Source of the DNA: Candidatus Daviesbacteria bacterium | GTDB lineage: Bacteria > Patescibacteriota > Microgenomatia > Daviesbacterales > UBA10151 | DNA: 64,000 nucleotides | Assembly: GCA_016184225.1 (NCBI GenBank) | Contig: JACPDA010000004.1 | Coordinates: forward strand, 134,800-198,799 | Direction: 5' to 3' | In this document: piece after piece, positions 1-64,000 of the stretch | Position numbering within the stretch: position 1 is the first letter of the stretch | Layout: each line of letters begins with the position of its first letter | The notes under the pieces: model-generated | The model's input: the letters and a program-made list of their open reading frames with translations, nothing else | Database searches by the model: none | What the model was told of the DNA's origin: nothing | Made by a program: the position numbers and the translations under genes

Positions 1-52
1 GCTCCGAATATACCAAGCAGAGCATCAGGGAGTTTGGGGTATTCAGGGGAGC

Positions 53-937
53 TTGGTTGGGTTTAAAAAGAATGTGGAGTTGCAGATGAATAGCATAATA
101 GGAATTTTCAATTTAGTTTTTTTGGGGCCGATCATTAATATTTTAGTTTTAATTTACCAGGGGCTTTCTGCCATCCATATCCCGGGTGCTTTGGGCTTTT
201 CGATAATCATTCTGACGGTTTTGATAAGGATTTTAGTTTGGCCTTTTATGTCCTCTCAAATTAAGGCCACCAAAAAAATGGCTGAGTTAAAGCCGCACCT
301 GGACGAGTTAAAAGGGAAACATAAAGGAGACAAACAAGCTTTGGCTTCTGCCCAGATGGCTTTATACAAAGAACATGGAGTTAATCCGGCCGGCGGTTGT
401 TTGCCGGCCATAATTCAAATTCCGGTATTTATTGGTCTTTACCAAGCCATAATTAATATCCTGCCAGGACCCGGCGGGAACATAAACCATATAAATTCGC
501 TGCTGTATTTTCCTCAGTTGAAACTCCCTTCTGCCTTAGATCCAAATTTTCTCGGACTTAATTTAGGCATTAAGCCCTCTGAATTTGGAAAATTTGGGTT
601 TTTACTTTTGTTAGTACCACTGGTGACTGCCCTTTTGACTTTTGTGCAATCTAAAATGACTTTGCTAAAACCTGTTAAGCACTACCCAACTGACTCTCCC
701 AAAGAAGCAAAAGAGAAAGAAGGATTGGAAGAAAGCATGGGAGCAGTTCAATCCCAGATGGTTTATTTAATGCCGATAATGATTGGCTATTTTGCCTTTA
801 CTTTTCCCATCGGGCTTGCAATTTATTGGAATACCTATACAATACTGGGGATTATTCAGCAGCATCGGATTTCTGGTTGGGGAGGATTGGAGAGTCTAGT
901 GGCTAGAGTCAAGAGTCAAGTGATTTCTAGATTCTAG
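53..937 (+). CDS. yidC: Membrane protein insertase YidC/Oxa1 family (short form)
   Basis: 294 aa, multi-TM. Conserved YidC core reads KEHGVNPAGGCLPAIIQIPVFIGLYQAI. Followed by a jag-like gene as in the canonical yidC-jag pair. The 3' end and stop lie inside a TCTAGA-type tandem repeat. Confidence 0.85.
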   Translation: MVGFKKNVELQMNSIIGIFNLVFLGPIINILVLIYQGLSAIHIPGALGFSIIILTVLIRILVWPFMSSQIKATKKMAELKPHLDELKGKHKGDKQALASAQMALYKEHGVNPAGGCLPAIIQIPVFIGLYQAIINILPGPGGNINHINSLLYFPQLKLPSALDPNFLGLNLGIKPSEFGKFGFLLLLVPLVTALLTFVQSKMTLLKPVKHYPTDSPKEAKEKEGLEESMGAVQSQMVYLMPIMIGYFAFTFPIGLAIYWNTYTILGIIQQHRISGWGGLESLVARVKSQVISRF

Positions 938-958
938 ATTCTAGACTCTAGACTCTAG
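926..958. repeat. TCTAGA-type hexamer tandem repeat spanning the yidC stop
   Basis: TCTAGATTCTAGATTCTAGACTCTAGACTCTAG. Confidence 0.8.
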
Positions 959-976
959 TGACTAAGACACTAACTT

Positions 977-1432
977 ATGGAGAATCAACTTAGCGAGATA
1001 TTAGACAATTTACTAGGTATGTTACTCCTTGAAGGGAGCTATGATATTGAAGAAGCAGATGAAAATTTTGCTGTCTCTATTGAAACAAAAGATGCCGGCA
1101 GACTGATTGGGGTCCGAGGTGAATCTTTGGACGGCTTGCAGCTTTTAGTAAACCAAATGGTAGCTAGAAAAGTTGGAGAAGAAGGGTTTAAAAGGGTGGT
1201 GATAGATGTGGAAGGTTGGAGAAAACAGAAAGAAGAGGAGCTAGTTAAAAGTGCGGAGAGTTGGGGCAAACAGGTTTTGGAGACCAAAAAAGAAATCGAA
1301 CTTGAACCAATGTCAGCTTGGCAAAGGAGGATTGTGCATATGACTATTTCTGAGATGAAAGGTTCGTCCTCTGAGAGTGTTGGAGAAGGTAGAGATAGGC
1401 ATATTGTGATTAAGCCGGTGCAGAAAAGCTAG
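977..1432 (+). CDS. jag: Jag/KhpB-like RNA-binding protein (KH + R3H domains)
   Basis: 151 aa. C-terminal R3H-like segment QRRIVHMTISEMKG...GEGRDRHIVIKP. Position immediately after yidC. Confidence 0.75.
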   Translation: MENQLSEILDNLLGMLLLEGSYDIEEADENFAVSIETKDAGRLIGVRGESLDGLQLLVNQMVARKVGEEGFKRVVIDVEGWRKQKEEELVKSAESWGKQVLETKKEIELEPMSAWQRRIVHMTISEMKGSSSESVGEGRDRHIVIKPVQKS

Positions 1433-1473
1433 CTCGTCACAGTACAAAAAATCGCTCGCACGGTTGGGACTTG

Positions 1474-1563
1474 CTCACTTGTGAGTATTTTGTGTCTGCC
1501 AGAAACCTCGAATTATTAAGAATGATTGCACAAAATCCTCAACATTTTTTGTTCACTTGTGAC
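1474..1563. repeat. Intergenic hairpin repeat (CACTTGTGAG ... GCACAAAATCCTCAACATTTTTTG ... CACTTGTGAC), second copy inside the CDS at 27947-28015
   Basis: Near-identical 24-mer GCACAAAATCCTCAACATTTTTTG at 1528-1551 and 27992-28015. CTCACTTGTGAG occurs at 1474-1485 and 27948-27959. Confidence 0.8.
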
Positions 1564-1583
1564 TTCGCTGCTTTTAACAAGTA

Positions 1584-2816
1584 ATGTTAATTCGTTTAGA
1601 GAGGGTACTCTTATTTTTAGTTGTACTTTTCCTTCCGACCCAGCTTGGGTTACATTTTTGGCCTGGTTTCTCCTTTATTTATTCCTTAAAAATAGACTAT
1701 TTATCCCCCACCTTATATTTCTGGGATCTTTTAGTGGTCGGGCTTTTGTTGGTATGGATTCTGAGAAAGCCTAAGGTTAACAAAGTAGCGCTAAATCTTT
1801 TTTTATTTTTTTTATTAACCCTGGGAGCATCTTTATTGGGCGCTGCTAATATAGGAGCAGGGTTGGTAAGGTTGGAACAATATATGCTGGCTGGTTTTTT
1901 TGGCATCTTTCTGGCCTCGCAAGATCTTAAGAGTTTACTGGGGAAAATTTATTTACCGCTTGTTCTGGGAATTATTGGAGAATCTTTACTGGCCATCTTG
2001 CAAGTGATTAAAGGTGAGACTTTAGGCCTTTGGATTTTAGGGGAAAGAACTTTTAGTCTTTCAACTCCGGGGATTGCCAAGTTTGATTTTTATGGCTGGC
2101 AGTTTTTGCGGCCTTATGGCACATTTCCTCATCCCAATGCCCTGGCAGGATTTATGCTGGTTGCTGTAATTCTGGTGTCATTCTGGGGAGCAAAGCGGGC
2201 CAGAATGACATTACTGATAACAACAGTGTTGGCTGGTTTAACTATTTTCCTGACTGTGTCTAGAACCGCTATTTTAGCAGGATTTATTATATTTGTTGTT
2301 TTATTAAAAAGAAAATGGCTGATTTTTGTAACAATCATAACTTTTATACTCTCCCCTGTTCTTTTTACCAGGTTTTTTAGTCTTTTGAATTTTGATAATT
2401 TGACTTTGCTTAGACGGGAAGAGTTGGTAGGAACTGCCTGGCAAATATTCTTAAAACATCCAGTTTTCGGGGTGGGTCTAAATAATTTTATCCCTACTGT
2501 AGCTTCGGATTTAACAGTCGGCCCCAGCAGATTTTTGCAGCCGGTCCACAATATCTTTTTGTTATCTTTATCCGAGACAGGATTAATTGGTCTGATAGGA
2601 CTAATAAGTCTAATAGGATTTCCGATCTTCAGATTTTTAAAACTACACCCTATACCCTACACCCTATACCCTTGGCTTATTATTATTTTCCTGGGAATGT
2701 TTGACCATTATTTTTTAACTTTGCCCCAAGGGTACAGGTTACTTTTCTTGGTATGGGGGCTATCTTTTTCTCCCCGATTAAATCGGGGTTCCATGATAAA
2801 ATATTCCCGTGAGTAA
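1584..2816 (+). CDS. O-antigen ligase-like (Wzy_C/WaaL family) polytopic membrane protein
   Basis: 410 aa, about 10 predicted TM segments. Central loop with the VSRTAILAGFIIFVVLL region is typical of the O-antigen ligase family. Contains an in-frame heptamer repeat (ACCCTAT/ACCCTAC) at 2643-2671. Confidence 0.6.
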   Translation: MLIRLERVLLFLVVLFLPTQLGLHFWPGFSFIYSLKIDYLSPTLYFWDLLVVGLLLVWILRKPKVNKVALNLFLFFLLTLGASLLGAANIGAGLVRLEQYMLAGFFGIFLASQDLKSLLGKIYLPLVLGIIGESLLAILQVIKGETLGLWILGERTFSLSTPGIAKFDFYGWQFLRPYGTFPHPNALAGFMLVAVILVSFWGAKRARMTLLITTVLAGLTIFLTVSRTAILAGFIIFVVLLKRKWLIFVTIITFILSPVLFTRFFSLLNFDNLTLLRREELVGTAWQIFLKHPVFGVGLNNFIPTVASDLTVGPSRFLQPVHNIFLLSLSETGLIGLIGLISLIGFPIFRFLKLHPIPYTLYPWLIIIFLGMFDHYFLTLPQGYRLLFLVWGLSFSPRLNRGSMIKYSRE

Positions 2817-4032
2817 ATTCACAAAAATCTTTCAGCAGACTTTTTGGCAGATTTTGGGTAAAGTTGTGACAACTCTGTCCACTTTTATTATCTTAGGGTT
2901 AGTCACCAGAAATTATGGTAAGGATGGCACCGGAGTTTTTACTCTGGCTCTAACCTATTTATCCATGTTTTATTTGGTGGCGGATTTTGGTTTTAATGCA
3001 CATGTTCTAAGAAAGGTTACAGGGTACAGGGTACAGGGTACAGGGTACAGGGTACAGAAGCAATGGAATAAATTATTGGGGACAAGGTTGATATGGTCCG
3101 GGGTGCTGGTGGTTTTAGCAGTTGGGTTACTGCCCTTTTGGCCGTTTAGTACACCATTGTTTGTAAAAGCTGTTTCTTTTGGCAGCCTGGCAATTATTGC
3201 CTCATCAGTATTTGTGACATGTAACTTAATCTTTCAAGGCAAGCTTAGGTATGACTTATCTGTTTTGGCATCGGCTTTGGGAACCCTGGCAGGGCTGGCT
3301 GTGTTTGTGTTTTTATCTGCATATAAATTTTCCATCCCTTTTTTACTGCTTGCGCATTTGATTAGCTGGACTGTTATTGCAGCTGCTGCGCTTTTTTTGG
3401 TCAGGAAATTTTTTCAGCAAATTTTTCCCGTCTTTGATCTAATATATGCCAAGAATTTATTTAAACAGTCATGGCCAATTGCGGCAACACTCTCTTTGAA
3501 TGTTTTATATTTCCGGGCAGATGCTTTTATGATTGCTTACTTTAAGTCTGTTTCGGACGTTGGAATCTATAACGTCGCTTATTCAGTTTTCCAATCAGCC
3601 CTGGTTTTGCCTACCTTTATTATGAATGCGTATTATCCTTTGATGTTAAAAACTCTTCATGGCTTGAAATGGATACTCTTAGGACTCTTAGGACTCTCTT
3701 TGCTGGGGACCCTTATAACTCTAATTTTTTCACCCTTCATTATTAAAATCTTGACCGGAGGTGGATTTGCCGGATCAACAGAAAGTTTACAAATTCTTTC
3801 TTTAGGTTTTCCGGCCTATTTTTTATCATCACTTTTGATGTGGATTTTAATTGCTAAAGGCAAATATAAAGTCATGTTTTTGCTTTACATGTCAGGGTTA
3901 ATTTTTAACTTAATTTTGAATTTTATTTATATACCTCAGTATTCATTTTTGGCAGCTTCCTGGACTACGGTTATCTCCGAGTACTTTATTTTAGCGCTGC
4001 AGGTTATGGTATTATGGCTTAAACGAAAATGA
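2809..4032 (+). CDS. Polysaccharide biosynthesis flippase (MOP/Wzx-like) membrane protein
   Basis: 407 aa, roughly 12-14 TM helices, polysaccharide_synth-like architecture, downstream of a ligase-like gene. Contains GGGTACA x5 in frame, read as GYRVQGTGYRVQ. Confidence 0.6.
   Translation: MSKFTKIFQQTFWQILGKVVTTLSTFIILGLVTRNYGKDGTGVFTLALTYLSMFYLVADFGFNAHVLRKVTGYRVQGTGYRVQKQWNKLLGTRLIWSGVLVVLAVGLLPFWPFSTPLFVKAVSFGSLAIIASSVFVTCNLIFQGKLRYDLSVLASALGTLAGLAVFVFLSAYKFSIPFLLLAHLISWTVIAAAALFLVRKFFQQIFPVFDLIYAKNLFKQSWPIAATLSLNVLYFRADAFMIAYFKSVSDVGIYNVAYSVFQSALVLPTFIMNAYYPLMLKTLHGLKWILLGLLGLSLLGTLITLIFSPFIIKILTGGGFAGSTESLQILSLGFPAYFLSSLLMWILIAKGKYKVMFLLYMSGLIFNLILNFIYIPQYSFLAASWTTVISEYFILALQVMVLWLKRK
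3015..3057. repeat. GGGTACA heptamer x5-6 in-frame in the flippase gene
   Basis: GGTTACAGGGTACAGGGTACAGGGTACAGGGTACAGGGTACAG, read as GYRVQGTGYRVQ. Confidence 0.85.
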
Positions 4033-4439
4033 AGATTATTGTTTATACTGATGGAGCCTCTCGAGGTAATCCCGGAGAGGCCAGTTATGGTTTTACTATT
4101 TCGGATGAAAACAGAAAATTTCTTTATGAGGAAGGGAAGTTTATCGGCATTGCCACCAATAATGTGGCAGAATATACGGCAGTTTTGGAAGCGCTTAAAT
4201 ACATTAAAAGAAAATTTGCCGGAAGCAACCAATTGTCTATTGAGCTTTATGCCGACTCTAAGCTAGTGGTGGAGCAGTTGTCCGGTAGATATAAGATGAA
4301 GAGTCCACATCTCAAACCGCTTTTTGAACAAATTAAAATTTTAGCAATGGAACTGGGTGGAGTGGTCCATACTCATGTCCCCAGGTCCCGTAACAGCGCC
4401 GCCGATAGGTTAGCTAATCTTGCTCTGGATTCCCGATAG
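4029..4439 (+). CDS. rnhA: Ribonuclease HI
   Basis: 136 aa. Matches RNase H motifs: DGASRGNPG, TNNVAEY, ADS, HVPRSRNSAADRLAN. Confidence 0.85.
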   Translation: MKIIVYTDGASRGNPGEASYGFTISDENRKFLYEEGKFIGIATNNVAEYTAVLEALKYIKRKFAGSNQLSIELYADSKLVVEQLSGRYKMKSPHLKPLFEQIKILAMELGGVVHTHVPRSRNSAADRLANLALDSR

Positions 4440-4557
4440 CCGCTCAGCACTTCTGACACAGAAAGTCACCTTTGATCACTATTGCAATTTTATCTTAGCA
4501 TGCTACGATTTACGCGTGAACGAAACTCCCGAATCTATCAATACAAAACATAGCATT

Positions 4558-7395
4558 TTGCTTTCGCGAAATAACCCTGTAGCTTTAGTCGTGGGGGCCG
4601 CAGGTTTTTTGGGTTCCCATCTGGTTGATAAATTACTTGACCAGGGGATACAAGTGGTAGGTGTGGATGATCTACGCTACGGTGAAAAGTTTAATTTGCG
4701 GAAAGCCACCGAAAACCGTAATTTTCATTTAGTAATAGAATCCCCGGAAAAGTTGGATTTGGATTTACCAAGACTTGATTATGTCTTCATTCTGCCAGGA
4801 GAAGAAACTAATCTAGGGAAAATATTGGAGCAATTTAGGAAAGAAAAAAGCAGGTGTCTTTTGGTTTCTTCGATCGATCTTTACGAAAAAGGCGATCTCG
4901 AGAAGAGTTTGGAATGGCTTAAGGAAGCAGAGAGTCGGATTGCCAAATTCGCCAGGGAACATAATTTAAACGCCAGAGTGCTAAGGCTAGGCCCTGTTTA
5001 TGGTCCACGCATGGATTTTAAACCCAAGGATCCGGTGATTAAGTTAATTACACAGGCGTTAAATGGTAATTTACAAAAACAGGTTTCATTGGAGTTTTCT
5101 TCTCGGGCGCTTTACATTGCAGATGCAATAGACTTAATGATTAGGACGATATTTGCCGGGAGCACAGCTCAAAAAATCTTTGACGGAGTACTGCCCACTC
5201 CGGTCAAAGTGTCTGAAATAAAACAGGTACTCCTCGATCCGGTTTGGTATGAGGAGAAAGACTTTGTCTTTTCCGAGCTTCCGCCTTGGCCAACCCCGAA
5301 CCTTGATAAAACCATCAAGACACTAAATTGGCGTCCTAAGTCTCATATTTTAGCTAATTTGAAAAAAACTTTAAGTTATTTTAGAGATAACGAAATAAAA
5401 GTGTTGGAGGAGATGGAAGATGAGAAATTGACAGAAGAAAAACAGCCAGACATTTTGGGAGAAGAGAAAAGGGCAGCGCTGGAAGCGTTCAGGCAAAAGG
5501 CACCGGAGGAGTCAAAAGAGAAATTGAAGGTAGAGAAGAAGCGAAAGATCCCCGGACTAACTTTCCCAAAAATATATTTGATTTGTATTTTTGCTTTAGT
5601 TACTTATGCCTTGGTTTGGCCAGGATTAATTTTAAGCTGGAGTATATTTAGCTTCCACTATCAATTAAATGACGGTTTTAAAAACTTAAGTAAAGGGGAG
5701 TTTGAGAAAAGTTTGGGGAATATAAAGCAAGCAGAAGCCGGGGTTAGAGAAGCAAAATCTATTTTTGGCAGTTTAGAACCAATTCGGAAAACAGGTTTGC
5801 TTAAACAACAATTCGAGCTGAGCGATAATCTCCTTGATTTATCAACCCTTTCCATATCTGCGGTCCGCAGCAGCGTTTTAGGTATCCAGGCGCTTCTTAA
5901 AAGCCTGCAGGCGGTAACAGGCGAAAAAGATGAATCGGCTGTAAGTTATTTTAACTCCGCCCAGGTTGATTTAAGCTCAGCCGGTGAAAATTTCGCCAAA
6001 GCAGAGACAATATTAAAGGATGAAAACTTCAATAGAAAGCTGCCGGGCTTTCTACAAAAAAGGGTGGATGAGGTATCTTTGAAACTTTCCCGCTACGCTA
6101 AATTGGCTGCTAAGACAGAAGCTATGAGTGTTCTACTACCTCAGCTGGTCGGTCTTAACGGAGCCAAGAATTACTTAGTACTGTTGCAAAATAATATGGA
6201 ACTCCGGCCGACAGGAGGCTTTATTGGTTCTTTTGCCGAGATTTCTTTTGAGGGAGGGAAGTTAAAGAAAATGGAGGTTAATGATATTTATGCAATAGAC
6301 GGGCAGCTTAATATCCATGTTGAGCCTCCTGCAGAGATTAAAGAAGATCTGGGGCAGAAAGATTTTTATTTGCGGGATAGTAACTGGGAGCCGGATTTTC
6401 CCACCAGCGCCCGTCAGGCTGAGTGGTTTTATACCAAAGAAACAGGGAAAAGCGTGGAAGGGGTGGTCGCCTTAGATGTTTCGGCGATGGAAGAACTGTT
6501 GACAGCAATAGGCGAAGTAGAGCTGGCAGATTATAAAGAAAAGATTAACCCAGAGAACCTGTTTGAAAAAGCTGTAACTCATGCGGAAACCGGTTTTTTT
6601 CCGGGAACACAAGCTAAAAAAAGCTTCTTGACAGCACTGACTCACGGCGTATTTGAAAAAATCTTTTATCTTCCCCAAAATAATTGGCCGGCGATTTTAA
6701 CAGCACTGGGAAAATCGTTAGAGGAAAAACACATCAGTCTTTATTTAAACGATCCCAAACCGTTTAGTTATCTGGTTTCCCAAAATTGGACCCATGTTTT
6801 GCCAAGGCAATCCAATGAAAATCAAAATAAGGATTTTTTAAGTTTAGTTGAGGCAAATTTAGGCGCGAATAAAGTCAATTACTATTTGGATAGAAGTTAT
6901 GACTTGCATACGGTTGTCGAAAAAGACGGGAATTTAAAGCACAGGCTGCGGGTAAGTTTTTTGAATAGAAGCCCCTCTGATGCTTTTCCCGGAGGAAAGT
7001 ATAAAAACCGGATGCGGATATATTTACCGTTTGGCAGCAAACTAAACAGGGCTATTTGGGGGGAGACGGAAATTACCGGCAGTGCCAGCAGTTTTGTTGA
7101 TTATGGCAGGTCTGGTTATTCTTTCCTGCTGGAGCTTAACCCTAAAGAGCAGAAAATATTGGTCTTAGATTATGAAGTACCGATGAAATTAGAGTTCCAA
7201 GATGATAAGGCCACTTATAGGCTGGATGTGGTTAAACAAGCTGGGACAGGAAAAGATCCTTTTGTATGGACGATTACTTACCCAATTAATTACCAACTAA
7301 TTTCAAACCAGGTCAAAGCAAGTAGCCCTCAGGAGCAGTCTATTTCTACAGACCTGTCCGTCGACCGGAGTTTTGAGGTAGAATTTAAAAAATGA
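4558..7395 (+). CDS. Fusion protein: N-terminal NAD-dependent epimerase/dehydratase (SDR) domain, one TM helix, C-terminal DUF4012 domain
   Basis: The tool ORF runs 4420-7395 but overlaps rnhA; a TTG at 4558 precedes the Rossmann motif VVGAAGFLGSHLVDKL. The C-terminal part carries the DUF4012 signature LLQNNMELRPTGGFIGSFAEI. No stop codon separates the two domains. Confidence 0.6.
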   Translation: MLSRNNPVALVVGAAGFLGSHLVDKLLDQGIQVVGVDDLRYGEKFNLRKATENRNFHLVIESPEKLDLDLPRLDYVFILPGEETNLGKILEQFRKEKSRCLLVSSIDLYEKGDLEKSLEWLKEAESRIAKFAREHNLNARVLRLGPVYGPRMDFKPKDPVIKLITQALNGNLQKQVSLEFSSRALYIADAIDLMIRTIFAGSTAQKIFDGVLPTPVKVSEIKQVLLDPVWYEEKDFVFSELPPWPTPNLDKTIKTLNWRPKSHILANLKKTLSYFRDNEIKVLEEMEDEKLTEEKQPDILGEEKRAALEAFRQKAPEESKEKLKVEKKRKIPGLTFPKIYLICIFALVTYALVWPGLILSWSIFSFHYQLNDGFKNLSKGEFEKSLGNIKQAEAGVREAKSIFGSLEPIRKTGLLKQQFELSDNLLDLSTLSISAVRSSVLGIQALLKSLQAVTGEKDESAVSYFNSAQVDLSSAGENFAKAETILKDENFNRKLPGFLQKRVDEVSLKLSRYAKLAAKTEAMSVLLPQLVGLNGAKNYLVLLQNNMELRPTGGFIGSFAEISFEGGKLKKMEVNDIYAIDGQLNIHVEPPAEIKEDLGQKDFYLRDSNWEPDFPTSARQAEWFYTKETGKSVEGVVALDVSAMEELLTAIGEVELADYKEKINPENLFEKAVTHAETGFFPGTQAKKSFLTALTHGVFEKIFYLPQNNWPAILTALGKSLEEKHISLYLNDPKPFSYLVSQNWTHVLPRQSNENQNKDFLSLVEANLGANKVNYYLDRSYDLHTVVEKDGNLKHRLRVSFLNRSPSDAFPGGKYKNRMRIYLPFGSKLNRAIWGETEITGSASSFVDYGRSGYSFLLELNPKEQKILVLDYEVPMKLEFQDDKATYRLDVVKQAGTGKDPFVWTITYPINYQLISNQVKASSPQEQSISTDLSVDRSFEVEFKK

Positions 7396-7402
7396 ATGGT
7401 AG

Positions 7403-7466
7403 TTCTCGACAAGCTCGAACAATAATATTTATTCTTCGACCGAGCGTAGCGAGTGGAGAAGTACAT
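7403..7466. repeat. X-Y repeat pair upstream of the GIY-YIG gene (TTCTCGACAAGCTCGAACAATAA + TTATTCTTCGACCGAGCGTAGCGAGTGGAGAAGTACAT)
   Basis: Both halves recur in the order Y then X at 8962-9067, on the far side of the MFS gene. Confidence 0.7.
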
Positions 7467-7468
7467 CC

Positions 7469-7741
7469 ATGAAAAAGCAGTGGAAGTGGTATGTTTATAT
7501 CGTTGAATGTTTAGATGGGACATATTATACAGGTTGCACATGGAATATTCTTAATAGAATGGAACAGCATATTTCTCGACTAGGCTCGAAATATACCCAG
7601 AAGCATGGTTTCAAACAGCTTGTATATTTTGAGGAGCATAATAATTTGGAAAATGCCCGTTTAAGGGAAAAACAAGTTAAAAATTGGAATCAGGAGAAGA
7701 AAAGAAAGCTAATTGACGGCGAATGGAAAAAGGATTGGTAA
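7469..7741 (+). CDS. GIY-YIG nuclease family protein (UPF0213/YhbQ-like, catalytic domain only)
   Basis: 90 aa. GIY-YIG core: WYVYIVEC..GTYYTGCT..NRMEQH; downstream arginine and conserved E/N. Confidence 0.75.
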   Translation: MKKQWKWYVYIVECLDGTYYTGCTWNILNRMEQHISRLGSKYTQKHGFKQLVYFEEHNNLENARLREKQVKNWNQEKKRKLIDGEWKKDW

Positions 7742-7755
7742 TAAATTCTTTTGGC

Positions 7756-8916
7756 TTAATTTCTTTCGTGATGAAATAATTTCCAAAGCAGCAGTATAGG
7801 TATCGCTAGCAGGATATTAATAATTATCAGCGCCCTAAGCGGTCCTATCTTATCAGCAAATAATCCAAGACTGAAAGACACAACACCAAATAAAATACTC
7901 CCTGCTAAAGAATTAATTGAGCCCAAAGTTGCTCTTTGTTCATCACTAAATTCTTTTTGAAGCAAACTATTTTTTGCAACCTCACTTGAGCCATAAGCTA
8001 GCGATGTGGCAGACATAATCGCGGGTGAAGCAATGGTTGGAAAAATTAAAGCCAATAGGTTGAGTAATCTACTAACTATGCTGTTTATAATTAAAGTATT
8101 GAGTGCTTTTAGTTTTTGAATAATTGGGCCGGCAAAGTAAAAGCTAATTGATCCGCCAATAAAACTAAATGCTCTGGCTACGCCTACTGCCCACAGCGGC
8201 CAAAGTGAGTTTATAAAAATTGGCTGGAACTGAAAACCTGATTCACCTAGAGCAAAACCTGTTGCGGATGTGATACTTAATAATTTAAGTCTGTAATTTT
8301 TTCTGAAAAGACCTAAAGCTTCTTTAAGATGTGAGTAAATATTCCCGGATTCATTAATATACTTCCGTGTTTCTACTAATCCTAAACTTATCATTACTAA
8401 AACAATATTGGGAATGACTGAAAGCCACATCACTAAAGATAGAGAGATGTTAGCTATAAAACCGCCTATAACAGCACCAATAGCCAGCGCAGCTTGCTCT
8501 GTTGAACTGACTTTGCCGAGATACCGGTGGTACTTATCAGTTGTTTGTTCTTCGGCTAAGGTGTCGTAAAGCAAAGCATTGTTATTGCCGCTAAAAAAAG
8601 ACCTGGCGAGACCTTCAAAAATAGCCCCAATTACTAAAATAAGATAGGAATGACCTAAAGCATAGAAAATGGTTGTAAGCAGAAGTGATAATGCTCCCAA
8701 AACAACTGTCTTCTTCCTGCCGATCATATCTGAAAATATGCCTGTTGGAATTTCAAAGATAGCTGAGGAAATAAAGGTTATGGAAAAAATACTCATAGCC
8801 AAAGCATAGGATCCGGTTATTTTAGCAAAGTAAATAACTAAAATAGCGGAGTATAGGTGAAAACCTATTAGAAAATTAAATATAGACAAAAGTTTAATAT
8901 TTTTATGAATTGGCAT
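7756..8916 (-). CDS. MFS transporter
   Basis: 386 aa, 12 TM. MFS-like motif GRKKTVVLGA after TM2. Confidence 0.7.
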   Translation of the reverse strand: MPIHKNIKLLSIFNFLIGFHLYSAILVIYFAKITGSYALAMSIFSITFISSAIFEIPTGIFSDMIGRKKTVVLGALSLLLTTIFYALGHSYLILVIGAIFEGLARSFFSGNNNALLYDTLAEEQTTDKYHRYLGKVSSTEQAALAIGAVIGGFIANISLSLVMWLSVIPNIVLVMISLGLVETRKYINESGNIYSHLKEALGLFRKNYRLKLLSITSATGFALGESGFQFQPIFINSLWPLWAVGVARAFSFIGGSISFYFAGPIIQKLKALNTLIINSIVSRLLNLLALIFPTIASPAIMSATSLAYGSSEVAKNSLLQKEFSDEQRATLGSINSLAGSILFGVVSFSLGLFADKIGPLRALIIINILLAIPILLLWKLFHHERN

Positions 8917-8961
8917 ATCTTAAACTATCCTACAGTTTAGGAGATGTTTCAAGTTACCTTT

Positions 8962-9067
8962 ATTATTCTTCGAGTGAGGAGCGAAGCGAAGAATCGAGAA
9001 GTTACATTAAAAATTATAATAGTTTCAAAGGTAGGTTCTCGACTCGAAGACCCGCTCGAACAATAAG
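8962..9067. repeat. Y'-X' repeat pair (copy of 7403-7466 in swapped order)
   Basis: TATTCTTCGAGTGAGGAGCGAAGCGAAGAATCGAGAAGTTACAT ... TTCTCGACTCGAAGACCCGCTCGAACAATAA. Confidence 0.7.
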
Positions 9068-9495
9068 CAAAGCTTCTCTTTGAGTAAGAAAATCTTGTTG
9101 TTCCCGCTAGCCGTCCTGTAACAGGAACTGTTACCAATAAGGCCTTGTGAATTAAGCTCAAATGTGGTAAATTACCTTGTATCAAATGAGTGCGGGAGCT
9201 GGAAGAGTAGAACAATTAAATCAGGTCGGTAGGAAATTTCAGCGTCACGGAGAAAAACAATTAAACCTGCCACCAAAAGAGCTAAGGGCAATTACAAGAC
9301 GCGAAAGACAGTTTCAGAAAGCTCTTGACTGCGAGGCGGAGAAGCAAAATCGGGTCTGGGAGAGGATTCAGAGAGGATTGGGAGGTTATGACGGAACAGA
9401 CTGTTTGGTGCTGCGGAAAGAGATAAACTATCTTAGTCGGTGCGGCATCTCAGTAGATGTGGAGAGAGGTTGATCGTTTACATGGAGACATTAAT

Positions 9496-10269
9496 ATGGA
9501 TAGATTAAGTTTACAGGCCGAAGAGAGAATACTCTTGGGTAAAAAAGTTAAGAATTTAAGAAAAGACGGTAAACTCCCCGGCCATGTTTTTGGTAAGGGG
9601 TTGGAAACCGAACATGTGTCAGTGGACGGGAAAACTTTCCTAAAAACCTTTAAAGAAGCAGGGGAGACTGGTTTAATTGATTTGAAGATTGGAACCGAAA
9701 AAGTCAAGCCGGTAATGGTTAGGGGAGTACAATATGATCCGGTTTCCGGGCAGCCTATTCATATTGATTTTTACCAGGTTAGCCTGACCCAGAAAGTTAA
9801 AGTGCCGGTGCCATTGGTTCTAATAGGTGAGCAGCCGGAATCAGTCCATCTGGGTGAAACTATAGTTTTGCAAACTTTAAACGAGGTGCAAGTTGAGGCA
9901 CTTCCAACAGATTTAGTAGAAAACATTGAAGTTGATATTAGTTCTTTGCAAAATATTGATGATGCCATCACTGTGGGCCAGTTAAGCTATGATAGAGCTA
10001 AATTAACTATTGATGCCGGCGAAGAAGATATTGTTGTAAAACTAGCTCCGGCTGTCACAGCTGAGATGGAAAAGCTTTTGGAGGAAGAAGCTGCTGAGGC
10101 TGCGGCAGCTGCTGCTGAAACTCAAGCAGGTGCGGAGAAGGCTGAAGAAGCTGCTGAAGGCGTTGAAACTGCTGAGGGTGGAGTTCCTGTTGAGGGTGAA
10201 GTCCAGGCAGAAGGCGAGCAGGCTTCGGGTGAAACAAAGCCAAGCGGAGAAGCAGCTGAGAAAGCATAA
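9496..10269 (+). CDS. rplY: 50S ribosomal protein L25 (Ctc form) with low-complexity Ala/Glu-rich C-terminal tail
   Basis: N-terminal L25 domain LQAEERILLGKKVKNLRKDGKLPGHVFGKG...HIDF. Start MDRLSL chosen inside the longer tool ORF 9457-10269. Confidence 0.8.
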   Translation: MDRLSLQAEERILLGKKVKNLRKDGKLPGHVFGKGLETEHVSVDGKTFLKTFKEAGETGLIDLKIGTEKVKPVMVRGVQYDPVSGQPIHIDFYQVSLTQKVKVPVPLVLIGEQPESVHLGETIVLQTLNEVQVEALPTDLVENIEVDISSLQNIDDAITVGQLSYDRAKLTIDAGEEDIVVKLAPAVTAEMEKLLEEEAAEAAAAAAETQAGAEKAEEAAEGVETAEGGVPVEGEVQAEGEQASGETKPSGEAAEKA

Positions 10270-10281
10270 AGTAAACAAAAG

Positions 10282-10650
10282 ATGAATACAACGAAAGAGA
10301 TGATAGACTATGTAGCAGCTAGTCTTACTGGGACTGGTTTCAGTGGTGAAATTATGAATGACTGGACGCCAAACATAGTCTACGCTAGTATGGGTTTGTT
10401 TGGTCGACTTAGACCGGTTAAAAGCTATCAAGAGTATTTTTTAGGCAAAGACCCTATGTTTGAGGCTAAAGGACAATCTGAATTTTCCAGTACAGTTATG
10501 CGATTGAGTGATCCCAAGGCTGTGATTGCGTTTGATAGGTTAGTAAAAGATTTTAATAGTGCTTTACCTATGATAATAGCAGACGAAAACAATGGAGCAG
10601 TACAGTTTTTTTTAAAGAGAGCAAACAAATTGAAAGAGCAACTACCCTAG
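10282..10650 (+). CDS. Hypothetical protein
   Basis: 122 aa ORF with no recognisable motif. Confidence 0.35.
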   Translation: MNTTKEMIDYVAASLTGTGFSGEIMNDWTPNIVYASMGLFGRLRPVKSYQEYFLGKDPMFEAKGQSEFSSTVMRLSDPKAVIAFDRLVKDFNSALPMIIADENNGAVQFFLKRANKLKEQLP

Positions 10651-10693
10651 TAATTGCTTAGTGCGGCGATTCTGCGTTAATTTTGCGGGGATT

Positions 10694-13009
10694 TTAGCCT
10701 CGACTATCTTCCGGCCATTGAGTTACCATGATCGATTTACCCTTATGAGGCAGTTTTTGCCAGAGTTCTTCTGTCAGAAATGGCATGAATGGATGCAGTA
10801 GCTCCAAAGAGGTTTTCAAAACATGCTCCAAAATCGGTTGAGTTTCAGTTCGTCTGGCTTTTGATTTTTCAATATAGACATCAGCAAATTCATGCCAGAT
10901 GAATTCATAAAGAGATTCAGTTGCCAAATGAAGCTGGAAACTTTCCAGGTTTTTAGTAACAGATTTTATCGTCTTGGTTAATTCATCCATGATCTTTTTG
11001 TCATCAGGATGAGTAGTGTCATTCTGGGGAGCGTTAGCGACTCCAGAATCTAGAGTAGGATTCTGGTCCTCGCCAGAATGACGTGTTGTGCCCTCCGGCT
11101 TGAGCTCAATTATGAATCTATAAATATTGCGCAGTTTGGTACCAAAATTACGGAAGTTTTTACACCGCTCATCCATTTGCTGCCTGGAAGTCCGTCCGTC
11201 CCGGCCGGGAATGGAATAGCCATACAGAGCCATCCTGGTAGCATCAACTCCCCACTGGGCCACCAAATCATAAGGGCTGATGCCATTACCCAAAGACTTG
11301 GAAAACTTTCTGCCCTGGATATCTCTTAGCATGCCATGGAAGAACATGTTTTTAAAGGGAATTTCATCCTTGAACCAAAGTCCCAGCATAATCATCCGGG
11401 CTATCCATAAAAACTTGATTTCCGGGGCTGAAGTTTCAAAATCCCAAGGAAAATATTTTTTAAGTTCTTTGGTTTCCTCCGGTTTATCCTGAGCGAAGTC
11501 GAAGGACCAGCCTAAAGTAGCCATCGGCCAAAGCCCGGAAGAAAACCAGGTATCCAGAACTTGTTCATCCTGCACCCAATGCTTCTCCCCGCAGGTTTGG
11601 CAGTTTTTACCAGGTTCTTCAAGGGAGATAACCATATCTTTAAGACCGTCAGGTCGCAAGCTTTGCTTATCCTTGCCTACTAAATGATTAGGATTGCACT
11701 TCTCACAGTACCAAACCGGGATCCGGTGTCCCCACCAAAGAGAACGGGAAATTGACCAGTCATGAATTTCTTTTAACCAGTTACCCAATATTTTTTGGTA
11801 ATTTTTTGGCAGAAAATTAATCCGCCTTAAGTTTTTTAAGGCTTTTTCTGCTAAAGGCGCCATTTTGACAAACCACTCCTCAGAAATCAGCGGTTCGATG
11901 GTAGTTTTGCACCTTTCACAAACAGGAACCGAATGGGTATAGTCTTCCTCTTTTTCAATGGCCCCAACGCTTTCTAACTCCTCCACGGCTTTTTGTCGCG
12001 CCTCGGCAATTTTTAAGCCTGCTAGATTTTTTGCCAGTTCAGTCATCCGGCCGGTTTTATCAATGGCATGTAAAATTGGTAGGTTGTGATCTTTCCCTAT
12101 TTCATAATCTAAGGGGTCGTGGCCAGGTGTGATCTTTAAGGCTCCGGTGCCGAAACCCTTGTCTACCCGTTTATCTTCAAAAATTGGGGTCTTATTGCCG
12201 TTTAAGGGATTAAGAGCGTTTTTACCGACAAATTGGTTAAATTTGGGATGCTTGGGGTAGACGGCAATGCCGGTATCGGCATAAATTGTCTCGGGACGGG
12301 CTGTAGCAATGGTAATAAAGTCATTTGTCATGCTGGCTTGTCCAGCATCTTTCTGAGATTCTGGAGTCGCTTCGCTCCCCAGAATGACACTTTCATTTTT
12401 GATTTGATACCTGACAAAATATAGTTTTTCTTTTCTTTCCTGGTATTCCATTTCCAAATCTTCAATGGCTGTAGCATCTTTGGGACACCATTGGACAATG
12501 TAGGCTCCTTTATACAAGAGGTCCTGATCCCAAAAAGTTTTAAACTCAGCCAGGACTGCTTTTTGAACCTGGGGGTCCAGGGTAAAAACTTCTTTTGACC
12601 AGTCAGCCGAGATGCCCATTAAGTCCCAAGTTTTATGAAAAGAGTTGTAGACTTCTTCTTTAAATTGCCAGGCGCGTTTGAGCCAATCTTCCCGCCCTAA
12701 CTTTTGTTTTGATAATCCTTCTTTTTCCAGGATTTTATTAAAAGTGCCTTCAAAGAGGATTCCGGCATGGTCCACTCCTGGTAAAAGCAGGACGTCATGC
12801 CCCTGCATCCTCTTAAATCGGGCAATGGCGTCCATAATAGAGTGTTCCATGGCATGGCCTAAATGGAGTTCCCCGTTCACATTAGGTGGAGGCATTAGCA
12901 GGGAGTAGGGCTTTTTGTCTGAGTCAGGGTTGGCAGCAAACAACCCTTCTTTTTCCCAAAACTGGTACCACTCACTTTCAGTTTCTTCCTGATTTTGAGT
13001 CTTTGCCAT
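10694..13009 (-). CDS. valS: Valine--tRNA ligase
   Basis: Class I aaRS HIGH motif (PPPNVNGELHLGHAMEH) and KMSKS motif (KFSKSLGN). ValRS-type editing region contains WFSSGLWPMATLGW. Start MAKTQNQ chosen inside the tool ORF 10694-13087. Carries two in-frame palindromic insertions. Confidence 0.85.
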   Translation of the reverse strand: MAKTQNQEETESEWYQFWEKEGLFAANPDSDKKPYSLLMPPPNVNGELHLGHAMEHSIMDAIARFKRMQGHDVLLLPGVDHAGILFEGTFNKILEKEGLSKQKLGREDWLKRAWQFKEEVYNSFHKTWDLMGISADWSKEVFTLDPQVQKAVLAEFKTFWDQDLLYKGAYIVQWCPKDATAIEDLEMEYQERKEKLYFVRYQIKNESVILGSEATPESQKDAGQASMTNDFITIATARPETIYADTGIAVYPKHPKFNQFVGKNALNPLNGNKTPIFEDKRVDKGFGTGALKITPGHDPLDYEIGKDHNLPILHAIDKTGRMTELAKNLAGLKIAEARQKAVEELESVGAIEKEEDYTHSVPVCERCKTTIEPLISEEWFVKMAPLAEKALKNLRRINFLPKNYQKILGNWLKEIHDWSISRSLWWGHRIPVWYCEKCNPNHLVGKDKQSLRPDGLKDMVISLEEPGKNCQTCGEKHWVQDEQVLDTWFSSGLWPMATLGWSFDFAQDKPEETKELKKYFPWDFETSAPEIKFLWIARMIMLGLWFKDEIPFKNMFFHGMLRDIQGRKFSKSLGNGISPYDLVAQWGVDATRMALYGYSIPGRDGRTSRQQMDERCKNFRNFGTKLRNIYRFIIELKPEGTTRHSGEDQNPTLDSGVANAPQNDTTHPDDKKIMDELTKTIKSVTKNLESFQLHLATESLYEFIWHEFADVYIEKSKARRTETQPILEHVLKTSLELLHPFMPFLTEELWQKLPHKGKSIMVTQWPEDSRG
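11018..11082. mobile_element. MITE-like GTCATTCTGG...CCAGAATGAC element inserted in-frame in valS
   Basis: Two hairpins: GTCATTCTGG-loop-CCAGAATC and GATTCTGG-loop-CCAGAATGAC. Translated as ...DSGVANAPQNDTTHPDD... inside ValRS. Confidence 0.75.
12321..12388. mobile_element. Second GTCATT...CCAGAATGAC hairpin element in-frame in valS
   Basis: GTCATTTGTCATGCTGG..CCAGCATC + GATTCTGG..CCAGAATGAC. Inserted peptide ESVILGSEATPESQKDAGQAS lies between conserved ValRS blocks. Confidence 0.7.
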
Positions 13010-13019
13010 GATAGCGCCA

Positions 13020-13679
13020 TTATACTCTATCGGTAGGTGTATCCTTCTTAGATAGAGGCCCGTAGTCGGTAATACGGGATAAGTCATAGGTTGAATATAG
13101 CAGCTTGTGGTTTGGGCCTTGACGGCAAATAGTAATAGTGCCTAGTCTAGGATTTTTAGTAACCGAGACAAGTGTCTCGACTGGGCATCTGTCAATATAA
13201 TTATTAATTTTTAAGTAGAACCCGGAGCTGCCTTTTTCTTTTAGCTCCTGGGCTGTAATGACAAATAAATCTTTAGGTCGGTCTTCCGGGTGATTTAGGT
13301 AATGTTTGTCAGTTTGAATTTGGTCGAGACGAAATATTTCCGGGTAATAGCGGTCTAGCCCAGTTGTCAAGTTAGGAGGCTGTTTTGAGTGCCATTCCCG
13401 CGGGTTGATTGTGTTGTTCGTAATACTCTTTTCAGGGCGTTGAGGCTTGGGGCGCAATTCCAGATAGATAGGAGTTGTGGGATCAAATATTTCTTCCCGA
13501 AGGTCTAGGCGCTTTAGAACAACTTCCTCTTGACCATCTGCCCCGATCCTAACAGAAAACCGGGTATAAGTTCCGGGCGTTACAGGTGTTGCTTGTAAGC
13601 CTACCCACAACCTTCTATTGTAGTCTAGCGGCCGTTCATCTCCCATTTCTATATTCATAATAAACAAAAGTAGCCTCAA
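13020..13679 (-). CDS. Hypothetical protein
   Basis: 219 aa ORF with no recognisable motif; true start may be one of the internal Met codons near the N-terminus. Confidence 0.35.
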   Translation of the reverse strand: MRLLLFIMNIEMGDERPLDYNRRLWVGLQATPVTPGTYTRFSVRIGADGQEEVVLKRLDLREEIFDPTTPIYLELRPKPQRPEKSITNNTINPREWHSKQPPNLTTGLDRYYPEIFRLDQIQTDKHYLNHPEDRPKDLFVITAQELKEKGSSGFYLKINNYIDRCPVETLVSVTKNPRLGTITICRQGPNHKLLYSTYDLSRITDYGPLSKKDTPTDRV

Positions 13680-13723
13680 TGGAGGCTACGATGGGGAAAT
13701 TTTAGGATGGTTTAGAGGGATTG

Positions 13724-14818
13724 TCAATAGGCCAGTGAAAGGTTGGGGTCAGCCTGGAAGGTTAAAGGATTAACTGGGTTGTAGTTAAATATGGCGGCAG
13801 TAGCAATCATGGCAGCATTGTCAGTACATAAATTTGCACTGGGAATGCGCAAGTTAATCGTTAATCGTTTAAGATCGTCAGATTGCAAGCTCTGCTTATC
13901 GTTTATCGTTTTTTTAAACTCAGAAACAAGTTTTTGGTTGGCAGCCACACCGCCGGCTACTATAATTTGCTTAATTTTATACTTTTGGACAGCTTGAATA
14001 GTTTTGGCAACTAATACATCAACAATAGCTTGTTCAATGGCAGCAGCTAAATCGCATTTCACCTTCGAGGTGTAGCTTCTTTTTTTCACCTCGAAGGTGT
14101 GGATTAAGTTTGCTACTGCTGTTTTTAAACCGGAAAAGGAAAAGTCAAAGTCTTTGGAGTTGATCATGGGTCTAGGCAGATCAAACTTTGAGGCGTCTCC
14201 ACGTGTGGCTAACTTAGCAATCTCCGAGCCTCCGGGGTAAGGTAGGCCTAAAAGTCTGGCACATTTGTCAAAACATTCCCCGGCTGCATCATCTCTGGTG
14301 CCACCCAGATATTCATACTTACCATGGTTTTTAAAAAGTACAAGATCAGTATGGCCACCGGAAACCAGCAGGCCCAGGCAGGGGAATTTTGGAATTACAC
14401 CTTCCAGGTGGTGTTGCGCCTGCGGCACACCTGGAAGGTGATCTGTAATCCAATTAGCGTAAAAGTGTCCGATCAGGTGGTTAATGGGAATTAGAGGCTT
14501 ACTCCAGATTGTAGCCAGAACTTTGGCAGTTTCAACTCCAACTAAGAGGGAGCCGATTAATCCCGGTCCATAAGTTACAGCGATGGCGTCGATATCCTGT
14601 TGCCTGTGGCCTGAAGCCTGCAAACTTTCTTCTATTACCGGAATAATAGCTTTAATTTGTTCCCGGGCAGCCTGTTCAGGAATGACGCCGCCATATTTAG
14701 CCTGTAAGCTAGCCGAGGATGCTACCACATTGGACAAAATCCTTACTCCGCTTTCGGTCTTTTGTACTACTGCAGCTGCTGTTTCATCACAAGAAGTTTC
14801 TATCCCAAGTATTATCAT
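13724..14818 (-). CDS. tsaD: tRNA N6-adenosine threonylcarbamoyltransferase TsaD (Kae1/Gcp)
   Basis: N-terminus MIILGIETSCDETAAAV. ASKHA fold and metal-binding histidines (HLIGHFYAN). Carries in-frame repeat insertions (palindrome CACCTTCGAGGTG...CACCTCGAAGGTG at ~14077-14105; TAATCGTT repeats at ~13858-13905). Confidence 0.85.
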   Translation of the reverse strand: MIILGIETSCDETAAAVVQKTESGVRILSNVVASSASLQAKYGGVIPEQAAREQIKAIIPVIEESLQASGHRQQDIDAIAVTYGPGLIGSLLVGVETAKVLATIWSKPLIPINHLIGHFYANWITDHLPGVPQAQHHLEGVIPKFPCLGLLVSGGHTDLVLFKNHGKYEYLGGTRDDAAGECFDKCARLLGLPYPGGSEIAKLATRGDASKFDLPRPMINSKDFDFSFSGLKTAVANLIHTFEVKKRSYTSKVKCDLAAAIEQAIVDVLVAKTIQAVQKYKIKQIIVAGGVAANQKLVSEFKKTINDKQSLQSDDLKRLTINLRIPSANLCTDNAAMIATAAIFNYNPVNPLTFQADPNLSLAY

Positions 14819-15216
14819 TTGGTTATTTTAACAGAGTGTTCTTTTAACCATTTGGAGATCTGTTCAATAGTTAAATTTCCGTTATCTACCCTAATTGCAA
14901 ATTCCACCTCTTTTGTATGATTGTTGGTTAATCTGTATCCATTTTTCCATAGGAATAAACCTGCAGAGGTTAAAGCAGTGCGTTTGTTCCCATCCACAAA
15001 GGGATGGTTTTTCAAAAGAGACTGAAGTAATGCCGCAGCTTTATCAAAGATTGAAAAATAGAGATACTCACCACCAAAAGTTGCCTGGGGTCTGGCTACG
15101 GCAGATTCCACCAAGCCTAAATCTCGTACACCAAAAGAGCCGTCATATCTTTTGACTGCTCTATCATGAATGAATAATACCTGTTGGGTTGTGAGGAAGA
15201 TAATTTTAATTTTCAC
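14815..15216 (-). CDS. doc: Doc/Fic family toxin (death-on-curing)
   Basis: 133 aa. Fic motif HPFVDGNKRTA. Overlaps the upstream AbrB-like gene by 4 nt. Confidence 0.8.
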   Translation of the reverse strand: MKIKIIFLTTQQVLFIHDRAVKRYDGSFGVRDLGLVESAVARPQATFGGEYLYFSIFDKAAALLQSLLKNHPFVDGNKRTALTSAGLFLWKNGYRLTNNHTKEVEFAIRVDNGNLTIEQISKWLKEHSVKITK

Positions 15217-15449
15217 CTATGGGAGAGTTCTTGTAGCACATCTTCATGTTCATTCATAAACTCTTCCACCATTTTGGCGAATTTTTGATCTATACCACTC
15301 AGCTGAATTCTTTTAACCGGTTTGAGTAACAAACCTTCCTTAGTTTCTTTCCACTCCACTTTTGAACCATCTCTAATAGAGAGTTGATGAGCATATGTTT
15401 TTGGGACTGTGACAGCTAAAGAATTGCCGTTTTTAAATACTTTTCTCAT
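15213..15449 (-). CDS. AbrB/MazE/SpoVT-family antitoxin (Phd-like partner of Doc)
   Basis: Swapped-hairpin motif VFKNGNSLAVTVPK. Start MRKVFKNG chosen inside the tool ORF 15213-15521; TATAAT lies about 20 nt upstream. Confidence 0.6.
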   Translation of the reverse strand: MRKVFKNGNSLAVTVPKTYAHQLSIRDGSKVEWKETKEGLLLKPVKRIQLSGIDQKFAKMVEEFMNEHEDVLQELSHR

Positions 15450-15528
15450 GGTTCGACTTCGCTCACCATTATTATACCATAATTGTACTGACAATGTACT
15501 GACATAATTAACATGGTACAATCAGTAT

Positions 15529-16380
15529 ATGATCCCGAAGCAAAAACATGAGTTTATTAAAGACGCCTTGTGGATTTCATATACGGCTTTGAAGGATTTT
15601 ACCCGCTGCCCCAGAAGTTATTATTTGAAAAATAGGTACAGAGATCCTAAGACTGGTAATAGATTGCAGGTAGCATCAGCCCCGATGACTTTAGGCTCCC
15701 TGGTTCATGATGCCATTAAGTGGTATTTACTAACTGGTAGGGTGGCTGGTAAAGATGCTGTAGTTGCTCAATATAAAAACCACTGGTTAAAATACCGGGG
15801 CAAACGGGGTGGTTTCACCTCTACCAAAGAAGAAGCGGAATTTGGCAAACGGGGACTGGCTATGCTGGATAATTTTATGAAGAATGTTGGTAGCTTAGAG
15901 CCGCATGTGCCTCTGTTTGATTTTCTTAAGTTTAGGTTGGATGAAAAAATTATCCTAAACGGCCGGGTGGATTTTGTAGGACAGCTGCCAGATGGCAGCT
16001 TACATATACTGGATTTTAAAACCGGATCAAAAGAGGAGGAAGACTCTACCCAGCTTCACACTTATGCCATTTTGGCAGAGTCGCATTTACAAAAACCAGT
16101 TTCCCGGATCAGTTATTGGTATTTGGACCGGGAATCTGTTCCAAAAGAGGCAGTGCTGGATTCCTTGGAAGAAAAACTGACGTGGTTGCGGGATAAGGCT
16201 TTGCAGATTAAAAGGGCGATTGATGAGAATAATTGGGTTTGTATTGAGGGAGGTCCGCCAGCTGGCGGATTATGCAATGATTGCAGGAGCTACCAGGCGA
16301 TTATTGATGGTAAGGGTGAGTTCCAATTTTCCGATGAAGCTTTTAAAAAGGATGTATACTTTTTGGATAAATTGAAATAA
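15529..16380 (+). CDS. PD-(D/E)XK nuclease family protein, Cas4/RecB-like with 4-Cys cluster
   Basis: Motifs GRVDFV, ILDFK (D-x-K), QLHTYAIL (QxxxY). Cysteines at CPRSYY (N-terminal) and C-x10-C-x2-C (C-terminal), consistent with a Cas4-type Fe-S nuclease. No CRISPR array or other cas genes in the window. Confidence 0.65.
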   Translation: MIPKQKHEFIKDALWISYTALKDFTRCPRSYYLKNRYRDPKTGNRLQVASAPMTLGSLVHDAIKWYLLTGRVAGKDAVVAQYKNHWLKYRGKRGGFTSTKEEAEFGKRGLAMLDNFMKNVGSLEPHVPLFDFLKFRLDEKIILNGRVDFVGQLPDGSLHILDFKTGSKEEEDSTQLHTYAILAESHLQKPVSRISYWYLDRESVPKEAVLDSLEEKLTWLRDKALQIKRAIDENNWVCIEGGPPAGGLCNDCRSYQAIIDGKGEFQFSDEAFKKDVYFLDKLK

Positions 16381-16415
16381 TTGGCTGTAATATCTTATAC
16401 TCTCTAGATTGAGTT

Positions 16416-17252
16416 ATGGAAGAAAGAAGAGCAGGTTTAGTAAACGGGGTTCGGCGTCTGGTTTTTCCTGGAGAGCCAAAAAAGACAGGGGAAACAAAAG
16501 AGGGAAAACCAAAAGAGTTAAGCATAATGTTCCATCTCCACTTGGGTAGACCTGATCAGCTTGATCCTGGTTTGTTGTCTCTGAGAAAGACGAGAGAGGT
16601 TAATGATATATTTAGGGAAGTGACTGGCTCTTCTCTTGCTGATTCGAGTCGGGAATATTATCACTTAGATAAAGCTGATGAGTTAGTGTTATGGAGGGTA
16701 GGAAGGTTGGCTGGTAATTATATCCGGTTACAGCCTCTTCTGGAAGCAGGTTGTCAGCTAAGGGCGGTAGGAAGCGGTGATTCTGCTATATGCAGCGCTT
16801 TAGCTGCCGAAGCAATAAGTTTGAGAACTGCTTTAACTTTGGAGGTAAAACAGTCGAAGTTAATAGCCATTGCACAAGGTGTACACAGCGGATGGTTGTT
16901 TAGAAACCGTCAATTTCCGTTTCGCACATCTAAGATGGAACCTTATTTAGATGAGTTGAAGGGAGCTGTGGCTGAAACAGATATTCAGGAACCTAAGGTT
17001 AAGATAGTAGGAGATAAGGGTCAAATAATCACCACCGCAGCAGGGATTAGCCAGGAGATTATGCGGCAGCCAGTAGAGCCAAGCAATGAGGAGACGGTCA
17101 GGAGGGTACTGAGGCGGTTAGCTCCTCCTGTGCAAGAGATTGGATTAGATGAGGTGGATAATACCAAGAAGTATCTAACTATAGGGACGATTGTAGCGGG
17201 AGGAATTATTTTGACTAAGATCGTTCACGATAAGCGCCAAAAACCTAAATAA
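16416..17252 (+). CDS. Hypothetical protein with C-terminal TM anchor (GC-richer than surroundings)
   Basis: 278 aa. Only recognisable feature is a C-terminal hydrophobic helix YLTIGTIVAGGIILTKIV. Composition differs from neighbours; true start uncertain. Confidence 0.4.
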   Translation: MEERRAGLVNGVRRLVFPGEPKKTGETKEGKPKELSIMFHLHLGRPDQLDPGLLSLRKTREVNDIFREVTGSSLADSSREYYHLDKADELVLWRVGRLAGNYIRLQPLLEAGCQLRAVGSGDSAICSALAAEAISLRTALTLEVKQSKLIAIAQGVHSGWLFRNRQFPFRTSKMEPYLDELKGAVAETDIQEPKVKIVGDKGQIITTAAGISQEIMRQPVEPSNEETVRRVLRRLAPPVQEIGLDEVDNTKKYLTIGTIVAGGIILTKIVHDKRQKPK

Positions 17253-17805
17253 GCTTGATTTCTGCTAAGGTGTTATGGGTATGAAGGCCATTTTCAGGGG
17301 TTGATTCAAAAAGTTTGATGGAGGTAATTTGTACGGGAGTAAAAGGGGCGGACATAATCCTTTCAAAGCTTACCTCTAAGCTGTGACTAATTTTAAATAG
17401 TCTATTCAGTTTAGCCAGAGAAATGTGGGGGACAAAACGTCTTTCATCTACCGGTAGGTGCAAAGTCTCCAGTCCGTCTTTAATCCTTTCCCGGATCAGG
17501 TGGATTTTATCAATGTCTCCTTTGACTCCTACCCATAGAATTTGTGGGTGATGGATCTCCGGAAATCCGTCAAGATAGGCGGGGGTGACCTGGAATGCCG
17601 GTATTCCCTGGGCTGCATCTGTGATGACTTTAATTAGATCCCCCTTTAGCTCCTCCGGCTGCTCGCCAATAAAGGCTAAAGTCAGGTGAATTTTGTCCAA
17701 ATCAGTTAATCTGGCTTGAGGAATTAATGTATGCAGACTATGTTGAATAGATTGAAAGGCCGGTAAATTCTCCTTCGGTATTTCTAAAGCTATGAAAAAC
17801 CTCAT
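17245..17805 (-). CDS. thpR: RNA 2',3'-cyclic phosphodiesterase (2H phosphoesterase, ThpR/LigT)
   Basis: Two H-x-T/S-x motifs: HLTLAF and HISLAK. Confidence 0.75.
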   Translation of the reverse strand: MRFFIALEIPKENLPAFQSIQHSLHTLIPQARLTDLDKIHLTLAFIGEQPEELKGDLIKVITDAAQGIPAFQVTPAYLDGFPEIHHPQILWVGVKGDIDKIHLIRERIKDGLETLHLPVDERRFVPHISLAKLNRLFKISHSLEVSFERIMSAPFTPVQITSIKLFESTPENGLHTHNTLAEIKLI

Positions 17806-18085
17806 ATTTCTCTAATTGACAAATGTTATAAGATTTGTCACATTGAAAGTATAGCATAAGGTTAAATTATGATAGAGCGTTGGAAACCGGTAGATTGTGA
17901 GCAATGCGATTTGAAGAGTTCAATTAAGCACGATGATGGTAAGATATTTTGTTTAGTGACTGGTGGTTTGATAGGAGTGAGTCCCTGTATAATTGAAGGT
18001 CCTTTTATGCGCATACCCAAAACTCTTCTTAGACGGGAAGAGCGGGTAAATGCAGTAGGGAATTTGGTAGGGGTTTGACAGCTGT

Positions 18086-19345
18086 TTAGGTCCCCTCAGT
18101 CCAGGAGGCTAAGTATTTTTTCTGTTCTTCGGTTAAGGTGTCAATGGAAATACCCAAAGATTTAAGTTTTAGCTCGGCAATCATGTCATCTAACTCTTTT
18201 GGCACAGTATAAACATCTGTTTTTAGTTTGCCGCGGTTTTTAACCAAAAATTCAGCTGCTAGCGCCTGGTTGGCAAAGGACATATCCATCACATCAGGCG
18301 GATGGCCTTCAGCTGAGGCCAAATTAATTAACCTGCCTTCCCCTAGCACAAAGATTTTTTTACCGTCCTCGATAGTCACTTCTTCCAAATTATCCCGCAG
18401 CAGCCTTCTGTTTTTGGCAATTTTAAGCAGGCCCTCATAATCAAACTCAACGTTGAAATGTCCGGTATTGGCTACAATGGCGCCGTCTTTCATTTTTTTA
18501 AAATGTTCTACCGAGAGGACGGTCTTATTGCCGGTGGCAGTGCAGATAATGTCTGCAATTTTGATTGCCTCACCGATTGGCATCACATCATATCCATCCA
18601 TAGTGGCTTCCAAAGCTTTTAAGGGATCAACCTCGGTGATTATTACCAAAGATCCCATGCCTCTGGCCCGAGCTGCCAATCCTCTGCCGCACCAGCCATA
18701 ACCTACCACCACAAACTTTTTGCCGGCCAAAAGCACATTAGTGGCCCTGATGATGCCGTCAATGGTGGACTGTCCTGTGCCATAGCGGTTGTCAAACATA
18801 TGTTTGGTGTTGCTGTCATTGACTGCCATGACAGGAATCTTGAGTGTTCCGTCTTTTAGCATAGCCCGCAGTCTAATGACGCCGGTGGTGGTTTCCTCAG
18901 AGGAGCCGATCACGTCTTTGAGTTGGGATTTTCGCTCAGTATGGAGCAAAGTTACCAGATCTGCTCCGTCATCCATGGTGATTTGGGGGTTAAAATCTAA
19001 GACTTCGTTTAGGTGTTTATAATAAGTATCTTTGTCCTCGCCTTTAATGGCAAAAGTGGGAATGCCATAGTCTTCTACCAAAGAGGCAGCCACTTCATCT
19101 TGAGTAGACAAGGGATTTGAGGCACAAAGGGCTAAATTTGCTCCGCCTTCTTTTAGGGCGATCATTAAGTTGGCAGTTTCAGATGTGACATGCAAACAAG
19201 CTCCCAGAGTTACTCCTGCCAGGGGTTTTTCTATGGTAAAACGCCTTTTGATCAGCTCCAGAACTTTCATTTGGGAACCGGCCCACTCGATACGCAGTTT
19301 TCCTTTGGCAGCCAGTTTTAAATCTTTAACATCATGTTTGGTCAT
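18086..19345 (-). CDS. ahcY: Adenosylhomocysteinase
   Basis: 419 aa. SAHH N-terminus and NAD-binding region ([17 protein letters not shown]); high similarity along full length. Confidence 0.9.
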
Positions 19346-19353
19346 AGTAGTTT

Positions 19354-19430
19354 GTCATTGCGAGCGATTAGCGTGGCAATCTTAATTAATCAAGATTCCC
19401 ACGGGTCGAAGTATCGACCCTCGGAATGAC
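19354..19430. mobile_element. GTCATTGCGAG...GGAATGAC hairpin element filling the ahcY-pfkB intergenic gap
   Basis: GTCATTGCGAGCGATTAGCGTGGCAATC + GATTCCCACGGGTCGAAGTATCGACCCTCGGAATGAC. Lies between the pfkB stop (19433) and the ahcY start (19345). Confidence 0.7.
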
Positions 19431-19432
19431 AT

Positions 19433-20419
19433 TTAGGGTAGTTTTAATTCTCCCCCAAAATTTTCCTGGTATCTTTTCCGAAACTCTTCAATTGTGAAAG
19501 TGTGATTAGTTGTACCATATTTTTCAATGGCGTAACAAGCAGCAATAGACCCCATTTGGGCGCAAACTTTCAAGTCTAAATCTTTGGTAAAGCCGGTTAA
19601 AAAGCCGGCCCGATATGCATCTCCGGCGCCGGTGGGATCCACCACTTGATTGAGTTTTCCAGCTTTAATTGACCACCTTCCAGGCAAAGACACCTCGGGG
19701 GTGGGCTTTGACTCCCCCGAGGTGGATATAGTTTTTCCTGTTTGGATGGTTGAGCCTTTTTCACCTAGGGTAGTAATCAGGATTTTAACCTGGTTTAACA
19801 GTTGTTCGTCATCCAGCATCAGTTTTTCTTTCAAAAGAGCAATTTCATAATCATTACCGATTAAAATTTCAGCCCCAGTTAGCATTTCCCGGAGGTCCCC
19901 CGGAGATAAGGCCGGCAGCTGCATGCCGGGGTCCAGCATATAAGGGATTTTTAAGCTTTGGCATTGCTGAGTGAGTTTCACCATAGCCTGGGGGTTGTTG
20001 GGAGAAATTACCACAAAATCAGTGGTGATGCCTTTTAGGGATAACTGAGAAGCATAGTCCATGGCTCCGGGATAAAAGGCGCTAATTTGATTATCAACTT
20101 TGTCAGTCATGATAAAAGCCGAAGAAGTTAAATTGTTTTGGGCGGTTTGAATTTTGGAAATATCCACTCCGGCTTTGACCAGAAACTGGGCATACTCAGT
20201 AAAATCCACCCCGGCCATGCCAACTATACCCACAGGAGTTTTTAGCAAACTTAAATTATAGGCAATATTGCCGGCTGTGCCGCCTTTTTGTTTGGTTAAA
20301 GTGTTAACTAAAAAGGATAAATTGATCTGGTGGATTTTATCCGGCATGATGTGGTCGGAAAATTTGCCCGGATAATCCATGATATGATCAAAAGCGAGTG
20401 AGCCGGTAACTGTGATCAT
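19433..20419 (-). CDS. PfkB-family carbohydrate/nucleoside kinase (possibly adenosine kinase)
   Basis: C-terminal PfkB signature DPTGAGDAYRAGFLTG. Adjacent to ahcY, so an adenosine kinase role is plausible. Confidence 0.7.
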   Translation of the reverse strand: MITVTGSLAFDHIMDYPGKFSDHIMPDKIHQINLSFLVNTLTKQKGGTAGNIAYNLSLLKTPVGIVGMAGVDFTEYAQFLVKAGVDISKIQTAQNNLTSSAFIMTDKVDNQISAFYPGAMDYASQLSLKGITTDFVVISPNNPQAMVKLTQQCQSLKIPYMLDPGMQLPALSPGDLREMLTGAEILIGNDYEIALLKEKLMLDDEQLLNQVKILITTLGEKGSTIQTGKTISTSGESKPTPEVSLPGRWSIKAGKLNQVVDPTGAGDAYRAGFLTGFTKDLDLKVCAQMGSIAACYAIEKYGTTNHTFTIEEFRKRYQENFGGELKLP

Positions 20420-20775
20420 TTTGTTTCTCCGCTAATGAAGGTTATTTTACCAAAAAGAGAACGTTCGGAACTTCTGGTAAAAAGGGCTGTTAATTTCTTG
20501 TCAATATCATCTTCGCTTAAATTTGTGGAAACACCCACGATCCCTGTGGTATTGCTAAACTCTACAAAATCCACAAAATCTTTGACATTAAATGTTACTA
20601 CGAGCATATGATTTTTAGAAGCAAATTGGAAAACTTCCCAATCAGACCACCCTTTTTGTTCAGGGTTTTGCAGAATGTGTTTAACAGTGAATTTTTTATT
20701 TAACCTGGGAAGATATGAACGCACGAAGAAATTCTCGTCAAGGAGAATTTTGTGTTTGAAAAATTTCGCCCTCAT
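20416..20775 (-). CDS. DUF5615-like (PIN-like) putative toxin
   Basis: 119 aa. Overlaps the upstream DUF433 gene; DUF433/DUF5615 two-gene arrangement. Confidence 0.5.
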   Translation of the reverse strand: MRAKFFKHKILLDENFFVRSYLPRLNKKFTVKHILQNPEQKGWSDWEVFQFASKNHMLVVTFNVKDFVDFVEFSNTTGIVGVSTNLSEDDIDKKLTALFTRSSERSLFGKITFISGETK

Positions 20776-20986
20776 CCTTACTAGTATCTATCTTAGTGGC
20801 TAACTCCGCAATAGCCCCTTTGAATACTTTTTTGGGAACCCATGGGTAGTGATCGTGAATCTCATCGATAGTATACCCTTCGGAGACCATATACAGAATT
20901 CTTTCCATAGGCACACGGGTACCGGTTATAACCAGCGCCCCGCGCATGATGGTTGGATTAGATGAAATGTAGGAATATTTTTTCAT
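20738..20986 (-). CDS. DUF433 domain protein (putative antitoxin)
   Basis: DUF433 motif IMRGALVITGTRVPMERILYMVSEGYTIDEI. Confidence 0.6.
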   Translation of the reverse strand: MKKYSYISSNPTIMRGALVITGTRVPMERILYMVSEGYTIDEIHDHYPWVPKKVFKGAIAELATKIDTSKDEGEIFQTQNSP

Positions 20987-21220
20987 ACCCTAATTATACA
21001 CCAGTTATAAAGTTTTCCACAAGGTAGGCTAGGTTGCGAATAACCTTAAGTCGCAGACTATTTCAGCTTTTTAGCCTCAGAAATAGTATAAAATCCGCAG
21101 GCCTGCCCTGAGTGAAATCGAAGGGTATCAATACAAATCCTCCTGGGAGTCATTTAGACTCCCGTCCTTCGGACCCCCAAGGGTGGAAATTCCAACAAGT
21201 ATTTATGGTATCATCTGTGC

Positions 21221-21760
21221 ATGAGAGAGACAGAGGGAGATATTTTAAGGCAAGCGGAGTTAGTTTCAGAGGTAGCACAGGAACGGCGAGAAACTGGTTT
21301 TTTAGTCGATGTATCCATTGAGACTGCGGGTTCGCTCGTTCGCCGTTTAAGAACAAAACCACCAGAAGGTTTAGAGTGCAAGTTTTTAGATAAAAGATGC
21401 TGCAAAGGGCTCTATAAGAAAGTGAGAAAAGCGCTTAAGGGTTCACAAGATTCTAAAGATATCTCTTTTGTTCTAAACTACCAAGAGGCTGATTTTTTAA
21501 ATGCTAACTTGTTGGCAGAAATAGAATTTTACAGAAAAAGTGTACCCCGTACAATGCAAGCATTCCAGAATAATCTTCAGGAAATATATGGAGTGAGTGA
21601 AGAGGGGCAAGGGGAAAATGAAAGCGTTATAGGAGTAGTGAGTGAAGCAAATCTCCGGCTCCTTGTGGCAGCAGTGAATGATTTTAGAACACTGAATTTG
21701 GCTTTTATGAAAGCCGGAGGAATCACTCGCCCTGAGTTTTTACAATTTCAAGAGTTCTAG
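21221..21760 (+). CDS. Hypothetical protein
   Basis: 179 aa ORF with no recognisable motif; start uncertain. Confidence 0.3.
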   Translation: MRETEGDILRQAELVSEVAQERRETGFLVDVSIETAGSLVRRLRTKPPEGLECKFLDKRCCKGLYKKVRKALKGSQDSKDISFVLNYQEADFLNANLLAEIEFYRKSVPRTMQAFQNNLQEIYGVSEEGQGENESVIGVVSEANLRLLVAAVNDFRTLNLAFMKAGGITRPEFLQFQEF

Positions 21761-23538
21761 TTTTCTTTTGTACCCACCAAAAATACAGCCTGCCAGGGTT
21801 TGTAGAAGGATTTCCAGGTTTCATCAATTAAGGTCTGTCCATTCCTGGTGACTATCCTTTTAAAGCTGACATTGGCTCCCCAGGCGGCCCAGTCCACCTG
21901 TTTAACTGTGCCTTTAGGCAGTGTCGGATCATCTTGACGAAGTTCCGGAGGAGGTGGAGTTTGATTGGTCACGACCGGCTGGGTTAAGCTCACGACCCGG
22001 CCATCTGGCGTGCCATAAAGGTCAATATATAAAGTGGTGCCATAAGTATAGGCTTGGATTAAGATATGGGCACTGGTATCGTTTTTAAACTGGAAATCCA
22101 CACTGGGGTAAAAAACCGTCGCATCCAGGCCCGGCGGAAAACCCTGTTCATAGTAACCGACTCTATAGGCATGGGCAGTTCTTTTAACCACCGGCAGCCC
22201 GGCATTTAACACTGCTCTAAAAAGCGTGGTGGAATCCTGACAAACACCGCCCCCGTCATCTAAAACAGTTCTTCCTTCTTTAATAACATAGGCTTGTTTA
22301 AAACCTGTTTGAGCTGTGATATCACCCACTGTTTGATTAAAAGAAAAAATTTCGCCAGGAGGAACTAATACTCCGTTGATTTTTGAGGCGGTCAGGCCGA
22401 TATTATAGATCCTATTTTCGATTGACCCGGCAAAATTGGAAATCCCCCGGCCCAGCAGCTCCTTAATACCTAAACTATTTACATCGGAGGTGGCAATTTT
22501 AGGCTTGACAGTAGCAACCGGCAGGATAATAGTTTTTGGGGAATCGGAAGTTAAAGTTTCAGAGAGCAGCTTAAAGGTTTTGTCTATATCCAGCTTCCTT
22601 CCTTCTTGTGAGGGTTTAAAAGCAGTTACTCTTTTGGTGGCCGGATTAAACTCAAACAAGCCCTCCTGGACATTTTGGTCAATTTCAGCAGCAATCTTTT
22701 TGAGGTATACAGAGGTTTGATCTTTATCCAACAGCAGGCTATCCCCTTTAGTTAGATCCAGCAGAGTTAAAAGCTGTTTGGTATCCAAAACCCAGGTATT
22801 TGTGCCAAAGGTTAACTTAATTGGTTCCTGCATGGTTCCTTCCAGGGCTTGTTTGGCCCGGACTACCTGGTTAGTGGTAATAACAGGAGGGATAGTTTTA
22901 AGAGGCAGCTCTGAGTTGTATTGACCGGTTAATAAAAAATCCGAAATGACTTTTTCAACAGCATTTTTATCCAAAGCCAGGCCATCTATTCCTTCTTTGA
23001 TCTGGATATGGGCAGACGGGGTGCCTTCCGGGCTGGGTGTCTCATCAAAAATCAGCTGGGCGTTTTGCGGCGGCTTATCAATTAGGCTAGCTATATTATC
23101 AAGTTGTTTGTCTAAGGACAAGTTAATTTTGGGAGAGATTTTTGAAAGAAGGAAAATAGTTTGTATTTGCCTGCCAAGGCGGCTAATGAGTGATCCCTGA
23201 CGGTTTTCTTTAAAGGCCGATGTTAGCGCGGAATAATCTAGCGCAGCCGAAGAGGTGGCAATATCAATAGTGAATGAATCCTGATCAGTGGAAAAGGAGA
23301 GTTTCTGCTCTGCTCTTTTCTGGAATCTGGACTCAACCTTCCTGATTGCCTGTCCCTGTGTCAAAAAAGAGATATTAGTATCCCCCACAAAAGTTAAGGG
23401 TGAGTATTTATCCGCTATAACTATCTGATAGGTAATTACAGTCAAGATCACAAGCAATATAGATAAACCTATTGGCAGTAAGTTCTGCTTAACCAGACGA
23501 ATTAGATTGGGAGGGGATTTTTTCTTTTGCTTAGCCAT
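21757..23538 (-). CDS. VanW family protein with C-terminal G5-like domain
   Basis: N-terminal TM. VanW core GGGVCQDSTTLFRAVLNAGLPVVKRTAHAY. Apparent leaderless start: a TACAAT -10 lies about 7 nt upstream of the ATG. Confidence 0.75.
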   Translation of the reverse strand: MAKQKKKSPPNLIRLVKQNLLPIGLSILLVILTVITYQIVIADKYSPLTFVGDTNISFLTQGQAIRKVESRFQKRAEQKLSFSTDQDSFTIDIATSSAALDYSALTSAFKENRQGSLISRLGRQIQTIFLLSKISPKINLSLDKQLDNIASLIDKPPQNAQLIFDETPSPEGTPSAHIQIKEGIDGLALDKNAVEKVISDFLLTGQYNSELPLKTIPPVITTNQVVRAKQALEGTMQEPIKLTFGTNTWVLDTKQLLTLLDLTKGDSLLLDKDQTSVYLKKIAAEIDQNVQEGLFEFNPATKRVTAFKPSQEGRKLDIDKTFKLLSETLTSDSPKTIILPVATVKPKIATSDVNSLGIKELLGRGISNFAGSIENRIYNIGLTASKINGVLVPPGEIFSFNQTVGDITAQTGFKQAYVIKEGRTVLDDGGGVCQDSTTLFRAVLNAGLPVVKRTAHAYRVGYYEQGFPPGLDATVFYPSVDFQFKNDTSAHILIQAYTYGTTLYIDLYGTPDGRVVSLTQPVVTNQTPPPPELRQDDPTLPKGTVKQVDWAAWGANVSFKRIVTRNGQTLIDETWKSFYKPWQAVFLVGTKEN

Positions 23539-23554
23539 GCCGGTATTGTACCGC

Positions 23555-23575
23555 TTTAGGGTATAATTGACAAAG
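23555..23575. promoter_or_regulatory. Shared 20-mer TTAGGGTATAATTGACAAAG in a divergent promoter region (second copy at 33356-33375)
   Basis: Identical 20-mer at two bidirectional intergenic regions. On the minus strand it supplies a TTGTCA -35-like box, a 17-nt spacer and TACAAT just upstream of the vanW ATG. Both downstream plus-strand genes start ATTAATGAAAAAG. Confidence 0.5.
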
Positions 23576-23589
23576 GAGCTATCAGCCTT

Positions 23590-23653
23590 CAGTCATCAGT
23601 CGTCAGACAATTTGTTTTCTAGTCTGATAGCTGACAGCTGAAGACTGACGACT
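23590..23653. repeat. Palindromic GTCGTCAGAC/GTCTGACGAC-type repeat in the 5' leader of the SBP gene
   Basis: CAGTCATCAGTCGTCAGAC ... GTCTGATAGCTGACAGCTGAAGACTGACGACT. The same unit recurs in-frame in sbcD at 44930-44956. Confidence 0.7.
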
Positions 23654-23657
23654 ATTA

Positions 23658-24944
23658 ATGAAAAAGATCATTATTATTGTTTTGAGTTTAAGTGTTGTTT
23701 TAGGATTCCTCTTTTGGAAATTCGGGCCGAGCATCTCCCTTTTTAATAAACCAAAACCAGAAGGGCCGACAACCTTAACTTATTGGGGCCTTTGGGAAGA
23801 CGGTAATTTGATCAAGCCGGTAATTGCCGAGTACCAAAAGCAACATCCGAATATTTCCATTACTTATGAGCGTAAATCATCAGTCAATTATAGAACTAGG
23901 GCTCAGGCTCAAATTAGGGAAGGAGTGGGGCCGGATATTTTCCGGATTCACAATTCCTGGTTACCGATGTTCCAATCTGATTTAGCCAGCGCTCCTCAAG
24001 AGGTATTTAGCACTGATGAGTACAAGAGAATGTTTTATCCGGTAGCCTCGGAGAGTTTCATTAAAGGCGATCAAATTTATGGTGCCCCTATGGAAATAGA
24101 TGGTCTGGCTCTTTTTTACAACGAGGAGATGTTGGCTGCGATCGGTGGCAAGCCGCCTAAAAACTGGCAGGAATTTATAGATTATGCGACTAAAATGACG
24201 GTTCGGGATGCCACCGGCATTAAAACTGCCGGGGCAGCTCTGGGAACCGCCGGCAATGTTGATCATTGGTCGGATATTTTAGGGCTACTGCTGTTGCAAC
24301 AACCTGGAGTGGATTTTAACAATGTGGCAACGCCGCAGGTAGCAGAAGTGATCAGATTTTATACCGGTTTTGTGACTGATCCAAAGAAAAAAACCTGGGA
24401 TGTTAATCTACCTAAATCTACTGATATGTTCGCCGCCGGAAGATTAGGCTTCTACTTTGCTCCTTCTTGGAAGGCGCATGAGTTGCGGGTAGCCAACCCC
24501 GGCTTAAAATTTAAAGTAGCGCCAGCGCCGCAGCTATCCGGTAAGACTGCAGGTTGGGCGACATTTTGGGGCGAGGTAGTCTCTAGCAAATCCCAAAATC
24601 CAACAGAAGCCTGGAAATTTGTTAAATACTTAGTATCTGCCGAGGCTGAAAAATTGGCTTACCAGGAAGCTGCAAAGATCAGGTTGTTTGGAGAGCCGTA
24701 TTCCCTGGTCAGCTTACAAGGTGAGTTGGCAGGGGATCCGGTGGTGGGAGCTTTTGTCAGCCAGGGACCGATTTATAAAAGCTGGTATTTATCATCCAAT
24801 ACTTTTGACGGAGGCATCAACGATGAAATGATTAAATATTGGGAAGATGGGATTAATGCTACCTTAGCCGGGACAGATCCAATGGCAGCTTTGCAAACTG
24901 TTAATCAGGGGGTCAAGCAGGTGTTGGATAAATATAAGCAATAA
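23658..24944 (+). CDS. ABC transporter substrate-binding protein (family 1, sugar-type)
   Basis: 428 aa. N-terminal signal/TM; SBP_bac_1-like pattern along its length. No permease or ATPase gene adjacent in the window. Confidence 0.65.
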   Translation: MKKIIIIVLSLSVVLGFLFWKFGPSISLFNKPKPEGPTTLTYWGLWEDGNLIKPVIAEYQKQHPNISITYERKSSVNYRTRAQAQIREGVGPDIFRIHNSWLPMFQSDLASAPQEVFSTDEYKRMFYPVASESFIKGDQIYGAPMEIDGLALFYNEEMLAAIGGKPPKNWQEFIDYATKMTVRDATGIKTAGAALGTAGNVDHWSDILGLLLLQQPGVDFNNVATPQVAEVIRFYTGFVTDPKKKTWDVNLPKSTDMFAAGRLGFYFAPSWKAHELRVANPGLKFKVAPAPQLSGKTAGWATFWGEVVSSKSQNPTEAWKFVKYLVSAEAEKLAYQEAAKIRLFGEPYSLVSLQGELAGDPVVGAFVSQGPIYKSWYLSSNTFDGGINDEMIKYWEDGINATLAGTDPMAALQTVNQGVKQVLDKYKQ

Positions 24945-24947
24945 AAT

Positions 24948-25271
24948 ATGCTTAAAATTGTTACTTTTGTGCCGGTAAAAGATGCAGAAAAAGTAAGGCA
25001 GGCCATGGGAGATGCCGGGGCAGGGGTGCTGGGAAATTATACCCATGCCAGCTTTTCCACCCGGGGGGTTGGCAGGTTTATTCCCAGAATAGGAGCAAAA
25101 CCAGCCATTGGAGAGATAGGAAGATTGGAAGAAGTAGAGGAAGAAAGAATAGAGATGATTTGTCAAAAAGAGAAGGTAAAAGAAGTGGTTGCAGTCATTA
25201 AAAGAGTCCATCCCTATGAAGAAATACCGATAGAGATTTATCAGTTGGTGGATGAGAATGAACTTATATGA
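24948..25271 (+). CDS. Small PII-fold-like protein (CutA / Nif3-insert-like), hypothetical
   Basis: 107 aa. C-terminal HPYEEIPIE resembles the HPYE(V/E)P motif of CutA and the Nif3 insert domain. Weak call. Confidence 0.35.
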   Translation: MLKIVTFVPVKDAEKVRQAMGDAGAGVLGNYTHASFSTRGVGRFIPRIGAKPAIGEIGRLEEVEEERIEMICQKEKVKEVVAVIKRVHPYEEIPIEIYQLVDENELI

Positions 25272-25669
25272 TTAAGACTAAAATTGAATCTAGGGAGGCG
25301 GCAAAGAAATTGGGAGCTTATTCTCACGGATACAGCGTAGAAGTTGGTGGCGCCAAAATTATATTTACCACCGGCCAGATTGCTTTGGATAAAGAAGGAA
25401 ATGTAGTCGCGCCCGATAACATAGAGAAACAAACTGAATTTGTGTTTGAATCTTTACAGAATATTTTAAAAGAAGCAGGGGCCAGCCTTGATGATGTGGT
25501 AAAAGCCACCATTTATGTTACAGATATAAACGATTTCCCTAAAATTTCTCCTATTAGAAATAAATACTTTCAAAATTCCGAACCAGTATCTACTTTAGTA
25601 GAAGTCAGCAAATTAGTAAAAGAGGGATGTAAGGTGGAAATAGAAGTGATTGCTGTTAAAGAAAAATAG
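25268..25669 (+). CDS. ridA: RidA/YjgF family enamine/imine deaminase
   Basis: 133 aa. YjgF-family signature across the sequence (AYSHGY..., PARS...VEV). Confidence 0.8.
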   Translation: MIKTKIESREAAKKLGAYSHGYSVEVGGAKIIFTTGQIALDKEGNVVAPDNIEKQTEFVFESLQNILKEAGASLDDVVKATIYVTDINDFPKISPIRNKYFQNSEPVSTLVEVSKLVKEGCKVEIEVIAVKEK

Positions 25670-25709
25670 TTAGTTACACTTAGTCGCTATAGCGATTTAT
25701 TGTAACCGG

Positions 25710-26189
25710 ATGTTGATGAAAAATATAAAAATTAGGAAAGCTGTTTTGAGTGATTTAAAGATTATTCAAGATTTAAGCCAGGAATTATTTGAACACGGTG
25801 CCCAGTGGGATAGATATTTTAATATGAGTTGGTCTCATGGCCAAGATGGAGAGAAATTTTTCAGAAAAGTTCTTACTGCTAAGAATCGTATCTGCTTTAT
25901 AGCCGATATAGATGGTATGGTAGTAGGGTATTTGGCTGCTTCGGTGCTGCCAATTCATTCATGGAGACCAGTTAAACGTACGGAAATTACTAACTTATTT
26001 GTTAAAGAGAAATTTAGAGGTATGAAAATTGGCACAAAATTGTTAGAGAGTTTTTTAAAATGGAGTAAAGAAAAAGGTGTTAAGCGAGCAGTGGTTGTAG
26101 CTAATGCGAATAATGCTAAAGCTATAATTTTTTATAAGAAAAACAGATTTTTACCTGAATTTGTTACTCTAGAAGGCGATATATTTTAG
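25710..26189 (+). CDS. GNAT family N-acetyltransferase
   Basis: 159 aa. Acetyl-CoA binding motif region RGMKIGTKLLESFLKWSKEKG. Confidence 0.7.
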   Translation: MLMKNIKIRKAVLSDLKIIQDLSQELFEHGAQWDRYFNMSWSHGQDGEKFFRKVLTAKNRICFIADIDGMVVGYLAASVLPIHSWRPVKRTEITNLFVKEKFRGMKIGTKLLESFLKWSKEKGVKRAVVVANANNAKAIIFYKKNRFLPEFVTLEGDIF

Positions 26190-27211
26190 ATTAGTGGCGG
26201 TAAATTTATGAGTTGGACTTCGGGTTCTAAGGTAATGCCGAATTTTTCTTTCACTTTTTCAGCATAAATCTTGGCCAAATTATGAAACGCTTTGGCTGTT
26301 CCAGTGCCTTGATTTATAAACAGATTGGCATGGTAAGAAGCTATTTCTATACCATCTGATTTTTGGCCTTTGGCCCCGACTTCTTCCAGTAGTGCTCCGG
26401 CAGGAAGTTTTCCAAAAACTATTTTTTCCTGAGGGATATTTTTTAAAATTTCCGGAGAAACCTCCGAAGCCACTAAATTCTTGAAGAAACTGCCCGGGCA
26501 TTTAGTGCCGGGGGGGTATTTTATTAATCTTTTTGATAAAACATCCTGAGCTTCTTCTGCAAGGATTTTTGGGTCCCCCGGTTCCAATTGAAAAATGACT
26601 TCTAAAATAGTGTCTTTGGTTTTTTTAAAAATACTGTCCCGGTAGCTAAATTGACAAGCTTCTTTGGCCATTGTCATTCTGGGGAGCGGAGCGACACCAG
26701 AATCAGATTCTGGACAAGTCCCGATGGAATCGAGGACACTCGACAGAGTCGGTGCCAGAATGACAACTTCTGTTATATGGTCGGAGATTGTCTGGCCATA
26801 TGCCCCGGCATTGCCATAAATTGCCCCTCCAACAGTACCTGGAATACCGGTCAGCTTTTGTAAACCGGAGAGCCCATGATTAATGGCGTAATCAACCAGG
26901 TCTTGTAGTGGAGTGCCGCTTTTAATACTCACCATTACACCCCCGAGGTGTAACCGCATTTCTTCACCTCGGGGGTGAGTTGCTGAAATTCCGGTTATCT
27001 CATTCTTAATCACTAAACACTCTACCCCTTCATCAGCCACCAATAAATTACTGCCGCCGCCTATTATCAGATATGGCAGTGCCTGATCTTTAGCGTATTG
27101 GATAGCTTCTGTTAGCTCTTTTTGTGTGTTAACCTCTACAAATTTTTTAGCCGGGCCACCGATAGATAAAGTGGTTATGTTTTTTAATGGATAGTTTTCT
27201 TGAAATTGCAT
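26186..27211 (-). CDS. murB: UDP-N-acetylenolpyruvoylglucosamine reductase
   Basis: FAD-binding N-terminus (GGPAK..., IIGGGSNLL). Carries two in-frame palindromic insertions. Confidence 0.85.
   Translation of the reverse strand: MQFQENYPLKNITTLSIGGPAKKFVEVNTQKELTEAIQYAKDQALPYLIIGGGSNLLVADEGVECLVIKNEITGISATHPRGEEMRLHLGGVMVSIKSGTPLQDLVDYAINHGLSGLQKLTGIPGTVGGAIYGNAGAYGQTISDHITEVVILAPTLSSVLDSIGTCPESDSGVAPLPRMTMAKEACQFSYRDSIFKKTKDTILEVIFQLEPGDPKILAEEAQDVLSKRLIKYPPGTKCPGSFFKNLVASEVSPEILKNIPQEKIVFGKLPAGALLEEVGAKGQKSDGIEIASYHANLFINQGTGTAKAFHNLAKIYAEKVKEKFGITLEPEVQLINLPPLI
26673..26764. mobile_element. GTCATTCTGG...CCAGAATGAC MITE-like element in-frame in murB
   Basis: GTCATTCTGG..CCAGAATC + GATTCTGGACAAG...CCAGAATGAC. 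The right hairpin (GATTCTGGACAAG) is identical to the right end of the GIY-YIG element at 32025-32046. Inserted peptide LAPTLSSVLDSIGTCPESDSGVAPLPRMT. Confidence 0.8.
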
Positions 27212-27241
27212 GTGGTTAATTATACATGGTAAATTAGCGAC

Positions 27242-28210
27242 ATGGAAAAAGCGATATTAAAAACACTTATTTATGCCGATATTTTTGATTATCCCTTAAA
27301 AATTAACGAAATCCAGAAATGGCTAATAGGTAAAAAAGCAACACTTAGACAGGTTGAATCGGCCATAAGCCGGTTAGTTAAAAATTCCAAGTTAAAAGTT
27401 CAAAGCGGTCATTATTTTTTGCCGGGGAAAACGGGTTTAGTGATGCAAAGAAAACGCCGGGAGAATCAGTCTGTTGAGTATTTCCGAAAAGCAAATATGC
27501 TCTGCCAAATTTTAAAAATTATCCCCTGGGTTAAATTGACAGGAATCTCCGGAGGCTTAGCTTTAGGTAATGCTTCTAAAAAAGATGACATAGATCTTTT
27601 TATCGTTACTGCCAGAAATCGCTTGTGGATTTCCCGCCTGCTGGCTTTAGGTGTATTGTCTCTGACGGGGCAAAGAAGAAAAGTTGGGGAAATGGGTAGA
27701 AAGATTGCCGGAAAGTTGTGTATTAATATTTTACTCGAAGAAGATAGATTAGAGCAAGAGAGTAAAGATATCTTTGTTGCACATGAGTTGTTACAGATGA
27801 AGGTTTTATGGCAAAGAGATGGGATTTATGTAAAGTATCTGGGAGACAATTCCTGGGCCTTTGAGTTTTTACCAAATTGGGTGGGTGTTGGGACAGTTCG
27901 TTTGGTCGCAAAAAAACGTTCGTACGGTAGAGACTTACTCACTTGTGAGGATTTTGTGAAAAGCCATGATAGTAAATCATTGAGTCAATCAGCACAAAAT
28001 CCTCAACATTTTTTGATTGACTCAAACTTCACTGTCCTTATTTGTGATTTATTAGAAAAACTGGCTAAATGGTGGCAGCTAAAGATCATGCAGGAGCCAC
28101 AAGGGATGGAGCGGATAGAAGATGGGGCGCTTTATTTTCACCCGCAGGACTGTAGGCTGCGGATTCTTTCTGAATACCAGCGGCGGATTAAAAAACTTAG
28201 CACCCCTTGA
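27242..28210 (+). CDS. Nucleotidyltransferase-domain protein (Pol beta superfamily), hypothetical
   Basis: NTase motif GISGGLALGNASKKDDIDLFIV (G[SG]x9-13 DxD). Contains an in-frame copy of the 1474-1563 hairpin repeat at 27947-28015. Confidence 0.5.
   Translation: MEKAILKTLIYADIFDYPLKINEIQKWLIGKKATLRQVESAISRLVKNSKLKVQSGHYFLPGKTGLVMQRKRRENQSVEYFRKANMLCQILKIIPWVKLTGISGGLALGNASKKDDIDLFIVTARNRLWISRLLALGVLSLTGQRRKVGEMGRKIAGKLCINILLEEDRLEQESKDIFVAHELLQMKVLWQRDGIYVKYLGDNSWAFEFLPNWVGVGTVRLVAKKRSYGRDLLTCEDFVKSHDSKSLSQSAQNPQHFLIDSNFTVLICDLLEKLAKWWQLKIMQEPQGMERIEDGALYFHPQDCRLRILSEYQRRIKKLSTP
27947..28015. repeat. In-frame hairpin insertion (GAGGATTTTGTG ... CACAAAATCCTC) in the nucleotidyltransferase CDS; copy of the intergenic repeat at 1474-1563
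   Basis: 12-bp perfect inverted repeat. Flanking CTCACTTGTGAG and GCACAAAATCCTCAACATTTTTTG match 1474-1551. Reads as LLTCEDFVKSHDSKSLSQSAQNPQHFL. Confidence 0.75.
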
Positions 28211-28249
28211 CAAGTAGTGCTAGATTTTGGTATAAATTGGTCCACATTT

Positions 28250-28567
28250 ATGGTCAAAGCTCAAAAAGGCGTTACAAAAGTTTCCATCAAGCCTTTGATG
28301 GGTTATGTGTTGGTGCAACCTTCTGAGGCAGAAAGCAGGACTGCTTCCGGTATAATTCTTCCAGAAAGTGCCCAAGAAAAACCAGCCCAGGGGATAGTTT
28401 TAGCAGTTGGTGATGATATGGTATTTGAAAACGGCAAAGTTTTGAAAGCTTCCGTAAAGCCGGGAGATAAGGTGGTTTATAAAAAATGGGGCGGAGATGA
28501 AATCAAAGTTGACGGGAAAGAATTAAAGTTAGTAAAATTCGACGACCTGATGGCAATATTGGAATAA
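28250..28567 (+). CDS. groES: Co-chaperonin GroES
   Basis: Typical GroES sequence IKPLMGYVLVQPSEAESRTASGIILPESAQEKPAQGIVLAVGDD. Start MVKAQKG chosen within the tool ORF 28217-28567. Confidence 0.85.
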   Translation: MVKAQKGVTKVSIKPLMGYVLVQPSEAESRTASGIILPESAQEKPAQGIVLAVGDDMVFENGKVLKASVKPGDKVVYKKWGGDEIKVDGKELKLVKFDDLMAILE

Positions 28568-28569
28568 AT

Positions 28570-28938
28570 ATGGGAAAAAAGGTGGAAACAGAAGCAGAAT
28601 TAGCTAGTCAATATAGACCCTTTGCTGTAAATCGCCTTCATACCGAGAGAGGAGATACAGGTACTCTTATGATTTTTACTGGTATAGTTGGGACTGGAGG
28701 CGTTGTAATAGCTGGAGTATCATATATTGCTGATAGGTATTTATCCCATTTAGAAGGTTTAGTGCCACAAGTTTTAGATGGTATTTCAAAGGCTGGAATA
28801 GGTGTGGGTGTCGCAGTCGCTACTGTAGGGTTTGGCATATCAGGTGCTTGTATAGTGGCGCTTCGGGAGAATATCAAGGATTCTTTAGTTGAAGGTAGAA
28901 AACTAGATGCATGGACTAGAATTAGCAGGAGAAAATAA
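28570..28938 (+). CDS. Small hydrophobic hypothetical protein inserted between groES and groEL
   Basis: 122 aa. Gly-rich TM segments. Tightly packed: ATG 2 nt after the groES stop, and its stop 2 nt before the groEL ATG. Confidence 0.45.
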   Translation: MGKKVETEAELASQYRPFAVNRLHTERGDTGTLMIFTGIVGTGGVVIAGVSYIADRYLSHLEGLVPQVLDGISKAGIGVGVAVATVGFGISGACIVALRENIKDSLVEGRKLDAWTRISRRK

Positions 28939-28940
28939 GA

Positions 28941-29633
28941 ATGGCTAAAATTTTAAAATTTAGAAGTAATAATATTGAAGCTTTAATAAGATGGGTCAAG
29001 AAAAACGGGGCTTGGAATAATAGCCACACAATTTTTGTCTGTATTAATTGCAATAAGTCTTTCTCTGGTGCCCCCTCAGCGAAAGCTAAGTTTTGCTCAA
29101 AGATTTGCTATTACAACAATATGAAACAAAGAAGAGGTGCAATTACTTCTCATTGGAAAGGCGGCATAAGCGAAGGCAATCGATGCCCAGATTGCCACAA
29201 GTCAATTAGCTATGCTTCAAAGCGATGTAAACCATGTGCAGTAAAATTGATGCCTCATATGCATATTACAGACAGACCCTGGTTAAGAGAGCCGGAGGCG
29301 ATCAGAAAGGCGCTAAGAAGACGTCCAGTTTCATCTCTGGAAGCAAAGTTTCAAGAGATTATAAATAAGAATAACTTACCTTATAAGTATGTTGGCAATG
29401 GCAAATTTTTTATCGAGCGTAAAAACCCTGATTTCATAAACATTAACGGGGAGAAGAAAGCTGTTGAAGTGTATGCCAGAAAACATAAAGAAAAATTAAG
29501 GAATCTTAGTATTGAAGAATGGAAAAAAGAGAGACAAGTTATTTTTGCGAAATATGGTTGGGAAATTATTTTCTTTGATGAAGTACAGTTAACTGAAAAT
29601 AATGTTTTAGTCACTCTAAAAGGAGGAAAATAA
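28941..29633 (+). CDS. Chimeric ORF: first 7 codons of groEL (MAKILKF) fused to a Cys-rich HNH-like endonuclease
   Basis: HNH-like pattern C-x2-C...C-x3-C...H-x9-N-x-C-x2-C-H...C-x2-C. C-terminal PD-(D/E)XK/Vsr-like segment [22 protein letters not shown]. Flanked by direct repeats. Confidence 0.55.
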
Positions 29634-29640
29634 AATTTCT
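28962..29640 (+). mobile_element. About 0.68 kb insertion in the 5' end of groEL carrying an HNH-like endonuclease ORF, flanked by 17-18 bp direct repeats
   Basis: Left repeat GCTAAAATTTTAAAATTT at 28944-28961; right repeat TCTAAAATCTTAAAATTT at 29638-29655. Joining codons 1-7 at 28941-28961 to 29656 onward restores the canonical GroEL N-terminus [18 protein letters not shown]. Confidence 0.6.
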
Positions 29641-31248
29641 AAAATCTTAAAATTTGATTCTGAGGCAAGAGAGAAATTATTAAAGGGTATTAATACCTTG
29701 ACTGAAGCTGTGGCTACCACACTGGGACCTAAAGGCCGCAATGTAGCTTTGGATAAAAAATGGGGAGCGCCGAATGTAGTACACGACGGAGTAACTGTAG
29801 CTAAAGAAATAGATTTAGAAGATCCCTTTGAAAATATGGGAGCCCAGCTTTTGAAAGAAGCAGCCAGTAAAACTTCTGATGTGGCCGGAGACGGTACCAC
29901 CACTGCCACAATTTTGGCCAAAGCGATCGTTAACGAGGGCTTAAAAAATATCCAAGCCGGCAGCAATCCCATGATCCTAAAGCATGGTATTGAAAAAGCA
30001 GTGATTGTTTTGGTGGAAGAGCTTAAGAAAATGAGTAAGAAAATTGCTTCCCAGGAAGAAGTCGCCCAGGTAGCCACTATTTCTGCTGCAGATTCCCAGA
30101 TTGGTAACTTAATAGCCGAATCCTTACAAAAAGTGGGTAAAGACGGGGTGGTTACGGTTGAGGAAGGCAAAACCATGGAGATGAGCGTGGATTATAAAGA
30201 AGGGATGGAGTTTGATAAAGGCTTTGTGTCCCCGTATTTTGTGACTGATACGGATAAGATGGAATCTTCTATTGAAGATGCCTGTATTTTAATTACCGAT
30301 AAAAAGATATCTTCGGCTGCTGATTTAGTGCCATTCCTGGAAAAATTTGTTCAAGTTAGTAAAAACCTGGTTATTATTGCCGATGAAGTGGAAGGTGAGG
30401 CCTTAGCGCTTTTGGTAGTTAATAAACTGCGGGGGACATTTAATGTTTTGGCAGTAAAAGCCCCGGGTTTTGGTGACCGGCGCAAAGAAAGCTTAGAAGA
30501 TATTGCTATTTTAACCGGCGGCGCAGTTTTGTCTGAAGATACTGGTAGAAAACTTGAGTCAGTGGAGATGGATGAGCTGGGTCGGGCCGGCCGGGTAACT
30601 TCCAATAAAGACAATACTTTGATTGTGGATGGCAAAGGCACAAAAGCTAAGATTGAAGCCAGAATTTCCCAGATTAAAAGAGAGCTGGCCGGCTCTGATT
30701 CCGAATTTGATAAAGAAAAGCTGCAGGAGAGACTAGCAAAGCTGACCGGCGGGGTAGCAGTTATCAGTGTGGGAGCTGCCACAGAAGTTGAGCTAAAAGA
30801 GAAAAAAGAAAGAGTAATTGATGCAGTGGCTGCCACAAAAGCTGCCATAGAAGAAGGGATTGTGGCTGGTGGAGAAGTAGCCCTGCTTCGGGCAGGCAAA
30901 GCGCTGGATTCTGTGGTAGCTAGCGGTGAAGAAGCAGTTGGAGTAGAAATAGTCAAAAGAGCCCTGGAACAGCCTTTTAGGACGTTGGTGAAAAATGCCG
31001 GTATGGATGATGGAATTGCGTTGTCTAAAGTCATGGCCAGCCAGGGCAATATGGGGGTTGATGTATTAGATGGCGAAGTTAAAGACTTGGTAAAGGTTGG
31101 TATTATTGATCCGGTGAAGGTAGCCCGTTCTGCTTTGCAGAATGCAGCTTCAGTAGCGGTCATGGTGATGACAACAAATTGTCTCGTAACAGACGCAAAA
31201 GAGCCTGAGAAACAACAAATACCAACTGGTGGTATGCCAGAATACTAG
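29635..31248 (+). CDS. groEL: Chaperonin GroEL (60 kDa), 5' end displaced by an insertion
   Basis: Conserved [21 protein letters not shown], full GroEL length. The in-frame upstream stretch [20 protein letters not shown] has no ATG; the nearest candidate starts are ATT at 29635 or TTG at 29698. The original ATG plus 6 codons sits at 28941-28961. Confidence 0.8.
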
Positions 31249-31262
31249 AGTTTAGTATAAAT

Positions 31263-31661
31263 ATGACTGAGAAAGTACCTGAAAATCCTACTGATGTTTT
31301 TAGCCTTTTGGATGCACTTTGTGAGGAAGATGGTACTTCTCCGGCTAAGCGTGTAAAGCAGGTGGTTAGTGGGATAAGTAGAGTACATGGTCTGGTAAGG
31401 GATCCGGGAGGGAAATTTACTGTTCTGGGGATTGACAAGTTTGACGGTTCGGATTGGGTGGAAGGAAAATTTGATTCACCAGAGGAAGCGTTATCTGCGG
31501 CACGGCGTAGGACAAGTGAGAATAAGCAATTGGCCAGTAGCGCTGATATTGCCACTGTTTTTTATGCCTACAATTCCGAGGGTGTTTACTTGGGTGGTGA
31601 CACTTGGGATGAGGAGGAACGGAGGCTCTATGAGGAAAGCCAAGGTAAAGCTAACCCCTAA
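31263..31661 (+). CDS. Hypothetical protein
   Basis: 132 aa acidic ORF with no recognisable motif. Confidence 0.35.
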   Translation: MTEKVPENPTDVFSLLDALCEEDGTSPAKRVKQVVSGISRVHGLVRDPGGKFTVLGIDKFDGSDWVEGKFDSPEEALSAARRRTSENKQLASSADIATVFYAYNSEGVYLGGDTWDEEERRLYEESQGKANP

Positions 31662-31680
31662 TTTCAGTTCTATTACTTCC

Positions 31681-32046
31681 GTCATTCTGGTAAGTGAGTG
31701 AAACGAATGCACCCAGAATCTTATCAAGGAATATAATAGTTTTATGTATGTTTACATAATGGCTAACAGTAGACCTACCATTTATACAGGAGTAACCAGC
31801 GATCTAATTAGGAGAGTATATGAACATAAGCAGGGATTTATTGAGGGGTTTACTAAAAAGTATCATCTGTATAAACTAATTTACTACGAAGTCGTAGAAG
31901 GACAAATGGAAGCTATTATTAGAGAGAAACAGATTAAAGATATGAATAGGGTAGAGAAATTAGAGATGATCAAAAAATTTAATCCCGATTTTCAGGATCT
32001 TTACCCGCAGATTATTTAAGAACGATTCTGGACAAGCCAGAATGAC
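31681..32046 (+). mobile_element. Full-length GTCATTCTGG...CCAGAATGAC element carrying a GIY-YIG (YhbQ-like) ORF; putative master copy of the MITE-like elements
   Basis: Left terminal hairpin GTCATTCTGGTAAGTGAGTGAAACGAATGCACCCAGAATC (31681-31720). Right terminal hairpin GATTCTGGACAAGCCAGAATGAC (32024-32046). GIY-YIG ORF 31744-32019 lies between them. Confidence 0.7.
31744..32019 (+). CDS. GIY-YIG nuclease family protein (UPF0213/YhbQ-like)
   Basis: 91 aa. GIY-YIG core [28 protein letters not shown]; paralog of the CDS at 7469-7741. Confidence 0.75.
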
Positions 32047-32070
32047 AGAGTTTGTTGTATATTAATAATA

Positions 32071-32664
32071 ATGGCTAAGTTTCATTACCGGGAATCTCCG
32101 ACGGAAAAGCAAAGACAGGCTTTTAAAAAATATCTCTCAGAGGATGAGGAACTGGTTCTAGTGACAGGATTATCCGCAGCCTTTATCAGATCTAGGTTCT
32201 TAATCTATACCCTTTTTCCGGGTATGCTTTTTTTAGGTTTGGGTCTGGGAGTGGGATGGCTTCTGGCTTTAGATAAAATCTGGGCTTTAATTTTAGGGTT
32301 AGGAGGGATGTTTTTAGTGGCATTTGTTAAAACAATGCATGTTTATCACTCTAACAGATATTTGCTTACCACCAGAAGGGTAATCATTAAAAAGGGTTTT
32401 TTCTCGGTTAAATTAACAGCTGCTCTTTTTGATAAAATCACTCATCTTGAAGTGGGTCAATCTATTATTGATCGGCTCTTGATGCACCAGGGTACCATTA
32501 TTGTTAATACGGCCGGTTTAAATAAAGGAGAAATTATGTTGAAGTATGTAGATTATCCTTTAGAACTTAAGAACTTATTAGAAAGACTGATTAATCGCGA
32601 AAGAGAACAGTTCGGACTGCGGGGGGCGACCCTGACAGAAGTCGAAGGCGAAATTATTTCTTAG
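32071..32664 (+). CDS. Bacterial PH-domain (bPH_2/YdbS-like) membrane protein
   Basis: Two N-terminal TM helices followed by a bPH_2 region (LLTTRRVIIKKGFFSVKLTAALFDKITHLEVGQSIIDRLL). Confidence 0.65.
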   Translation: MAKFHYRESPTEKQRQAFKKYLSEDEELVLVTGLSAAFIRSRFLIYTLFPGMLFLGLGLGVGWLLALDKIWALILGLGGMFLVAFVKTMHVYHSNRYLLTTRRVIIKKGFFSVKLTAALFDKITHLEVGQSIIDRLLMHQGTIIVNTAGLNKGEIMLKYVDYPLELKNLLERLINREREQFGLRGATLTEVEGEIIS

Positions 32665-33289
32665 CCAAGACCATTGGCATATCAGGGATTTCCGGGAGTA
32701 GAGTCAGCGGGTTAACATAATTTCCTTCGCGGGTAATTTCTAGGTGGGTATGCGGACCGGAAGTGTAACCAGTTAGTCCGACTTCTCCCAGAATATTTTC
32801 CTGAGTGACCTTATTCCCTACCTTAATATAAATTTTGCCCATATGGGCATATTTTGATTGAAAGCCGTTTTGGTGGCTAACTACCACGAAATTACCCAAG
32901 CCGAAAATATCCCTGCCCGCTTCGGAAACCTCGCCGTCGATGATGGGGTGGATAGGCATACCTAGACCGGTGGCAATATCTATGCCGGGATGATAAGAAG
33001 AATACCTGGTTGATAGATATCCGGGATGCGGGAGAATAAGTGGTTTTGAAAAGGAGTTGGCAATGATTTCACCTTTTTGTTCCAGGCTGGAAGCTTTCAC
33101 TACAGAACGCTTAACAGGTGGAATAGAAAAAGCAGGGTAAACCCCTAGAAGCGTTAAAGAAATGAAAACAAAAATTGTAAGCCTTGTAAACCTTTTCGGG
33201 AACCTTAGCTTAATTTTAGATAATCTCTGAAGTAGGGCGTCCCTTTCAGAAACTATTTTAGACAGAAGGTTTTTGTTTTGACTTTTCAA
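32654..33289 (-). CDS. M23 family metallopeptidase (LytM-like)
   Basis: HPGIDI, HxH (GPHTHLE) and VVSHQNGFQSKYAHMG motifs. TTG start. Confidence 0.8.
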   Translation of the reverse strand: MKSQNKNLLSKIVSERDALLQRLSKIKLRFPKRFTRLTIFVFISLTLLGVYPAFSIPPVKRSVVKASSLEQKGEIIANSFSKPLILPHPGYLSTRYSSYHPGIDIATGLGMPIHPIIDGEVSEAGRDIFGLGNFVVVSHQNGFQSKYAHMGKIYIKVGNKVTQENILGEVGLTGYTSGPHTHLEITREGNYVNPLTLLPEIPDMPMVLAKK

Positions 33290-33355
33290 AACAAATCCCG
33301 ATTAAATCGGGACAAGGGCGTATGATAACAGATCTTAAGATCAATGTCAAAGATC

Positions 33356-33375
33356 TTAGGGTATAATTGACAAAG
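33356..33375. promoter_or_regulatory. Second copy of the TTAGGGTATAATTGACAAAG promoter-region 20-mer
   Basis: Identical to 23556-23575. Sits in the divergent M23 / PEGA-protein intergenic region, followed by ATTAATGAAAAAG at the start of the downstream gene. Confidence 0.5.
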
Positions 33376-33394
33376 TGAGTAGAGGGATCTATTA

Positions 33395-34198
33395 ATGAAA
33401 AAGCTTATTCTCTGGTTTCTAGTACTGATTAGTTTTGTGGCTTTACTACTTCGTTTTAGCGATAGGGCAGCAGAAATCTTTTTAGGTATTAAACAGACGA
33501 GCGGTATTTCTGTTTTATCAGAACCAGCGCAGGCTGTGGTTTTCTTAAACGAAAAAGAAGCAGGCACCACACCCTATGAAGATAAAAATCTGGCAGCGGG
33601 TGATTATGTGGTTAAAATTACAAAAGGGAAAGCTTCTTGGCAAGGTAGGGTTAAGCTGACTCCCGGGACCGTGACTGTCATAAACAGGGATTTAGCAGAA
33701 GATATGGCATCTTCAGCCGGAGAGATCCTCACGTTAAATAGAGGTAAGGGTTTGACCGTCATTTCTAACCCAACAGGAGCGGCAGTAGAAGTAGATGGGA
33801 AATCTTATGGCAGTACACCGATTACAGTTAATGTTGAAATAGGGCAGCATACTATTTTGGTAAGCCACACAAATTACCTAAAAAGGAGCATCAGGGCAGA
33901 TTTGCCAAATAATTTTAACTTAACAGTTTCGGTAAATTTAGCTCTTTCCGAGGCTGATTTGAGTACTACCATAACCTCCGTAATCACTGTTACTCCGGAA
34001 GTGGTGGTTAGGCAAACTCCCACAGGGTTTTTGCGGGTTAGAGATAAAGCATCATTGAATGGAAAGGAAATTGCCCAGGTAAAACCAGGGGATACGCTGA
34101 TACTTTTAGAAGAACAAGGAGCATGGGATCGGATACGATTGTCTGACGGGACAGAAGGTTTTGTTTCTTCCGCATATGTTGAAAAGAAAAATCCTTAA
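33395..34198 (+). CDS. PEGA-domain (x2) + SH3b-domain secreted/membrane-anchored protein
   Basis: N-terminal TM. Two PEGA-like repeats (PAQAVVFLNEKEAGTTPYED; PTGAAVEVDGKSYGSTPIT). C-terminal SH3_3-like region GFLRVRDKASLNGKEIAQVKPGDTLILLEE. Confidence 0.65.
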   Translation: MKKLILWFLVLISFVALLLRFSDRAAEIFLGIKQTSGISVLSEPAQAVVFLNEKEAGTTPYEDKNLAAGDYVVKITKGKASWQGRVKLTPGTVTVINRDLAEDMASSAGEILTLNRGKGLTVISNPTGAAVEVDGKSYGSTPITVNVEIGQHTILVSHTNYLKRSIRADLPNNFNLTVSVNLALSEADLSTTITSVITVTPEVVVRQTPTGFLRVRDKASLNGKEIAQVKPGDTLILLEEQGAWDRIRLSDGTEGFVSSAYVEKKNP

Positions 34199-34199
34199 G

Positions 34200-34853
34200 T
34201 TACGTTTCAAGCACGGATTCTCCTTTAAGTTTTTGCATATCTTTAACTACCAAATTTTTCCCCCGATGAGCGATTAGACCCTTTTGTTGCAGTTTTTCCA
34301 TCTCAATACTGACAGTTTCCCTGGCCACTCCGATCAGGTTAGCAATATCTTGATGGGTTAGCGGGACTGGTATTAAAATGCCATTTTTGTCTTTAACCCC
34401 AAACCTTTCGGCACAGATTAATATGATTGAAGCTACTTTACTTTGGGCATGACCAAAGATGGCATGTTCCATTCTGCTTAAAACTCCTCCGAAACGCGTC
34501 AAAATTCGGCTGTTTATGTCAAACAACACCTCAGCGTTGTCCTTAATAAAAGTTAAAAATTCTCTTCGCGGTGCCTGATAAACTTCAGTGTCAGTCATGG
34601 CCTCTAGGTAATAAGTATTCGGGGTATCATTTATAGTCCACATCATGGGGAAAAAATCCTCTGCCTTAAAAATAATTAGGGTTAATTCCTGAGCATTGCC
34701 AGAAATAGAATAAAGCCTGACATAACCTTTCTTAAGATATAAAACACCTTTTGGTTTATCATCTGCTCGCAGGATTGTCCTACCCTTTTTAAAAGATAGT
34801 TTCTTAAATCTGGAGAAAAAATTATTCAACTTTCCGGAAATTTGTGGCTCCAT
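34200..34853 (-). CDS. Crp/Fnr family transcriptional regulator
   Basis: cNMP-binding beta-barrel region plus C-terminal HTH (HQDIANLIGVARETVSIEMEKLQQKGLI). Confidence 0.8.
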   Translation of the reverse strand: MEPQISGKLNNFFSRFKKLSFKKGRTILRADDKPKGVLYLKKGYVRLYSISGNAQELTLIIFKAEDFFPMMWTINDTPNTYYLEAMTDTEVYQAPRREFLTFIKDNAEVLFDINSRILTRFGGVLSRMEHAIFGHAQSKVASIILICAERFGVKDKNGILIPVPLTHQDIANLIGVARETVSIEMEKLQQKGLIAHRGKNLVVKDMQKLKGESVLET

Positions 34854-34968
34854 TTGTGGCTACTGGATTGTACTAAAGTAACAGACTGCAATCAAATACT
34901 AGCTTGTTAGATATATTACTGCATTTTATTTATTTTAAGAGTAAGTTCTATTTGAAAAGAGGTGGAAC

Positions 34969-35424
34969 ATGGACTATCGTGCGAGGAGTGATATTTGGCA
35001 ATCTGACGAGGCTTTGAAAGTTGGGCAAGCAATTTCCCCAACTAATAGATCACGGGTACTGGCCAGGTTTAGACAAATCTTTCCCTTGGTTTTATTTCCG
35101 GATGATTTAATAATAGAAGAACTTCGAATAATTTGGGTTCGTAGAGATGGACCTTGGGCAGAAGAAATTATTTCCATTATGGCTACAGATATAGCCAGTG
35201 TAGATGCTTCAGCCGGACCGCTACTTGGACGCATCCATGTCAAAAGTCTAACAGGTGGTCCGGAGATTTTGGTAGATAATTTTTCCAGAGGAGATGTTTA
35301 TCGAATTCGTTGTTTAGTTGAGGGGATTGCCTTGGCGGCAAGAGCCGGGCTAAAGGTGGATGTTGAAGATTTAGAAACTAAAAAAGAGTTGCTTGCAAAA
35401 GCAGGGTTTGTTAAATTACATTAA
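34969..35424 (+). CDS. Hypothetical protein
   Basis: 151 aa ORF with no recognisable motif; divergent from the Crp-family gene. Confidence 0.35.
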   Translation: MDYRARSDIWQSDEALKVGQAISPTNRSRVLARFRQIFPLVLFPDDLIIEELRIIWVRRDGPWAEEIISIMATDIASVDASAGPLLGRIHVKSLTGGPEILVDNFSRGDVYRIRCLVEGIALAARAGLKVDVEDLETKKELLAKAGFVKLH

Positions 35425-35436
35425 GGTCAAAAATCC

Positions 35437-36369
35437 CTATGCCCCCAAGAAGTAAATAATTCCCAACACTAAAACTGCCCATATTAAAACAGCGACCAGT
35501 AACGGAGTATCAGTTAAAATTACCCGCTCGGGAGACTCCCCTTCTTTTTTTTCATAAATAATATAGAGATACCTCATTACGGCATAAAGTACTACCGGTA
35601 CGGTTGCCATTAAATACTTGGCCTGTGCAAAAGGTAATTCAAACCCACCCAGGAACATTGAAACTAGCTGTCGTGCTTGGATAGGCGGTTGCAGGAAAGC
35701 AAAGAAAGCATATGTGAGCCAGGTGGAATTGGCGAACATGCTGGTTAAAATATCGAGTAAATTTTCCGGATAATGCAGCAGCGTTTCCCGGTGGCGGGCG
35801 GCTTGGGAGGTCATTAAAGTCCGTTCTGACCTTCTTTTCCCGATTGCCAAAAATAGCGCGAAGCTGGTGACGGAGAGTAAAAACCAAACATTTAAATGCG
35901 CATCTATTGCCCAAACTCCGCCGTAAACCCGGAGAACAAACCCGGCTGCAATTACCAATACATCAATTAAAATGACTTGTTTGAGATATGCCGAGTAAAA
36001 AAGCTGTATGATTAGGTAAGTCAACGCAGCAAAGAAAAAAGCCGGGGAGAGTTTATAGGAAAGAGGTAAAAAGATGGCAATTGCACTGAGTGCTAAAGTT
36101 ATCGCTAAAGGGACGGGAACAAGACCAGAGGCAATTGGCCGTTTTCTTTTAAACGGATGTAATTTATCTCTTTCAATGTCGAATACGTCGTTTAAAAGAT
36201 AAGTGGCAGATGAAAAAATACAAAAGAGGGTAAAGGCCTCGATAGTTTTTAAGAGATTAATGGGATCAAACAGCGTTCCGGAGAAGATTAAAGCGGCAAA
36301 AACAGCGCAATTTTTTATCCATTGTCTGGGGCGCGACGCTTTGAATATTCCCCAAAAAAGTTTAACCAT
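35437..36369 (-). CDS. UbiA-family prenyltransferase (decaprenyl-phosphate phosphoribosyltransferase-like)
   Basis: Asp-rich motif NDVFDIERDKLHP...RPIASG; 8-9 TM helices. The 5' end overlaps the upstream gene by about 55 nt, so the true start may be internal. Confidence 0.75.
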   Translation of the reverse strand: MVKLFWGIFKASRPRQWIKNCAVFAALIFSGTLFDPINLLKTIEAFTLFCIFSSATYLLNDVFDIERDKLHPFKRKRPIASGLVPVPLAITLALSAIAIFLPLSYKLSPAFFFAALTYLIIQLFYSAYLKQVILIDVLVIAAGFVLRVYGGVWAIDAHLNVWFLLSVTSFALFLAIGKRRSERTLMTSQAARHRETLLHYPENLLDILTSMFANSTWLTYAFFAFLQPPIQARQLVSMFLGGFELPFAQAKYLMATVPVVLYAVMRYLYIIYEKKEGESPERVILTDTPLLVAVLIWAVLVLGIIYFLGA

Positions 36370-37367
36370 AGAATGCCTCCCAAAAGAGCTACTCCGACTA
36401 AGGCTGCGGCAAAAAGTTTACCTTTGGAGGATAAGCTTAAGGCTGCTGCCCCCAGGATAACACTTCCCAGAATGTAAAACAAGGCTATTTTTTGATGGGA
36501 AAAGCCAATTTCGAGTAGCTTGTGATGCAAATGCCCCCGATCTCCCCAAACAGGCGATCTTCCTTGCAGCATCCTTCGAAGGAATGTATAGGCAAAATCA
36601 GTGGCAGGGATCAACAGGACCAGTCCTGCAGTTGCCAATTTTCCTCCGGAGAGAATTGCCAAAACTGCAATCATAAATCCTAAAATTCCTGATCCGGAGA
36701 ACCCCGGAAAAATTTTGGCCGGATGCCAGTTAAAAATCAGAAGCCCTAGCGCAGATCCGGCGGTAATGAAGGAAAGTTTGGCTAAATTTAATTGCGTCGG
36801 ATCGGAAGATAATTTTAACGACAAAAACCCCAGGATTATGGCAGACACAGTAATAATTCCCGGCATTTGGCCATCTACACCTTTTGACCAGTTCATCATG
36901 TTCATTACCCAAACAATCCAAATCACAGATAAGAAATCGGCAAGTAAGGCAATCTGGGGACTGCTGTCAAGCTGAATGATTCCTCCCAGGGGATTGGTGA
37001 TGAAGGTAATACCTATGCCGCTTCCGATTACAACTGCCGCTGCAATAAATTGGGCGATCAAGCGCAGATAAGGTGAGAAATTTTGATACTTATCGTCTAA
37101 AAGGCCAACAGCCAGCAGGATAAAAAGCCCTAGTAGAATACCTGGAGTATAACGCTCATATGGCATAAAGATTAATATTGCCGAAGCTATGGCCAAAAAT
37201 ACCGGGAGTCCCCCTGCCCTTGGTACAATCCTTTTTTGTGTGTGAGCGGGATGGGGTCGGGTTTTCGGATCATCTATCAGATGAAACTTCTTAGCAAAAG
37301 CGATAGTGGGAGGGAAACTAAGGACGGCAGCGAGGAAGGAGAAAATAGCAGGTAAAAGAAAATTCAT
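36315..37367 (-). CDS. Glycosyltransferase family 4 (MraY/WecA-like polyprenyl-phosphate sugar-1-phosphate transferase)
   Basis: MraY/WecA signature NMMNWSKGVDG plus D-D-x-x-D region; about 10 TM helices. Confidence 0.75.
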   Translation of the reverse strand: MNFLLPAIFSFLAAVLSFPPTIAFAKKFHLIDDPKTRPHPAHTQKRIVPRAGGLPVFLAIASAILIFMPYERYTPGILLGLFILLAVGLLDDKYQNFSPYLRLIAQFIAAAVVIGSGIGITFITNPLGGIIQLDSSPQIALLADFLSVIWIVWVMNMMNWSKGVDGQMPGIITVSAIILGFLSLKLSSDPTQLNLAKLSFITAGSALGLLIFNWHPAKIFPGFSGSGILGFMIAVLAILSGGKLATAGLVLLIPATDFAYTFLRRMLQGRSPVWGDRGHLHHKLLEIGFSHQKIALFYILGSVILGAAALSLSSKGKLFAAALVGVALLGGILWLNFFGEYSKRRAPDNG

Positions 37368-37369
37368 GT

Positions 37370-37699
37370 TTAAATAAAATTTAAGATTATTTTAATAAAA
37401 GTAATGGTTAATATTATGCCTACTACAGCAGATGAAAGAGAAAGCGCTTTTTTGAAAAAGGATTGCTGAGGATGCAGTTGCCAGGCAATAATTAGATTCA
37501 AAAGAGCGATCAAGCTAATGCTTGCCGGAATAATTAAAAACTGTTGCGGGGTTGCCAGTTGTTCTTCACCCCAGGGCAGGGAATAAAAAAGAGGAAGCTT
37601 GGGAGGCAAAAATTTAAATAGGGAAAAGATAATAGTAGTTAGAACTAGACCGGCAAGTAATGGGGATAGTCCTATCCAAAAGTATAATTCCTTAAGCAT
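37370..37699 (-). CDS. Small membrane protein (hypothetical)
   Basis: 109 aa, 3 TM helices; sits between the GT2 and GT4 genes. Confidence 0.4.
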   Translation of the reverse strand: MLKELYFWIGLSPLLAGLVLTTIIFSLFKFLPPKLPLFYSLPWGEEQLATPQQFLIIPASISLIALLNLIIAWQLHPQQSFFKKALSLSSAVVGIILTITFIKIILNFI

Positions 37700-37703
37700 A
37701 GAT

Positions 37704-39479
37704 TTAGATTTTTTCTAATAGCCTTGTTTTGTTTGTAACTCTAAATTCTAATTTTCTACCAAACATTAGAGAAGTTTGTGCGTCAATAGCAGGGAGGGCA
37801 GAAATAGTTATTAAAATAAGGGGTATTAAAAGCCACTGGATATATGACCAGGTTTTTTTAAATAAGGACCAATTTGCCGGTCTTTTGGGAACTACTTTTT
37901 CATGAACAAAGATAGTGGCAAAAAGACCAAAGAAAGTAACTGTCAATATCCATGAAGAAACTATTGGCAGATTTACTGACAGCACCGATGTTTTAAAATT
38001 GGGGTTAACCAAAGGAATTAGTAAACTACCGAAGGTAACAAAGATTGCTAAAAATCCCCATTTTAAGTCTCCCCAGATTTTAAAAAGCACTTTGTCGGTT
38101 TTGTCCCAAAAATCAATCTCTTTGGTAAAGTATTGCCTGATAATAAAGGGGATGTGCTCTACACCATAGGCCCATCTTTTAATCTGCAGATATTGGTTTT
38201 GGAAGGTTTTGAGTAAGGTAGTATCTTGGACAGCATCGGCGGAAATAGGTAAAAAGTGTGGGATGACTTTATAATCTCCGTTAAAATGGAAGTATGCTTT
38301 CCAATAAAAGCCGTTATCATCGTTAACTTTGTCCGGTATCCAGAGACCAATATCTAAAAGTGCCTTTAAACTTAAAGACATTGAGGAATAATTCATGTAT
38401 TTATCAGAACCGACCATTTCAGCCAGTTGCCAAAGCGAGGTGCCGGTGGCCATCAGTCTCATCGGGGTGGGGGTTTGCCAGTAGTTATTGTGGTACAAAA
38501 ATACTCCGGTAAAAGTTCTTTTATCTCGCTCGGCTACCGGTAAAGATAAGTATTTATGCAGTGCTCCGGAGAGAAACTGGGGGTGGATCACAAAATCAGC
38601 ATCTAAGGTGGTGACAAATACATCTTCAATATTGATTCCTTTTTTCTGAAGCTCAGGCAGGATGTGGTTAATCATCCAATTTTTGTTTGACCCTTGGCCG
38701 GCCACCTCACCAGGCAGTCCATAAGGGTGCGATGTAGTAAAGATGCCGGCTACTTTGTTCTCTACTTCTTTAAGGTACTCTTTGGTCTGCTCGACCTTTT
38801 CCGGGTCGTCCCGTTCCTCAAACCCGACAGCGATAAATATTTTATCTCTGGGGTAACTGCAGTTTGTCAGGGCATCAAAAGTAGGTCTTAGAATGTATAA
38901 GGCTTCTTTATAAGTTGGAACTAGTATGAGTTGATAGTAGCTTTTAGCTTCTTCCGGAAAATCCCTTTGCAGGAGTTTTTGCCAGTCTTCTTTTTTTACA
39001 GACTCCATTTTTCTGTAGCCGATTAAAATTAAAATAGCAATCCGGAAAGCAGTCAGCAACCAATAGATATCAGCAATCAAAATTAGGTAAGCTACGGCAT
39101 AGGGTAGAGCGAAAGAGAGCCAGATAGGAGAAGTTAAGGCCAGCCAGGTTAAGCTGCCGGGCAGGATTTCCAAAATCCTTTCAAAACCATTCTCGTGTTT
39201 TAAGACAAAATCCCGCTCTGTCTTCTCGAAGAAGATGAAACGTTGAGAAAGCAGGTGATGTATGATTAAACCCAGACCTGCGCCTACCAGCAAAAGGCCT
39301 ACCAAAACATTCAAACCGCCACTTAGATAAGATTGACCAAGAAAACCGATTAAAAGTCCTATTAGTGCGAAGATTAGGCCGATAAAACTATAGCGGATTT
39401 CCCCGGTTATTCGCTTTAAGATTTCCGCAAAATAGAAAAAAGACATAAACCCAATAAAAAAGACCAGTAAAATCCGCAT
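37704..39479 (-). CDS. Membrane-bound processive glycosyltransferase family 2 (cellulose-synthase-like)
   Basis: DxD (TLDADFV) and QxxRW (QIKRWAYG) motifs; flanking TM helices. Confidence 0.75.
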   Translation of the reverse strand: MRILLVFFIGFMSFFYFAEILKRITGEIRYSFIGLIFALIGLLIGFLGQSYLSGGLNVLVGLLLVGAGLGLIIHHLLSQRFIFFEKTERDFVLKHENGFERILEILPGSLTWLALTSPIWLSFALPYAVAYLILIADIYWLLTAFRIAILILIGYRKMESVKKEDWQKLLQRDFPEEAKSYYQLILVPTYKEALYILRPTFDALTNCSYPRDKIFIAVGFEERDDPEKVEQTKEYLKEVENKVAGIFTTSHPYGLPGEVAGQGSNKNWMINHILPELQKKGINIEDVFVTTLDADFVIHPQFLSGALHKYLSLPVAERDKRTFTGVFLYHNNYWQTPTPMRLMATGTSLWQLAEMVGSDKYMNYSSMSLSLKALLDIGLWIPDKVNDDNGFYWKAYFHFNGDYKVIPHFLPISADAVQDTTLLKTFQNQYLQIKRWAYGVEHIPFIIRQYFTKEIDFWDKTDKVLFKIWGDLKWGFLAIFVTFGSLLIPLVNPNFKTSVLSVNLPIVSSWILTVTFFGLFATIFVHEKVVPKRPANWSLFKKTWSYIQWLLIPLILITISALPAIDAQTSLMFGRKLEFRVTNKTRLLEKI

Positions 39480-39509
39480 GGTGTATCGTTAAGTGTACTT
39501 TTTTCAGCC

Positions 39510-40400
39510 TCAGAAAGCAAATATTTTCTTAGCGTTTGTGCTGGTTTGTTCTGCTACTTCTGCAAATGATATTCCTTTTAAATCGGCAATAAGCTCCGCA
39601 ATTTCTTTAACCGCCGAGGGTTCGTTTCGCTGGCCTCTTTTACCTTGGGGAGCTAAAAAGGGACAATCTGTTTCCAGTAGAATTTTGTTAAGCGGAAGAA
39701 TTTTAGCAGCTTCTCTTAAGTATTCATTCTTGGGATAGGTGATATTGGCTGCAAAAGAAACGAATAAGTTGGTAGCAGGTAGTAGGTAGCTGGTAGTATG
39801 GGGAAGCCCACTATAACAATGTAAGATGGCAGGTTGGTCGCCGACCATTTTCAGCGCTTCATTCCAAGCCTCGGAGTTGGTGGGGTTTTTTGACCGGTCA
39901 TCCCGGCAATGAATAACTGCCGGCAGATTTAGTTTTTTTGCCAAATCAATGTGAGCCTGAAAAAGCATCCTTTGTAAATCTTTAACCTGTTGGGTGGTAA
40001 TAGAAGGTGGAATGAATCCGGGATTGCTTTCAAAAAAGAAGTCCAGGCCACACTCACCTATACCTACAACTCTTTCAGGATTGCTGCGGTAGATTTTTTC
40101 CAGTTGTGCAATATCTTTTGCCAGATCATTTTGCACATTTGACCCACGGTCGGAGGGCATTTGTGATTGTGAATATTTGGTAGATTCATGTGGGTGAATG
40201 CCGATGGTGGAATAAACTGATAAACCTGCCGGCCACTTAGTGTTTGTGGCTTGGTCCAAAGCCTTTTGACTTGTTTCAACATCCACGCCGATATTGATGA
40301 TTGTAGAAACTCCGGCATCAACAGCCCTTTGAATCATTTCATAAAAATCCTCTTTGTATGAATCCCAGTAAAGATGGGCATGTGTGTCAATTAAATTCAT
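39510..40400 (-). CDS. tatD: TatD family hydrolase (Mg-dependent DNase)
   Basis: N-terminal IDTHAHL; HxH/metal ligands throughout. Contains an in-frame GGTAGNN tandem repeat at 39771-39801. Confidence 0.85.
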   Translation of the reverse strand: MNLIDTHAHLYWDSYKEDFYEMIQRAVDAGVSTIINIGVDVETSQKALDQATNTKWPAGLSVYSTIGIHPHESTKYSQSQMPSDRGSNVQNDLAKDIAQLEKIYRSNPERVVGIGECGLDFFFESNPGFIPPSITTQQVKDLQRMLFQAHIDLAKKLNLPAVIHCRDDRSKNPTNSEAWNEALKMVGDQPAILHCYSGLPHTTSYLLPATNLFVSFAANITYPKNEYLREAAKILPLNKILLETDCPFLAPQGKRGQRNEPSAVKEIAELIADLKGISFAEVAEQTSTNAKKIFAF

Positions 40401-41854
40401 ATTCGGGCCTGCCCGCCAATTGCTTCGCCGCTAGGCGATGGCAGGCGGGGGAAAAGTGACGGGGCAGATTTAATTCGCCGGCTGGCGAATTGTTTTAAGA
40501 TTTTTTCTGCAGTTTCTGGTAAAAAGGGTTGTAAGTTAAAGGCAATTTGCTGGATTCTTATAACGAGGTTTTCCAGTACAGGTTTGGCTTCTTCGTTGGA
40601 TAACTCCCAGGGTTTTTTAATATTAATTTCTTTATCTGCCTCAGTAATCCTAGTCCTAATCCAAAACAGTGCTTCATTAAATTTAAACTCAGAGAGTAAT
40701 TTTTCCAGATCCTGATCAAATTCTGTGGGAATGGTACCAGCCTTTATTTCATGTTGTTCACAGAGTCTAGCGACCCTGGCCACTAAATTCCCTAAACCAT
40801 TTGCCAGGTCAGCATTATAAACTTCTTTAAACCGCTCATTTGTAAAATCGCCGTCAGCATCAATCGGGATTTGGGAGAGCATGAAGTAGCGCAAGGGTTC
40901 TAGTCCGAATTTTTCAACTACATCCTGGGGTGAGATAACATTGCCCAAAGACTTACTAATCTTTTCTCCTTTTAAATTAACAAATCCGTGGATTAAAATT
41001 TGCTTTGGCAGTGGCAATCCTGCAGACAACAACATAGCTGGCCAATAAACCGTATGGAATCTGTTAATATCTTTACCAATAATGTGTAAATCTGCCGGCC
41101 ACCACTTTTGAAACTTTTCCTCATCCCAGCCAAATCCAATTCCGGTCATATAGATCGCTAAAGCATCAAACCAAACATAAATTTTCTGGCTTGGGTTTTC
41201 CGGAACCGGTACTCCAACACCTCTGGAGCGTTCATTTGATCGGGAAATACTAAAATCCTCCAAGCCGGATTTAATAAAAGATAAAACCTCGGATCTTTTG
41301 TTGGCTGGAGCAATTTTTAATTCGTCGCTTTCTATTAGTTGAATTAACTTTTCTTGATATTTTGATAACTTAAAAAAATAGTTTTCCTCTTTTATGCGTT
41401 CCGGTTTGGTGTGGTGGATGGAACAAAGCCCGTCAACCAGCTCTGTTTCTGTCTTGAAAGATTCGCAGCCAATGCAATATAAACCCCCATATTCTTTTTT
41501 ATAAATATCGCCATTTTCCTCACATAATTTCCATAATTTTTGCACTCCGGGCCAGTGTTTTTTTTGATCAGAGCCTCGTTGGAAAACATCCAGGTGCACT
41601 TTTAAAAATTCGAAAGTTTGATGCCAGATTTTGGAATTGCGGTCTAAAAATTCCTGGATAGGAAGACCTTCTTTTTCAGCGGCCTGGACATTTTTTAGCG
41701 CATTTTCATCTGCTCCGGAAAGAAGCAAAGTTTCATCTTCTTTTAGTTGGTGGTATTTTCTAACAGTATCTGCTTGAAAATATTCCAGTGAGTGGCCAAC
41801 ATGCGGCAAGCCGTTAACATAGGGTATAGCTGTTGTAAGGTAGAATTTGTTCAT
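40397..41854 (-). CDS. metG: Methionine--tRNA ligase
   Basis: HIGH motif (PYVNGLPHVGHSLEY), KMSKS motif (KISKSLGN) and Zn-knuckle cysteines (CIGCESF...CSIHH). The C-terminal 20 residues are encoded by a GC-rich palindrome at 40407-40490. Confidence 0.85.
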   Translation of the reverse strand: MNKFYLTTAIPYVNGLPHVGHSLEYFQADTVRKYHQLKEDETLLLSGADENALKNVQAAEKEGLPIQEFLDRNSKIWHQTFEFLKVHLDVFQRGSDQKKHWPGVQKLWKLCEENGDIYKKEYGGLYCIGCESFKTETELVDGLCSIHHTKPERIKEENYFFKLSKYQEKLIQLIESDELKIAPANKRSEVLSFIKSGLEDFSISRSNERSRGVGVPVPENPSQKIYVWFDALAIYMTGIGFGWDEEKFQKWWPADLHIIGKDINRFHTVYWPAMLLSAGLPLPKQILIHGFVNLKGEKISKSLGNVISPQDVVEKFGLEPLRYFMLSQIPIDADGDFTNERFKEVYNADLANGLGNLVARVARLCEQHEIKAGTIPTEFDQDLEKLLSEFKFNEALFWIRTRITEADKEINIKKPWELSNEEAKPVLENLVIRIQQIAFNLQPFLPETAEKILKQFASRRIKSAPSLFPRLPSPSGEAIGGQARI

Positions 41855-42261
41855 TGTAACTTCGTCAGTTTAGGGATTTTTGAGAGTTTAGTCAAATCCG
41901 ATTTAATCGGATTCAAACCCTTTCTTTTTGTTTTTCTAAAATAACTGGCCAGTAAACCGGTTGCTATGATGACTAAGGCGCCGGTGATGATATTTAGAGA
42001 ATTCAAAGCCTTCAAGATTAATAATAAAACCAGGCCCAAACAGACGGAGGAGGAAAAAAGAATATTTTTTAAGAAGATGTTAAGGGTAAAAACTAGCGCT
42101 AAATATAAAGAGAGGAAAAAGGGAAAAATTTGCATAGCATTTGCCTGGGTTAGGCTCTCAGGATAGGGAACTTGTAAAACTACAAATGTAAAACTGCCCC
42201 AGAAAAATAGGCTAGGGAAAATTTTTAAAATAATTTTAAACATGAATCCATTGTAAACCAA
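41851..42261 (-). CDS. Small membrane protein (hypothetical)
   Basis: 136 aa, 4 TM helices. Confidence 0.4.
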   Translation of the reverse strand: MVYNGFMFKIILKIFPSLFFWGSFTFVVLQVPYPESLTQANAMQIFPFFLSLYLALVFTLNIFLKNILFSSSVCLGLVLLLILKALNSLNIITGALVIIATGLLASYFRKTKRKGLNPIKSDLTKLSKIPKLTKLQ

Positions 42262-42341
42262 AAACTTTGAAAGATTAAGGAACCAAAATTTCGCAATAGC
42301 GAAAAAGTGGTACCATGTTTGTTGTTAATAAATTTTATTTT

Positions 42342-44528
42342 TTAAACCCCAACCACCTCAAAAGTAGAACCTCCTGAGTTCTTGGAAACCTCAATTCTGA
42401 CCGGGAATTCTTCTTTTAACTCTTCTATATGAGTAATCACTAAAATCTTTTCAAAATCATTTTTAATGGCATCTATTGCTTCTATTAACCTGGCTCTCCC
42501 TGGTGCATCTTGAGATCCAAATCCTTCATCAATGACCAAAAATTGTAATTTTGCCCCGGCCCGGTGGGTCAGCAGTTTGGAAATGGCCAGCCGGATACAA
42601 AAATTAACCCGGAAAGCCTCACCTCCCGAGTACATCTCATAAGGCCGCTCACCCATCTCATCAGAAATAATGATGTCTAGTGTTTCTATAATGCCTTTTT
42701 CACCGCCGGCAAGTTTAGTTTTGGTTTCCTTTTGGGTTTCGAAACTGACTTTCATACGGCCTTCGGTAAGCTTTTCCAGCAATTTATTTGTTTCATCCTC
42801 AATTTCCGGGATGGCTGCTTCTATAATCATGGCCTGGATGCCTTTTTTGCCGAATGCCAAAGCCAGCTCTTCAAAAGTTTCTCTTTCCTCCGTTAGGGTA
42901 ATTTTTTCTGCTGACTTTTGTTTCGAGAGATTTTCCATTTGGGCTGTCCGGGAAATTAATTCATTAATCTGTCCCAAAATTCCGCGGGCCGCTTTTTCTT
43001 CTTCACGGATACCGGTAAGTTGATTTTCCGTACCGGTGATTTCCTGGTTTAAATTAATAATTTTTTCTGATAAATCAGGTAGTTTAGTTAATTCCTCCGA
43101 TATTCTATCAACCTGCAACTTTTTATTTTGAAACAGGATCCTCATTTCTAAAACTACTTTTTCCTCTGTTTGCAAAGTGGCTTGAATTGTTAGCTTTTCA
43201 TCATTTTGTTTTTGGATTTCTTCTGAATCCTTAAGTTGCAACAGGATTTGTTGGTATTTTTCAGAATCAAAATAGATGGCTTTTAATTGATTTTCTAAAT
43301 CAGCAATTGTTTGTTCTTCCTTGAAAAAATTAATTTTCTGGAGATCTTTTTTCAGATTTGTGATTTGGGTTGTTAATTGACTGTGCACATGTGATTTTTC
43401 AGCTTTGCCGATTTCCTGTCCGCAAGTCGGACATTTGGCTCCTGTTTTTGATGATGCACTAAGTTGGGCAGTCAGTTTATCTATTTCTTTTTGGATGCTT
43501 TGTGTCTGTTGTTTTTTGACATTAATTTCTCCGTTTGTAACGGATAATTTATTTTTTATTTCCAGTTGTTCATGTCTGATTTTATCCATTTTTTCTTTTT
43601 CCAGTTGCAGGGATTTTAAATTCTGCAATTGCCCGCTGACTTCCTGTAATTTTTGGAGTTGTAGCCCAAGAGAGTCAATTTTACTTTTGCGGTTTTTTCC
43701 CTGAGTGATGATTTCTTCTAATTCTTTTTTATTTTCCAAATAATTTTGCTCTAATTTTTTTCTTTGTTCTGAAGCCAAATTTAGTGCTTCCCGCTCCTCC
43801 CGCAAGGTTTTTAACCTTTCTTCTGAGGCTTTAATTTGTGTTTCAACTTCGGTAATTTTATTTTCGGCTGCCTTTTTCTTTGCTGAACGGTCTTCTTTTT
43901 GGGACAACTCCGCTTCTATTTCCAGGAGTTGATAATCCAGCAGTTGCAGTTTTGTCAGCGCTGCCTTGCTTTTTTCTTTGGCTTTTTCCTCTAAGAGATC
44001 GTAGTGATCTAAGCCTAAAATATCGGCCAAAATCTTTTTCCGCTCAGTCGGGCCTTTGGTGGTAAATTCATCAGCATGGCCTTGACGAAGATATGCAGAG
44101 TTGGTAAATGTCTCAAAGCTTAAATGCAGGGCATCTATTATTTTTTGTTGGGTAGCTTTGATGGTGCCTTCTGTCAGATTATGTCCTGAGCGAACAGAGT
44201 GAGTTGAAGGATTACTACTCCAGAATTCCAGCGCTGTTTGACCGCCGCCTTTTGTTGAACGACTTCTTTTAATAGTAAAGTTATGGCCGTCCAGCTCGAA
44301 TTCAAACTCAGCAGACATATTAACTGCACTTGCATGGATCAGGCTGTCGGAAGAATCCCCGGCCCGGGAAGTACCCCAAATGCACCAGGTGATAGCATCA
44401 AGCAAAGATGACTTACCGGCGCCGTTGAGCCCGGAAATGGCAGCCAGCTTAAATTTTGTAAAATCCAGCTCAGGTGGGCTTTGACCGTAACTTGTAAAAT
44501 TGGATAATGTTAGTTTAACCGGTATCAT
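42342..44528 (-). CDS. sbcC: SbcC/Rad50-family ATPase
   Basis: Walker A ISGLNGAGKSSLLDAI; long coiled coil; zinc hook CPTCGQ; C-terminal Walker B/D-loop FLVIDEGFGSQD. Confidence 0.85.
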   Translation of the reverse strand: MIPVKLTLSNFTSYGQSPPELDFTKFKLAAISGLNGAGKSSLLDAITWCIWGTSRAGDSSDSLIHASAVNMSAEFEFELDGHNFTIKRSRSTKGGGQTALEFWSSNPSTHSVRSGHNLTEGTIKATQQKIIDALHLSFETFTNSAYLRQGHADEFTTKGPTERKKILADILGLDHYDLLEEKAKEKSKAALTKLQLLDYQLLEIEAELSQKEDRSAKKKAAENKITEVETQIKASEERLKTLREEREALNLASEQRKKLEQNYLENKKELEEIITQGKNRKSKIDSLGLQLQKLQEVSGQLQNLKSLQLEKEKMDKIRHEQLEIKNKLSVTNGEINVKKQQTQSIQKEIDKLTAQLSASSKTGAKCPTCGQEIGKAEKSHVHSQLTTQITNLKKDLQKINFFKEEQTIADLENQLKAIYFDSEKYQQILLQLKDSEEIQKQNDEKLTIQATLQTEEKVVLEMRILFQNKKLQVDRISEELTKLPDLSEKIINLNQEITGTENQLTGIREEEKAARGILGQINELISRTAQMENLSKQKSAEKITLTEERETFEELALAFGKKGIQAMIIEAAIPEIEDETNKLLEKLTEGRMKVSFETQKETKTKLAGGEKGIIETLDIIISDEMGERPYEMYSGGEAFRVNFCIRLAISKLLTHRAGAKLQFLVIDEGFGSQDAPGRARLIEAIDAIKNDFEKILVITHIEELKEEFPVRIEVSKNSGGSTFEVVGV

Positions 44529-45727
44529 TATTCTAATAACTGGGCAGCATATTTTTCCAAAGCTTTTTGTTTTGTAACCGGATATTTTTTGGCTTCAAAA
44601 TATTTTTTTAAAGCGGCAATCGGAGTCAGGGTCTCCACATCCTTACCAAAATCTATTTTTTCCCGTTCCAGCCGTTCAACATTTCTGGAAATACCGGCCA
44701 CTAAATGGGCTAAAGAGAGAGCTTTTTTTATTTTATCCATCTCGATATCTTGATCCAGTCCGGCAGGGATATTAATGACTAGCCTGATAATTTTATCTGC
44801 CAGGTCGTGTTTTTTGATTTCATCCAGTATAGTTTGGGTGGGGTCAGGATCTGCACTTTTGAGGTTAACAGTGATAGTTAAAAACTGCCGGGCATTGGTA
44901 GAGATAAACTGATAACTTGTTTGATATTTGTCTGACGTCTGACGACTGACGACTGAAAGCTCTACTAAACAAATTCCTTTTTCCTCTTTTTCCTCCCCGA
45001 AATCTATCCGTTGTGGCGAGCCGGAATAAACAATTAATGGTCCGCCCGCTTCGCGAGGCGAGCCCGCCGGCGGATTGGAAAGAACTTGGTGTTTGTGGAT
45101 ATGGCCCAAGGCCACATAATTTAGCCTTTTGTCTTGTAGCAAGGGTAGGGGAAGGGTAATATCATTCCCAATTGCCAGACCTTTTTCACTTCCGAACTGC
45201 GCCCCCACTATTTCAGCATGGGACAGTAAAACAGCAGGGGAATCAGGAGTAATTTTGTCATAGAGTAATTTTAGTTTTTCAGCCACGGTTTTGTAGTCGT
45301 TTTTATGTAACCAGGGTAGGGTGACTACTTGTAAGTTTCCGGATTTGGTGGGAATTTGCAAAATTTCCGGATGTCTGGAAACCCAGACATTATCTATCTC
45401 CAAGGCTGAATAGATATCCAAAGTATTGGCTTTGCCTTCTGCATTGGGGGTGTCGTGATTTCCCACTACCAAAACAACAGGGATTTTTTTGGCCAGTTTA
45501 GCAATCCTTTCACCAAAACCCCGCTGTTGGGTGGGGTTGGGATCACGGGTTTTATAGGCATCACCGGCAAAGATCACTGCATCGACATTTTCTTTAAAAG
45601 CAGTTTCTACAATAAAATCAAAAGTATTGAAAAAATCCAGCAGCCTGGTGGAAAGTCCGGTTTCCGGATCCAATTTAGAGTAATTTTCCATGCCAATATG
45701 AAGGTCAGAAAAGTGAAGTAGTTTCAT
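44528..45727 (-). CDS. sbcD: SbcD/Mre11-family nuclease
   Basis: Calcineurin-like phosphoesterase motifs MKLLHFSDLHIG, GDAYK, GNHD, GHIH. Carries in-frame repeat insertions at 44930-44956 and 45030-45070. Confidence 0.85.
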   Translation of the reverse strand: MKLLHFSDLHIGMENYSKLDPETGLSTRLLDFFNTFDFIVETAFKENVDAVIFAGDAYKTRDPNPTQQRGFGERIAKLAKKIPVVLVVGNHDTPNAEGKANTLDIYSALEIDNVWVSRHPEILQIPTKSGNLQVVTLPWLHKNDYKTVAEKLKLLYDKITPDSPAVLLSHAEIVGAQFGSEKGLAIGNDITLPLPLLQDKRLNYVALGHIHKHQVLSNPPAGSPREAGGPLIVYSGSPQRIDFGEEKEEKGICLVELSVVSRQTSDKYQTSYQFISTNARQFLTITVNLKSADPDPTQTILDEIKKHDLADKIIRLVINIPAGLDQDIEMDKIKKALSLAHLVAGISRNVERLEREKIDFGKDVETLTPIAALKKYFEAKKYPVTKQKALEKYAAQLLE

Positions 45728-45765
45728 CGCAGAGCGATTATACCACCGGAGCGTTGTGATAGAAT

Positions 45766-46923
45766 ATGGCCATGTTTAAGCCTAGAATAAACAATCTTAG
45801 ACACAAACTTCTAGAAGAAAAACTGGACGGCGTTTTAATTTCTTCTGTTTCCAATATTAGCTATCTAACTGGTTTTACCAATTTTTCGGAAAAAGAGCGG
45901 GAGGCGTATATTTTTATTGGCAGCGATTTTGCCTACATTATTACTGATGCCAGGTATTCAGAGGCAGTAAAAAAACAGGTTCCACACTTAACCCTTTTTG
46001 AAAGAAGTCACAATAAACCAACCAAGACTCTATTTAAAAAACACCAAAAAGAGATAAAACAGCTAGGGATTGAAGAAGATAATTTAACAGTCTTAGAGCA
46101 CAAGTCTTTGAGCAAACATTTTAAAAAAATAAAACATTTTGATGTTTCCGGTTTAAGAAGTATTAAAAATGAAAAAGAAATCAGCAAAATAGAGAAGGCT
46201 TGCCGAATTGGGGATTTGGCTTTCGATTATATTGTAAAAAAGATTAGGACTGGAGTAACTGAAAAACAGATGGCAGAGGAGTTGGAAAATTTCATCAGAA
46301 GTAAAGGTGCTAGGTTTTCTTTTCCGCCGATTATAGCTTTTGGTAAAAATTCCAGTGTGCCGCATCATCAAACAGGTCCTTCGACTCTCTTCGTTCGCTC
46401 AGGACGAGAAGGACTAATTATCCTTCTCGATTTTGGTGTTAAGGTTGATAATTATTGTTCTGATATGACCAGGACTGTATTTTTCGGAAAACTAACTGGT
46501 AAACAAAAAGAAATTTATGAAGTGGTTTTGGCAGCCCAACAAAAAGCTGTGGGTTATATCAATTCTGTCCTTCGACTTCGCTCAGGATCTTCGACTAGAT
46601 CATTAAAAGCTTCTGAAGTGGACAAGGTTGCCAGGGATTATATTGTTTCCAAAGGTTATCCCACTATTCCCCATTCCTTGGGGCATGGAATCGGTTTGGA
46701 AGTGCACGAGCATCCCAGTCTATCACCCAAAAGCAGGGAAATTTTACAAGAAGGGATGGTTTTTTCGATTGAACCGGGAATATACATTCCTGATTTTGGC
46801 TCGCCTCGCTCGACGCGAGTCGAAGCGGGCGGAGTCAGGATTGAAGATTTATTTGTTTTGAAAGACAACGGGTTAAGGCAACTTACCAACTCGCCAAAGG
46901 GAATAATTTCTGTTAACATTTAG
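45766..46923 (+). CDS. pepP: Xaa-Pro aminopeptidase / M24 family peptidase
   Basis: M24 pita-bread fold motifs (HGLGHGIGLEVHE, SIEPGIY, GGVRIED). Three GC-rich palindromic in-frame insertions. Confidence 0.8.
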   Translation: MAMFKPRINNLRHKLLEEKLDGVLISSVSNISYLTGFTNFSEKEREAYIFIGSDFAYIITDARYSEAVKKQVPHLTLFERSHNKPTKTLFKKHQKEIKQLGIEEDNLTVLEHKSLSKHFKKIKHFDVSGLRSIKNEKEISKIEKACRIGDLAFDYIVKKIRTGVTEKQMAEELENFIRSKGARFSFPPIIAFGKNSSVPHHQTGPSTLFVRSGREGLIILLDFGVKVDNYCSDMTRTVFFGKLTGKQKEIYEVVLAAQQKAVGYINSVLRLRSGSSTRSLKASEVDKVARDYIVSKGYPTIPHSLGHGIGLEVHEHPSLSPKSREILQEGMVFSIEPGIYIPDFGSPRSTRVEAGGVRIEDLFVLKDNGLRQLTNSPKGIISVNI

Positions 46924-46932
46924 ACTTACAAT

Positions 46933-47502
46933 ATGGTAAAAATTCAAATTATTTTAGGAAGTACCAGACCTAACAGGTTTAGCGAAAAACCAGGTAAGTG
47001 GATATTTGAACTCTTGCAAAAGAGAGAAGGGATAGAAGCAGAACTTATTGATCTTCGGGATTATCCCTTGCCGTTTTTTAACGAACCGATGTCCCCCACC
47101 ATGCTAAAGGGTAAGTATTCAAATAAAGAAGCCGAGAGATGGGTCGAAAAAGTGGCCGAGGCTGATGGGTATATTATCGTGACTCCTGAGTATAATCATG
47201 GATACTCGGCTGTGTTAAAAAATGCCTTAGATTATCCCTATGAGCAATGGAATAATAAACCGGTGGGATTTGTAGCTTACGGCGGGATGGGTGGTGCCCG
47301 AGCTGTTGAGCAGTTAAGAGAAGTGGTAGTGGAATTACAAATGGTACCGATTAGAACCGCTGTACATATTCCAGCCTTTTGGACATTACTTGATGATAAA
47401 GGAAACCTCAAAACAGAAACTTTAAACGAAAGCGCAGAGGCAATGCTTGATCATTTGATCCGGTGGACTAAAGTTTTAAAAGAGGCAAGAGAGAAATTGT
47501 AA
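46933..47502 (+). CDS. NADPH-dependent FMN reductase / flavodoxin-like fold oxidoreductase
   Basis: 189 aa. N-terminal IQIILGSTRPNRFS, typical of FMN_red family proteins. Confidence 0.7.
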   Translation: MVKIQIILGSTRPNRFSEKPGKWIFELLQKREGIEAELIDLRDYPLPFFNEPMSPTMLKGKYSNKEAERWVEKVAEADGYIIVTPEYNHGYSAVLKNALDYPYEQWNNKPVGFVAYGGMGGARAVEQLREVVVELQMVPIRTAVHIPAFWTLLDDKGNLKTETLNESAEAMLDHLIRWTKVLKEAREKL

Positions 47503-47509
47503 AGCTTAA

Positions 47510-48031
47510 TTATTCCCGGTACAGCCAGAAATTATCTACTTTTTTAAATGGTTTCCAAGTTGAGAAATGGTAAGTTTGGGTGATCACCACAGTTCCCTTT
47601 TTGGTCTCTGTTTTTAGTCTCTCTTCCAGCCTTTTAACCCCTTTATGCAGCAGATAGATATAAATTACATCTGCATCTTTATATGTTTTGGAAAAGATAT
47701 TGCCATGGTAAAATTTTACCCTCCCAGACGTGGTCTGGGAAGCCTGGGAAGTTAATTTCAAGGCTTTGTATCTTGAATACGAAACACGTAGCCATGACTG
47801 CTCGATGCCAAAAGATTCTGCACCCAGTTTTGCTGCCTCAAAAACCACCCGGCCGTCACCTGACCCCAGTTCGTAAAATTTTTTACCCTTTTTAACACCA
47901 GCCAGTTTTAGGATTTTCCTGATTTGGTCCATTTTAGTTGGAACATATGGAGCATCAGATCCGGCAAACCAGGACAGGCTGATAAGACAACCCAGTAATA
48001 TGCCGGCCGAGATTATTAATGTAGTGTCCAT
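47510..48031 (-). CDS. Class I SAM-dependent methyltransferase
   Basis: Motif I FYELGSGDGRVVFEAA. Start chosen at the internal Met, overlapping the upstream stop as TAATG; the tool ORF extends to 48100. Confidence 0.65.
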   Translation of the reverse strand: MDTTLIISAGILLGCLISLSWFAGSDAPYVPTKMDQIRKILKLAGVKKGKKFYELGSGDGRVVFEAAKLGAESFGIEQSWLRVSYSRYKALKLTSQASQTTSGRVKFYHGNIFSKTYKDADVIYIYLLHKGVKRLEERLKTETKKGTVVITQTYHFSTWKPFKKVDNFWLYRE

Positions 48032-49059
48032 TATTTTCCCAGTAATTTTAACAGGAACACCTTGAGTGGAGTTAATTTGTCGATAACTGTAAACATCCAA
48101 TACACCGGCCAGTTAAAAACTAAATCATAAGTGCCAATATATTCGGTTAACTTTCCACCGTAACCTTGTTTAAATTTATGGAACCCGAACCAGGGATCTT
48201 TGGGGTCAGCGCTGGGACCCAATGCTCCCCACATGTCAAATTTCTTAAGCCCTAATTTTTGACCCAGTTTAATAGCCTCCCAAGCTACCAGATTATTTGC
48301 CATTACTTCAGGATGAATTTTAGAAGAACCACCGTAAGGGTAATAAAAAGTGTCTTTAAAATTTAGCAGCATCCAGGCAGTTAAGGGTATAGGGGTTAGG
48401 GTATAGGGTTTAGGGTAAAAGGCAATTAACAGTCTGGCCATGCCTGAACTTTTAAGTATTTTCCATACTTGGCGGTGATAATGTTCGTTGTGTCCGTGAT
48501 AACCTTGACGTTTAGTGGTTTCAAAATAAAGTTTTAGATAAATTTCAAAAGCCTCATCATCTGTACGTTCTTCAACTTTCACTCCGTGTTTCTGGGCTAT
48601 TTTGATGTTATATCTGGTTTTAGGGTGCAGATTTTTCAAAAGCTCCTCTTCTGATTTGGTTAGGTCTAATATAAAGTTGTACTTGGTAAATAATGGTTTA
48701 GGGGATTTTATAAATTCTTCTGTTGCCTGTAACCTGTTGCCTGTAACCTGTTCTATATCTGGCTCGACTTTAATAAAGGCACAATTGTTTTCTTTGCCAA
48801 TTTTTTTTAGGGCTACTGCTAATTCTTTATCCGGAAATGGGCCTTTTGGTAAGTATCCGACGTACTGATTAGTTAAGGGGATTTTATGTAAAGTTAACTG
48901 GAAAGCCTTTGATAATTTTCCGTTTTGGTAAATACCATATCTTAAAACCGGAATCCCTAAACTCTTTCTAAACTCCCCCCACTGCCAGGACTCTATAACA
49001 TGGGTAACTAATTTATTGTACTGTGATTTTTGATTGTCGCCAATCGGCCGTAAATCCAT
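48031..49059 (-). CDS. FemAB-family (GNAT-fold) peptidoglycan bridge-formation-like protein
   Basis: 342 aa. FemAB-like N-terminal region (WQWGEFRKSLG...YVGYLPKGP). Contains in-frame heptamer/11-mer repeats at 48381-48420 and 48721-48753. Confidence 0.6.
   Translation of the reverse strand: MDLRPIGDNQKSQYNKLVTHVIESWQWGEFRKSLGIPVLRYGIYQNGKLSKAFQLTLHKIPLTNQYVGYLPKGPFPDKELAVALKKIGKENNCAFIKVEPDIEQVTGNRLQATEEFIKSPKPLFTKYNFILDLTKSEEELLKNLHPKTRYNIKIAQKHGVKVEERTDDEAFEIYLKLYFETTKRQGYHGHNEHYHRQVWKILKSSGMARLLIAFYPKPYTLTPIPLTAWMLLNFKDTFYYPYGGSSKIHPEVMANNLVAWEAIKLGQKLGLKKFDMWGALGPSADPKDPWFGFHKFKQGYGGKLTEYIGTYDLVFNWPVYWMFTVIDKLTPLKVFLLKLLGK
48381..48420. repeat. TAGGGTA/TAGGGTT heptamer array in-frame in the FemAB-like gene
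   Basis: TTAAGGGTATAGGGGTTAGGGTATAGGGTTTAGGGTAAAA; minus-strand translation KPYTLTPIPLT. Confidence 0.8.
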
Positions 49060-49076
49060 GCGACAAGTATATCAGA

Positions 49077-49736
49077 TTAGAAGATCTGAATTTTAGCTTT
49101 AGTCTTAAGTTCTTGGAATTTTTGGGAAAAGATTTGGGATAATTTTTGGCTTTTAATCGTTTCCGTTGCCTCTTTTTCCTGCCCGGCAGAATCGCTGGCC
49201 CGTAGTTGGTCTTTATTTTGTTCGATGAATTTGTTAACTTCTTCTGCAGAAACAGTTGCCTCGTTTGCATATAATTTCTCAATGCTGAGCTGTAACCTAA
49301 TTTGTTGTCTGATGCTATCCCTGGTTTGTCCTTGTTGGGCTAAAAGCGCATCCAGAGACTCTGCTCCTCCCACACCGGTTTCTATCTCTGTGATTTTCTT
49401 ATTAACCTCTGTCTCAGACGCTACTGCATTATTTTTGATGGCTTCACTTAAAATAATTTTTTCATTAATTAATTGGTTTAAAGTTTGAGAACGGAATTGC
49501 TTATTAAGCTTCATTTGCAGTTCTAAATTTGTAATAGGAGAGCCGTTGACTGTGGCAGCAATAAACCATTCTTTTTTATATATTACTAAAAGCAGGAGCC
49601 CTGCAATTGCTAAAATGATATAGAATTTTTTTGAAGAGCGGAACCTTTTCAAGGAAGATAGTTTATCCAAAACATTATTAACCCTGTTAAATGGACGAGC
49701 CGATTCGATTTTTTTGAGAGGTATTTTTTTCGCCAT
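49077..49736 (-). CDS. SurA N-terminal domain-containing protein (periplasmic chaperone-like)
   Basis: N-terminal TM, then SurA_N-like region FIAATVNGSPITNLELQMKLNKQ. Start MAKKIPL chosen inside the tool ORF 49077-49799. Confidence 0.6.
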   Translation of the reverse strand: MAKKIPLKKIESARPFNRVNNVLDKLSSLKRFRSSKKFYIILAIAGLLLLVIYKKEWFIAATVNGSPITNLELQMKLNKQFRSQTLNQLINEKIILSEAIKNNAVASETEVNKKITEIETGVGGAESLDALLAQQGQTRDSIRQQIRLQLSIEKLYANEATVSAEEVNKFIEQNKDQLRASDSAGQEKEATETIKSQKLSQIFSQKFQELKTKAKIQIF

Positions 49737-49793
49737 TGACCGATAATAACAGAACTTGTTGTTTCTTGGCAATAGCAGAGTTATGATTATTTT

Positions 49794-50426
49794 GTGCAAA
49801 AAGGTTCTGTCACACTTTTTCTTTTATTTGCAGGGTTAATAGTTGTAATCGGTTTTTTTGCCTTCAGGCAATTGAAACTGCCGTCCTCAAATCTTCAATC
49901 GCCGGGTGTCATTGCCTCACCCTTACCTGATAGTCCTACTTATACCGATCAGGAATTAGGCTTTGAATTTGAATACCCTAAAGATTTATCTGTTAAAGAG
50001 GATTCGGAAGAGCAGTTTAACAAAAGAGGCAATGGAAATTTTAGAGAAAACTTTAAGGGTTATGTGGGGTATGAACCTGCTAAAGCTTTGGGTGCAGTAG
50101 TGGCATTAGATCAAGAAAATGGTTTTGAGACAAGTCCATTTACAATTTGGGTATTTAACAATGATAACAATTTAACAACAGAACAATGGTTTAAAGATTA
50201 TTGGTATTACCCTTTCCTTTGGGGAGTCTTTGACTATACATCAAAAGGGCATATTACACCGGATAGCGAGGCCACAGTGAGCGGAAGGATGGCGAAATAT
50301 AAAATTGTTTCTTACCAACCCGGTTCTCCGAAATTTTTGTATGTATCTAAGGATAAGAAAATATATTTGTTTAGGGTAATTGGGGAGAATGGGGATAAAA
50401 TTCTATCTTCATTTAAGTTTTTATAA
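49794..50426 (+). CDS. Hypothetical exported protein
   Basis: 210 aa. N-terminal TM/signal; no recognisable domain. Confidence 0.35.
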   Translation: MQKGSVTLFLLFAGLIVVIGFFAFRQLKLPSSNLQSPGVIASPLPDSPTYTDQELGFEFEYPKDLSVKEDSEEQFNKRGNGNFRENFKGYVGYEPAKALGAVVALDQENGFETSPFTIWVFNNDNNLTTEQWFKDYWYYPFLWGVFDYTSKGHITPDSEATVSGRMAKYKIVSYQPGSPKFLYVSKDKKIYLFRVIGENGDKILSSFKFL

Positions 50427-50429
50427 TAG

Positions 50430-50699
50430 ATGAAGATTGTCTTCACTGTACATGTATTAGAAGATTCAATTCCTAGATTTGAAAGATTAGGTTGGGTGAT
50501 TACCAAAACAAAAATTAGACAAACGATAAAAGAGCCTAAATGGAAAGGAATAACCAGATTCGGACAGCCAACAGCTATGAGTTTAATGGACGAAAGCCAT
50601 ATTTTGAGAGTTATTTTTGAGGTGGAAGATGATATAATTAGAGTAATTACAGCACATATTGCAAGGAGAGGTACTTATGAAAGCACTAAAAAGAATTAA
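50430..50699 (+). CDS. DUF4258-like protein (putative toxin of a two-gene pair)
   Basis: 89 aa. Overlaps the downstream DUF2283-like gene; this pairing is typical of putative toxin-antitoxin modules. Confidence 0.5.
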   Translation: MKIVFTVHVLEDSIPRFERLGWVITKTKIRQTIKEPKWKGITRFGQPTAMSLMDESHILRVIFEVEDDIIRVITAHIARRGTYESTKKN

Positions 50700-50928
50700 A
50701 TATAGTGAGGATGTTGACATCTTAACTATTCAATTATCTGATAAAAAGATTGATGATTCTTACGATACTGAATATGGAATTGTTAGCGTGGCTGAAGACG
50801 GAGAGCCAATTTTATTAGAAATTTTTAATGCCGGTAAGTTTTTGAAGGATTTAAATAAAGCCATTCCAAAGAAGATCCAGCGAGAACTTTGGTCGACTCC
50901 AGTTTCAGTAGCCCATAGAATTAAATAA
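50659..50928 (+). CDS. DUF2283-like protein (putative antitoxin partner)
   Basis: 89 aa. YDTEYGIV...EDGEPILLEI pattern. Confidence 0.5.
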   Translation: MQGEVLMKALKRIKYSEDVDILTIQLSDKKIDDSYDTEYGIVSVAEDGEPILLEIFNAGKFLKDLNKAIPKKIQRELWSTPVSVAHRIK

Positions 50929-51088
50929 CAAATATGATTATCCATAAGGCTACCTGTGGTCTTTGCAAACCGACCAAAAAGTTTAAGAGAAATGATACTA
51001 AGATAAAAGGTGTTTTACTTGAAGCTATGCTTTCTGGTGATTTAACTGCGAATTTAATCAAAAGCTACGAAAAAAGATTTAAGCAATA

Positions 51089-51595
51089 ATGCAAAAAGGA
51101 TTTGTAATAATTCCTATTTTGATTGGCCTAGTGATAATAGGAGGGGTAGCTGGGGCTTGGTATACAAAGCTAATTCAGATTCCGGGTTTTGCTCCGCCTG
51201 GATGCCGTTACCAGAAGGTTCAATGTATCCAGGCTCCCTGTGACCCAATATTAGTCTGCGGTACTCTATCGCTTACTGTCCAGCCTACTCCAACCACCCC
51301 TACTGCGCCTGATGAAACTACAGCATGTGTTAAGGAAAAACAAAAGCAATTTGGAGAAAGCAAATTTAAGAAAGGTGATTTGATAGTTGGGTTCAAAATA
51401 ACTGATCCAAAAGAGGCTCAAACCATCATCAAATCTTATGGATTAGGAATTGAGTCTGTAGGAGATCCTGAGCATATTCAACCTTTAACGATAGATGTTG
51501 CCGTTCCTACGGGAGAAGAATTTTTTTGGCTTTGTAAGCTGCAGCAAAATCCAAACATAGAGGCTGTTTCGTTGAATTTTATATTGAATATCTAA
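51089..51595 (+). CDS. Hypothetical exported protein
   Basis: 168 aa. N-terminal TM; Cys-containing; no recognisable domain. Confidence 0.35.
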   Translation: MQKGFVIIPILIGLVIIGGVAGAWYTKLIQIPGFAPPGCRYQKVQCIQAPCDPILVCGTLSLTVQPTPTTPTAPDETTACVKEKQKQFGESKFKKGDLIVGFKITDPKEAQTIIKSYGLGIESVGDPEHIQPLTIDVAVPTGEEFFWLCKLQQNPNIEAVSLNFILNI

Positions 51596-51610
51596 AAGTT
51601 TTTCTAAGTC

Positions 51611-52348
51611 TTACAGTAAGTAAATATCTACAAATTTTGCTCTCCAGCCTGCAGTTCTTGCATCATCAAAGCCTAAGTCAATAATATTCCCTTTAATGGA
51701 TCCGCCGGTGTCTCCGGCAATGGCTGAACCATATCCGGGAATATAAACTTTTGATCTCAGCTTGATAACTTTGGGATCAACTGCGATCACCCCCTTGCCG
51801 GCCCGCATGCCGATGGCAGTCCATTCGTTGCAACCAGGACAGCGGGAGTCATAATGAGTGGCATAAACTCTCATTTTTTTCCAATATTTAATTTCTCCAT
51901 CCGGAGTGTCCAGTGTTCTCCAGACTATTTTTGTCCCCCGCAAGATCTTTTTGTCTTTAGCCGGAGTTGTTTCAACAGAAATAAGTTCCCTGGAGTACTC
52001 TTCCTGGTCCACCTCGGGGGAGCCAGAGCTCACCCCCGAGGTGTTTGCCGGTTTGTAGTATGTCACTTTAAATATCTTTATTTTTTTGCCATCCTCTCCT
52101 TCTTCCAAAATTTTTTCTTCCCCGGCTTCGGTTTCCGGGTCGTCCTGGTAGGTAACCTTTTTAGGCAGGATCTCTGTTTCTTCCTGCAACTTTTCCGTAA
52201 AAGAAGACTCTGTAGTAATAGGTTGGTTAACTGGCAAAGTTTCCGTGGGGGAAGGGGTGGATTGCCCTAGAACTGATGGGGTTTGGAAAATACTTTTAGC
52301 AAAAAATGTTAAGGATAGGATTAATATAATTCCTAAGTATTTCTCCAT
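51611..52348 (-). CDS. 3D-domain protein (MltA/RpfB-like cell-wall binding or lytic)
   Basis: C-terminal 3D domain VYATHYDSRCPGCNEWTAIGMRAGKGVIAVDPKVIKL...GDTGGSIKGNIIDL. Carries an in-frame CACCTCGGGGG...CCCCCGAGGTG palindrome at 52008-52045. Confidence 0.75.
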   Translation of the reverse strand: MEKYLGIILILSLTFFAKSIFQTPSVLGQSTPSPTETLPVNQPITTESSFTEKLQEETEILPKKVTYQDDPETEAGEEKILEEGEDGKKIKIFKVTYYKPANTSGVSSGSPEVDQEEYSRELISVETTPAKDKKILRGTKIVWRTLDTPDGEIKYWKKMRVYATHYDSRCPGCNEWTAIGMRAGKGVIAVDPKVIKLRSKVYIPGYGSAIAGDTGGSIKGNIIDLGFDDARTAGWRAKFVDIYLL

Positions 52349-52349
52349 G

Positions 52350-54326
52350 TTAAATTCTTAACCACTCATCTTCCTCAACTGGACTGGAATTATCTATTTC
52401 ACCAAGATCATCAACATCTTTGTAGTTTGCATTGCTGGAAATTAAACTCTCTGGAATATCTGATAAGAATCTAGATACCAGATTATTGCTTCTTTGGCCA
52501 AAATACAACCTTTGCCTGGCATAGGTTAAATATAGCTTTTCTTTAGCCCGGGTAATGCCGACGTAACAAAGCCGTCTTTCTTCTTCTAACTCCCTGACAT
52601 CCAACATGGCCCGGGAATGGGGGAATAAGCCTTCTTCCATACCCACTATAAAAACTACCGGGAACTCCAAACCTTTGGCGGAGTGGAGAGTCATTAAGGT
52701 AACTGCATCCTTTTTCGGTGTGTCGGTGTGTCGGTGTGTCGGTGTGTCAGATGCTTCCACTAAGGCCACATTTTCCAAAAATTGGGTTAAATCAGGAAAT
52801 TCTTCTGCCACTGAACGGAGTTCCTTAACGTTTTCCATCCGCATTTTGCCTTCTTCGCTGCTGTCATCTAGGTATTCAAGATAACTTGTGACTTGTAGGA
52901 TTTTATCCAGTAGCTCCAGGGTAGTATAAGGCAAATTGTCATTGCGAGGAGCCGTAGGCGACGCCGCAATCTGGGTAGGATTATTGTCTGGACTAGATTG
53001 CTTCGCTTCGCTCGCAATGACGTTTTGGAGTTCCATGATTTTTGAAAGCCTGCCTTTGCCAATTTTTTCTGCTCTTTTTAGGGAAACAGAATCTTTGGGG
53101 TTTTGTAGCAAACGAAGATAAGCCAGGACATCTTTAATCTCTTTTCTGGCATAAAAGCTGACACCACCAACTAACTGGTAAGGCATGCCTACTTTTAGGA
53201 ACTGCTCTTCCAAGCTTCTGGATTGGGCATTAGTACGGTATAAAATGGCAAAGTCAGATAGTTTTGTTGCACCCTTGGGGTGTGGTATTAAGGGATGAGT
53301 AATAGTATGTAAAATAAACAAGGCTTCTTCAACTTCGTTTCTTACCTCAACTACTTCAATTTTTTCGCCGCCGTCTTTATTGGTCCAAAGTTTTAAGATG
53401 GGATGGGATTTATTTTTGGAAATAATTGCATGTGCCGCATCCAGGATATTTTGGGTGGAGCGATAGTTTTGTTCCAAGTTAAAGATCTTAGCAGTTGGGT
53501 AATCTTTTTGGAAATTAACAATGTTGCGAAAATCAGCTCCCCGGAAGGAATAAATTGATTGGCTGGCGTCTCCCACCACACAGATATTTTTGTGGCGGTT
53601 GCTTAAGTATTTACTGATTAAATATTGGGCCGGGTTAGTATCCTGGTATTCATCTATTAATATGTAACGGAATTGAATTTGGTAGCGGACAAGAATGCTG
53701 GGGTCAGTTTGGAATAATTTAATGACCCCGAGTAGTAGGTCATCAAAATCCAGGGCATGGTTTCGCTCCAAAATCTTCTGGTATTCTAAATATATTTTGG
53801 CTACAGTTTCCTGAAAATAACCTCTGGCATATTGGGGGTATTCCAAAGCAGAAATCAGTTCATTCTTGGCTCCTGATATGTTATTCCGGACAGCAGCAGG
53901 AGAAGTTTTCTGAGTCGGGATATTTAGATTTGCCATGGCTTCTTTAATAGCATCCAAAGCATCCCCTTCGTCATAGATGGCAAACCCCGGGGGGAGTCCC
54001 AGGATCCGACCCTCACGGCGGAGAATCCTGGCGCAAAAACTGTGGAATGTACCCATTATTGGAAGCTGGAAATTAGAAGCTGGAGGCTGGAAATTCAGAA
54101 GTTTTAAGATCCGATCCCGCATCTCGCCGGCGGCTTTGTTAGTGAACGTGACCATAAGAATACTTTCTGGTGGTACACTTTTTTCCTGGATTAAATAAGC
54201 CACCCGATGGGTTAGGGCTTTGGTTTTACCGGAACCGGCCCCGGCCAAAATTAAAACAGGACCCTCGGTGGCCTGAACTGCCTGTTTTTGGATGGGGTTT
54301 AAGTCATCTAAGAGGGAATTGGGCAT
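52350..54326 (-). CDS. UvrD/PcrA-family ATP-dependent DNA helicase
   Basis: Motif I GAGSGKTKALTHRVAYLI, motif II DEYQDTN, motif VI YVGITRAKEKL. Carries an in-frame GTCATTGCGAG element (52938-53021) and a TGTCGGTG x4 repeat (52716-52748). Confidence 0.85.
   Translation of the reverse strand: MPNSLLDDLNPIQKQAVQATEGPVLILAGAGSGKTKALTHRVAYLIQEKSVPPESILMVTFTNKAAGEMRDRILKLLNFQPPASNFQLPIMGTFHSFCARILRREGRILGLPPGFAIYDEGDALDAIKEAMANLNIPTQKTSPAAVRNNISGAKNELISALEYPQYARGYFQETVAKIYLEYQKILERNHALDFDDLLLGVIKLFQTDPSILVRYQIQFRYILIDEYQDTNPAQYLISKYLSNRHKNICVVGDASQSIYSFRGADFRNIVNFQKDYPTAKIFNLEQNYRSTQNILDAAHAIISKNKSHPILKLWTNKDGGEKIEVVEVRNEVEEALFILHTITHPLIPHPKGATKLSDFAILYRTNAQSRSLEEQFLKVGMPYQLVGGVSFYARKEIKDVLAYLRLLQNPKDSVSLKRAEKIGKGRLSKIMELQNVIASEAKQSSPDNNPTQIAASPTAPRNDNLPYTTLELLDKILQVTSYLEYLDDSSEEGKMRMENVKELRSVAEEFPDLTQFLENVALVEASDTPTHRHTDTPKKDAVTLMTLHSAKGLEFPVVFIVGMEEGLFPHSRAMLDVRELEEERRLCYVGITRAKEKLYLTYARQRLYFGQRSNNLVSRFLSDIPESLISSNANYKDVDDLGEIDNSSPVEEDEWLRI
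52716..52748. repeat. TGTCGGTG octamer-like tandem repeat in-frame in uvrD
   Basis: CGGTGTGTCGGTGTGTCGGTGTGTCGGTGTGTC, read as DTPTHRHTDTP. Confidence 0.8.
52938..53021. mobile_element. GTCATTGCGAG...CTCGCAATGAC MITE-like element in-frame in uvrD (84 nt)
   Basis: GTCATTGCGAG..CGCAATC + GATTGC...CTCGCAATGAC. Inserted peptide SEAKQSSPDNNPTQIAASPTAPRNDNL. Confidence 0.8.
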
Positions 54327-54355
54327 AAACGGGCTTTAGTATAGCAGGTTTTTAT

Positions 54356-55999
54356 TTGTCAAGTCTTTACAAAATTTTTAATAGTGCTATCATCATAGTC
54401 CGTATGAATAAACTTTTAGATTTTTGGGCTCCTTGGTGTATTGATCCGGAAACTCCGGTTTTAACTGAAAATGGTTATATAAAAGCTTTACAAGTTAAGA
54501 TAGGGCAAAGATTAATCGCAATTGACCCAAAGACTAAAAAGCAATCAATTAAGAAAGTCCAAAAGGTGAGAATTTTTAAAGATGCTTCTTCCAAAAAAAT
54601 AATTTTAGAAACAGGTAGGGAATTGGTTGGAGATGTTAATCACCTAGTCTTAACACAAGAAGGTTTTAAAAAACTAGAAGAGCTAACAGTGGGAGCAAAG
54701 ATTTTAGTTGATCCTGTAGTTAAAGTAGACCAATTTAATGAATCAATTGCTCTTGCAAGGTTATTAGGTTTTGTTGTGACAGATGGGTATCTATATGAGG
54801 ATTTAAAACACCATATTCACGAAACCCATTTTTTTGTGGGAACAGAACAAGATGCAAAAGATATCAAAAACGATCTGGAATGCTTAGGTTTCCATAAACT
54901 TGAAATTAAAATAAGATCCAATAAAAGAGTCATTGACGGCAGAGAATTCATAATTAATACTTACCGTTGCCGCAATTTTGAGAAAGCTTTATTTGAATTG
55001 TTGAAGTCCAAAGGAGCTCCTGTCGGTCGCAAGAAGAACCAGGCTTATTTTGTTCCCGAATGGATTATGGATGGGGATGTATCCGTGAAAAGCGCTTTTT
55101 TAAGTGGCTGGTTGGGCGGAGACGGATGCAAGATCGATTATTATATCAAACATGCTGGCGCCAGCTCTCATAATGCAGGCTTCAAGGTTAATGCTATTGA
55201 ATTTCATAAAGAGAAAGAGTTTGAAAGAGAGGGAATTCTTTACGCGAAACAACTGGGATTATTACTTGAACAATTGGGAGTTGAAGTAAGGGATATATCA
55301 AGCAGTGATGATGAAGACGGGGTAATTATTTCACTCAGAGTAGCTACTGACTATCAATCGCTATTTAACTTAGCTAGTATTGGCTACGCTTATGCTAGAT
55401 CAAAGAATGTTAGCATTCCTTTTATCAGGGAGTTTTTACAGTACAGACTTTTTGAACGTAATCGTTATATTCAAGCAAAGCAAATTGCTCTTCAGCAGTT
55501 AGCCTTAGGAGTCAGCAGTAACCAAATTGCTGAGAGTTTGCAAATCCCAGTTGGCACAATAGTTAGCTGGAATTATGCAAATAGAGATACTCAAGTAGTG
55601 TATCCTGCTAAAGGCGGTGAGGCTTTATTTATAAAATGGTTGGAACAGCGTCAACAAGAAAACTTATTATGGGAAAGAGTCTTATCAATTGAAGAAGCAG
55701 ATAATCGTGATGTAATAGGTATTACAGTCGGTGACCCTCATACAATTATAACTAATGGGATGGTCTCTCATAATTGTGGACCCTGTCATGTGATGGCTCC
55801 TGTTTTGGAAGAACTGGAAAAAGAACTCTCAGGCAAGGTTGAAATAGAAAAAATTAATGTTGATGATAATCAAGCCAAAGCCAGCGAGCATGGAGTGATG
55901 AGTATACCAACTTATATTATCTTAAAAGATGGTAAAGAGGTGGCTAGAAAAATTGGGGTAACTGCTAAAGCAGATCTTTTGAAATTGCTTCAAAGTTGA
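54356..55999 (+). CDS. trxA: Thioredoxin interrupted by a LAGLIDADG-type intein
   Basis: Exteins read ...DFWAPW | CGPCHVMAPVLEEL..., i.e. the WCGPC active site is split. Intervening 446 aa starts with Cys and ends with His-Asn, followed by Cys+1. Confidence 0.85.
   Translation: MSSLYKIFNSAIIIVRMNKLLDFWAPWCIDPETPVLTENGYIKALQVKIGQRLIAIDPKTKKQSIKKVQKVRIFKDASSKKIILETGRELVGDVNHLVLTQEGFKKLEELTVGAKILVDPVVKVDQFNESIALARLLGFVVTDGYLYEDLKHHIHETHFFVGTEQDAKDIKNDLECLGFHKLEIKIRSNKRVIDGREFIINTYRCRNFEKALFELLKSKGAPVGRKKNQAYFVPEWIMDGDVSVKSAFLSGWLGGDGCKIDYYIKHAGASSHNAGFKVNAIEFHKEKEFEREGILYAKQLGLLLEQLGVEVRDISSSDDEDGVIISLRVATDYQSLFNLASIGYAYARSKNVSIPFIREFLQYRLFERNRYIQAKQIALQQLALGVSSNQIAESLQIPVGTIVSWNYANRDTQVVYPAKGGEALFIKWLEQRQQENLLWERVLSIEEADNRDVIGITVGDPHTIITNGMVSHNCGPCHVMAPVLEELEKELSGKVEIEKINVDDNQAKASEHGVMSIPTYIILKDGKEVARKIGVTAKADLLKLLQS
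54437..55774 (+). mobile_element. Intein (446 aa) with LAGLIDADG homing endonuclease domain, inserted at the thioredoxin active-site Cys
   Basis: Cys1 CIDPETPVLTENG (block A). LAGLIDADG motifs LARLLGFVVTDGYL and FLSGWLGGDGC. C-terminal VSHN followed by extein CGPC. Confidence 0.8.
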
Positions 56000-56307
56000 A
56001 TTTTAAAGATAGAGTTTTACAAATTGTGAAAAAAATTCCTTATGGAAAAGTTACCACCTATGGTACTGTGGCTATTTTAGCGGGAATTCCAAGAGGGGCC
56101 AGGTTAGTGGGAGGAATTTTGCATTACCAAGGAGATAAACTGCCTTGGCATCGGGTAGTCAACCGCCACGGATTTATTTCTACTAAATGTTTGGACCATC
56201 CCAAAAAGCTTCAAAAAGCTCTGCTGGAGCAAGAAGGCATAGCAGTTTCTCCGGATTTCATGGTAAACTTGGAAAAGTATGGATGGTGGGGAAAAGAATT
56301 GACCTAA
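55996..56307 (+). CDS. Alkyltransferase-like protein (ATL; MGMT DNA-binding domain lacking the active-site Cys)
   Basis: 103 aa. PWHRVVN replaces the PCHRV motif. Helix-turn-helix VKKIPYGKVTTYGTVA. Start overlaps the trxA stop. Confidence 0.7.
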   Translation: MNFKDRVLQIVKKIPYGKVTTYGTVAILAGIPRGARLVGGILHYQGDKLPWHRVVNRHGFISTKCLDHPKKLQKALLEQEGIAVSPDFMVNLEKYGWWGKELT

Positions 56308-56407
56308 TTACTAATTAACCTAATTGATCTAAATAATGACTAATGTCTAGTTTAGAAATTTAGTCATTGGGATTTGATTAGAAATTAGTAATTAAAAATT
56401 AGAAATT

Positions 56408-57076
56408 ATGAAGGATATTTGGATTATTGCTAACTGGAAAAGCAATAAAAATATTAGCGAGGCTTTAGACTGGATTTCCCAGGTTGGCCCGAAAATTCCT
56501 AAGCAGGATAATTTAAAAGTTGTGGTTTGTCCGACTTTTAGTGCTCTCTCGGAAGTTAAAAAAGCCATTACTGTGGGAAATTTTCCTCTTCTGGTGGGAG
56601 CACAGGATTTATCTCCATTTGGGATAGGTGCTTACACCGGGGAAGAGCCGGCAGAACTTTTAAACCAACTAATCACCTTAACGATTTTGGGACACTCTGA
56701 AAGGCGGCAAAATTTTAGAGAGTCCGATGAGACAATAGCGAAAAAGACACAGCAGGCATTGGGCAACAATATAACTCCACTGGTGTGTGTTCAAAACGAG
56801 GAGATACCGGTGCCTGAAGGTTGTAAACTGGTAGCCTATGAACCTATCTGGGCTATTGGTACCGGTAATCCGGATACTCCTGAGAACGCTAATGTTGTGG
56901 CGGAGAAAATAAAGCAACAGTATAGTGCCAGTATAGAAGTGGTTTATGGGGGGAGTGTTCATTCAGGCAATGTTAAAGATCTTGTTATGCAAGAAAATAT
57001 TAATGGAGTGTTAGTAGGTAGCGCTTCTTTGGATGCTGAGGAATTTATTAAGATATGTCAAGTTGTTTCGGAGTAA
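56408..57076 (+). CDS. tpiA: Triosephosphate isomerase
   Basis: Catalytic motifs NWK (Lys), GHSERR (His) and AYEPIWAIGTG (Glu). Confidence 0.85.
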   Translation: MKDIWIIANWKSNKNISEALDWISQVGPKIPKQDNLKVVVCPTFSALSEVKKAITVGNFPLLVGAQDLSPFGIGAYTGEEPAELLNQLITLTILGHSERRQNFRESDETIAKKTQQALGNNITPLVCVQNEEIPVPEGCKLVAYEPIWAIGTGNPDTPENANVVAEKIKQQYSASIEVVYGGSVHSGNVKDLVMQENINGVLVGSASLDAEEFIKICQVVSE

Positions 57077-57082
57077 TATCAA

Positions 57083-58330
57083 GTGAAAACTTTGCGACCC
57101 TTAAGACTCGGAAGAGGCAAAAAAGATAATTCTTTAAAATTAAGAAGAGTAAAAAAAATCTTCAAGAAACTGCTGCCGATCACTTTAGTGATCGGGATTT
57201 TTATATTACTTGCCTTTTTCATAACAACCTTATCTGGTACTGGTTCTTATGTAAGTTCCATAATTTCCGGCACCTCCTTAAAGTCTACCAATGGTCAGGT
57301 GAATTTAGTACTCTTAGGAATTGCAGGGGGGCTGCATGATGGTAGTAATTTAACTGATACCATTATGGTTGCTTCGTATAATCTAAAAACCAATCAGGTA
57401 TATTTATTTTCCATACCTCGGGATTTGTGGTTACCGGCGCTGCGGAGTAAAGCAAATGCGGTTTACCAAATTGGTCTTTCAGAGGGTAATGACTTAGGGT
57501 TAGCTAAAGTAGTTTTGGGAAATGTTTTAGGAATACCGATTCATTACGCCTTGAGGGTAGATTTTAGAGGATTCGTACAAGCAATTGATGCAATAGACGG
57601 GATAGAGGTAGTGATTGAAAATCCGTTTGATGATTATCTGTACCCGATTGCTGGTAAAGAAAACGACCTTTGTGGAAATACGGAAAAAGAGATAGATTTT
57701 AATGAAGAAGAGGCAAAGAAATTAAATATCGAGCCGGGTAAGAGAAAGGTTCTAATTACAAACGACGGACAAATTGCCACCGATTCAGCCCAGGAAGATA
57801 AAGGAATTGAATATTTTAATTGTCGATATGAACACATCAGTTTTAGCAAGGGTAAGATGCAAATGAGCGGGGCAGTGGCTTTGAGTTTCGTGCGTTCAAG
57901 ACACGGAACAAATAGTGAAGGATCGGATTTTGCCAGGTCAAAAAGACAACAAAAGGTAATTGAGGCGGTCAGGAATAAACTCTTATCCTTAGAAACTTTA
58001 ACAAACCCACAAAAAATTACAGATTTAATGGGGGCATTAGGTAAAAGCATAGACACTGATATTTCTGTAAAAGAAGCGATAGATTTTTACAAATTGTCAC
58101 AAAAATTAAATAAAACTTATAATTTTATTTTGGATGATTCTCCGAAATTTGGTTTACCTGATAATCGCAAGTCATTGCTCGTACATCCGCCGGCTTCAGA
58201 TTACGGAGGCGCCTATGTTTTAGTGTCTCAAGATGATGACTTTTCTATTGTTCAGGGATATGTTAGAAAGGTACTGAAAGGTGAAATAACAGAATATGAT
58301 GCTACAGCTTCTGCACGGACCCGCAATTAA
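57083..58330 (+). CDS. LytR-CpsA-Psr (LCP) family protein
   Basis: N-terminal TM, then LCP core ...DTIMVASYN...IPRDLWLP...VRSRHG. Confidence 0.8.
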   Translation: MKTLRPLRLGRGKKDNSLKLRRVKKIFKKLLPITLVIGIFILLAFFITTLSGTGSYVSSIISGTSLKSTNGQVNLVLLGIAGGLHDGSNLTDTIMVASYNLKTNQVYLFSIPRDLWLPALRSKANAVYQIGLSEGNDLGLAKVVLGNVLGIPIHYALRVDFRGFVQAIDAIDGIEVVIENPFDDYLYPIAGKENDLCGNTEKEIDFNEEEAKKLNIEPGKRKVLITNDGQIATDSAQEDKGIEYFNCRYEHISFSKGKMQMSGAVALSFVRSRHGTNSEGSDFARSKRQQKVIEAVRNKLLSLETLTNPQKITDLMGALGKSIDTDISVKEAIDFYKLSQKLNKTYNFILDDSPKFGLPDNRKSLLVHPPASDYGGAYVLVSQDDDFSIVQGYVRKVLKGEITEYDATASARTRN

Positions 58331-58934
58331 TGCTTCCAGAAGGAAGCTTCAAGAATTAAAGAAAAAATTTAATCCGGAAAATATAGTGGTTTTTGATTCG
58401 GAGGCACAATCGGGACAGGTAATTGCCAGTTTAATGACTGTCCCAATGTTTTCTGAGCAGAGATTAATTATTTGGGAAAATCCTCCAGAAGGTTTTGTCT
58501 TAGACTCATCACTCATCACTCATCACTCATCACTCATCTTGTGGTTTGATTACGAAGTGGATACCAAGAAGTGGCCCCGGTTTGAGCCGCTATTTTTTCC
58601 CGAGGCTAAAGAAGTTTCAGTTTTTCCTTTTCTTGATTTTTTGGTAGCTAAAGATCAAAAAGCTTTTCTAGAAATGGAAAAATTAAAAACTGCTGGTTTT
58701 GATATCCATTACTGTCTGACGATGGTTTTTTATCTGCTGCGTAATTTAATTGTCACTCCTAAAAATGCCCCGGATTTTGTAAAAAAGAAGCTTATTAGAC
58801 AAAGAGCGGAATTTGACAGGGAAAAGATAACCAGGCTTTATAAAGATATCTTGGAAATTGACTTCAAAATGAAATCCGGCTTCTTAGAAAAACCCCAGGC
58901 AGAGTTTCTACTAATTAATAGGTTTCTGCGCTAA
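58296..58934 (+). CDS. Putative DNA polymerase III delta subunit (HolA-like), short
   Basis: 212 aa. Weak resemblance to the HolA N-domain (pattern LLHGPAINASRRKLQEL...MFSEQRLIIWENP). Contains an in-frame CATCACT x4 repeat (LITHHSSLI). Confidence 0.4.
   Translation: MMLQLLHGPAINASRRKLQELKKKFNPENIVVFDSEAQSGQVIASLMTVPMFSEQRLIIWENPPEGFVLDSSLITHHSSLILWFDYEVDTKKWPRFEPLFFPEAKEVSVFPFLDFLVAKDQKAFLEMEKLKTAGFDIHYCLTMVFYLLRNLIVTPKNAPDFVKKKLIRQRAEFDREKITRLYKDILEIDFKMKSGFLEKPQAEFLLINRFLR
58505..58538. repeat. CATCACT heptamer x4+ in-frame in the holA-like gene
   Basis: CTCATCACTCATCACTCATCACTCATCACTCATC. Confidence 0.8.
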
Positions 58935-58981
58935 ATTTATACACATTTTGAATCTGTTCGTGCCTGTGATAGAATAACCCA

Positions 58982-60544
58982 ATGAAAAATGTAGAAGGCC
59001 GCCCAGGCTATCCGGTTTTTTCAAGACCAAGTACAGATGTTACTTATATTAAAGGAGTAAATTTCTATAGACATTATGAACAACATAGAAAAGGAGCTAG
59101 GCCCATTGTTATTTATCCACCTCTAGGCAACGTTTGGATAGCGCTGGAGTATTTTGGCCAAAGATTTGGTATTAAAACATTGACCCAGCTTGAGAGAGAC
59201 GACGATTCAAGCAAACCCCAAAACCCGCCTAACATCAACAAAGAGACAGAAAATTTGGGTACCCAGTATTCTCCGGAAGGGATTTGTGGTCCTTTTAAGT
59301 CATTAATGGGCTATACCTTGCAAAGTGCGATAAGATTTGAAAAGTTACGGGAAGCAATGGGTGATGATGTTATTTACCCTGTTTTCATGACTCATGAGAG
59401 CACCGGACTTTGCAGGGAGCGAACTTATGGTAGATTGGCTGAAGCACATCTTCACGATTATTATATGCATAACTTTGGCCACGCTAATTTTGATTTTTAC
59501 ATCCTGAAAGATTCTGTCCAAGGGGTAATGGAATTTGTTTCCTTTCTTCTTGATGTTTCAGGAAGAAATATTGGAGCTTCTAGATTTAGAATAATTACTA
59601 ACTTTATTGACACCGTAAACCTTATAAACGAAGCGATCGAACGGTTAGATATGGCGGAAATTTTTGAGAAAGATGTCAGATATACTCAAAGTCTGATATC
59701 TGAAAACGATTTCCATAAGGCTGAAGTGATACTGCAGGGAGCAAGGCTGGCATTGGCATCAGGCGATTTGCCCAATAACAAAAAAAGTGGTGTTACACAT
59801 GTGATGCGCCAGAAGTTAGAAGACTTACCAGAGAGAAAGGTAATTCCCGGAGGTAATCTTGCTAAGGCTGGTGAGGTTTTTCTGGCTAATGTTCTGGATG
59901 AAATGCATCAGCGGGAGACTGCTGTTATTGGTGAAATCCCCCTGGCTAATGTTCTGGATGAAATGCATCAGAGGTTAAATGCCTTACCTAGGATAAGAGA
60001 GATTCCAAAGGGGGTGATTGCTATTGCCGGTGAGATCTTTATGGTTGAAGAAATGGCCAGTTCAGCAGCAGATCTCGGCTCGGTATTGGGAAAACTAGGA
60101 TATTACTATGTAAAAACCGTGGGTCACAGCCATTATACCCATAAAGTTAGATTAGATTTAGAAAGACTATCTGCATTTCTTATTAGAAAATTAAACCCAC
60201 TTCACAGGGATCAAAAGGCAGAATTAGCAGCAAAAGCAGGTTTAAGGCGTGATGTGGGCGGACACAGTTTAGATACAGGCAAACTTGCGACTCTAATTAA
60301 TGAAGGAAAGGCGGATTATGACGGTGTAATTGAAATGTTTCCTTACAATTGTCTCCCCCAAATTATGGCTGCCAATATTGTAAAATGTGAAATACCTTGG
60401 CTACGGTTGCTGTTTGGAGAACAAGCAGGTAGAGCAGGAATTATCACTAGAGTGGAAGCTTCTTTAGATACAATTGAAAGACGAAAACAAAAAGCAAAAG
60501 AAAGAAGATCTGCTACGATTGGTATCGCTACGAATCAGAATTAA
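58982..60544 (+). CDS. Hypothetical protein with internal exact 13-aa tandem duplication
   Basis: 520 aa, no confident domain. Duplication LANVLDEMHQR...LANVLDEMHQR comes from a 30-nt unit repeated at 59883-59912 and 59943-59972. Confidence 0.4.
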   Translation: MKNVEGRPGYPVFSRPSTDVTYIKGVNFYRHYEQHRKGARPIVIYPPLGNVWIALEYFGQRFGIKTLTQLERDDDSSKPQNPPNINKETENLGTQYSPEGICGPFKSLMGYTLQSAIRFEKLREAMGDDVIYPVFMTHESTGLCRERTYGRLAEAHLHDYYMHNFGHANFDFYILKDSVQGVMEFVSFLLDVSGRNIGASRFRIITNFIDTVNLINEAIERLDMAEIFEKDVRYTQSLISENDFHKAEVILQGARLALASGDLPNNKKSGVTHVMRQKLEDLPERKVIPGGNLAKAGEVFLANVLDEMHQRETAVIGEIPLANVLDEMHQRLNALPRIREIPKGVIAIAGEIFMVEEMASSAADLGSVLGKLGYYYVKTVGHSHYTHKVRLDLERLSAFLIRKLNPLHRDQKAELAAKAGLRRDVGGHSLDTGKLATLINEGKADYDGVIEMFPYNCLPQIMAANIVKCEIPWLRLLFGEQAGRAGIITRVEASLDTIERRKQKAKERRSATIGIATNQN

Positions 60545-60565
60545 ATTCTTAGTTTTTAGGAGATG

Positions 60566-61561
60566 TTATTGTGAGTTTAACGCTTTGAGTTTTTGGGACA
60601 TTAAGCTTAAGTCTTTTTGGTCAACTATTCCATCACCGTTAATATCAGCTTTTTTATTTTTGGGATTTTGGCCAAGGTTTTGAAGCAGCGTTGTGTAGTC
60701 TGTAGTATTGGTTATTCCATCTTCATTTAAGTCGTATTGATTAAAAGTTTCAGCTTGCTCCGGGGTTTCTTCCAGCATGGTCAAGTCTATATTCTGACCT
60801 AATTTTATCGGAGGTAAGGGAGTTGAATTAGCTTTTAATTTAAATGTAACAGTTGTCTCTTCTTTATCTGAGCGAATTATTAGTTTAGCAATAGCTCCTT
60901 CTGTTAGCTGGTACGTGCTGGAAAGATCAGCTTTTCTAACTTGCGAAAGCGGTATCAAGAAATTGCCGCCTGTTTTAACTGTCGAAGACTGGATAGTGGC
61001 CTCCGGCAGAATTAAGTAGATAACACCATTTTCTAAAGGTATGTTGCCATCCAGGATAGAACCTATAACCGGCGTGAATCCTGTTTGACTTGTTAGGGGC
61101 GTTGCGGTTTCAAACTTCTGAGTATCGGAAGTAATTTTACCAGAGGTGATTTTGAATTGATAGTTGGTTTGAGGAAGGAGGTTTTTTAGTGTGACGTAAT
61201 GAATAGAACGGGGTTTTGGTCCGCCAGCTGGCGGATTACCATCCCTATCATCCAGGACTGTTTGACCAGTAGGACTATTTTGGCCAAAGGTTAGGAAAGA
61301 AGCAGCCGGAGAATTGGTTTGCCAAGAAATTGCCACAGAATCTTCGGCAATATTTGCAACAGTAATATTTTGTGGAGTGAAATTAGGTGCAGCTTGTGAA
61401 AGAAATGTTTGTTCTCTTAAAACAAGGTAAACCCCACTTACAAGTCCCAAAAAAATTATACCGAGTCCCAAAAGAGTGGGGATTTTAAATTTGTTGATAA
61501 ATTCTTGCATAGCTTTAATTTTCCAAACCCCGAGTGTTAAACTCAGGACTAATAGGTTCAA
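60566..61561 (-). CDS. Membrane-anchored protein with C-terminal dockerin-like (Ca-binding) repeats
   Basis: N-terminal TM. C-terminal DLNEDGITNTTD and DINGDGIVDQKD match the dockerin/EF-hand-like D-x-N/D-x-D-G pattern. Confidence 0.55.
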   Translation of the reverse strand: MNLLVLSLTLGVWKIKAMQEFINKFKIPTLLGLGIIFLGLVSGVYLVLREQTFLSQAAPNFTPQNITVANIAEDSVAISWQTNSPAASFLTFGQNSPTGQTVLDDRDGNPPAGGPKPRSIHYVTLKNLLPQTNYQFKITSGKITSDTQKFETATPLTSQTGFTPVIGSILDGNIPLENGVIYLILPEATIQSSTVKTGGNFLIPLSQVRKADLSSTYQLTEGAIAKLIIRSDKEETTVTFKLKANSTPLPPIKLGQNIDLTMLEETPEQAETFNQYDLNEDGITNTTDYTTLLQNLGQNPKNKKADINGDGIVDQKDLSLMSQKLKALNSQ

Positions 61562-61695
61562 TTACCTCCTGTACTTTCTGAGGGATTTCTACCTTTGAAT
61601 AACTATGGAAGATATCAAATACCACCCAGGCAACAATTGTAACAAAAAGTAAAATTACAGCAATAAGCCACTGTTTCCTAGTCATGTTTTTCGAT

Positions 61696-62304
61696 TCATT
61701 TTAAGTAAAATGCTTTTCCGGATAAAGACATAATAAGTGCCGTACCCTCTTCAACTTTAGAGATTGATAAACTATCAACTGAGATTAACCTGCTACTGTC
61801 TTTAAGATCCTGCAACAAAGAAATTAGGTTTTCGTAATTGCCTTCTGTATTGAAGGTAAAAGAGACTTCTGACAGGGAACCCATTTGATTATCGGCAGTT
61901 TCGGTATTTATAACAAGAGGCTGGACTTGTAAGGCTGATACTGAGGCCTCATGGGCTTTGGCGGTTTGTTCCAAGACTTGGATTAGCGATTTTAAGCTGA
62001 TAGCATCAGGGATTGCTGCAGCAATCCTCTCTTTTATATTTTGATCCAAGTTATCATAATTTTTTTTACCTAAAGATAAGTTATTTGCTTTTTGAGTGAC
62101 TTTTTGTAAAACTTGATCTGAATCAACAAGCCTTTTTTGCAGTACCAGAATAGTTTCAACGGTGGGTTTGATTGCAAAAAATATCAGTAAGGATATTGTC
62201 AAAAGTGTGAATATTGCCGGCCCGTAATTTTTAATAACGGGTATTTTGCCAATTGGTTTAATATAGGTAAAGTACCTGGAATAGAGTAAAGATCTGCTTT
62301 TCAC
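61696..62304 (-). CDS. pilO: PilO-like type IV pilus assembly protein
   Basis: 202 aa. Single N-terminal TM followed by a coiled coil; overlaps the upstream PilN-like gene by 4 nt. Confidence 0.5.
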   Translation of the reverse strand: MKSRSLLYSRYFTYIKPIGKIPVIKNYGPAIFTLLTISLLIFFAIKPTVETILVLQKRLVDSDQVLQKVTQKANNLSLGKKNYDNLDQNIKERIAAAIPDAISLKSLIQVLEQTAKAHEASVSALQVQPLVINTETADNQMGSLSEVSFTFNTEGNYENLISLLQDLKDSSRLISVDSLSISKVEEGTALIMSLSGKAFYLK

Positions 62305-62879
62305 AAACTTTTTCCTCCGGAATCAGTTGATTTAGCGTCAATGGTGAATTTGATGGTTTCTTGTTCCAATCCAACCCCGGCAAGAGCGATATCGCTAAAG
62401 ATATCTTCTTCTTTCAATCCGCTGATAAAGCTAGTTATGTTGTTACTGGATTGAGTTTCACCAGTGATATGAATGGTAGCACCACCAGTATTTTTTCCTA
62501 TATTGATATTGATAATTTTAATGCCCAGAGGAGTTTGGTCGGAAATTTTTTTTAAAATCATCGGCCAATCCAGCGCGGTCTTTTTGGTGCTGTCGATATT
62601 AGATAGTTTAAGCTGTGTTTCTCTTATCAATATCTCATAAGGCCTAAGGCTTTCAATATAGGGGATTTGTTGTTCAATAGCTTCTTTTTTAGAGGCTAAA
62701 TCTGCGTCCAGTTTAAACCTGGCACCAAAAGCAATTAAGACTATGGCGTTTACTGCCACAAAGAGATAGCGTCCGGAAGAAAGCAGCCACCGAACAAGTT
62801 TAACCGGAAGTTTTTCAGGGTTGCTTTGGGGTTTAAGTAGGTTTAGTCTGATTGTCAGCAGGGGTTTAGGCTTGGGCAT
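62301..62879 (-). CDS. pilN: PilN-like type IV pilus assembly protein
   Basis: 192 aa. Conserved N-terminus RLNLL, then TM and coiled coil; PilN-family topology. Confidence 0.55.
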   Translation of the reverse strand: MPKPKPLLTIRLNLLKPQSNPEKLPVKLVRWLLSSGRYLFVAVNAIVLIAFGARFKLDADLASKKEAIEQQIPYIESLRPYEILIRETQLKLSNIDSTKKTALDWPMILKKISDQTPLGIKIININIGKNTGGATIHITGETQSSNNITSFISGLKEEDIFSDIALAGVGLEQETIKFTIDAKSTDSGGKSL

Positions 62880-62891
62880 GCCTTTATTATA

Positions 62892-62924
62892 CTAGGGTCT
62901 AGGGTTTAGGGTCTAGGGTGTAGG
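62892..62924. repeat. Telomere-like heptamer array (CTAGGGT/TTAGGGT/GTAGGGT) in the pilN-rpsT intergenic region
   Basis: CTAGGGTCTAGGGTTTAGGGTCTAGGGTGTAGG. Same TAGGGTN unit as at 48381-48420; reverse complement at 2643-2671. Confidence 0.8.
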
Positions 62925-62930
62925 AGTTAA

Positions 62931-63251
62931 TCACTTGGTTGAAGTTTTCTTGACAGAAGCTTTATTTGATAACCTGGACTTTAAGCGTGCAGCTTTACTT
63001 TCGCTTGCGAAAGAAGGCTGCGAGATTAATTTAGACAATCTTGACTTCAATCGAGCAGACTTATTAGGATGGATTAGGTGGACTTTGGCGGCTTTGTCTA
63101 AAGCTGAAAAGGCTGCAGTCAGGTCTTTGACAGTTTTGCTGGCTCTGGCCTTTTTGACTAAAGACTTTAAGGCAACTTCCCGCTTTTTGTTGCGGGCAGT
63201 TCTGACTTTATCTTTTCTGACCTTTTTAATGGCCGAGCGAATAATTGGCAA
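62931..63251 (-). CDS. rpsT: 30S ribosomal protein S20 with repetitive C-terminal extension
   Basis: S20 N-terminus MPIIRSAIKKVRKDKVRTARNKKREVALKS..HPNKSARLKSRLSKL. C-terminal extension duplicates the A/SARLKSRLS unit. Confidence 0.8.
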   Translation of the reverse strand: MPIIRSAIKKVRKDKVRTARNKKREVALKSLVKKARASKTVKDLTAAFSALDKAAKVHLIHPNKSARLKSRLSKLISQPSFASESKAARLKSRLSNKASVKKTSTK

Positions 63252-63383
63252 TCGGAGCGCCCTCCTTTCTTTGGCGCGAGATCGCTTGCAAAAATTGTCT
63301 AAATGACAATTTTTGACAAGGGCGAGCGTTATGGTATCATAGCCACTACCTTTTTAGCAAGAAAGCAGATAAACTAAGTTAAG

Positions 63384-64000
63384 ATGGTCAAAAATTTATT
63401 TTCTCTCCTTTATTCAAGGCAAACATCAATCTTATCCGCAGCTTCGATAATAATGGCCACTATGATGTTATCCAAGGTTTTAGGTTTGGTCCGCGACCGC
63501 CTGCTTGCCCATGTCTTCTCGCCGGATCTAATCGATATTTTTTGGGCAGCATTTAGGTTACCGGACTTTATTTTTCAAATCATCATTCTAGGTGCGCTGT
63601 CTGTTGCATTTATTCCCGTTTTTACAGAACACCTTGAAGATAAAGGGAAAGAGAATGCCTTTGAGATGGCAAGAGCAGTTTTGGGTGTATTTTTTTCCGG
63701 ATTTATCTTAACAACAATTTTAATTTACGTTTTTGCGGAGCCAATTATTTCTAATTTTATAGCTCCGGGTTTTACCTCGGTCAGACAACTACAAGTTGTG
63801 GAATTAACAAGAGTGATTCTCTTTGGTCAGGTGATATTGGTTATAGGATCATTTTTTATCGGCATTTCACAATCGTTTCAGCGGTTTATTATCCCGTCTT
63901 TGTCACCGGTGTTTTATAACTTGGGGATGATTTTGGGAATTGTCTTTTTGTCCAAATATTTTGGTATTGTGGGTGCAGGCTATGGTGTTGTAATAGGCGC
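63384..64000 (+). CDS. murJ: Lipid II flippase MurJ (MviN), N-terminal part; continues past the window end
   Basis: N-terminus SKVLGLVRDRLLAHVFSPDLIDIFWAAFRLPDFIFQ matches the MurJ consensus. ORF is open at the window edge. Confidence 0.8.
   Translation, partial: MVKNLFSLLYSRQTSILSAASIIMATMMLSKVLGLVRDRLLAHVFSPDLIDIFWAAFRLPDFIFQIIILGALSVAFIPVFTEHLEDKGKENAFEMARAVLGVFFSGFILTTILIYVFAEPIISNFIAPGFTSVRQLQVVELTRVILFGQVILVIGSFFIGISQSFQRFIIPSLSPVFYNLGMILGIVFLSKYFGIVGAGYGVVIG

Follow-up and report, generated by a model that had tools for sequence, protein, structure and literature searches.

The TAGGGTN and GGGTACA arrays of this Candidatus Daviesbacteria genome were interpreted, at a probability of roughly 65%, as ordinary members of a lineage-wide set of STRR-like heptanucleotide microsatellites, generated by 7-nt-biased mutation and filtered by selection. 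Heptamer microsatellites are spread through Candidatus Daviesbacteria and other Microgenomates (CPR), where they occupy spacers and, more often, loops of both ordinary and essential proteins. Among the recurrent unit types is the G-rich TAGGGTN/GGGTAYA family, which is unrelated to chromosome ends and could in principle form G-quadruplexes.

The DNA came from a Candidatus Daviesbacteria MAG (CPR/Microgenomates), of which 64 kb (hereafter the window) was examined. Among aminoacyl-tRNA-synthetase loci, those closest to it were from Daviesbacteria MAGs, and its own proteins bear the name Candidatus Daviesbacteria at NCBI. Period-7 repeats were detected using TRF and our own period-specific scan, with expectations derived from dinucleotide shuffles. 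The period-specific scan returned 14 period-7 regions in the window versus 0.2 in shuffles; periods 5, 6, and 8–12 were at or near the shuffle expectation, leaving period 7 alone enriched. TRF and the scan together yielded about 16–17 head-to-tail 7-nt tandem arrays (Table 1), among which were all four G-rich arrays listed by a first-pass annotation of this DNA. Across 29 related loci (577 kb), 71 period-7 arrays were counted against 2.0 expected; periods 4, 5, and 8–12 were near expectation there, and period 6 had a much smaller excess (11 versus 0.7). Four more Daviesbacteria loci from another genome region held 1–6 period-7 arrays each and none of other periods. No period-7 arrays were present in the 50 kb of E. 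coli scanned, in an Anaerotruncus locus (L037) or in two distant relatives (L035 and L036).

Array units were diverse, with at least 12 in the 64 kb and dozens once relatives were included (e.g., TTCTAGA, ACTCATC, CTGACGA, and ATTAGAA). Because about 12 further window arrays have units unrelated to TAGGGTN, the latter is not special in kind. Arrays were short (about 3.5–7 units; 2.3–6.3 copies inside window genes). Twelve of 17 window arrays were inside ORFs, although per base the small non-coding fraction still had more than its share. Array-bearing genes with Pfam support included wzy, flippase, femAB, tsaD, holA, sbcD, and tatD. Neither Rfam, run at gathering thresholds, nor a tRNA scan gave a match in the window. 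Units agreed with at most one mismatch in 9.2% of within-genome pairs and 7.9% of between-genome pairs, and sampling from the unit pool of the relatives commonly gave three similar units in a set of 12 arrays. Genome-specific unit families spread by copy-paste were rejected on the equality of within- and between-genome similarity. Hairpin pairing was likewise rejected as a general role, given that only 10 of 83 arrays had an inverted partner and 9 of 83 were self-complementary.

Table 1. Heptamer arrays and promoter elements in the 64-kb window
Feature	Position	Strand	Context
AGAGTCA x2.3 and TTCTAGA x4.9 (self-complementary), adjacent	905..958	+	span stop codon of YidC-family gene 53-937
CTAYACC x4.3 (reverse complement of TAGGGTR)	2643..2672	+	units CTACACC/CTATACC, 100% identical at period 14
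1 GGTTACA and 5 GGGTACA, 6.3 copies	3014..3057	+	flippase gene 2809-4032; encodes KVTGYRVQGTGYRVQK
GTTAATC x2.4 and TTATCGT x2.3	13853..13911	-	tsaD C-terminal loop (KTINDKQSLQSDDLKRLTIN)
CCTGNNG x3.5	14596..14620	-	tsaD (QASGHRQQD)
20-mer copy 1	23556..23575	+	TATAAT overlapping TTGACA; 18/20 bases conserved in L008
NTCAGNC x3.7 and its inverted copy	23581..23650	+	5'-UTR hairpin upstream of solute-binding-protein gene 23658-24944
AGTTAAA-type x4.3	27376..27405	+	hypothetical gene 27242-28210
20-mer copy 2	33356..33375	+	20 nt upstream of PEGA/SH3 gene 33395-34198
AGTAGGT/AGCAGGT x4.6	39767..39798	-	TatD-family gene 39510-40400
CTGACGA x3.6	44932..44956	-	sbcD gene 44528-45727
TAGGGKW x5.3 (+ strand)	48380..48417	- coding	ACCCTAN encodes YPKPYTLTPIPLT; FemAB-family gene 48031-49059
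CTGTTGC/CTGTAAC array, 100% identical at period 14	48720..48752	-	FemAB-family gene; encodes EQVTGNRLQATE
ATTAGAA x4.6, intergenic	56377..56408	+	directly upstream of triosephosphate isomerase gene
Five perfect ACTCATC units	58504..58538	+	DNA polymerase III delta-like (holA-like) gene 58296-58934 (DSSLITHHSSLI)
TATAAT -10 box of pilN-like gene 62301-62879	62886..62891	-	6 nt before ATG, leaderless-type arrangement
NTAGGGT x4.7, intergenic (rpsT / pilN-like gene)	62892..62924	- as ACCCTAR	fills spacer and -35 region upstream of -10 box

Many bacteria have an excess of heptameric SSRs (Mrazek et al. 2007, summarised in PMC4692102). As far as the cyanobacterial STRRs are outlined in that summary (Mazel et al. 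1990, Mrazek et al. 2007, via PMC4692102), the arrays resemble them in having tandem 7-nt units, an over-represented period 7, a dispersed distribution, some inverted pairs able to form hairpins, and polymerase slippage as the suspected cause. The arrays differ from STRRs as outlined there in their CPR host with a small genome and in their dozens of units, instead of a few dominant ones per genome. They are also no longer than about seven units, lie mostly inside protein-coding genes (essential ones too) and not mainly between genes, and recur at orthologous sites across species with turnover of the unit. No report of heptamer repeats in CPR/Patescibacteria was found in the literature searched.

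Three of the four G-rich arrays were in genes, as the first-pass annotation had proposed for all of them; the 62892 array is intergenic. The array at 2643 is hosted by an O-antigen-ligase/Wzy_C gene (1584–2816), where it encodes the loop peptide LHPIPYTLYP, flanked by membrane segments. Wzy orthologues in L008, L018, and L042 had 4-unit CTAWACC arrays at the orthologous site, which can also carry the non-G-rich unit CTAAGAA, and PKPYxLxP-type peptides occurred in dozens of wzy orthologues. The Wzy region fell into length classes of 30/37 and 34/41. Flippase loops of relatives contained GGGTACA, GGGTATA, GGTAACA, or AGAGTCN, four units each (63 nt); the loop was 42 nt without an array in L023 and 78 nt in the window.

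Copy number had been thought to keep the reading frame, with three heptamers encoding the 7-aa unit YRVQGTG. The peptide was corrected to KVTGYRVQGTGYRVQK, in which six heptamers encode two 7-aa units. Copy numbers inside genes were not multiples of three and net length was in frame, so the idea was right in part: frame is kept by net length. Loop lengths did step by 7 aa, or three heptamers, across about 120 orthologues (19 flippase orthologues had a loop of 8 aa and 66 had one of 15 aa), and residue identity within flippase loops was 1.49 per loop at lag 7 versus about 0.6 at other lags. Strict phasing failed, the window flippase array exceeding its 4-unit orthologues by two units plus 1 nt.

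These patterns are consistent with a mutational process whose intrinsic step is 7 nt and which would create arrays and repeatedly re-homogenise them, in its simplest form through strand slippage or template switching in replication or repair. Selection determines where arrays survive: they persist in spacers between genes and in permissive protein loops, whether surface or linker, and in the latter their net length has to be divisible by three, +21 nt (3 units, 7 aa) being the commonest. Registers reading TAA, TAG, or TGA are lost through point changes. In the L041 flippase, one GGGTATA was changed to GGGTTCA exactly at the in-frame TAG position, and AAATTGA arrays included TGA-avoiding variants. 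Such removal of stop registers gives rise to the wobble "N" inside genes and favors C-rich ACCCTAN as the coding strand.

Orthologous-site arrays also outlast species splits, with the unit sequence turning over in concert. Orthologous loops held arrays at the same site, usually of 4–5 units, with species-specific units. The holA loop had about five units in five of five species (ACTCATC, CTACCAA, CCCTATA, or AACTGCA-like), and its length was equal in four species, L044 having an inner insertion. In the tsaD C-terminal loop, same-site arrays with differing units were found in about 10 species, and this region corresponds to a gap relative to E. coli TsaD (4ydu). Between genes, the 56377 array had orthologous arrays in L043 and L046, and the 62892 array was in the orthologous spacers of L044 and L045 and missing in L043 and L046.

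One-unit slippage would be lethal in essential genes, and constant-length unit turnover, as in holA and the flippase, therefore needs conversion-like or multi-unit events. Ongoing array activity is suggested by high within-array identity at sites where the units of orthologues have strongly diverged, and not by polymorphism, of which none was seen. It is possible, if doubtful, that the arrays are made or targeted by an active process specific to the lineage (a replication/repair activity with a register of 7 nt, or selection acting on 7-nt periodicity itself) instead of being passive slippage debris. Were this the case, fixed sites and copy numbers would be held in essential genes while every unit is rewritten, and CPR proteins and spacers would have a built-in source of 7-aa loop modules.

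Arrays might instead be deposited by an activity with sequence specificity, be it a mini-element, a nuclease/repair system, or an RNA-templated polymerase, that copies preferred units such as ACCCTAN to new sites, or 7-nt periodicity itself might be recognised and maintained. ACCCTAN-type units were found at about six independent, non-orthologous Daviesbacteria loci (wzy, femAB, the pilN spacer, uvrD in L045, tsaD in L019, and the flippase in L041), and also in other heptamer-rich metagenome contigs. By a rough estimate, this recurrence exceeds the expectation for random units and hints at a sequence preference beyond pure neutrality. VTGNRLQ-type units were shared between the window femAB and the flippases of other species, and holA kept array position and copy number while every unit changed. 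The 23581 hairpin (−30.8 kcal/mol, z = −3.9; conserved in L008) is insertion-like, lying between the Shine-Dalgarno sequence and the ATG with CTAT on either side. Against such copying, the arrays had no shared flanks, terminal repeats, or associated gene, their dozens of units point to no single template, within-genome sharing of units was not above between-genome sharing, and concerted evolution of the kind usual for tandem repeats is enough to account for the turnover of units. This explanation was considered improbable.

By analogy with proposals for Xanthomonas GGGNATC and Nostoc GGGGAYT, the G-rich arrays might be kept as G-quadruplex (G4) DNA or RNA that would modulate transcription or translation. 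Rehm et al. (PMC4692102) describe G3N4-type, G4-compatible 7-nt units favoring about four copies and inverted pairs, with some arrays beside gene starts or stops and with length and sequence differing between related species, all of which has a likeness here. The four G-rich arrays contained 4–5 GGG tracts separated by 4-nt loops and were the only arrays to combine at least four G3 tracts with short loops. Six G4 motifs were found in the window versus 0.88 in shuffles, four of the six being these arrays, and the 62892 array is directly upstream of a conserved -10 box. However, about 12 of 16 window arrays and nearly all arrays in relatives had units unable to form G4 (TTCTAGA, ACTCATC, AAATTGA), with the same size and placement, and the four-unit preference extended to non-G units. 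The G-rich arrays are thus a minority here and, unlike repeats of the Rehm et al. type, which are under-represented in coding sequence and lie within 50 bp of ORF ends, three of the four are inside genes. Orthologous flippase and wzy sites exchanged G-rich for other units, and the G-rich side was on mixed strands relative to transcription. The pilN spacer array was missing in two of five species, although the promoter (form CTAGTATAAT-N6-ATG) was conserved, with CTAG-TATAAT-N6-ATG kept in all five. A G4 function for the arrays is therefore unlikely, and membership in the general microsatellite population is preferred.

All four G-rich arrays are in or before cell-envelope genes, a placement that would suit contingency loci in which heptamer slippage switches surface genes (wzy, flippase, femAB, and the pilus operon) on and off. 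The precedent is E. coli neuO, where a heptanucleotide AAGACTC tract is located in the 5' coding region and translation needs a repeat number divisible by three (PMC13001214). The likeness consists of a heptamer tract in a surface-modification gene with the frame intact only at certain lengths; the neuO tracts, however, are perfect, comprise 3–53 units, and vary within cultures (PMC13001214), whereas most arrays here are interrupted, of 3.5–6 units, and invariant in the samples seen. They are equally present in housekeeping genes (tsaD, the holA-like gene, sbcD, and tatD), where off-switching is implausible. The contig with the 2643 array was recorded in 10 samples, the 23581 array was identical in five, and the 62892 array was identical in another. 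Clusters at 90% identity of six array-bearing proteins were single-member, without length variants, and the exact proteins were found on up to 11 contigs. No copy-number variants of imperfect arrays were seen across samples. At the perfect 5-unit tracts of 3014 and 58504, short-read contigs ended in the array, for which copy-number heterogeneity could also be a cause. Logan assemblies are built from de Bruijn graphs with a short word size. The perfect repeats (35–44 nt) exceed that word size, and contig breaks are thus expected anyway. Contingency behavior, as suggested by the first-pass annotation, was judged very unlikely. The one apparent length variant, a truncated holA-like protein (P0009), was rejected because it reflects a palindromic artefact at the end of a contig, within the array.

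Rotating TTTAGGG, the plant-type telomere unit, gives TAGGGTT, and the first-pass annotation had called the arrays close to the eukaryotic telomere unit. The arrays here have 4–5 units (versus hundreds) or at most six, their seventh base varies, they are mostly inside bacterial genes, and none is at the end of a replicon, all being internal to a 769,731-bp contig, in or between genes; the four are also a minority of about 16 diverse period-7 arrays. No telomerase or end-binding protein was among the window Pfam hits obtained. A metagenome scan for (ACCCTAB)3ACCCT returned mostly long telomere-like arrays (10–15 units or more), several at contig ends; it also recovered a few contigs of low GC content with many mixed heptamer arrays and gave little CPR information.

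The scan results, the breaking of short-read contigs by perfect arrays, and the palindromic artefact at one contig end could be taken to indicate misassembly or contamination by eukaryotic telomeres. This is effectively refuted by the location of the arrays within intact conserved ORFs of the 770-kb contig and by orthologous-site arrays in MAGs of other studies. Assembly artefacts and confinement to the window had been named beforehand as outcomes that would undo the first-pass reading; the arrays recurred in independent assemblies and in other species, and those at 23581 and 62892 were identical in independent Logan contigs of further samples.

The heptamer had also been proposed to derive from, or to seed, a promoter 20-mer, TTAGGGTATAATTGACAAAG. 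Exactly two copies were present in the window, both on the + strand at the reported positions (0.01 matches in shuffles). On the reverse strand, copy 1 reads TTGTCA-17-TACAAT toward the divergent VanW gene. TAGGGT/ACCCTA occurred 36 times in the window versus 29.7 expected, with 10 of the 36 inside arrays, and no TAGGGT-family hexamer stood out in a Markov test of the window. Among relatives, GGTATAATTGA was confined to the orthologous site in L008 and a single occurrence in L021. The sole array adjoining a -10 box (62892) has the opposite orientation, reading CCCTAG-TATAAT and not TAGGG-TATAAT. As TAGGGT is not enriched outside arrays, the resemblance between the arrays and the 20-mer looks coincidental.

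An excess of 7-mers has been documented since the cyanobacterial STRRs, and its cause and role are a loose end of bacterial genomics. The present lineage is suited to its study, having small gene-dense genomes in which period 7 is by far the most enriched. Because arrays are inside universally conserved genes, hundreds of MAGs can be aligned at orthologous sites, and protein divergence could therefore serve to date how arrays arise, grow in frame (+21 nt), exchange their units, and decay. The question "why seven?" is open to comparative genomics, for example by relating array richness to replication/repair gene content. In practice, the arrays break short-read assemblies, inflate CPR loop lengths, and invite confusion with telomere-like or regulatory motifs.

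Rickettsia palindromic elements (RPEs), reportedly described by Ogata and colleagues in 2000, are said to be inserted in frame within protein-coding genes. All RPEs are copies, dispersed over the genome, of a single long palindromic element. The two systems are alike in that conserved proteins accommodate, in frame and at permissive loops, DNA not derived from protein-coding sequence; they differ in that the present arrays are tandem repeats of local extent that share no sequence. The same Daviesbacteria loops were also observed to host palindromic inserts, encoding peptides such as IPACAGMTV.

All four heptamer arrays reported by the first-pass annotation were found in the sequence (first four rows of the table). 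In the window, Tandem Repeats Finder identified roughly 16 arrays of period 7 whose units are unrelated to each other, the other units including AGAGTCA, TTCTAGA, GTTAATC, TTATCGT, ATCAGTC, AGTTAAA, AGTAGGT, CTGACGA, CCTGTAA, ATTAGAA and ACTCATC. A period-specific scan gave 14 regions of period 7, compared with 0.2 in dinucleotide-shuffled sequence, with periods 5, 6 and 8-12 at or near expectation, and returned zero arrays of any period in a 50-kb E. coli control. The array class is not specific to TAGGGT. A perfect period-8 array in a uvrD-like gene is the sole clear non-7 array of the window.

Coordinates and content of repeat arrays and associated features (window positions)
Feature	Position	Content	Basis
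Array in wzy	2643-2672	CTACACC/CTATACC x4.3	read from sequence
Array in flippase gene	3014-3057	one GGTTACA, then five GGGTACA	read from sequence
Array in femAB	48380-48417	TAGGGKW x5.3	read from sequence
Array next to pilN-like gene	62892-62924	NTAGGGT x4.7	read from sequence
Non-coding locus 1		across yidC stop codon	
Non-coding locus 2	23581	pair of arrays	
Non-coding locus 3		upstream of triosephosphate isomerase gene	
Non-coding locus 4		rpsT-pilN spacer	
Genic arrays by gene		wzy, flippase, femAB (two), tsaD (three), tatD, sbcD, DNA polymerase III delta-like, hypothetical gene, yidC 3' end	
Period-8 array in uvrD-like gene	52715-52748	ACACCGAC x4.2, coding strand	
20-mer, copy 1	23556-23575	TTAGGGTATAATTGACAAAG, + strand	
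20-mer, copy 2	33356-33375	TTAGGGTATAATTGACAAAG, + strand	
Thioredoxin gene interrupted by intein	54356-55999	Intein_splicing + Thioredoxin, 547 aa	

The arrays are general rather than confined to the window. Across 29 related loci (577 kb), 71 period-7 arrays were counted where 2.0 were expected; counts at periods 4, 5 and 8-12 were near expectation and period 6 showed a far smaller excess (11 against 0.7). Units were again highly diverse and density was uneven (0 to 8 arrays per ~22 kb), with zero period-7 arrays in the Anaerotruncus locus L037 and in L035 and L036, the relatives that are most distant. Four more Daviesbacteria loci, sampled elsewhere in the genome, carried 1-6 period-7 arrays each and zero at other periods. 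The window itself encodes Wzy_C, a flippase, DUF4012, FemAB, VanW, PilN/PilO and an intein-containing thioredoxin, a gene set typical of CPR bacteria; its class I aminoacyl-tRNA synthetase shares 62-76% identity with those of Candidatus Daviesbacteria and other Microgenomates MAGs, and NCBI assigns the window's own proteins to Candidatus Daviesbacteria, placing them on a contig of 769,731 bp. Scans of the whole window gave zero tRNA and zero Rfam hits. Across 1-64000, GC skew is positive in nearly all 2-kb bins, with slightly negative values in 3 of 32, and the cumulative curve climbs almost monotonically, which places the window on a single replichore. Four metagenome contigs retrieved by the ACCCTAB pattern (L064, L067, L073, L124) each hold six short heptamer arrays of differing units, among them TAGGGTG, AATTACG (paired with an inverted copy), CTCCTGA and CAACAAC; the same pattern, with many different units, is thus seen in other, unclassified organisms.

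Of the arrays, five (at four loci) are non-coding and twelve lie inside nine genes, every one of the latter translated without stops. The most informative result came from comparing orthologous sites. After FGFNAHVL, the flippase loop spans 42 nt without an array in the relative L023, 63 nt with four units in each of L040, L041, L042 and L006 (GGGTACA, GGGTATA, GGTAACA and AGAGTCN, differing among loci), and 78 nt in the window, whose array has six units and an additional base. Of 119 orthologous proteins, 19 have an 8-aa loop and 66 a 15-aa loop; the loop peptides diverge widely (LKVQSEKLKV, IKNQKSKIKI, VTGNRLQVTG, GIGYRVQGIV), and residue identity reaches 1.49 per loop at lag 7 against ~0.6 at other lags. 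The Wzy loop has four CTAWACC units in the window, L042, L008 and L018, CTAAGAA units in L019 and no array in L023; PKPYxLxP-type peptides occur in dozens of orthologues, with length classes of 30/37 and 34/41. In the DNA polymerase III delta-like gene, approximately five units (ACTCATC, CTACCAA, CCCTATA or AACTGCA-like) occupy the same place in all five species compared, at equal length in four and with an inner insertion in L044. The TsaD C-terminal loop, an alignment gap against E. coli TsaD (4ydu), carries arrays in about ten species, mostly of AATT-core units with TGA-avoiding variants and peptides such as KLKIENLKLKI. These patterns indicate that the arrays are long-lived features of particular permissive sites, at which unit sequence turns over in concert and length shifts mostly by 21-nt steps.

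Other in-frame inserts were also present in the Wzy loop (orthologous proteins P0138, P0143, P0144, P0170, P0173 and P0178, and locus L040), some located within the array. Their peptides (IPACAGMTV and NWYRFRS, for example) resemble translations of palindromic elements and recall the in-frame palindromic RPEs of Rickettsia. Thioredoxin orthologues are intein-free (85 aa) in L043-L045 and contain an intein in L046.

Because 7 and 3 are coprime, any three successive units bring each of a unit's cyclic trinucleotides into frame once. In the L041 flippase array GGGTTCA replaces GGGTATA where TAG would arise, and in the window femAB array ACCCTAA is present only where TAA falls out of frame; the wobble "N" within genes thus follows from stop-codon avoidance. 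By our own reading, the C-rich strand of ACCCTAN arrays is the coding strand in five of six genes. The proposal that copy number keeps the frame has to be amended: it is net length that does so, while genic copy numbers range from 2.3 to 6.3.

The simplest account is that the arrays are created by a mutational process working in 7-nt steps and that selection then acts on them. Mutation rather than selection would set the period, because genes should tolerate in-frame units of 6 or 9 nt more readily, yet the observed frequency matches expectation at period 9 and is only slightly raised at period 6, and because intergenic arrays have the same period. Identity within arrays is high where the units of orthologues have strongly diverged, which argues that homogenisation is ongoing; inside essential genes it would be length-preserving or proceed by 21-nt steps. 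G-quadruplex formation was weighed as an explanation of the class: six G3N1-7 x4 motifs occur in the window where 0.88 would be expected, four of them the G-rich heptamer arrays, which match the G4 potential of the GGGNATC (Xanthomonas) and GGGGAYT (Nostoc) repeats (PMC4692102). However, most arrays in the window and its relatives are incapable of G4, and non-G units stand in for G-rich ones at the same sites, so G4 cannot explain the whole class; it may bias the choice of units that expand.

An excess of heptameric SSRs in bacteria, cyanobacterial STRRs, G-rich Xanthomonas/Nostoc heptamers and neuO-type coding heptamers are already known (PMC4692102, PMC13001214). This kind of repeat is not new, but the Daviesbacteria arrays are set apart by their CPR host, their shortness and dozens of units, their residence mostly in protein loops (including those of essential proteins) and the way they are conserved at orthologous sites while their units turn over. 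Within the collection of papers searched, no description of such arrays in CPR was found.

The 20-mer noted earlier is present in exactly two copies (0.01 matches in shuffles) and is a promoter core, TATAAT overlapping TTGACA; the other strand of copy 1 offers TTGTCA-17-TACAAT, and 18 of its 20 bases are kept in L008 upstream of the orthologous gene. The suggestion that the heptamer derived from or seeded this promoter was not borne out, since TAGGGT/ACCCTA is not enriched (36 against 29.7 expected, 10 of them within arrays) and the only true array-promoter contact, at 62892, is oriented opposite to the 20-mer. On the minus strand, CTAG-TATAAT-N6-ATG of the pilN-like gene follows that array immediately (TAGACC-18-TATAAT). 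This -10/ATG arrangement is kept in five species, of which three have the array and two lack it, so the array is dispensable for the promoter.

Both 20-mer promoters head homologous leaders, consisting of the 20-mer, a variable stretch and then CTATTAATGAAAAAG (23556-23660 and 33356-33397; L008 262-393). In copy 1, an AAGGAG Shine-Dalgarno sequence is separated from the ATG by a 65-nt hairpin (-30.8 kcal/mol, z = -3.9), which a heptamer array forms with an inverted copy of itself and which has CTAT on either side. Identity to L008 over the aligned region is 87%, above that of the flanking genes, so the predicted hairpin may draw the Shine-Dalgarno sequence and AUG together. TATAAT boxes at 20998, 27224, 31732, 45742, 50422 and 62891 lie 8-15 nt upstream of start codons (taking each box's first base as the reference point), a spacing that suggests that this organism commonly has leaderless mRNAs.

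Logan contigs of five samples were 100% identical to the window at the 23581 arrays, as was one further sample at 62892. Short-read contigs terminate within the two perfect arrays (flippase and DNA polymerase III delta-like genes), as expected for perfect repeats spanning 35-44 nt. The contig with the wzy array was recorded in ten samples, and six array-bearing proteins, although seen on up to 11 contigs, each stand alone in their 90% cluster. Of the five Logan contigs retrieved with the solute-binding-protein gene at 23658, four (L001-L004) share an end at 26734, which suggests a repeat or strain-variable boundary there.

Follow-up and report, generated by a model that had tools for sequence, protein, structure and literature searches.

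A free-standing endonuclease gene that supplies the start of the gene downstream has been known, as a proposal, since 2009 (PMC2677866). In these 'fractured genes' (Dassa et al. 2009, PMC2677866), free-standing genes of Vsr-like or GIY-YIG endonucleases are flanked by the two pieces of a broken gene, and the 3' end of the endonuclease gene overlaps the downstream part, to which it was proposed to contribute the initiator codon. The break occurs in the middle of the gene, usually is healed by a split intein, and yields two polypeptides (PMC2677866). Free-standing members are also known in the I-Bth0305I, or EDxHD, family, which includes phage Hef (Taylor et al. 2011, PMC3239194); I-Bth0305I itself sits in a group I intron of recA (PMC3239194). 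The third system, taken here from one part of a review (PMC2988022), comprises the free-standing seg and mob endonucleases of T-even phages, with intronless homing, the nrdA/mobE overlap and the mobE-split nrdA of phage Aeh1. These are GIY-YIG or HNH enzymes encoded in phage genomes; their split genes give two polypeptides, and the overlap of the endonuclease start with the upstream stop (UAAUGA) suggests translational coupling.

Here we consider groEL of a Candidatus Daviesbacteria bacterium (GCA_016184225.1, contig JACPDA010000004.1, positions 134,800-198,799, forward strand); below, the window is this whole stretch of 64,000 nt, and all features lie on its forward strand. The first-pass annotation had described groEL as split after codon 7 by an endonuclease-encoding insert, and the sequence is indeed of this kind, with a 223-residue ORF fused to MAKILKF. 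The explanation that we favour, with a probability of about 80% as judged from sequence comparison, is that a free-standing homing endonuclease gene was inserted in the 5' end of groEL directly after codon 7.

The locus resembles the fractured genes in having a Vsr-like free-standing endonuclease gene inside a conserved gene, in the 3' end of the endonuclease gene overlapping and providing the start of the downstream part, and in the NUMOD3 modules of some members. However, the break follows codon 7 and involves no intein, and the short 5' piece is duplicated, leaving one full-length GroEL; the host gene's initiation site is used to translate the endonuclease, which in turn donates ATT as the new start. 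Whereas the fractured genes are phage-like genes of DNA metabolism, the element here resides in the groESL operon of a bacterial chromosome. With the EDxHD family the insert shares a C-terminal nuclease domain and N-terminal DNA-binding modules, but it is free-standing, unlike I-Bth0305I, and two zinc ribbons take the place of the NUMOD/HTH modules. The seg/mob systems, in the part of the review cited here (PMC2988022), likewise have an endonuclease gene between or inside conserved genes, and a split gene can stay functional; that part describes neither a host start codon captured while the first codons are duplicated nor a restart at ATT. The extreme 5'-end insertion, the capture of the host initiation site, the ATT start and the groESL operon of a CPR bacterium as the host are new.

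Layout of the locus and the duplicated 5' end of groEL

The operon begins with groES (Cpn10, 28250..28567; Pfam PF00166, E = 7.5e-30), followed by an ORF of 122 aa (28570..28938) whose hydropathy profile shows two hydrophobic stretches (about aa 31-52 and aa 76-97). The latter, which the first-pass annotation had placed between groES and groEL, is real as an ORF, but it is an orphan that lies outside the endonuclease element and is unrelated to it. A search of 5.8 billion proteins found a single homologue of it, in the same organism; the ORF occupies a groES-groEL spacer that is hypervariable among relatives, and it has no homology to the small ORFs found there at the same position.

The native Shine-Dalgarno sequence of groEL, AGGAG (28927..28931), comparable to that of the empty-site relatives L004 and L008, is situated 9 nt upstream of the ATG at 28941 and now is used by the endonuclease ORF. 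The left copy of the groEL 5' end (28941..28961) comprises the original start and codons 2-7 (MAKILKF), aligns to the uninterrupted groEL of L245, L004 and L008, and forms the N-terminus of the endonuclease fusion. The endonuclease proper (28962..29633; 223 residues and a stop) continues in the same frame, making a fusion ORF of 230 aa (28941-29633) that ends in TAA (29631-33). The element lacks a separate initiation site and is read from the native groEL Shine-Dalgarno sequence and ATG as an N-terminal fusion. The right copy (29635..29655) provides an ATT start and codons 2-7 (I/M-SKILKF) of the functional groEL, an intact gene of 537 codons (29635..31248; Pfam PF00118, E = 2.9e-72) whose product shares 91% identity with the Daviesbacteria GroEL of L004. 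No internal promoters or terminators were found above the shuffle expectation, and groES, the 122-aa ORF, the endonuclease gene and groEL probably form one heat-shock transcript.

Left and right copies agree at 18 of 21 positions. The flanking direct repeats of 17-18 bp reported initially are real but imperfect: the quoted 18-mers agree at 16 of 18 positions, compared with a maximum of 14 in 30 shuffles. A repeat search extends the match to 35 nt (28927-28961 versus 29621-29655, 80% identity), with 694 nt from one copy to the next; the inserted DNA has the same length, 694 bp. When aligned to the uninterrupted allele of L245, the left copy follows native groEL as far as TTT, the right copy from TCTAAAAT on.

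The left-copy position drifts among homologues (MAKTLKF, MAKILKS/N/T, MTDQLRI), which indicates relaxed constraint on this copy, and in many loci (L003, L087, L088, L090) the upstream remnant is decayed or absent. The downstream copy, in contrast, holds the consensus, with F7 always retained. The length of the duplication varies by locus (12, 19, 21 or 22 nt), and hence a fixed-length target duplication of the transposase type was rejected. A fixed element end 'ATTTC' was rejected as well, codon 2 being Ser (TCx or AGY), Pro or Ala.

Proposed translation start of groEL

A replacement Shine-Dalgarno sequence for groEL, GGAGG (29622..29626), lies within the Leu-Lys-Gly-Gly codons of the endonuclease gene, 8 nt upstream of the ATT at 29635; it had been missed in the first reading. 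From this ATT the groEL frame reads ATT(29635) TCT AAA ATC TTA AAA TTT GAT TCT GAG... and is open to 31248. As a TAA just upstream of GGAGG closes the GroEL frame, the ATT is the only start-like codon before the conserved N-terminal residues. In eight of nine distinct occupied junctions read directly, GGAGG is followed after 8 nt by ATT, the exception being GTT in L087, and ATT is also present in three loci added later (L165, L247, L249). The replacement GGAGG with its 8-nt spacing is found in all occupied groEL loci examined; in all loci the ATT adjoins or overlaps the endonuclease stop, and the Shine-Dalgarno sequence is inside the last endonuclease codons. Compared with L165, codons 2-21 of groEL differ by three synonymous changes and one conservative change, and thus evolve as coding sequence. 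The NCBI annotation of MBI2196194.1 also begins at the ATT codon at 29635.

GroEL is therefore inferred to be translated from ATT 29635, which would give it a nearly native N-terminus with Ser2 for Ala2. Of the two non-canonical starts proposed in the first-pass annotation, ATT is supported and TTG is not. Initiation may occur directly at the strong Shine-Dalgarno sequence, or ribosomes that finish translating the endonuclease ORF may reinitiate there. Around the 3' junction, the RNA fold is not stabler than that of shuffled sequences (z = 0.01), giving no indication of RNA occlusion of the new Shine-Dalgarno sequence. What speaks against an ATT start is that in model bacteria ATT initiates weakly, whereas GroEL normally is abundant. 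In AUU-initiated bacterial genes such as infC, AUU behind a strong Shine-Dalgarno sequence is a genuine initiation codon, which in infC serves autoregulation by IF3; the present case differs in that ATT or ATC recurs specifically behind one family of mobile endonuclease genes.

If this groEL copy were disabled or truncated, starting at the TTG at 29698 with the loss of 21 residues, an active second groEL should be located elsewhere. The mechanical ORF call does begin at this TTG, and the inspection covered 64 kb of the genome; within this window there is no second groEL. However, the 21 residues ahead of the TTG are conserved, most changes there being synonymous, and match the GroEL N-termini of relatives, the frame of 537 codons is unbroken, with 91% identity to orthologues, and the arrangement is kept in many lineages. 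We consider a disabled groEL very unlikely.

Removal of the insert at the RNA level, by a self-splicing intron or similar, as the first-pass annotation had suggested, would restore an ATG-start groEL mRNA, and the direct repeats of the groEL 5' end are so placed that precise excision would regenerate the gene. Nevertheless, a permissive Rfam covariance scan of 27500-32000 (E<=10) detected no group I, group II or other intron and only three chance-level hits to unrelated families, and the 3'-junction fold, as mentioned, is no stabler than shuffled. The ORF fills 672 of the 694 inserted bases, leaving no room for a ribozyme core. In the loci with a decayed or absent upstream remnant splicing could not restore groEL, and the Shine-Dalgarno sequence and ATT, conserved at the correct spacing in all occupied loci, make it unnecessary, so that GroEL would be produced without RNA-level removal. 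This reading is extremely improbable. The insert is not an intein either: it ends in TAA, and GroEL continues in the +1 frame. Nor is the host gene split into two translated pieces that a split intein would join, as is typical of fractured genes, because the upstream piece comprises only 7 codons, which recur downstream, and Pfam detects no intein domain.

As GroEL is read in the +1 frame with respect to the endonuclease ORF in all loci, a programmed frameshift near the endonuclease stop could in principle generate an endonuclease-GroEL fusion. GGAGG would then act as in prfB, where a Shine-Dalgarno-like sequence ahead of the stop codon stimulates a programmed +1 frameshift. But the would-be shift codons vary by locus (AAA TAA, TTC TAA, TCC TAA), as does their distance from GGAGG, while the spacing between GGAGG and ATT is constant at 8 nt. 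Furthermore, a 230-residue N-terminal extension of each GroEL subunit fits ring assembly poorly. Frameshifting thus seems scarcely credible, and initiation at ATT remains the preferred reading.

The endonuclease and its occupied and empty sites

The endonuclease, annotated as a protein of 170 aa (P0017) that is shorter than the real ORF, has about 40 full-length homologues (58-86% identity). Its presumed DNA-binding region (29040..29237) contains two zinc-ribbon-like motifs (C34, C37, C52, C56 and C82, C85, C96, C99), with all eight cysteines invariant in 42 sequences. The HNH assignment in the first-pass annotation did not hold up: there is no Pfam HNH match, and the His of the CxxCH pattern is not conserved, being mostly replaced by Gln. 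Matches to HNH-annotated PHROG families are weak (E about 2e-4) and fall over the zinc-ribbon region.

The PD-(D/E)XK/Vsr-like C-terminus proposed in the same annotation, on the contrary, is supported by a Vsr-like domain at 29283..29630. The fold search, which was the only informative structural comparison, places the catalytic domain in the Vsr-like fold; neither the single sequence nor two profiles produced a sequence-level match among solved structures, and no similarity to the solved I-Bth0305I chain is detectable. The candidate catalytic positions are E134 (29340), D164 (29430), E176 (29466), H182 (29484) and K183 (29487). E134, D164 and K183 are invariant, the latter being more reminiscent of PD-(D/E)xK, whereas the H182 position is His in 51 of 74 relatives and Tyr in 18, with no invariant acidic residue and no invariant terminal Asp after it. 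The motif reads E...PD...ExY...(H)K, and EDxHD is only partly present. The insert encodes a nuclease-fold protein with separate predicted DNA-binding modules, as is expected of a homing endonuclease gene.

About 40 homologues occupy the same groEL site in other lineages; occupied sites are present in the window, L001, L003, L084-L090, L095, L165, L247 and L249, and every full-length homologue with a readable context sits between groES and groEL. At the same time, the closest GroEL relatives, L004 (91%), L005, L006, L007, L008 and L245 (GroEL 75-91% identical), lack the insert and have an uninterrupted groEL beginning ATG GCx AAA, or ATG GCT AAA…. One more locus, L246, comes from an error-prone assembly and was set aside because its groEL is in three pieces. 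The first-pass annotation had reasoned that relatives with the same uninterrupted sequence would make the MAKILKF match coincidental; the comparison turns this around, since the closest relatives have an ATG-start groEL without the insert. The element thus is sporadically present or absent at one precise site of a conserved gene, as homing endonuclease genes are.

If the insert is a homing endonuclease gene, the two zinc ribbons would bind DNA and the Vsr-like domain would cut uninterrupted groEL alleles near codons 1-8, the putative target being the empty-site sequence ...ATGGCTAAAATATTAAAATTTGATTCAGAAGC.... The break would be repaired from an occupied allele, with groES and groEL serving as homology arms, and in this way the element would spread. 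No intron or intein surrounds it: a stop codon closes the ORF, the frame of GroEL is a different one, and Rfam gives no match. The divergence of the two genes is decoupled, the endonuclease identity being flat at 64-72% while the GroEL identity ranges from 65 to 83%, which may be taken as indirect support for cleavage of the insert-less allele and self-copying. Purifying selection on the endonuclease (dN/dS 0.083 versus L165) also agrees with a homing endonuclease gene.

Relatives at the starts of phage genes

In CPR bacteria and their phages, these small endonuclease genes belong to a large unnamed family of about 1000 clusters at E<=1e-10. Close relatives of the nuclease domain (60-71% identity) are located at the 5' ends of unrelated phage genes and share the layout described above. 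In L114, ATG GCT CAT TAT TGG TTA C upstream corresponds to ATT TCT CAT TAT TGG TTA C downstream, and in L108 MAEL is fused upstream, with ATC GCT GAA CTT downstream. GGAGG-anchored starts behind the endonuclease are ATT, ATC or ATA in 24 of 28 cases, compared with 4 of 26 elsewhere (p = 3e-7). The replication in IMG/VR is weaker (8 of 13 versus 12 of 54, p = 0.014), and one of these eight starts (L191) probably is really ATG. An exact-pattern search of IMG/VR for an empty allele of the L114 target found none, and tblastn with the nuclease domain produced no match in 50,697 records of cultured phages.

One may also suggest that the protein is a domesticated former endonuclease, now immobile and beneficial to the host as a part of groESL, for example modulating GroEL translation or binding DNA. 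It is under strong purifying selection (dN/dS 0.083 versus L165) and as conserved between lineages as GroEL, an unusual degree of conservation for a gene that is purely selfish, and one with which domestication would also agree; all copies examined but one are intact, and the gene is expressed from the initiation site of groEL, with heat-shock control being probable. However, presence is patchy and the closest relatives have no endonuclease, the candidate catalytic residues are conserved (with the reservation about H182), the phage relatives have the same layout at unrelated genes, and in L247/L248 the endonuclease is interrupted by a 98-nt insert, beside an intact groEL with its Shine-Dalgarno sequence and ATT. 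We regard domestication as unlikely, and retain the homing endonuclease gene as the preferred explanation.

A tentative and rather doubtful extension is that the family is specialised for insertion in the first few codons, where it captures the host initiation site and passes ribosomes on by means of a portable Shine-Dalgarno sequence and a deliberately weak ATT or ATC, so that translation of the host gene, here the essential GroEL, would need an intact and translated endonuclease ORF. If true, holding the host gene hostage would shield a selfish gene from decay. The idea that GroEL strictly needs the intact ORF is weakened by L247/L248.

The locus suggests that a selfish endonuclease gene can live in a highly conserved essential gene without an intron or intein, by duplicating a few 5' codons, taking over the resident ribosome-binding site and donating a new one. 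ATT and ATC starts are strongly enriched behind this endonuclease family, a specific pattern that would be simple to test, and the arrangement poses an annotation problem, as gene-calling programs shorten the genes behind the endonuclease or overlook the fusion. The groEL locus offers a natural system for the study of non-AUG initiation and translational coupling, and it would add a protein-coding housekeeping operon to the rRNA and tRNA introns as a home of homing endonucleases in CPR bacteria.

Architecture of the interrupted operon and the probable GroEL start

In the window, groES (28250-28567) is followed by a 122-aa ORF (28570-28938) and then by a 230-aa ORF, which begins at 28941 with the opening codons of groEL, ATG GCT AAA ATT TTA AAA TTT, continues in frame into the insert and is closed by TAA at 29631-29633. 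Intact groEL (537 codons; Pfam Cpn60, E=3e-72) extends from ATT at 29635 to 31248 in the frame +1 relative to the 230-aa ORF, the restart reading ATT TCT AAA ATC TTA AAA TTT GAT TCT GAG. Our re-reading of the sequence and the ORFs agrees with the first-pass annotation, which had described MAKILKF at 28941 as split from the remainder of GroEL.

The two copies of the groEL 5' end are identical at 18 of 21 positions, and a repeat search yields a direct repeat of 35 nt (80% identity, 694 nt apart). The additional upstream similarity is probably that of a generic Shine-Dalgarno (SD) sequence with an A-rich spacer. In L165, an occupied locus, the upstream initiation region differs from that of the window and the downstream one is identical to it. 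The second SD, GGAGG at 29622-29626, which the first-pass annotation overlooked, is situated exactly 8 nt 5' of the ATT, within the last Leu-Lys-Gly-Gly codons of the 230-aa ORF. TAA immediately 5' of GGAGG closes the GroEL frame, hence the ATT is the sole start-like codon before the conserved N-terminal residues.

The same arrangement was found at all nine distinct occupied junctions read directly, including that of L095: the endonuclease ends with (C/T)T(A/G) AA(A/G) GGA GGn, at a spacing of 8 nt from the codon replacing the groEL ATG. This codon is ATT in eight of the nine and GTT in L087; L165, L247 and L249, fetched later, also have ATT. In L003, L087 and L247 an in-frame GTG occurs inside GGAGGTG. 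A +1 frameshift, which would yield a fusion protein, is an unlikely explanation of the ATT, because the codons at the shift site differ between loci, whereas the SD and the ATT are a constant distance apart.

The downstream copy retains the GroEL consensus xK(I/Q)LKF, position 7 being Phe in all occupied loci read, whereas the upstream remnants drift (MAKTLKF, MAKILKS/N/T, MANILKS, MTDQLRI). Codons 2-21 differ from those of L165 by three synonymous changes and one conservative one, and an independent call, the NCBI pipeline annotation MBI2196194.1, is a 537-aa GroEL starting with MSKILKF, that is, from the ATT. These observations indicate that the downstream copy is likely the translated GroEL N-terminus, and we infer that GroEL is translated from the ATT at 29635 via the SD in the last codons of the endonuclease. 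Between the two start candidates proposed initially, ATT and TTG, the conservation of codons 2-21, which lie 5' of the first TTG, favors the former. The initial interpretation is partly right: an endonuclease insertion after codon 7 with a non-canonical start is supported, and its alternative, removal at the RNA level, is not, as none of the intron models matched. No RNA structure stands out around the restart site (z=0.01), and no terminator was found between the genes.

Codon 2 of the occupied alleles (29638-29640 in the window; the downstream junctions of L001, L003, L084, L089 and L114) also differs: Ala (GCx) is replaced by Ser (TCT/TCA) or Pro (CCT), ATG GC becoming ATT TC or ATT CC. Phage relatives frequently have Ser as the second residue, encoded by TCx or AGY. 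N-terminal processing, start-site context or target immunity are possible reasons.

A CIRCE-like inverted repeat, TTAGCAC-N13-GTGCTAG (28197-28223), overlaps TTGACA just 5' of groES; the 64-kb window has a single copy of it, and the closest relative has a near-identical one (L245:1770-1796). CIRCE is linked to HrcA-type heat-shock control, and hence the endonuclease is probably co-transcribed under this control. A 91-aa ORF at 31744-32019, about 500 nt 3' of groEL, by eye resembles a small GIY-YIG nuclease-domain protein, and a gene with weak LAGLIDADG homing-endonuclease Pfam matches (L003:8218-8723) lies about 2 kb 3' of another occupied groEL locus.

Occupied and empty groEL loci

Scanning species-representative genomes with the window GroEL yielded 80 loci, none of them (0/80) with the endonuclease. 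The closest empty loci are L004 (91%, Daviesbacteria), L005 (88%), L006 (87%), L007 (82%) and L008 (75%); 15 of the 17 junctions inspected read ATG GCx AAA (MAK...), L006 reads ATG GCA GCA AAA, and L011 is mis-registered. In L245, whose GroEL falls in the same 90% identity cluster as that of the window, groES is followed by an unrelated 104-aa ORF and then by uninterrupted ATG GCT AAA ATA TTA AAA TTT GAT TCA. This groEL aligns with the left copy of the window through TTT and, from TCTAAAAT on, with the right one. Uninterrupted relatives, listed initially as a possible sign of a coincidental MAKILKF match, thus speak for an insertion.

Approximately 40 full-length homologues of the endonuclease (58-86% identity) all come from metagenomes or CPR MAGs. 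Wherever the context is readable (L001/L085, L003, L084/L086, L087, L088, L089, L090, L165, L247, L249), they are located between groES and groEL, and so is L095, which is more distantly related and differs in its N-terminal half. The lineage-to-lineage identity is flat for the endonuclease (64-72%) and ranges from 65 to 83% for GroEL, the endonuclease being the more conserved of the two in several lineage pairs. Together with the empty sites, this points, short of proof, to horizontal spread rather than strict co-divergence.

The layout of the upstream junction differs from locus to locus. The endonuclease may be fused after seven codons (in the window, in L084 and L165, and in a further nine of 42 family members), joined through a longer linker (MAKQLKLKNVNM-IRP..., which in L003 has degenerated to MTDQLRI), or preceded by a separate mini-ORF (MAKQLKFVQYSEIRANII, then a stop) 6 nt 5' of its GTG start (L089); in L087 and L088 no remnant is visible, and the endonuclease ATG occupies the position of the groEL ATG a few nt after groES. 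No upstream junction examined has an initiation region of the endonuclease's own; translation of the endonuclease always starts at, or is coupled to, the one already present. The DNA immediately to the right of the left junction is similar in two elements with different targets (L089:1788-1800, TACAGTATAGCG, vs L114:2467-2480, TAATGTATAGGT) and might represent a conserved left end.

The small 122-aa ORF reported initially between groES and groEL is indeed intact, with two hydrophobic segments; the single homologue is on L164, which is 100% identical to the window and so belongs to the same organism. ORFs at the same position in relatives comprise 104 aa in L245 (2172-2486), 125 aa in L001 (3637-4014), about 125 aa in L086 (2118-2500) and at least 127 aa in L165 (1-384), are shorter in L006 and L008, and are mutually unrelated by BLASTP. 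The 122-aa ORF is independent of the endonuclease element. In these Microgenomates the spacer holds lineage-specific ORFs of about 70-130 aa, and it looks like a hypervariable slot within an otherwise conserved operon.

The endonuclease family and its phage-like loci

The insert had been described as HNH-like with a Vsr-like C-terminus. It has no Pfam match, and PHROGs gave only weak matches, over the cysteine-rich region, to families annotated as HNH endonucleases; the fold is Vsr/EDxHD-like. Among 74 relatives E134, D164 and K183 never vary and E176 is kept in 99%, whereas residue 182 is His in only 51 and is followed by no invariant acidic residue, so that by its motif the protein comes nearer to a PD-(D/E)xK variant. 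NUMOD3 DNA-binding modules are present in 36 of the 74 and a weak DUF559 match in five. The nuclease-domain family comprises 998 cluster representatives (E<=1e-10), and in the best 150 matches the domain is at or near the C-terminus.

Public annotation of this gene, HYU45_01130 (28941-29633; Candidatus Daviesbacteria MAG), is a 170-aa hypothetical protein with an internal Met start and misses the fusion to groEL codons 1-7; elsewhere gene callers truncated the endonuclease (L249) or started groEL at the GTG inside the SD (L003, L247). In L247 (2169-2266; same in L248) a GC-richer 98-nt insert splits the nuclease domain between ...GKFFI and IEKKNPDF, shifting the frame. It forms three hairpins (RNA MFE -39.2 kcal/mol, z=-5.05), has no Rfam match and may represent either a miniature mobile element or some RNA element. 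This locus shows that the endonuclease can decay while ATT-start groEL persists.

Relatives of the nuclease domain (40-73% identity) occur on many non-groEL contigs, where the identifiable downstream genes encode phage tail proteins aligned from profile positions ~5-13, hence the endonuclease again occupies the very 5' end of a gene. Two of these loci retain a host-gene remnant. In L114, ATG GCT CAT TAT TGG TTA C opens a mini-ORF of 12 codons, the TAA of which overlaps with the ATG of the endonuclease, and ATT TCT CAT TAT TGG TTA C CA... follows the endonuclease stop; in L108, an upstream MAEL is fused to the endonuclease, with ATC GCT GAA CTT on the downstream side. Among ORFs of at least 100 codons that have a GGAGG-anchored start, 24 of the 28 directly after the endonuclease begin with ATT (17), ATC (6) or ATA (1), compared with 4/26 at other places in these contigs and in the window (Fisher p=3e-7). 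An independent set from IMG/VR gave a weaker replication (8/13 new junctions vs 12/54, p=0.014), one of the eight, L191, probably being ATG in reality. This layout is characteristic of the endonuclease family rather than of groEL. In phage-like contig L099 (2197) the second gene past the endonuclease also apparently starts with an SD-anchored ATC, and these phages may use non-AUG starts more widely.

Possible origin and relation to known systems

We hold it to be about 80% probable that the insert is a homing endonuclease gene of the free-standing, Vsr-like kind, which interrupts groEL at codon 7 and supplies the SD and ATT from which GroEL is restarted; cleavage and homing are predicted. Besides the frameshift, we considered two reasons for the ATT. 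If a weak start tied translation of the host gene to ribosomes terminating on the endonuclease ORF, it would guard the latter from decay; the strict version of this dependence is weakened by L247 and L248, where the groEL SD and ATT are intact although the endonuclease is broken. Alternatively, the change of ATG GC to ATT TC/CC would remove a part of the enzyme's putative target from the occupied allele. As for the duplicated codons, they measure 12, 19, 21 and 22 nt, a variation that speaks against the fixed stagger of a transposase. As a guess, they arose at the first insertion through homologous repair on one side only, the left side being joined illegitimately.

The principle is already known. 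Vsr-like free-standing endonuclease genes inside "fractured" genes were described by Dassa et al. 2009 (PMC2677866), who proposed that the 3' end of the invader creates the initiator codon of the downstream part, with overlaps of 6-69 bp; Taylor et al. 2011 (PMC3239194) characterized I-Bth0305I and named the EDxHD family, including free-standing phage Hef; and the seg/mob genes of T-even phages (PMC2988022) feature start-stop overlaps with adjoining genes and gene splitting. Our literature searches and the cited papers yielded no insertion within codons 1-7 with duplication of those codons, no endonuclease capture of a host-gene initiation site, no recurrent ATT or ATC start and no CPR bacterial chromosomal groESL operon as a host. 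These four features, as read from the sequences, would therefore be new, the codon duplication being the one that would leave a single full-length host protein, with an intein unnecessary.

Follow-up and report, generated by a model that had tools for sequence, protein, structure and literature searches.

A probable Ssn nuclease and GTC-tagged hairpin system in a Candidatus Daviesbacteria genome, with hairpin dimers read in frame inside essential genes

The closest described counterpart of the locus analysed here is the Ssn system of Neisseria. The N. meningitidis protein, SsnA, has 94 aa and a single domain, a GIY-YIG domain of family cd10448 (Chenal et al., Nat Commun 2025, PMC11893778), and binds the hairpin repeat NTS (CGTCATTCCCGCG...GCGGGAATC) as single-stranded DNA only, cutting a few nucleotides upstream. 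Cleavage depends most on the GTC before the NTS palindrome and binding on the C after it, and the Ssn enzymes that have been tested act on single-stranded DNA only and in one strand orientation (PMC11893778). Units of the form hairpin-ssn-hairpin, accompanied by hundreds of scattered cognate hairpins, were already published in 2025, 42% of bacterial Ssn homologs have hairpins of the Ssn-related motif (SRM) on both sides, and Chenal et al. themselves point to the IS-like NTS-ssnA-NTS layout and to the RAYT/REP parallel (PMC11893778). Related hairpins had been grouped in the CGTC-tagged REP superfamily, which includes Neisseria dRS3 and Rickettsia RPE-4 and RPE-6 and is defined by a terminal CGTC (or TGTC/CCTC), an 8-9 bp stem starting from AT, a 4-5 nt loop and a CCA-like tail (Di Nocera et al. 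2013, PMC3733652). That study covered five phyla, CPR not among them, found no associated enzyme gene or transposase, and reported dimers that lie inside genes, DNA-repair genes among them, and encode 20-30 aa there (PMC3733652). The system described below, from a 64-kb stretch of Candidatus Daviesbacteria DNA (hereafter the window; G+C ~40%), is a new example of the published Ssn/hairpin-repeat system and not a new kind of element. A sequence-only reading of the same DNA had taken its architecture to be undescribed, a claim that these 2025 and 2013 reports overturn.

The 366-bp unit at 31681-32046 consists of a left hairpin, a 91-aa GIY-YIG ORF and a right hairpin. The left hairpin (31681-31720, + strand), recognised by sequence and fold, is GTC-tagged and of the A type, with GTC followed by ATTCTGG, a 22-nt loop, CCAGAAT and C; with this long loop its DNA fold z is -1.8. 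The right hairpin (32024-32046, - strand) is of the B type, reads G-ATTCTGG-ACAAG-CCAGAAT-GAC, with GTCATTCTGGCTTGTCCAGAATC as its reverse complement, and folds with z = -5.9. The ends of the unit thus read GTCATTCTGG...CCAGAATGAC, a 10-bp inverted repeat with the GTC heads facing outward. Between them lies ssn (31744-32019, + strand), which encodes a single-domain GIY-YIG nuclease of the Ssn family, as assigned from its match to Pfam PF01541 (E = 1.1e-11; residues 1-69, with no further domain in Pfam) and from its homology to the SsnA locus; an NCBIfam search of the protein returned no match.

For the homology test, the N. gonorrhoeae ortholog was used in place of N. meningitidis SsnA. By BLASTP, the window Ssn is 46% identical over 90 aa to the product of the N. 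gonorrhoeae ssnA locus (E = 8e-29), and tblastn leads to the single ssnA locus of that species (E = 7e-19), found on a chromosome entered in PLSDB as a plasmid; the locus is surrounded by GTCATTCCCGC hairpins. The protein counts as an SsnA homolog under the threshold of Chenal et al. 2025, E < 1e-10 to Neisseria SsnA (PMC11893778). Its GIY-YIG catalytic residues are intact: in an alignment of 42 homologs, the Neisseria sequence included, Y14, R24, H28, E61 and N80 do not vary, and at least 90% of the sequences have Y4. The best PDB matches are UPF0213 structures (BH0048, E = 2e-4; EF2693, E = 6e-3), a marginal similarity far weaker than the match to SsnA, and membership of YhbQ/UPF0213, as the sequence-only reading had proposed, is therefore rejected. 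We note that 2.17-Mb N. gonorrhoeae chromosomes are entered as plasmids in PLSDB, and that in one locus (L008; NZ_CP119142.1 1880219-1883488) the ssnA reading frame lacks an ATG where it would be expected to begin, the nearest ATG being out of frame; this ssnA may be a pseudogene or may use another start codon.

A second, divergent Ssn-like GIY-YIG paralog of 90 aa is encoded at 7469-7741 (+ strand; hmmsearch with the family profile, E = 4e-18); it shares 33% identity with the first copy and 37% with the product of the Neisseria SsnA locus. Its flanks carry no canonical GTCATT hairpins; upstream there are only imperfect palindromes (7403-7465), and the upstream fold is not significant. This paralog may be paired with a different repeat family.

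Relatives of the Ssn protein were sought in one genome per species, giving 80 loci that are mostly from CPR bacteria (Curtiss-, Levy-, Roizman-, Gottesman-, Woyke- and Howlettbacteria, and Saccharibacteria), together with Nitrospirota, Acidobacteriota and Planctomycetota. In 54 of the 80, a + hairpin lies 10-50 nt before the gene and a - hairpin no more than ~15 nt past its stop codon, and at least one flanking hairpin is present in 77. The downstream hairpin is almost invariant (GTCATTCTGGCTTGTCCAGAAT or a CCGG variant) while the proteins are 57-77% identical, and the 22-mer of the right hairpin of the window unit recurs 0-15 nt past the stop in most related loci. Many of the predicted homologs are translated into their hairpins, ending in peptides such as the C-terminal DSGQARMT or VILGS..PES. 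A further 155 hairpins lie away from the gene in these loci, 37 of them within ORFs of at least 150 aa, and adjacent hairpin pairs are heads-out in 38 of 44 cases. Alphaproteobacterial plasmid copies have the same hairpin bracket, also heads-out, and Neisseria has clustered dimers, so heads-out flanking was rejected as a CPR-specific trait. From the homology, the bracketing hairpins and the dispersed copies described below, the window system is probably an Ssn/SRM system in a CPR host, Candidatus Daviesbacteria.

Gene-less elements of two hairpins, 63-92 nt long, are dispersed through the window. The ValRS gene contains two of them in frame, an A + B dimer with heads out at 11018-11082 (aa 669-690, site 2) and a 63-nt B + A dimer at 12326-12388 (aa 234-254, site 1). 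In MurB, an A + B dimer with a nested ~35-nt insert in the B loop is read in frame at 26673-26764 (aa 150-180), and a dimer of the GTCATTGCGAG subfamily, a GCGAG stem variant, is read in frame in the UvrD/PcrA helicase at 52938-53021 (aa 436-463). The remaining dimer, a GCGAG/GGAAT variant, is intergenic and lies in the pfkB-ahcY gap (19354-19430). These copies were recovered at, or within a few bases of, the positions that the sequence-only reading gave; it had listed neither the paralog at 7469-7741 nor a lone 33-nt hairpin that has the GTC head on either strand and is read in frame in a Wzy_C (O-antigen ligase-like) gene at 2177-2209 (aa 198-209). The identities of the host genes were verified as ValRS, MurB, a PcrA/UvrD-type helicase, a PfkB-family kinase and AdoHcy hydrolase.

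The description of the short copies as two terminal hairpins holds and can be extended, in that each dimer comprises one long compound A hairpin (GTCATTCTGGGGAGCG..CGACTCCAGAATC) and one short B hairpin (loop CTTGT or a variant) in the same heads-out layout as the two ends of the ssn unit. Across the five dimers and the two ends of the ssn unit, six two-hairpin elements with 12 units in total, each palindrome is preceded by an unpaired GTC and followed by a C. The tag reads NGTC with N variable, the stem ATTCTGG is a perfect 7 bp that starts with AT, the loop is 5 nt in B-type and far longer in A-type hairpins, and the tail is C followed by variable bases. The two dimers of the GCGAG subfamily (19354 and 52938) differ from the hairpins that flank the ssn gene; together with the paralog at 7469-7741 they suggest, at the level of sequence, more than one enzyme/hairpin pair in this genome. 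Some B-type units contain a nested small hairpin in their loop, with the CTTG loop motif doubled on both sides (26719-26753 in the MurB dimer; also L035 and L068), and look like the insertion of one hairpin into another.

Ortholog alignments show that the inserts in ValRS, MurB and UvrD/PcrA, as well as the other listed copies, are lineage-specific, as the sequence-only reading had supposed for the three proteins, and that the inserted peptides are not conserved ancestral segments. Both ValRS segments are missing from the Thermus structure and from 119 close homologs, and relative to the DNA of the closest insert-free homolog (P0123, 76% identical) site 1 is a 66-nt insertion. The copy at site 1 had been placed at 12321-12388; it is real, but the GTCATT at 12320 is a native Asn-Asp codon pair that is also present in the insert-free ortholog, and the true extent is 12326-12388. 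The MurB element stands in place of a native turn (~ALNTNNLTIEQ) found in insert-free relatives, and the UvrD segment is missing in 67 relatives of ~45-59% identity. In a syntenic relative (L090), pfkB and ahcY overlap by 4 nt, and the window has 91 extra nt that include a 7-nt direct repeat, AAACTAC. The dimer in this gap, thought to fill it exactly, spans 77 of its 87 bases, although the whole gap is new with respect to the relative with overlapping genes.

The ssn unit is missing from the syntenic GroEL-bPH_2 interval in three relatives, where the upstream neighbour of the interval varies per relative, such that presence or absence is visible and the exact ends are not. An exact-protein look-up placed the identical Ssn protein in 13 contigs, all with a single shared genomic context, and there is therefore no direct sign of the gene-bearing unit moving within this genome. 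The GroEL-bPH_2 interval (window 31249-32070) is itself a variable spot that holds here an unrelated 132-aa ORF beside ssn and, in relatives, a YjbQ-like gene (L090 6040-6800), a 204-aa Cys-rich (HNH-like) ORF (L092 6074-6764) or nothing (L094 7808-7827).

Such a pattern invites a reading as a classical insertion sequence with MITEs, in which the GIY-YIG protein would be a cut-and-paste transposase acting on the 10-bp inverted repeats, the short copies would be internal deletions mobilised in trans, and insertion would leave a target-site duplication. The terminal inverted repeats GTCATTCTGG/CCAGAATGAC around the unit, the presence of one A and one B end in each short copy, the AAACTAC repeat flanking the pfkB-ahcY insertion, the occurrence of two ssn units in some genomes (L031/L072, L032/L057 and L041/L046) and the presence or absence of the unit at a syntenic site are all in keeping with it. 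GIY-YIG nucleases hydrolyse DNA, however, and are not known to carry out strand transfer; the Ssn enzymes tested cut single-stranded DNA alone, in one orientation. The flanking repeats are also inconsistent, with 7 nt at one site, a 4-nt ATGA microhomology at another and none evident elsewhere, which speaks against a fixed-length target-site duplication. Single hairpins and mixed-subfamily dimers exist, and in MurB and ValRS the insertions replaced 7-16 native residues instead of being simple additions. Taken together, these observations make an insertion sequence improbable. The sequence-only reading had called the short copies MITE-like derivatives, which is unproven in the transposase sense, given that no transposase is associated with them and that the flanking duplications are inconsistent.

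All five intragenic copies are free of stop codons, in three different codon phases and both orientations, and the read-through that had been noticed in valS, murB and uvrD is thus borne out. The same loops have been struck in other lineages. The hairpin subfamily present at ValRS site 2 and in the MurB loop varies among Daviesbacteria (VILGS../DSGQARMT, VIPAKAGIQ and VIASAAKQS..PRND), as does the codon phase, and the boundaries of the inserts shift by a few residues. As far as sequence can tell, these recurrent hits fit frequent insertion filtered by tolerance better than base-precise targeting.

One in-gene copy is unusually conserved. The ValRS site-2 dimer is identical at 64 of 65 positions (98%) between the window and the P0126 genome. 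For the ValRS gene overall the identity is 75%, and for the 65-300 nt next to the dimer 76-82%; no other 65-nt stretch of the gene is as well conserved. With a background identity of 80%, the binomial probability of no more than one difference in 65 is ~9e-6. In JGI metagenomes, the exact spacer of this dimer was found in orthologous ValRS only; the 98% identity is therefore not due to a widely dispersed identical master copy, and the conservation is a matter of constraint or local homogenisation, not of fresh copies from such a master. The ValRS gene as a whole is a mosaic (window 10694-13087 against L097 975-3137), its DNA being 76-85% identical to P0126 but 59-65% at nt ~600-1100, the editing-domain region, where the window is nearer P0123 than P0126. 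This pattern, as read from the DNA comparison, suggests intragenic recombination.

The conserved dimer would fit a function at the DNA level, and SsnA/NTS modulates transformation in Neisseria (PMC11893778), two points that favour taking the hairpins for structural or regulatory DNA or RNA elements of the host (terminators, mRNA stabilisers, or recombination or uptake signals) that do not spread selfishly. Yet the copies lie in unrelated genes, in all three codon phases and both orientations, different subfamilies occupy the same protein loop in different lineages, and each copy is missing in most relatives. A host role of this kind is very unlikely, as this pattern fits repeated insertions of which those at tolerable sites survive, and not a site-specific host function.

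The published SRM pattern, HGTCWYN(0-2)YYVSBRHN(0-5)WNVSBRGN(0-2)RNCYNB, has no match in the window on either strand, which argues that the window hairpins are a variant and not a textbook match; their stem and loop lengths depart from the pattern. Hairpins were therefore counted with our own GTC-plus-stem scan, adopted after the published pattern had given no matches. The scan counts 11 GTC-headed hairpins whose stem has 7 bp or more, compared with 1.8 +/- 1.5 in 100 dinucleotide shuffles of the 64 kb, and 10 of the 11 have the stem ATTCTGG or ATGCTGG in common. The hexamer GTCATT occurs 45 times in the window versus 29.3 +/- 5.8 in shuffles, an excess that the sequence-only reading had left to be checked along with the similarity beyond the 10-mers and the folding of the termini; copies match one another over 31-33 nt at 94-96% (I3, I22), and all fold as DNA hairpins with z-scores of -3 to -6.3, except the left end of the ssn unit. 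That the pairs are chance palindromes or an assembly artefact, for which the shortness of the shared 10-mers might speak, has a negligible probability against these shuffle controls, the long copy-to-copy matches and the recurrence of the same units in assemblies made independently from many samples. Neither an Rfam nor a tRNA scan of the window gave a match.

Other repeats are present in the window. A second family of hairpins has an 11-bp G+C-rich stem (CACCTCGGGGG...CCCCCGAGGTG; DNA fold z ~ -5.4) and occurs at 19690-19726 and 52008-52044, where it is read through in pfkB and in a 245-aa ORF (51611-52348), respectively; the second copy begins with GTC. A ~29-nt repeat (GTCCTGAGCGAAC...GAAGGA) that does not fold as a hairpin has inverted copies at 44183-44211 and 46377-46405, inside ORFs 42342-44528 and 45766-46923, and some ValRS homologs have C-terminal peptides such as LVLSEVEG that look like members of this family. 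Tandem heptamer arrays (CAGGGTA, AGGGTWT, CAGTCRT, TCTAGAY and similar) lie at 904-953, 2636-2673, 3014-3048, 23576-23610, 44928-44962, 48383-48420, 48720-48758 and 62894-62923, many of them inside or at the ends of ORFs, and resemble the short tandem heptamer repeats of cyanobacteria. Finally, a ~125-nt direct repeat is present in two copies, 79-86% identical and 26.5 kb apart, one intergenic and upstream of a Wzy-like gene (1445-1570) and the other within ORF 27242-28210 (27909-28034); it has no Rfam match.

Given membership of the Ssn/SRM system, a mechanism can be proposed by analogy with the tested Neisseria and Wolbachia enzymes. On the reading with most support, Ssn would be a hairpin-specific nickase that binds its cognate hairpin in single-stranded DNA only and cuts a few bases 5' of the unpaired GTC head. 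Where the heads of a pair face outward, the two strands would each be nicked immediately beyond the element. The 63-92-nt dimers would behave as REPIN-type non-autonomous copies without the gene, and, the genome being gene-dense, most surviving copies would be those in frame in predicted surface loops that tolerate 11-31 extra residues. Ssn would, we infer, be the spreader or maintainer of these copies. Because GIY-YIG enzymes do not join DNA, copying would have to pass through host repair or replication, a route that appears more plausible than transposition.

It is possible, if doubtful, that copying or homogenisation of the CPR dimers is active, and that in Ssn the enzyme long missing for GTC-tagged REPs and for RPE-like in-frame elements has been met; the different subfamilies in the same ValRS and MurB loops and the one dimer conserved above its host gene lend support to active copying. 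Were this the case, Ssn-dependent insertion, replacement or gene conversion would be ongoing at preferred sites in essential genes, a GIY-YIG-driven, repair-mediated mode of mobility unlike that of any transposase.

What lies beyond the published picture is the CPR host, a hairpin variant that escapes the published motif, the loops of ValRS and MurB that are hit repeatedly, and the in-gene dimer conserved at 98% in a host gene conserved at 75%. The Ssn/hairpin system would thereby be extended to CPR bacteria, and the published search motif misses a widespread hairpin variant, which occurs in assemblies of CPR bacteria, Nitrospirota, Acidobacteriota and Planctomycetota. CPR genomes, tiny and gene-dense, are a natural testing ground, with dimers forced into essential genes and the same loops struck repeatedly, and metagenomes make it measurable whether Ssn drives hairpin spread and what the extra peptides do to ValRS, MurB and UvrD. 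For annotation it matters that translated hairpins account for many tails of predicted GIY-YIG proteins and for many odd inserts in CPR proteins.

Set against MITEs and insertion sequences, the elements have terminal inverted repeats and no associated transposase, and the flanking duplication varies by site. The palindromic elements of Rickettsia, as reportedly described by Ogata et al. in 2000, are lineage-specific, sit in essential genes without breaking the frame and add surface peptides to the proteins; RPE-1 is said to be longer (~100-150 bp) and unrelated in sequence. Our hairpin dimers are likened to them by placement, as in-frame, lineage-specific inserts in essential genes. The parallel, drawn already in the sequence-only reading, is apt, with RPE-4 and RPE-6, and only these, tied to the GTC-tagged family (PMC3733652).

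REPIN/RAYT systems likewise combine a single-copy enzyme gene with cognate flanking hairpins, dispersed non-autonomous inverted doublets and a single-stranded DNA hairpin as substrate. They differ in having an HUH/Y1 (IS200/IS605-type) transposase in place of a GIY-YIG hydrolase and a GTAG tag in place of GTC, and the likeness is one of layout and not of homology, no strand-transfer chemistry being known for GIY-YIG proteins.

Judged by sequence features, the window hairpins probably belong to the CGTC-tagged REP superfamily; the unpaired (N)GTC tag, the stem starting with AT, the short tail starting with C and the prevalence of inverted dimers agree, whereas the stem is 7 bp instead of 8-9 bp and the A-type loops are long or compound instead of 4-5 nt (PMC3733652). 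As in the Ssn/SRM system, a ~90-aa single-domain GIY-YIG protein is encoded by a gene bracketed by GTC-tagged hairpins, and the same hairpins are dispersed elsewhere. Unlike the published cases, the host here is a member of the CPR (Daviesbacteria), a group that goes unmentioned, as CPR or Patescibacteria, in the text of that paper; the hairpins have an ATTCTGG stem with a 5-nt loop or an extended compound form, none of which the SRM expression matches; and most copies in the window are intragenic, compared with 2% reported for N. meningitidis (PMC11893778).
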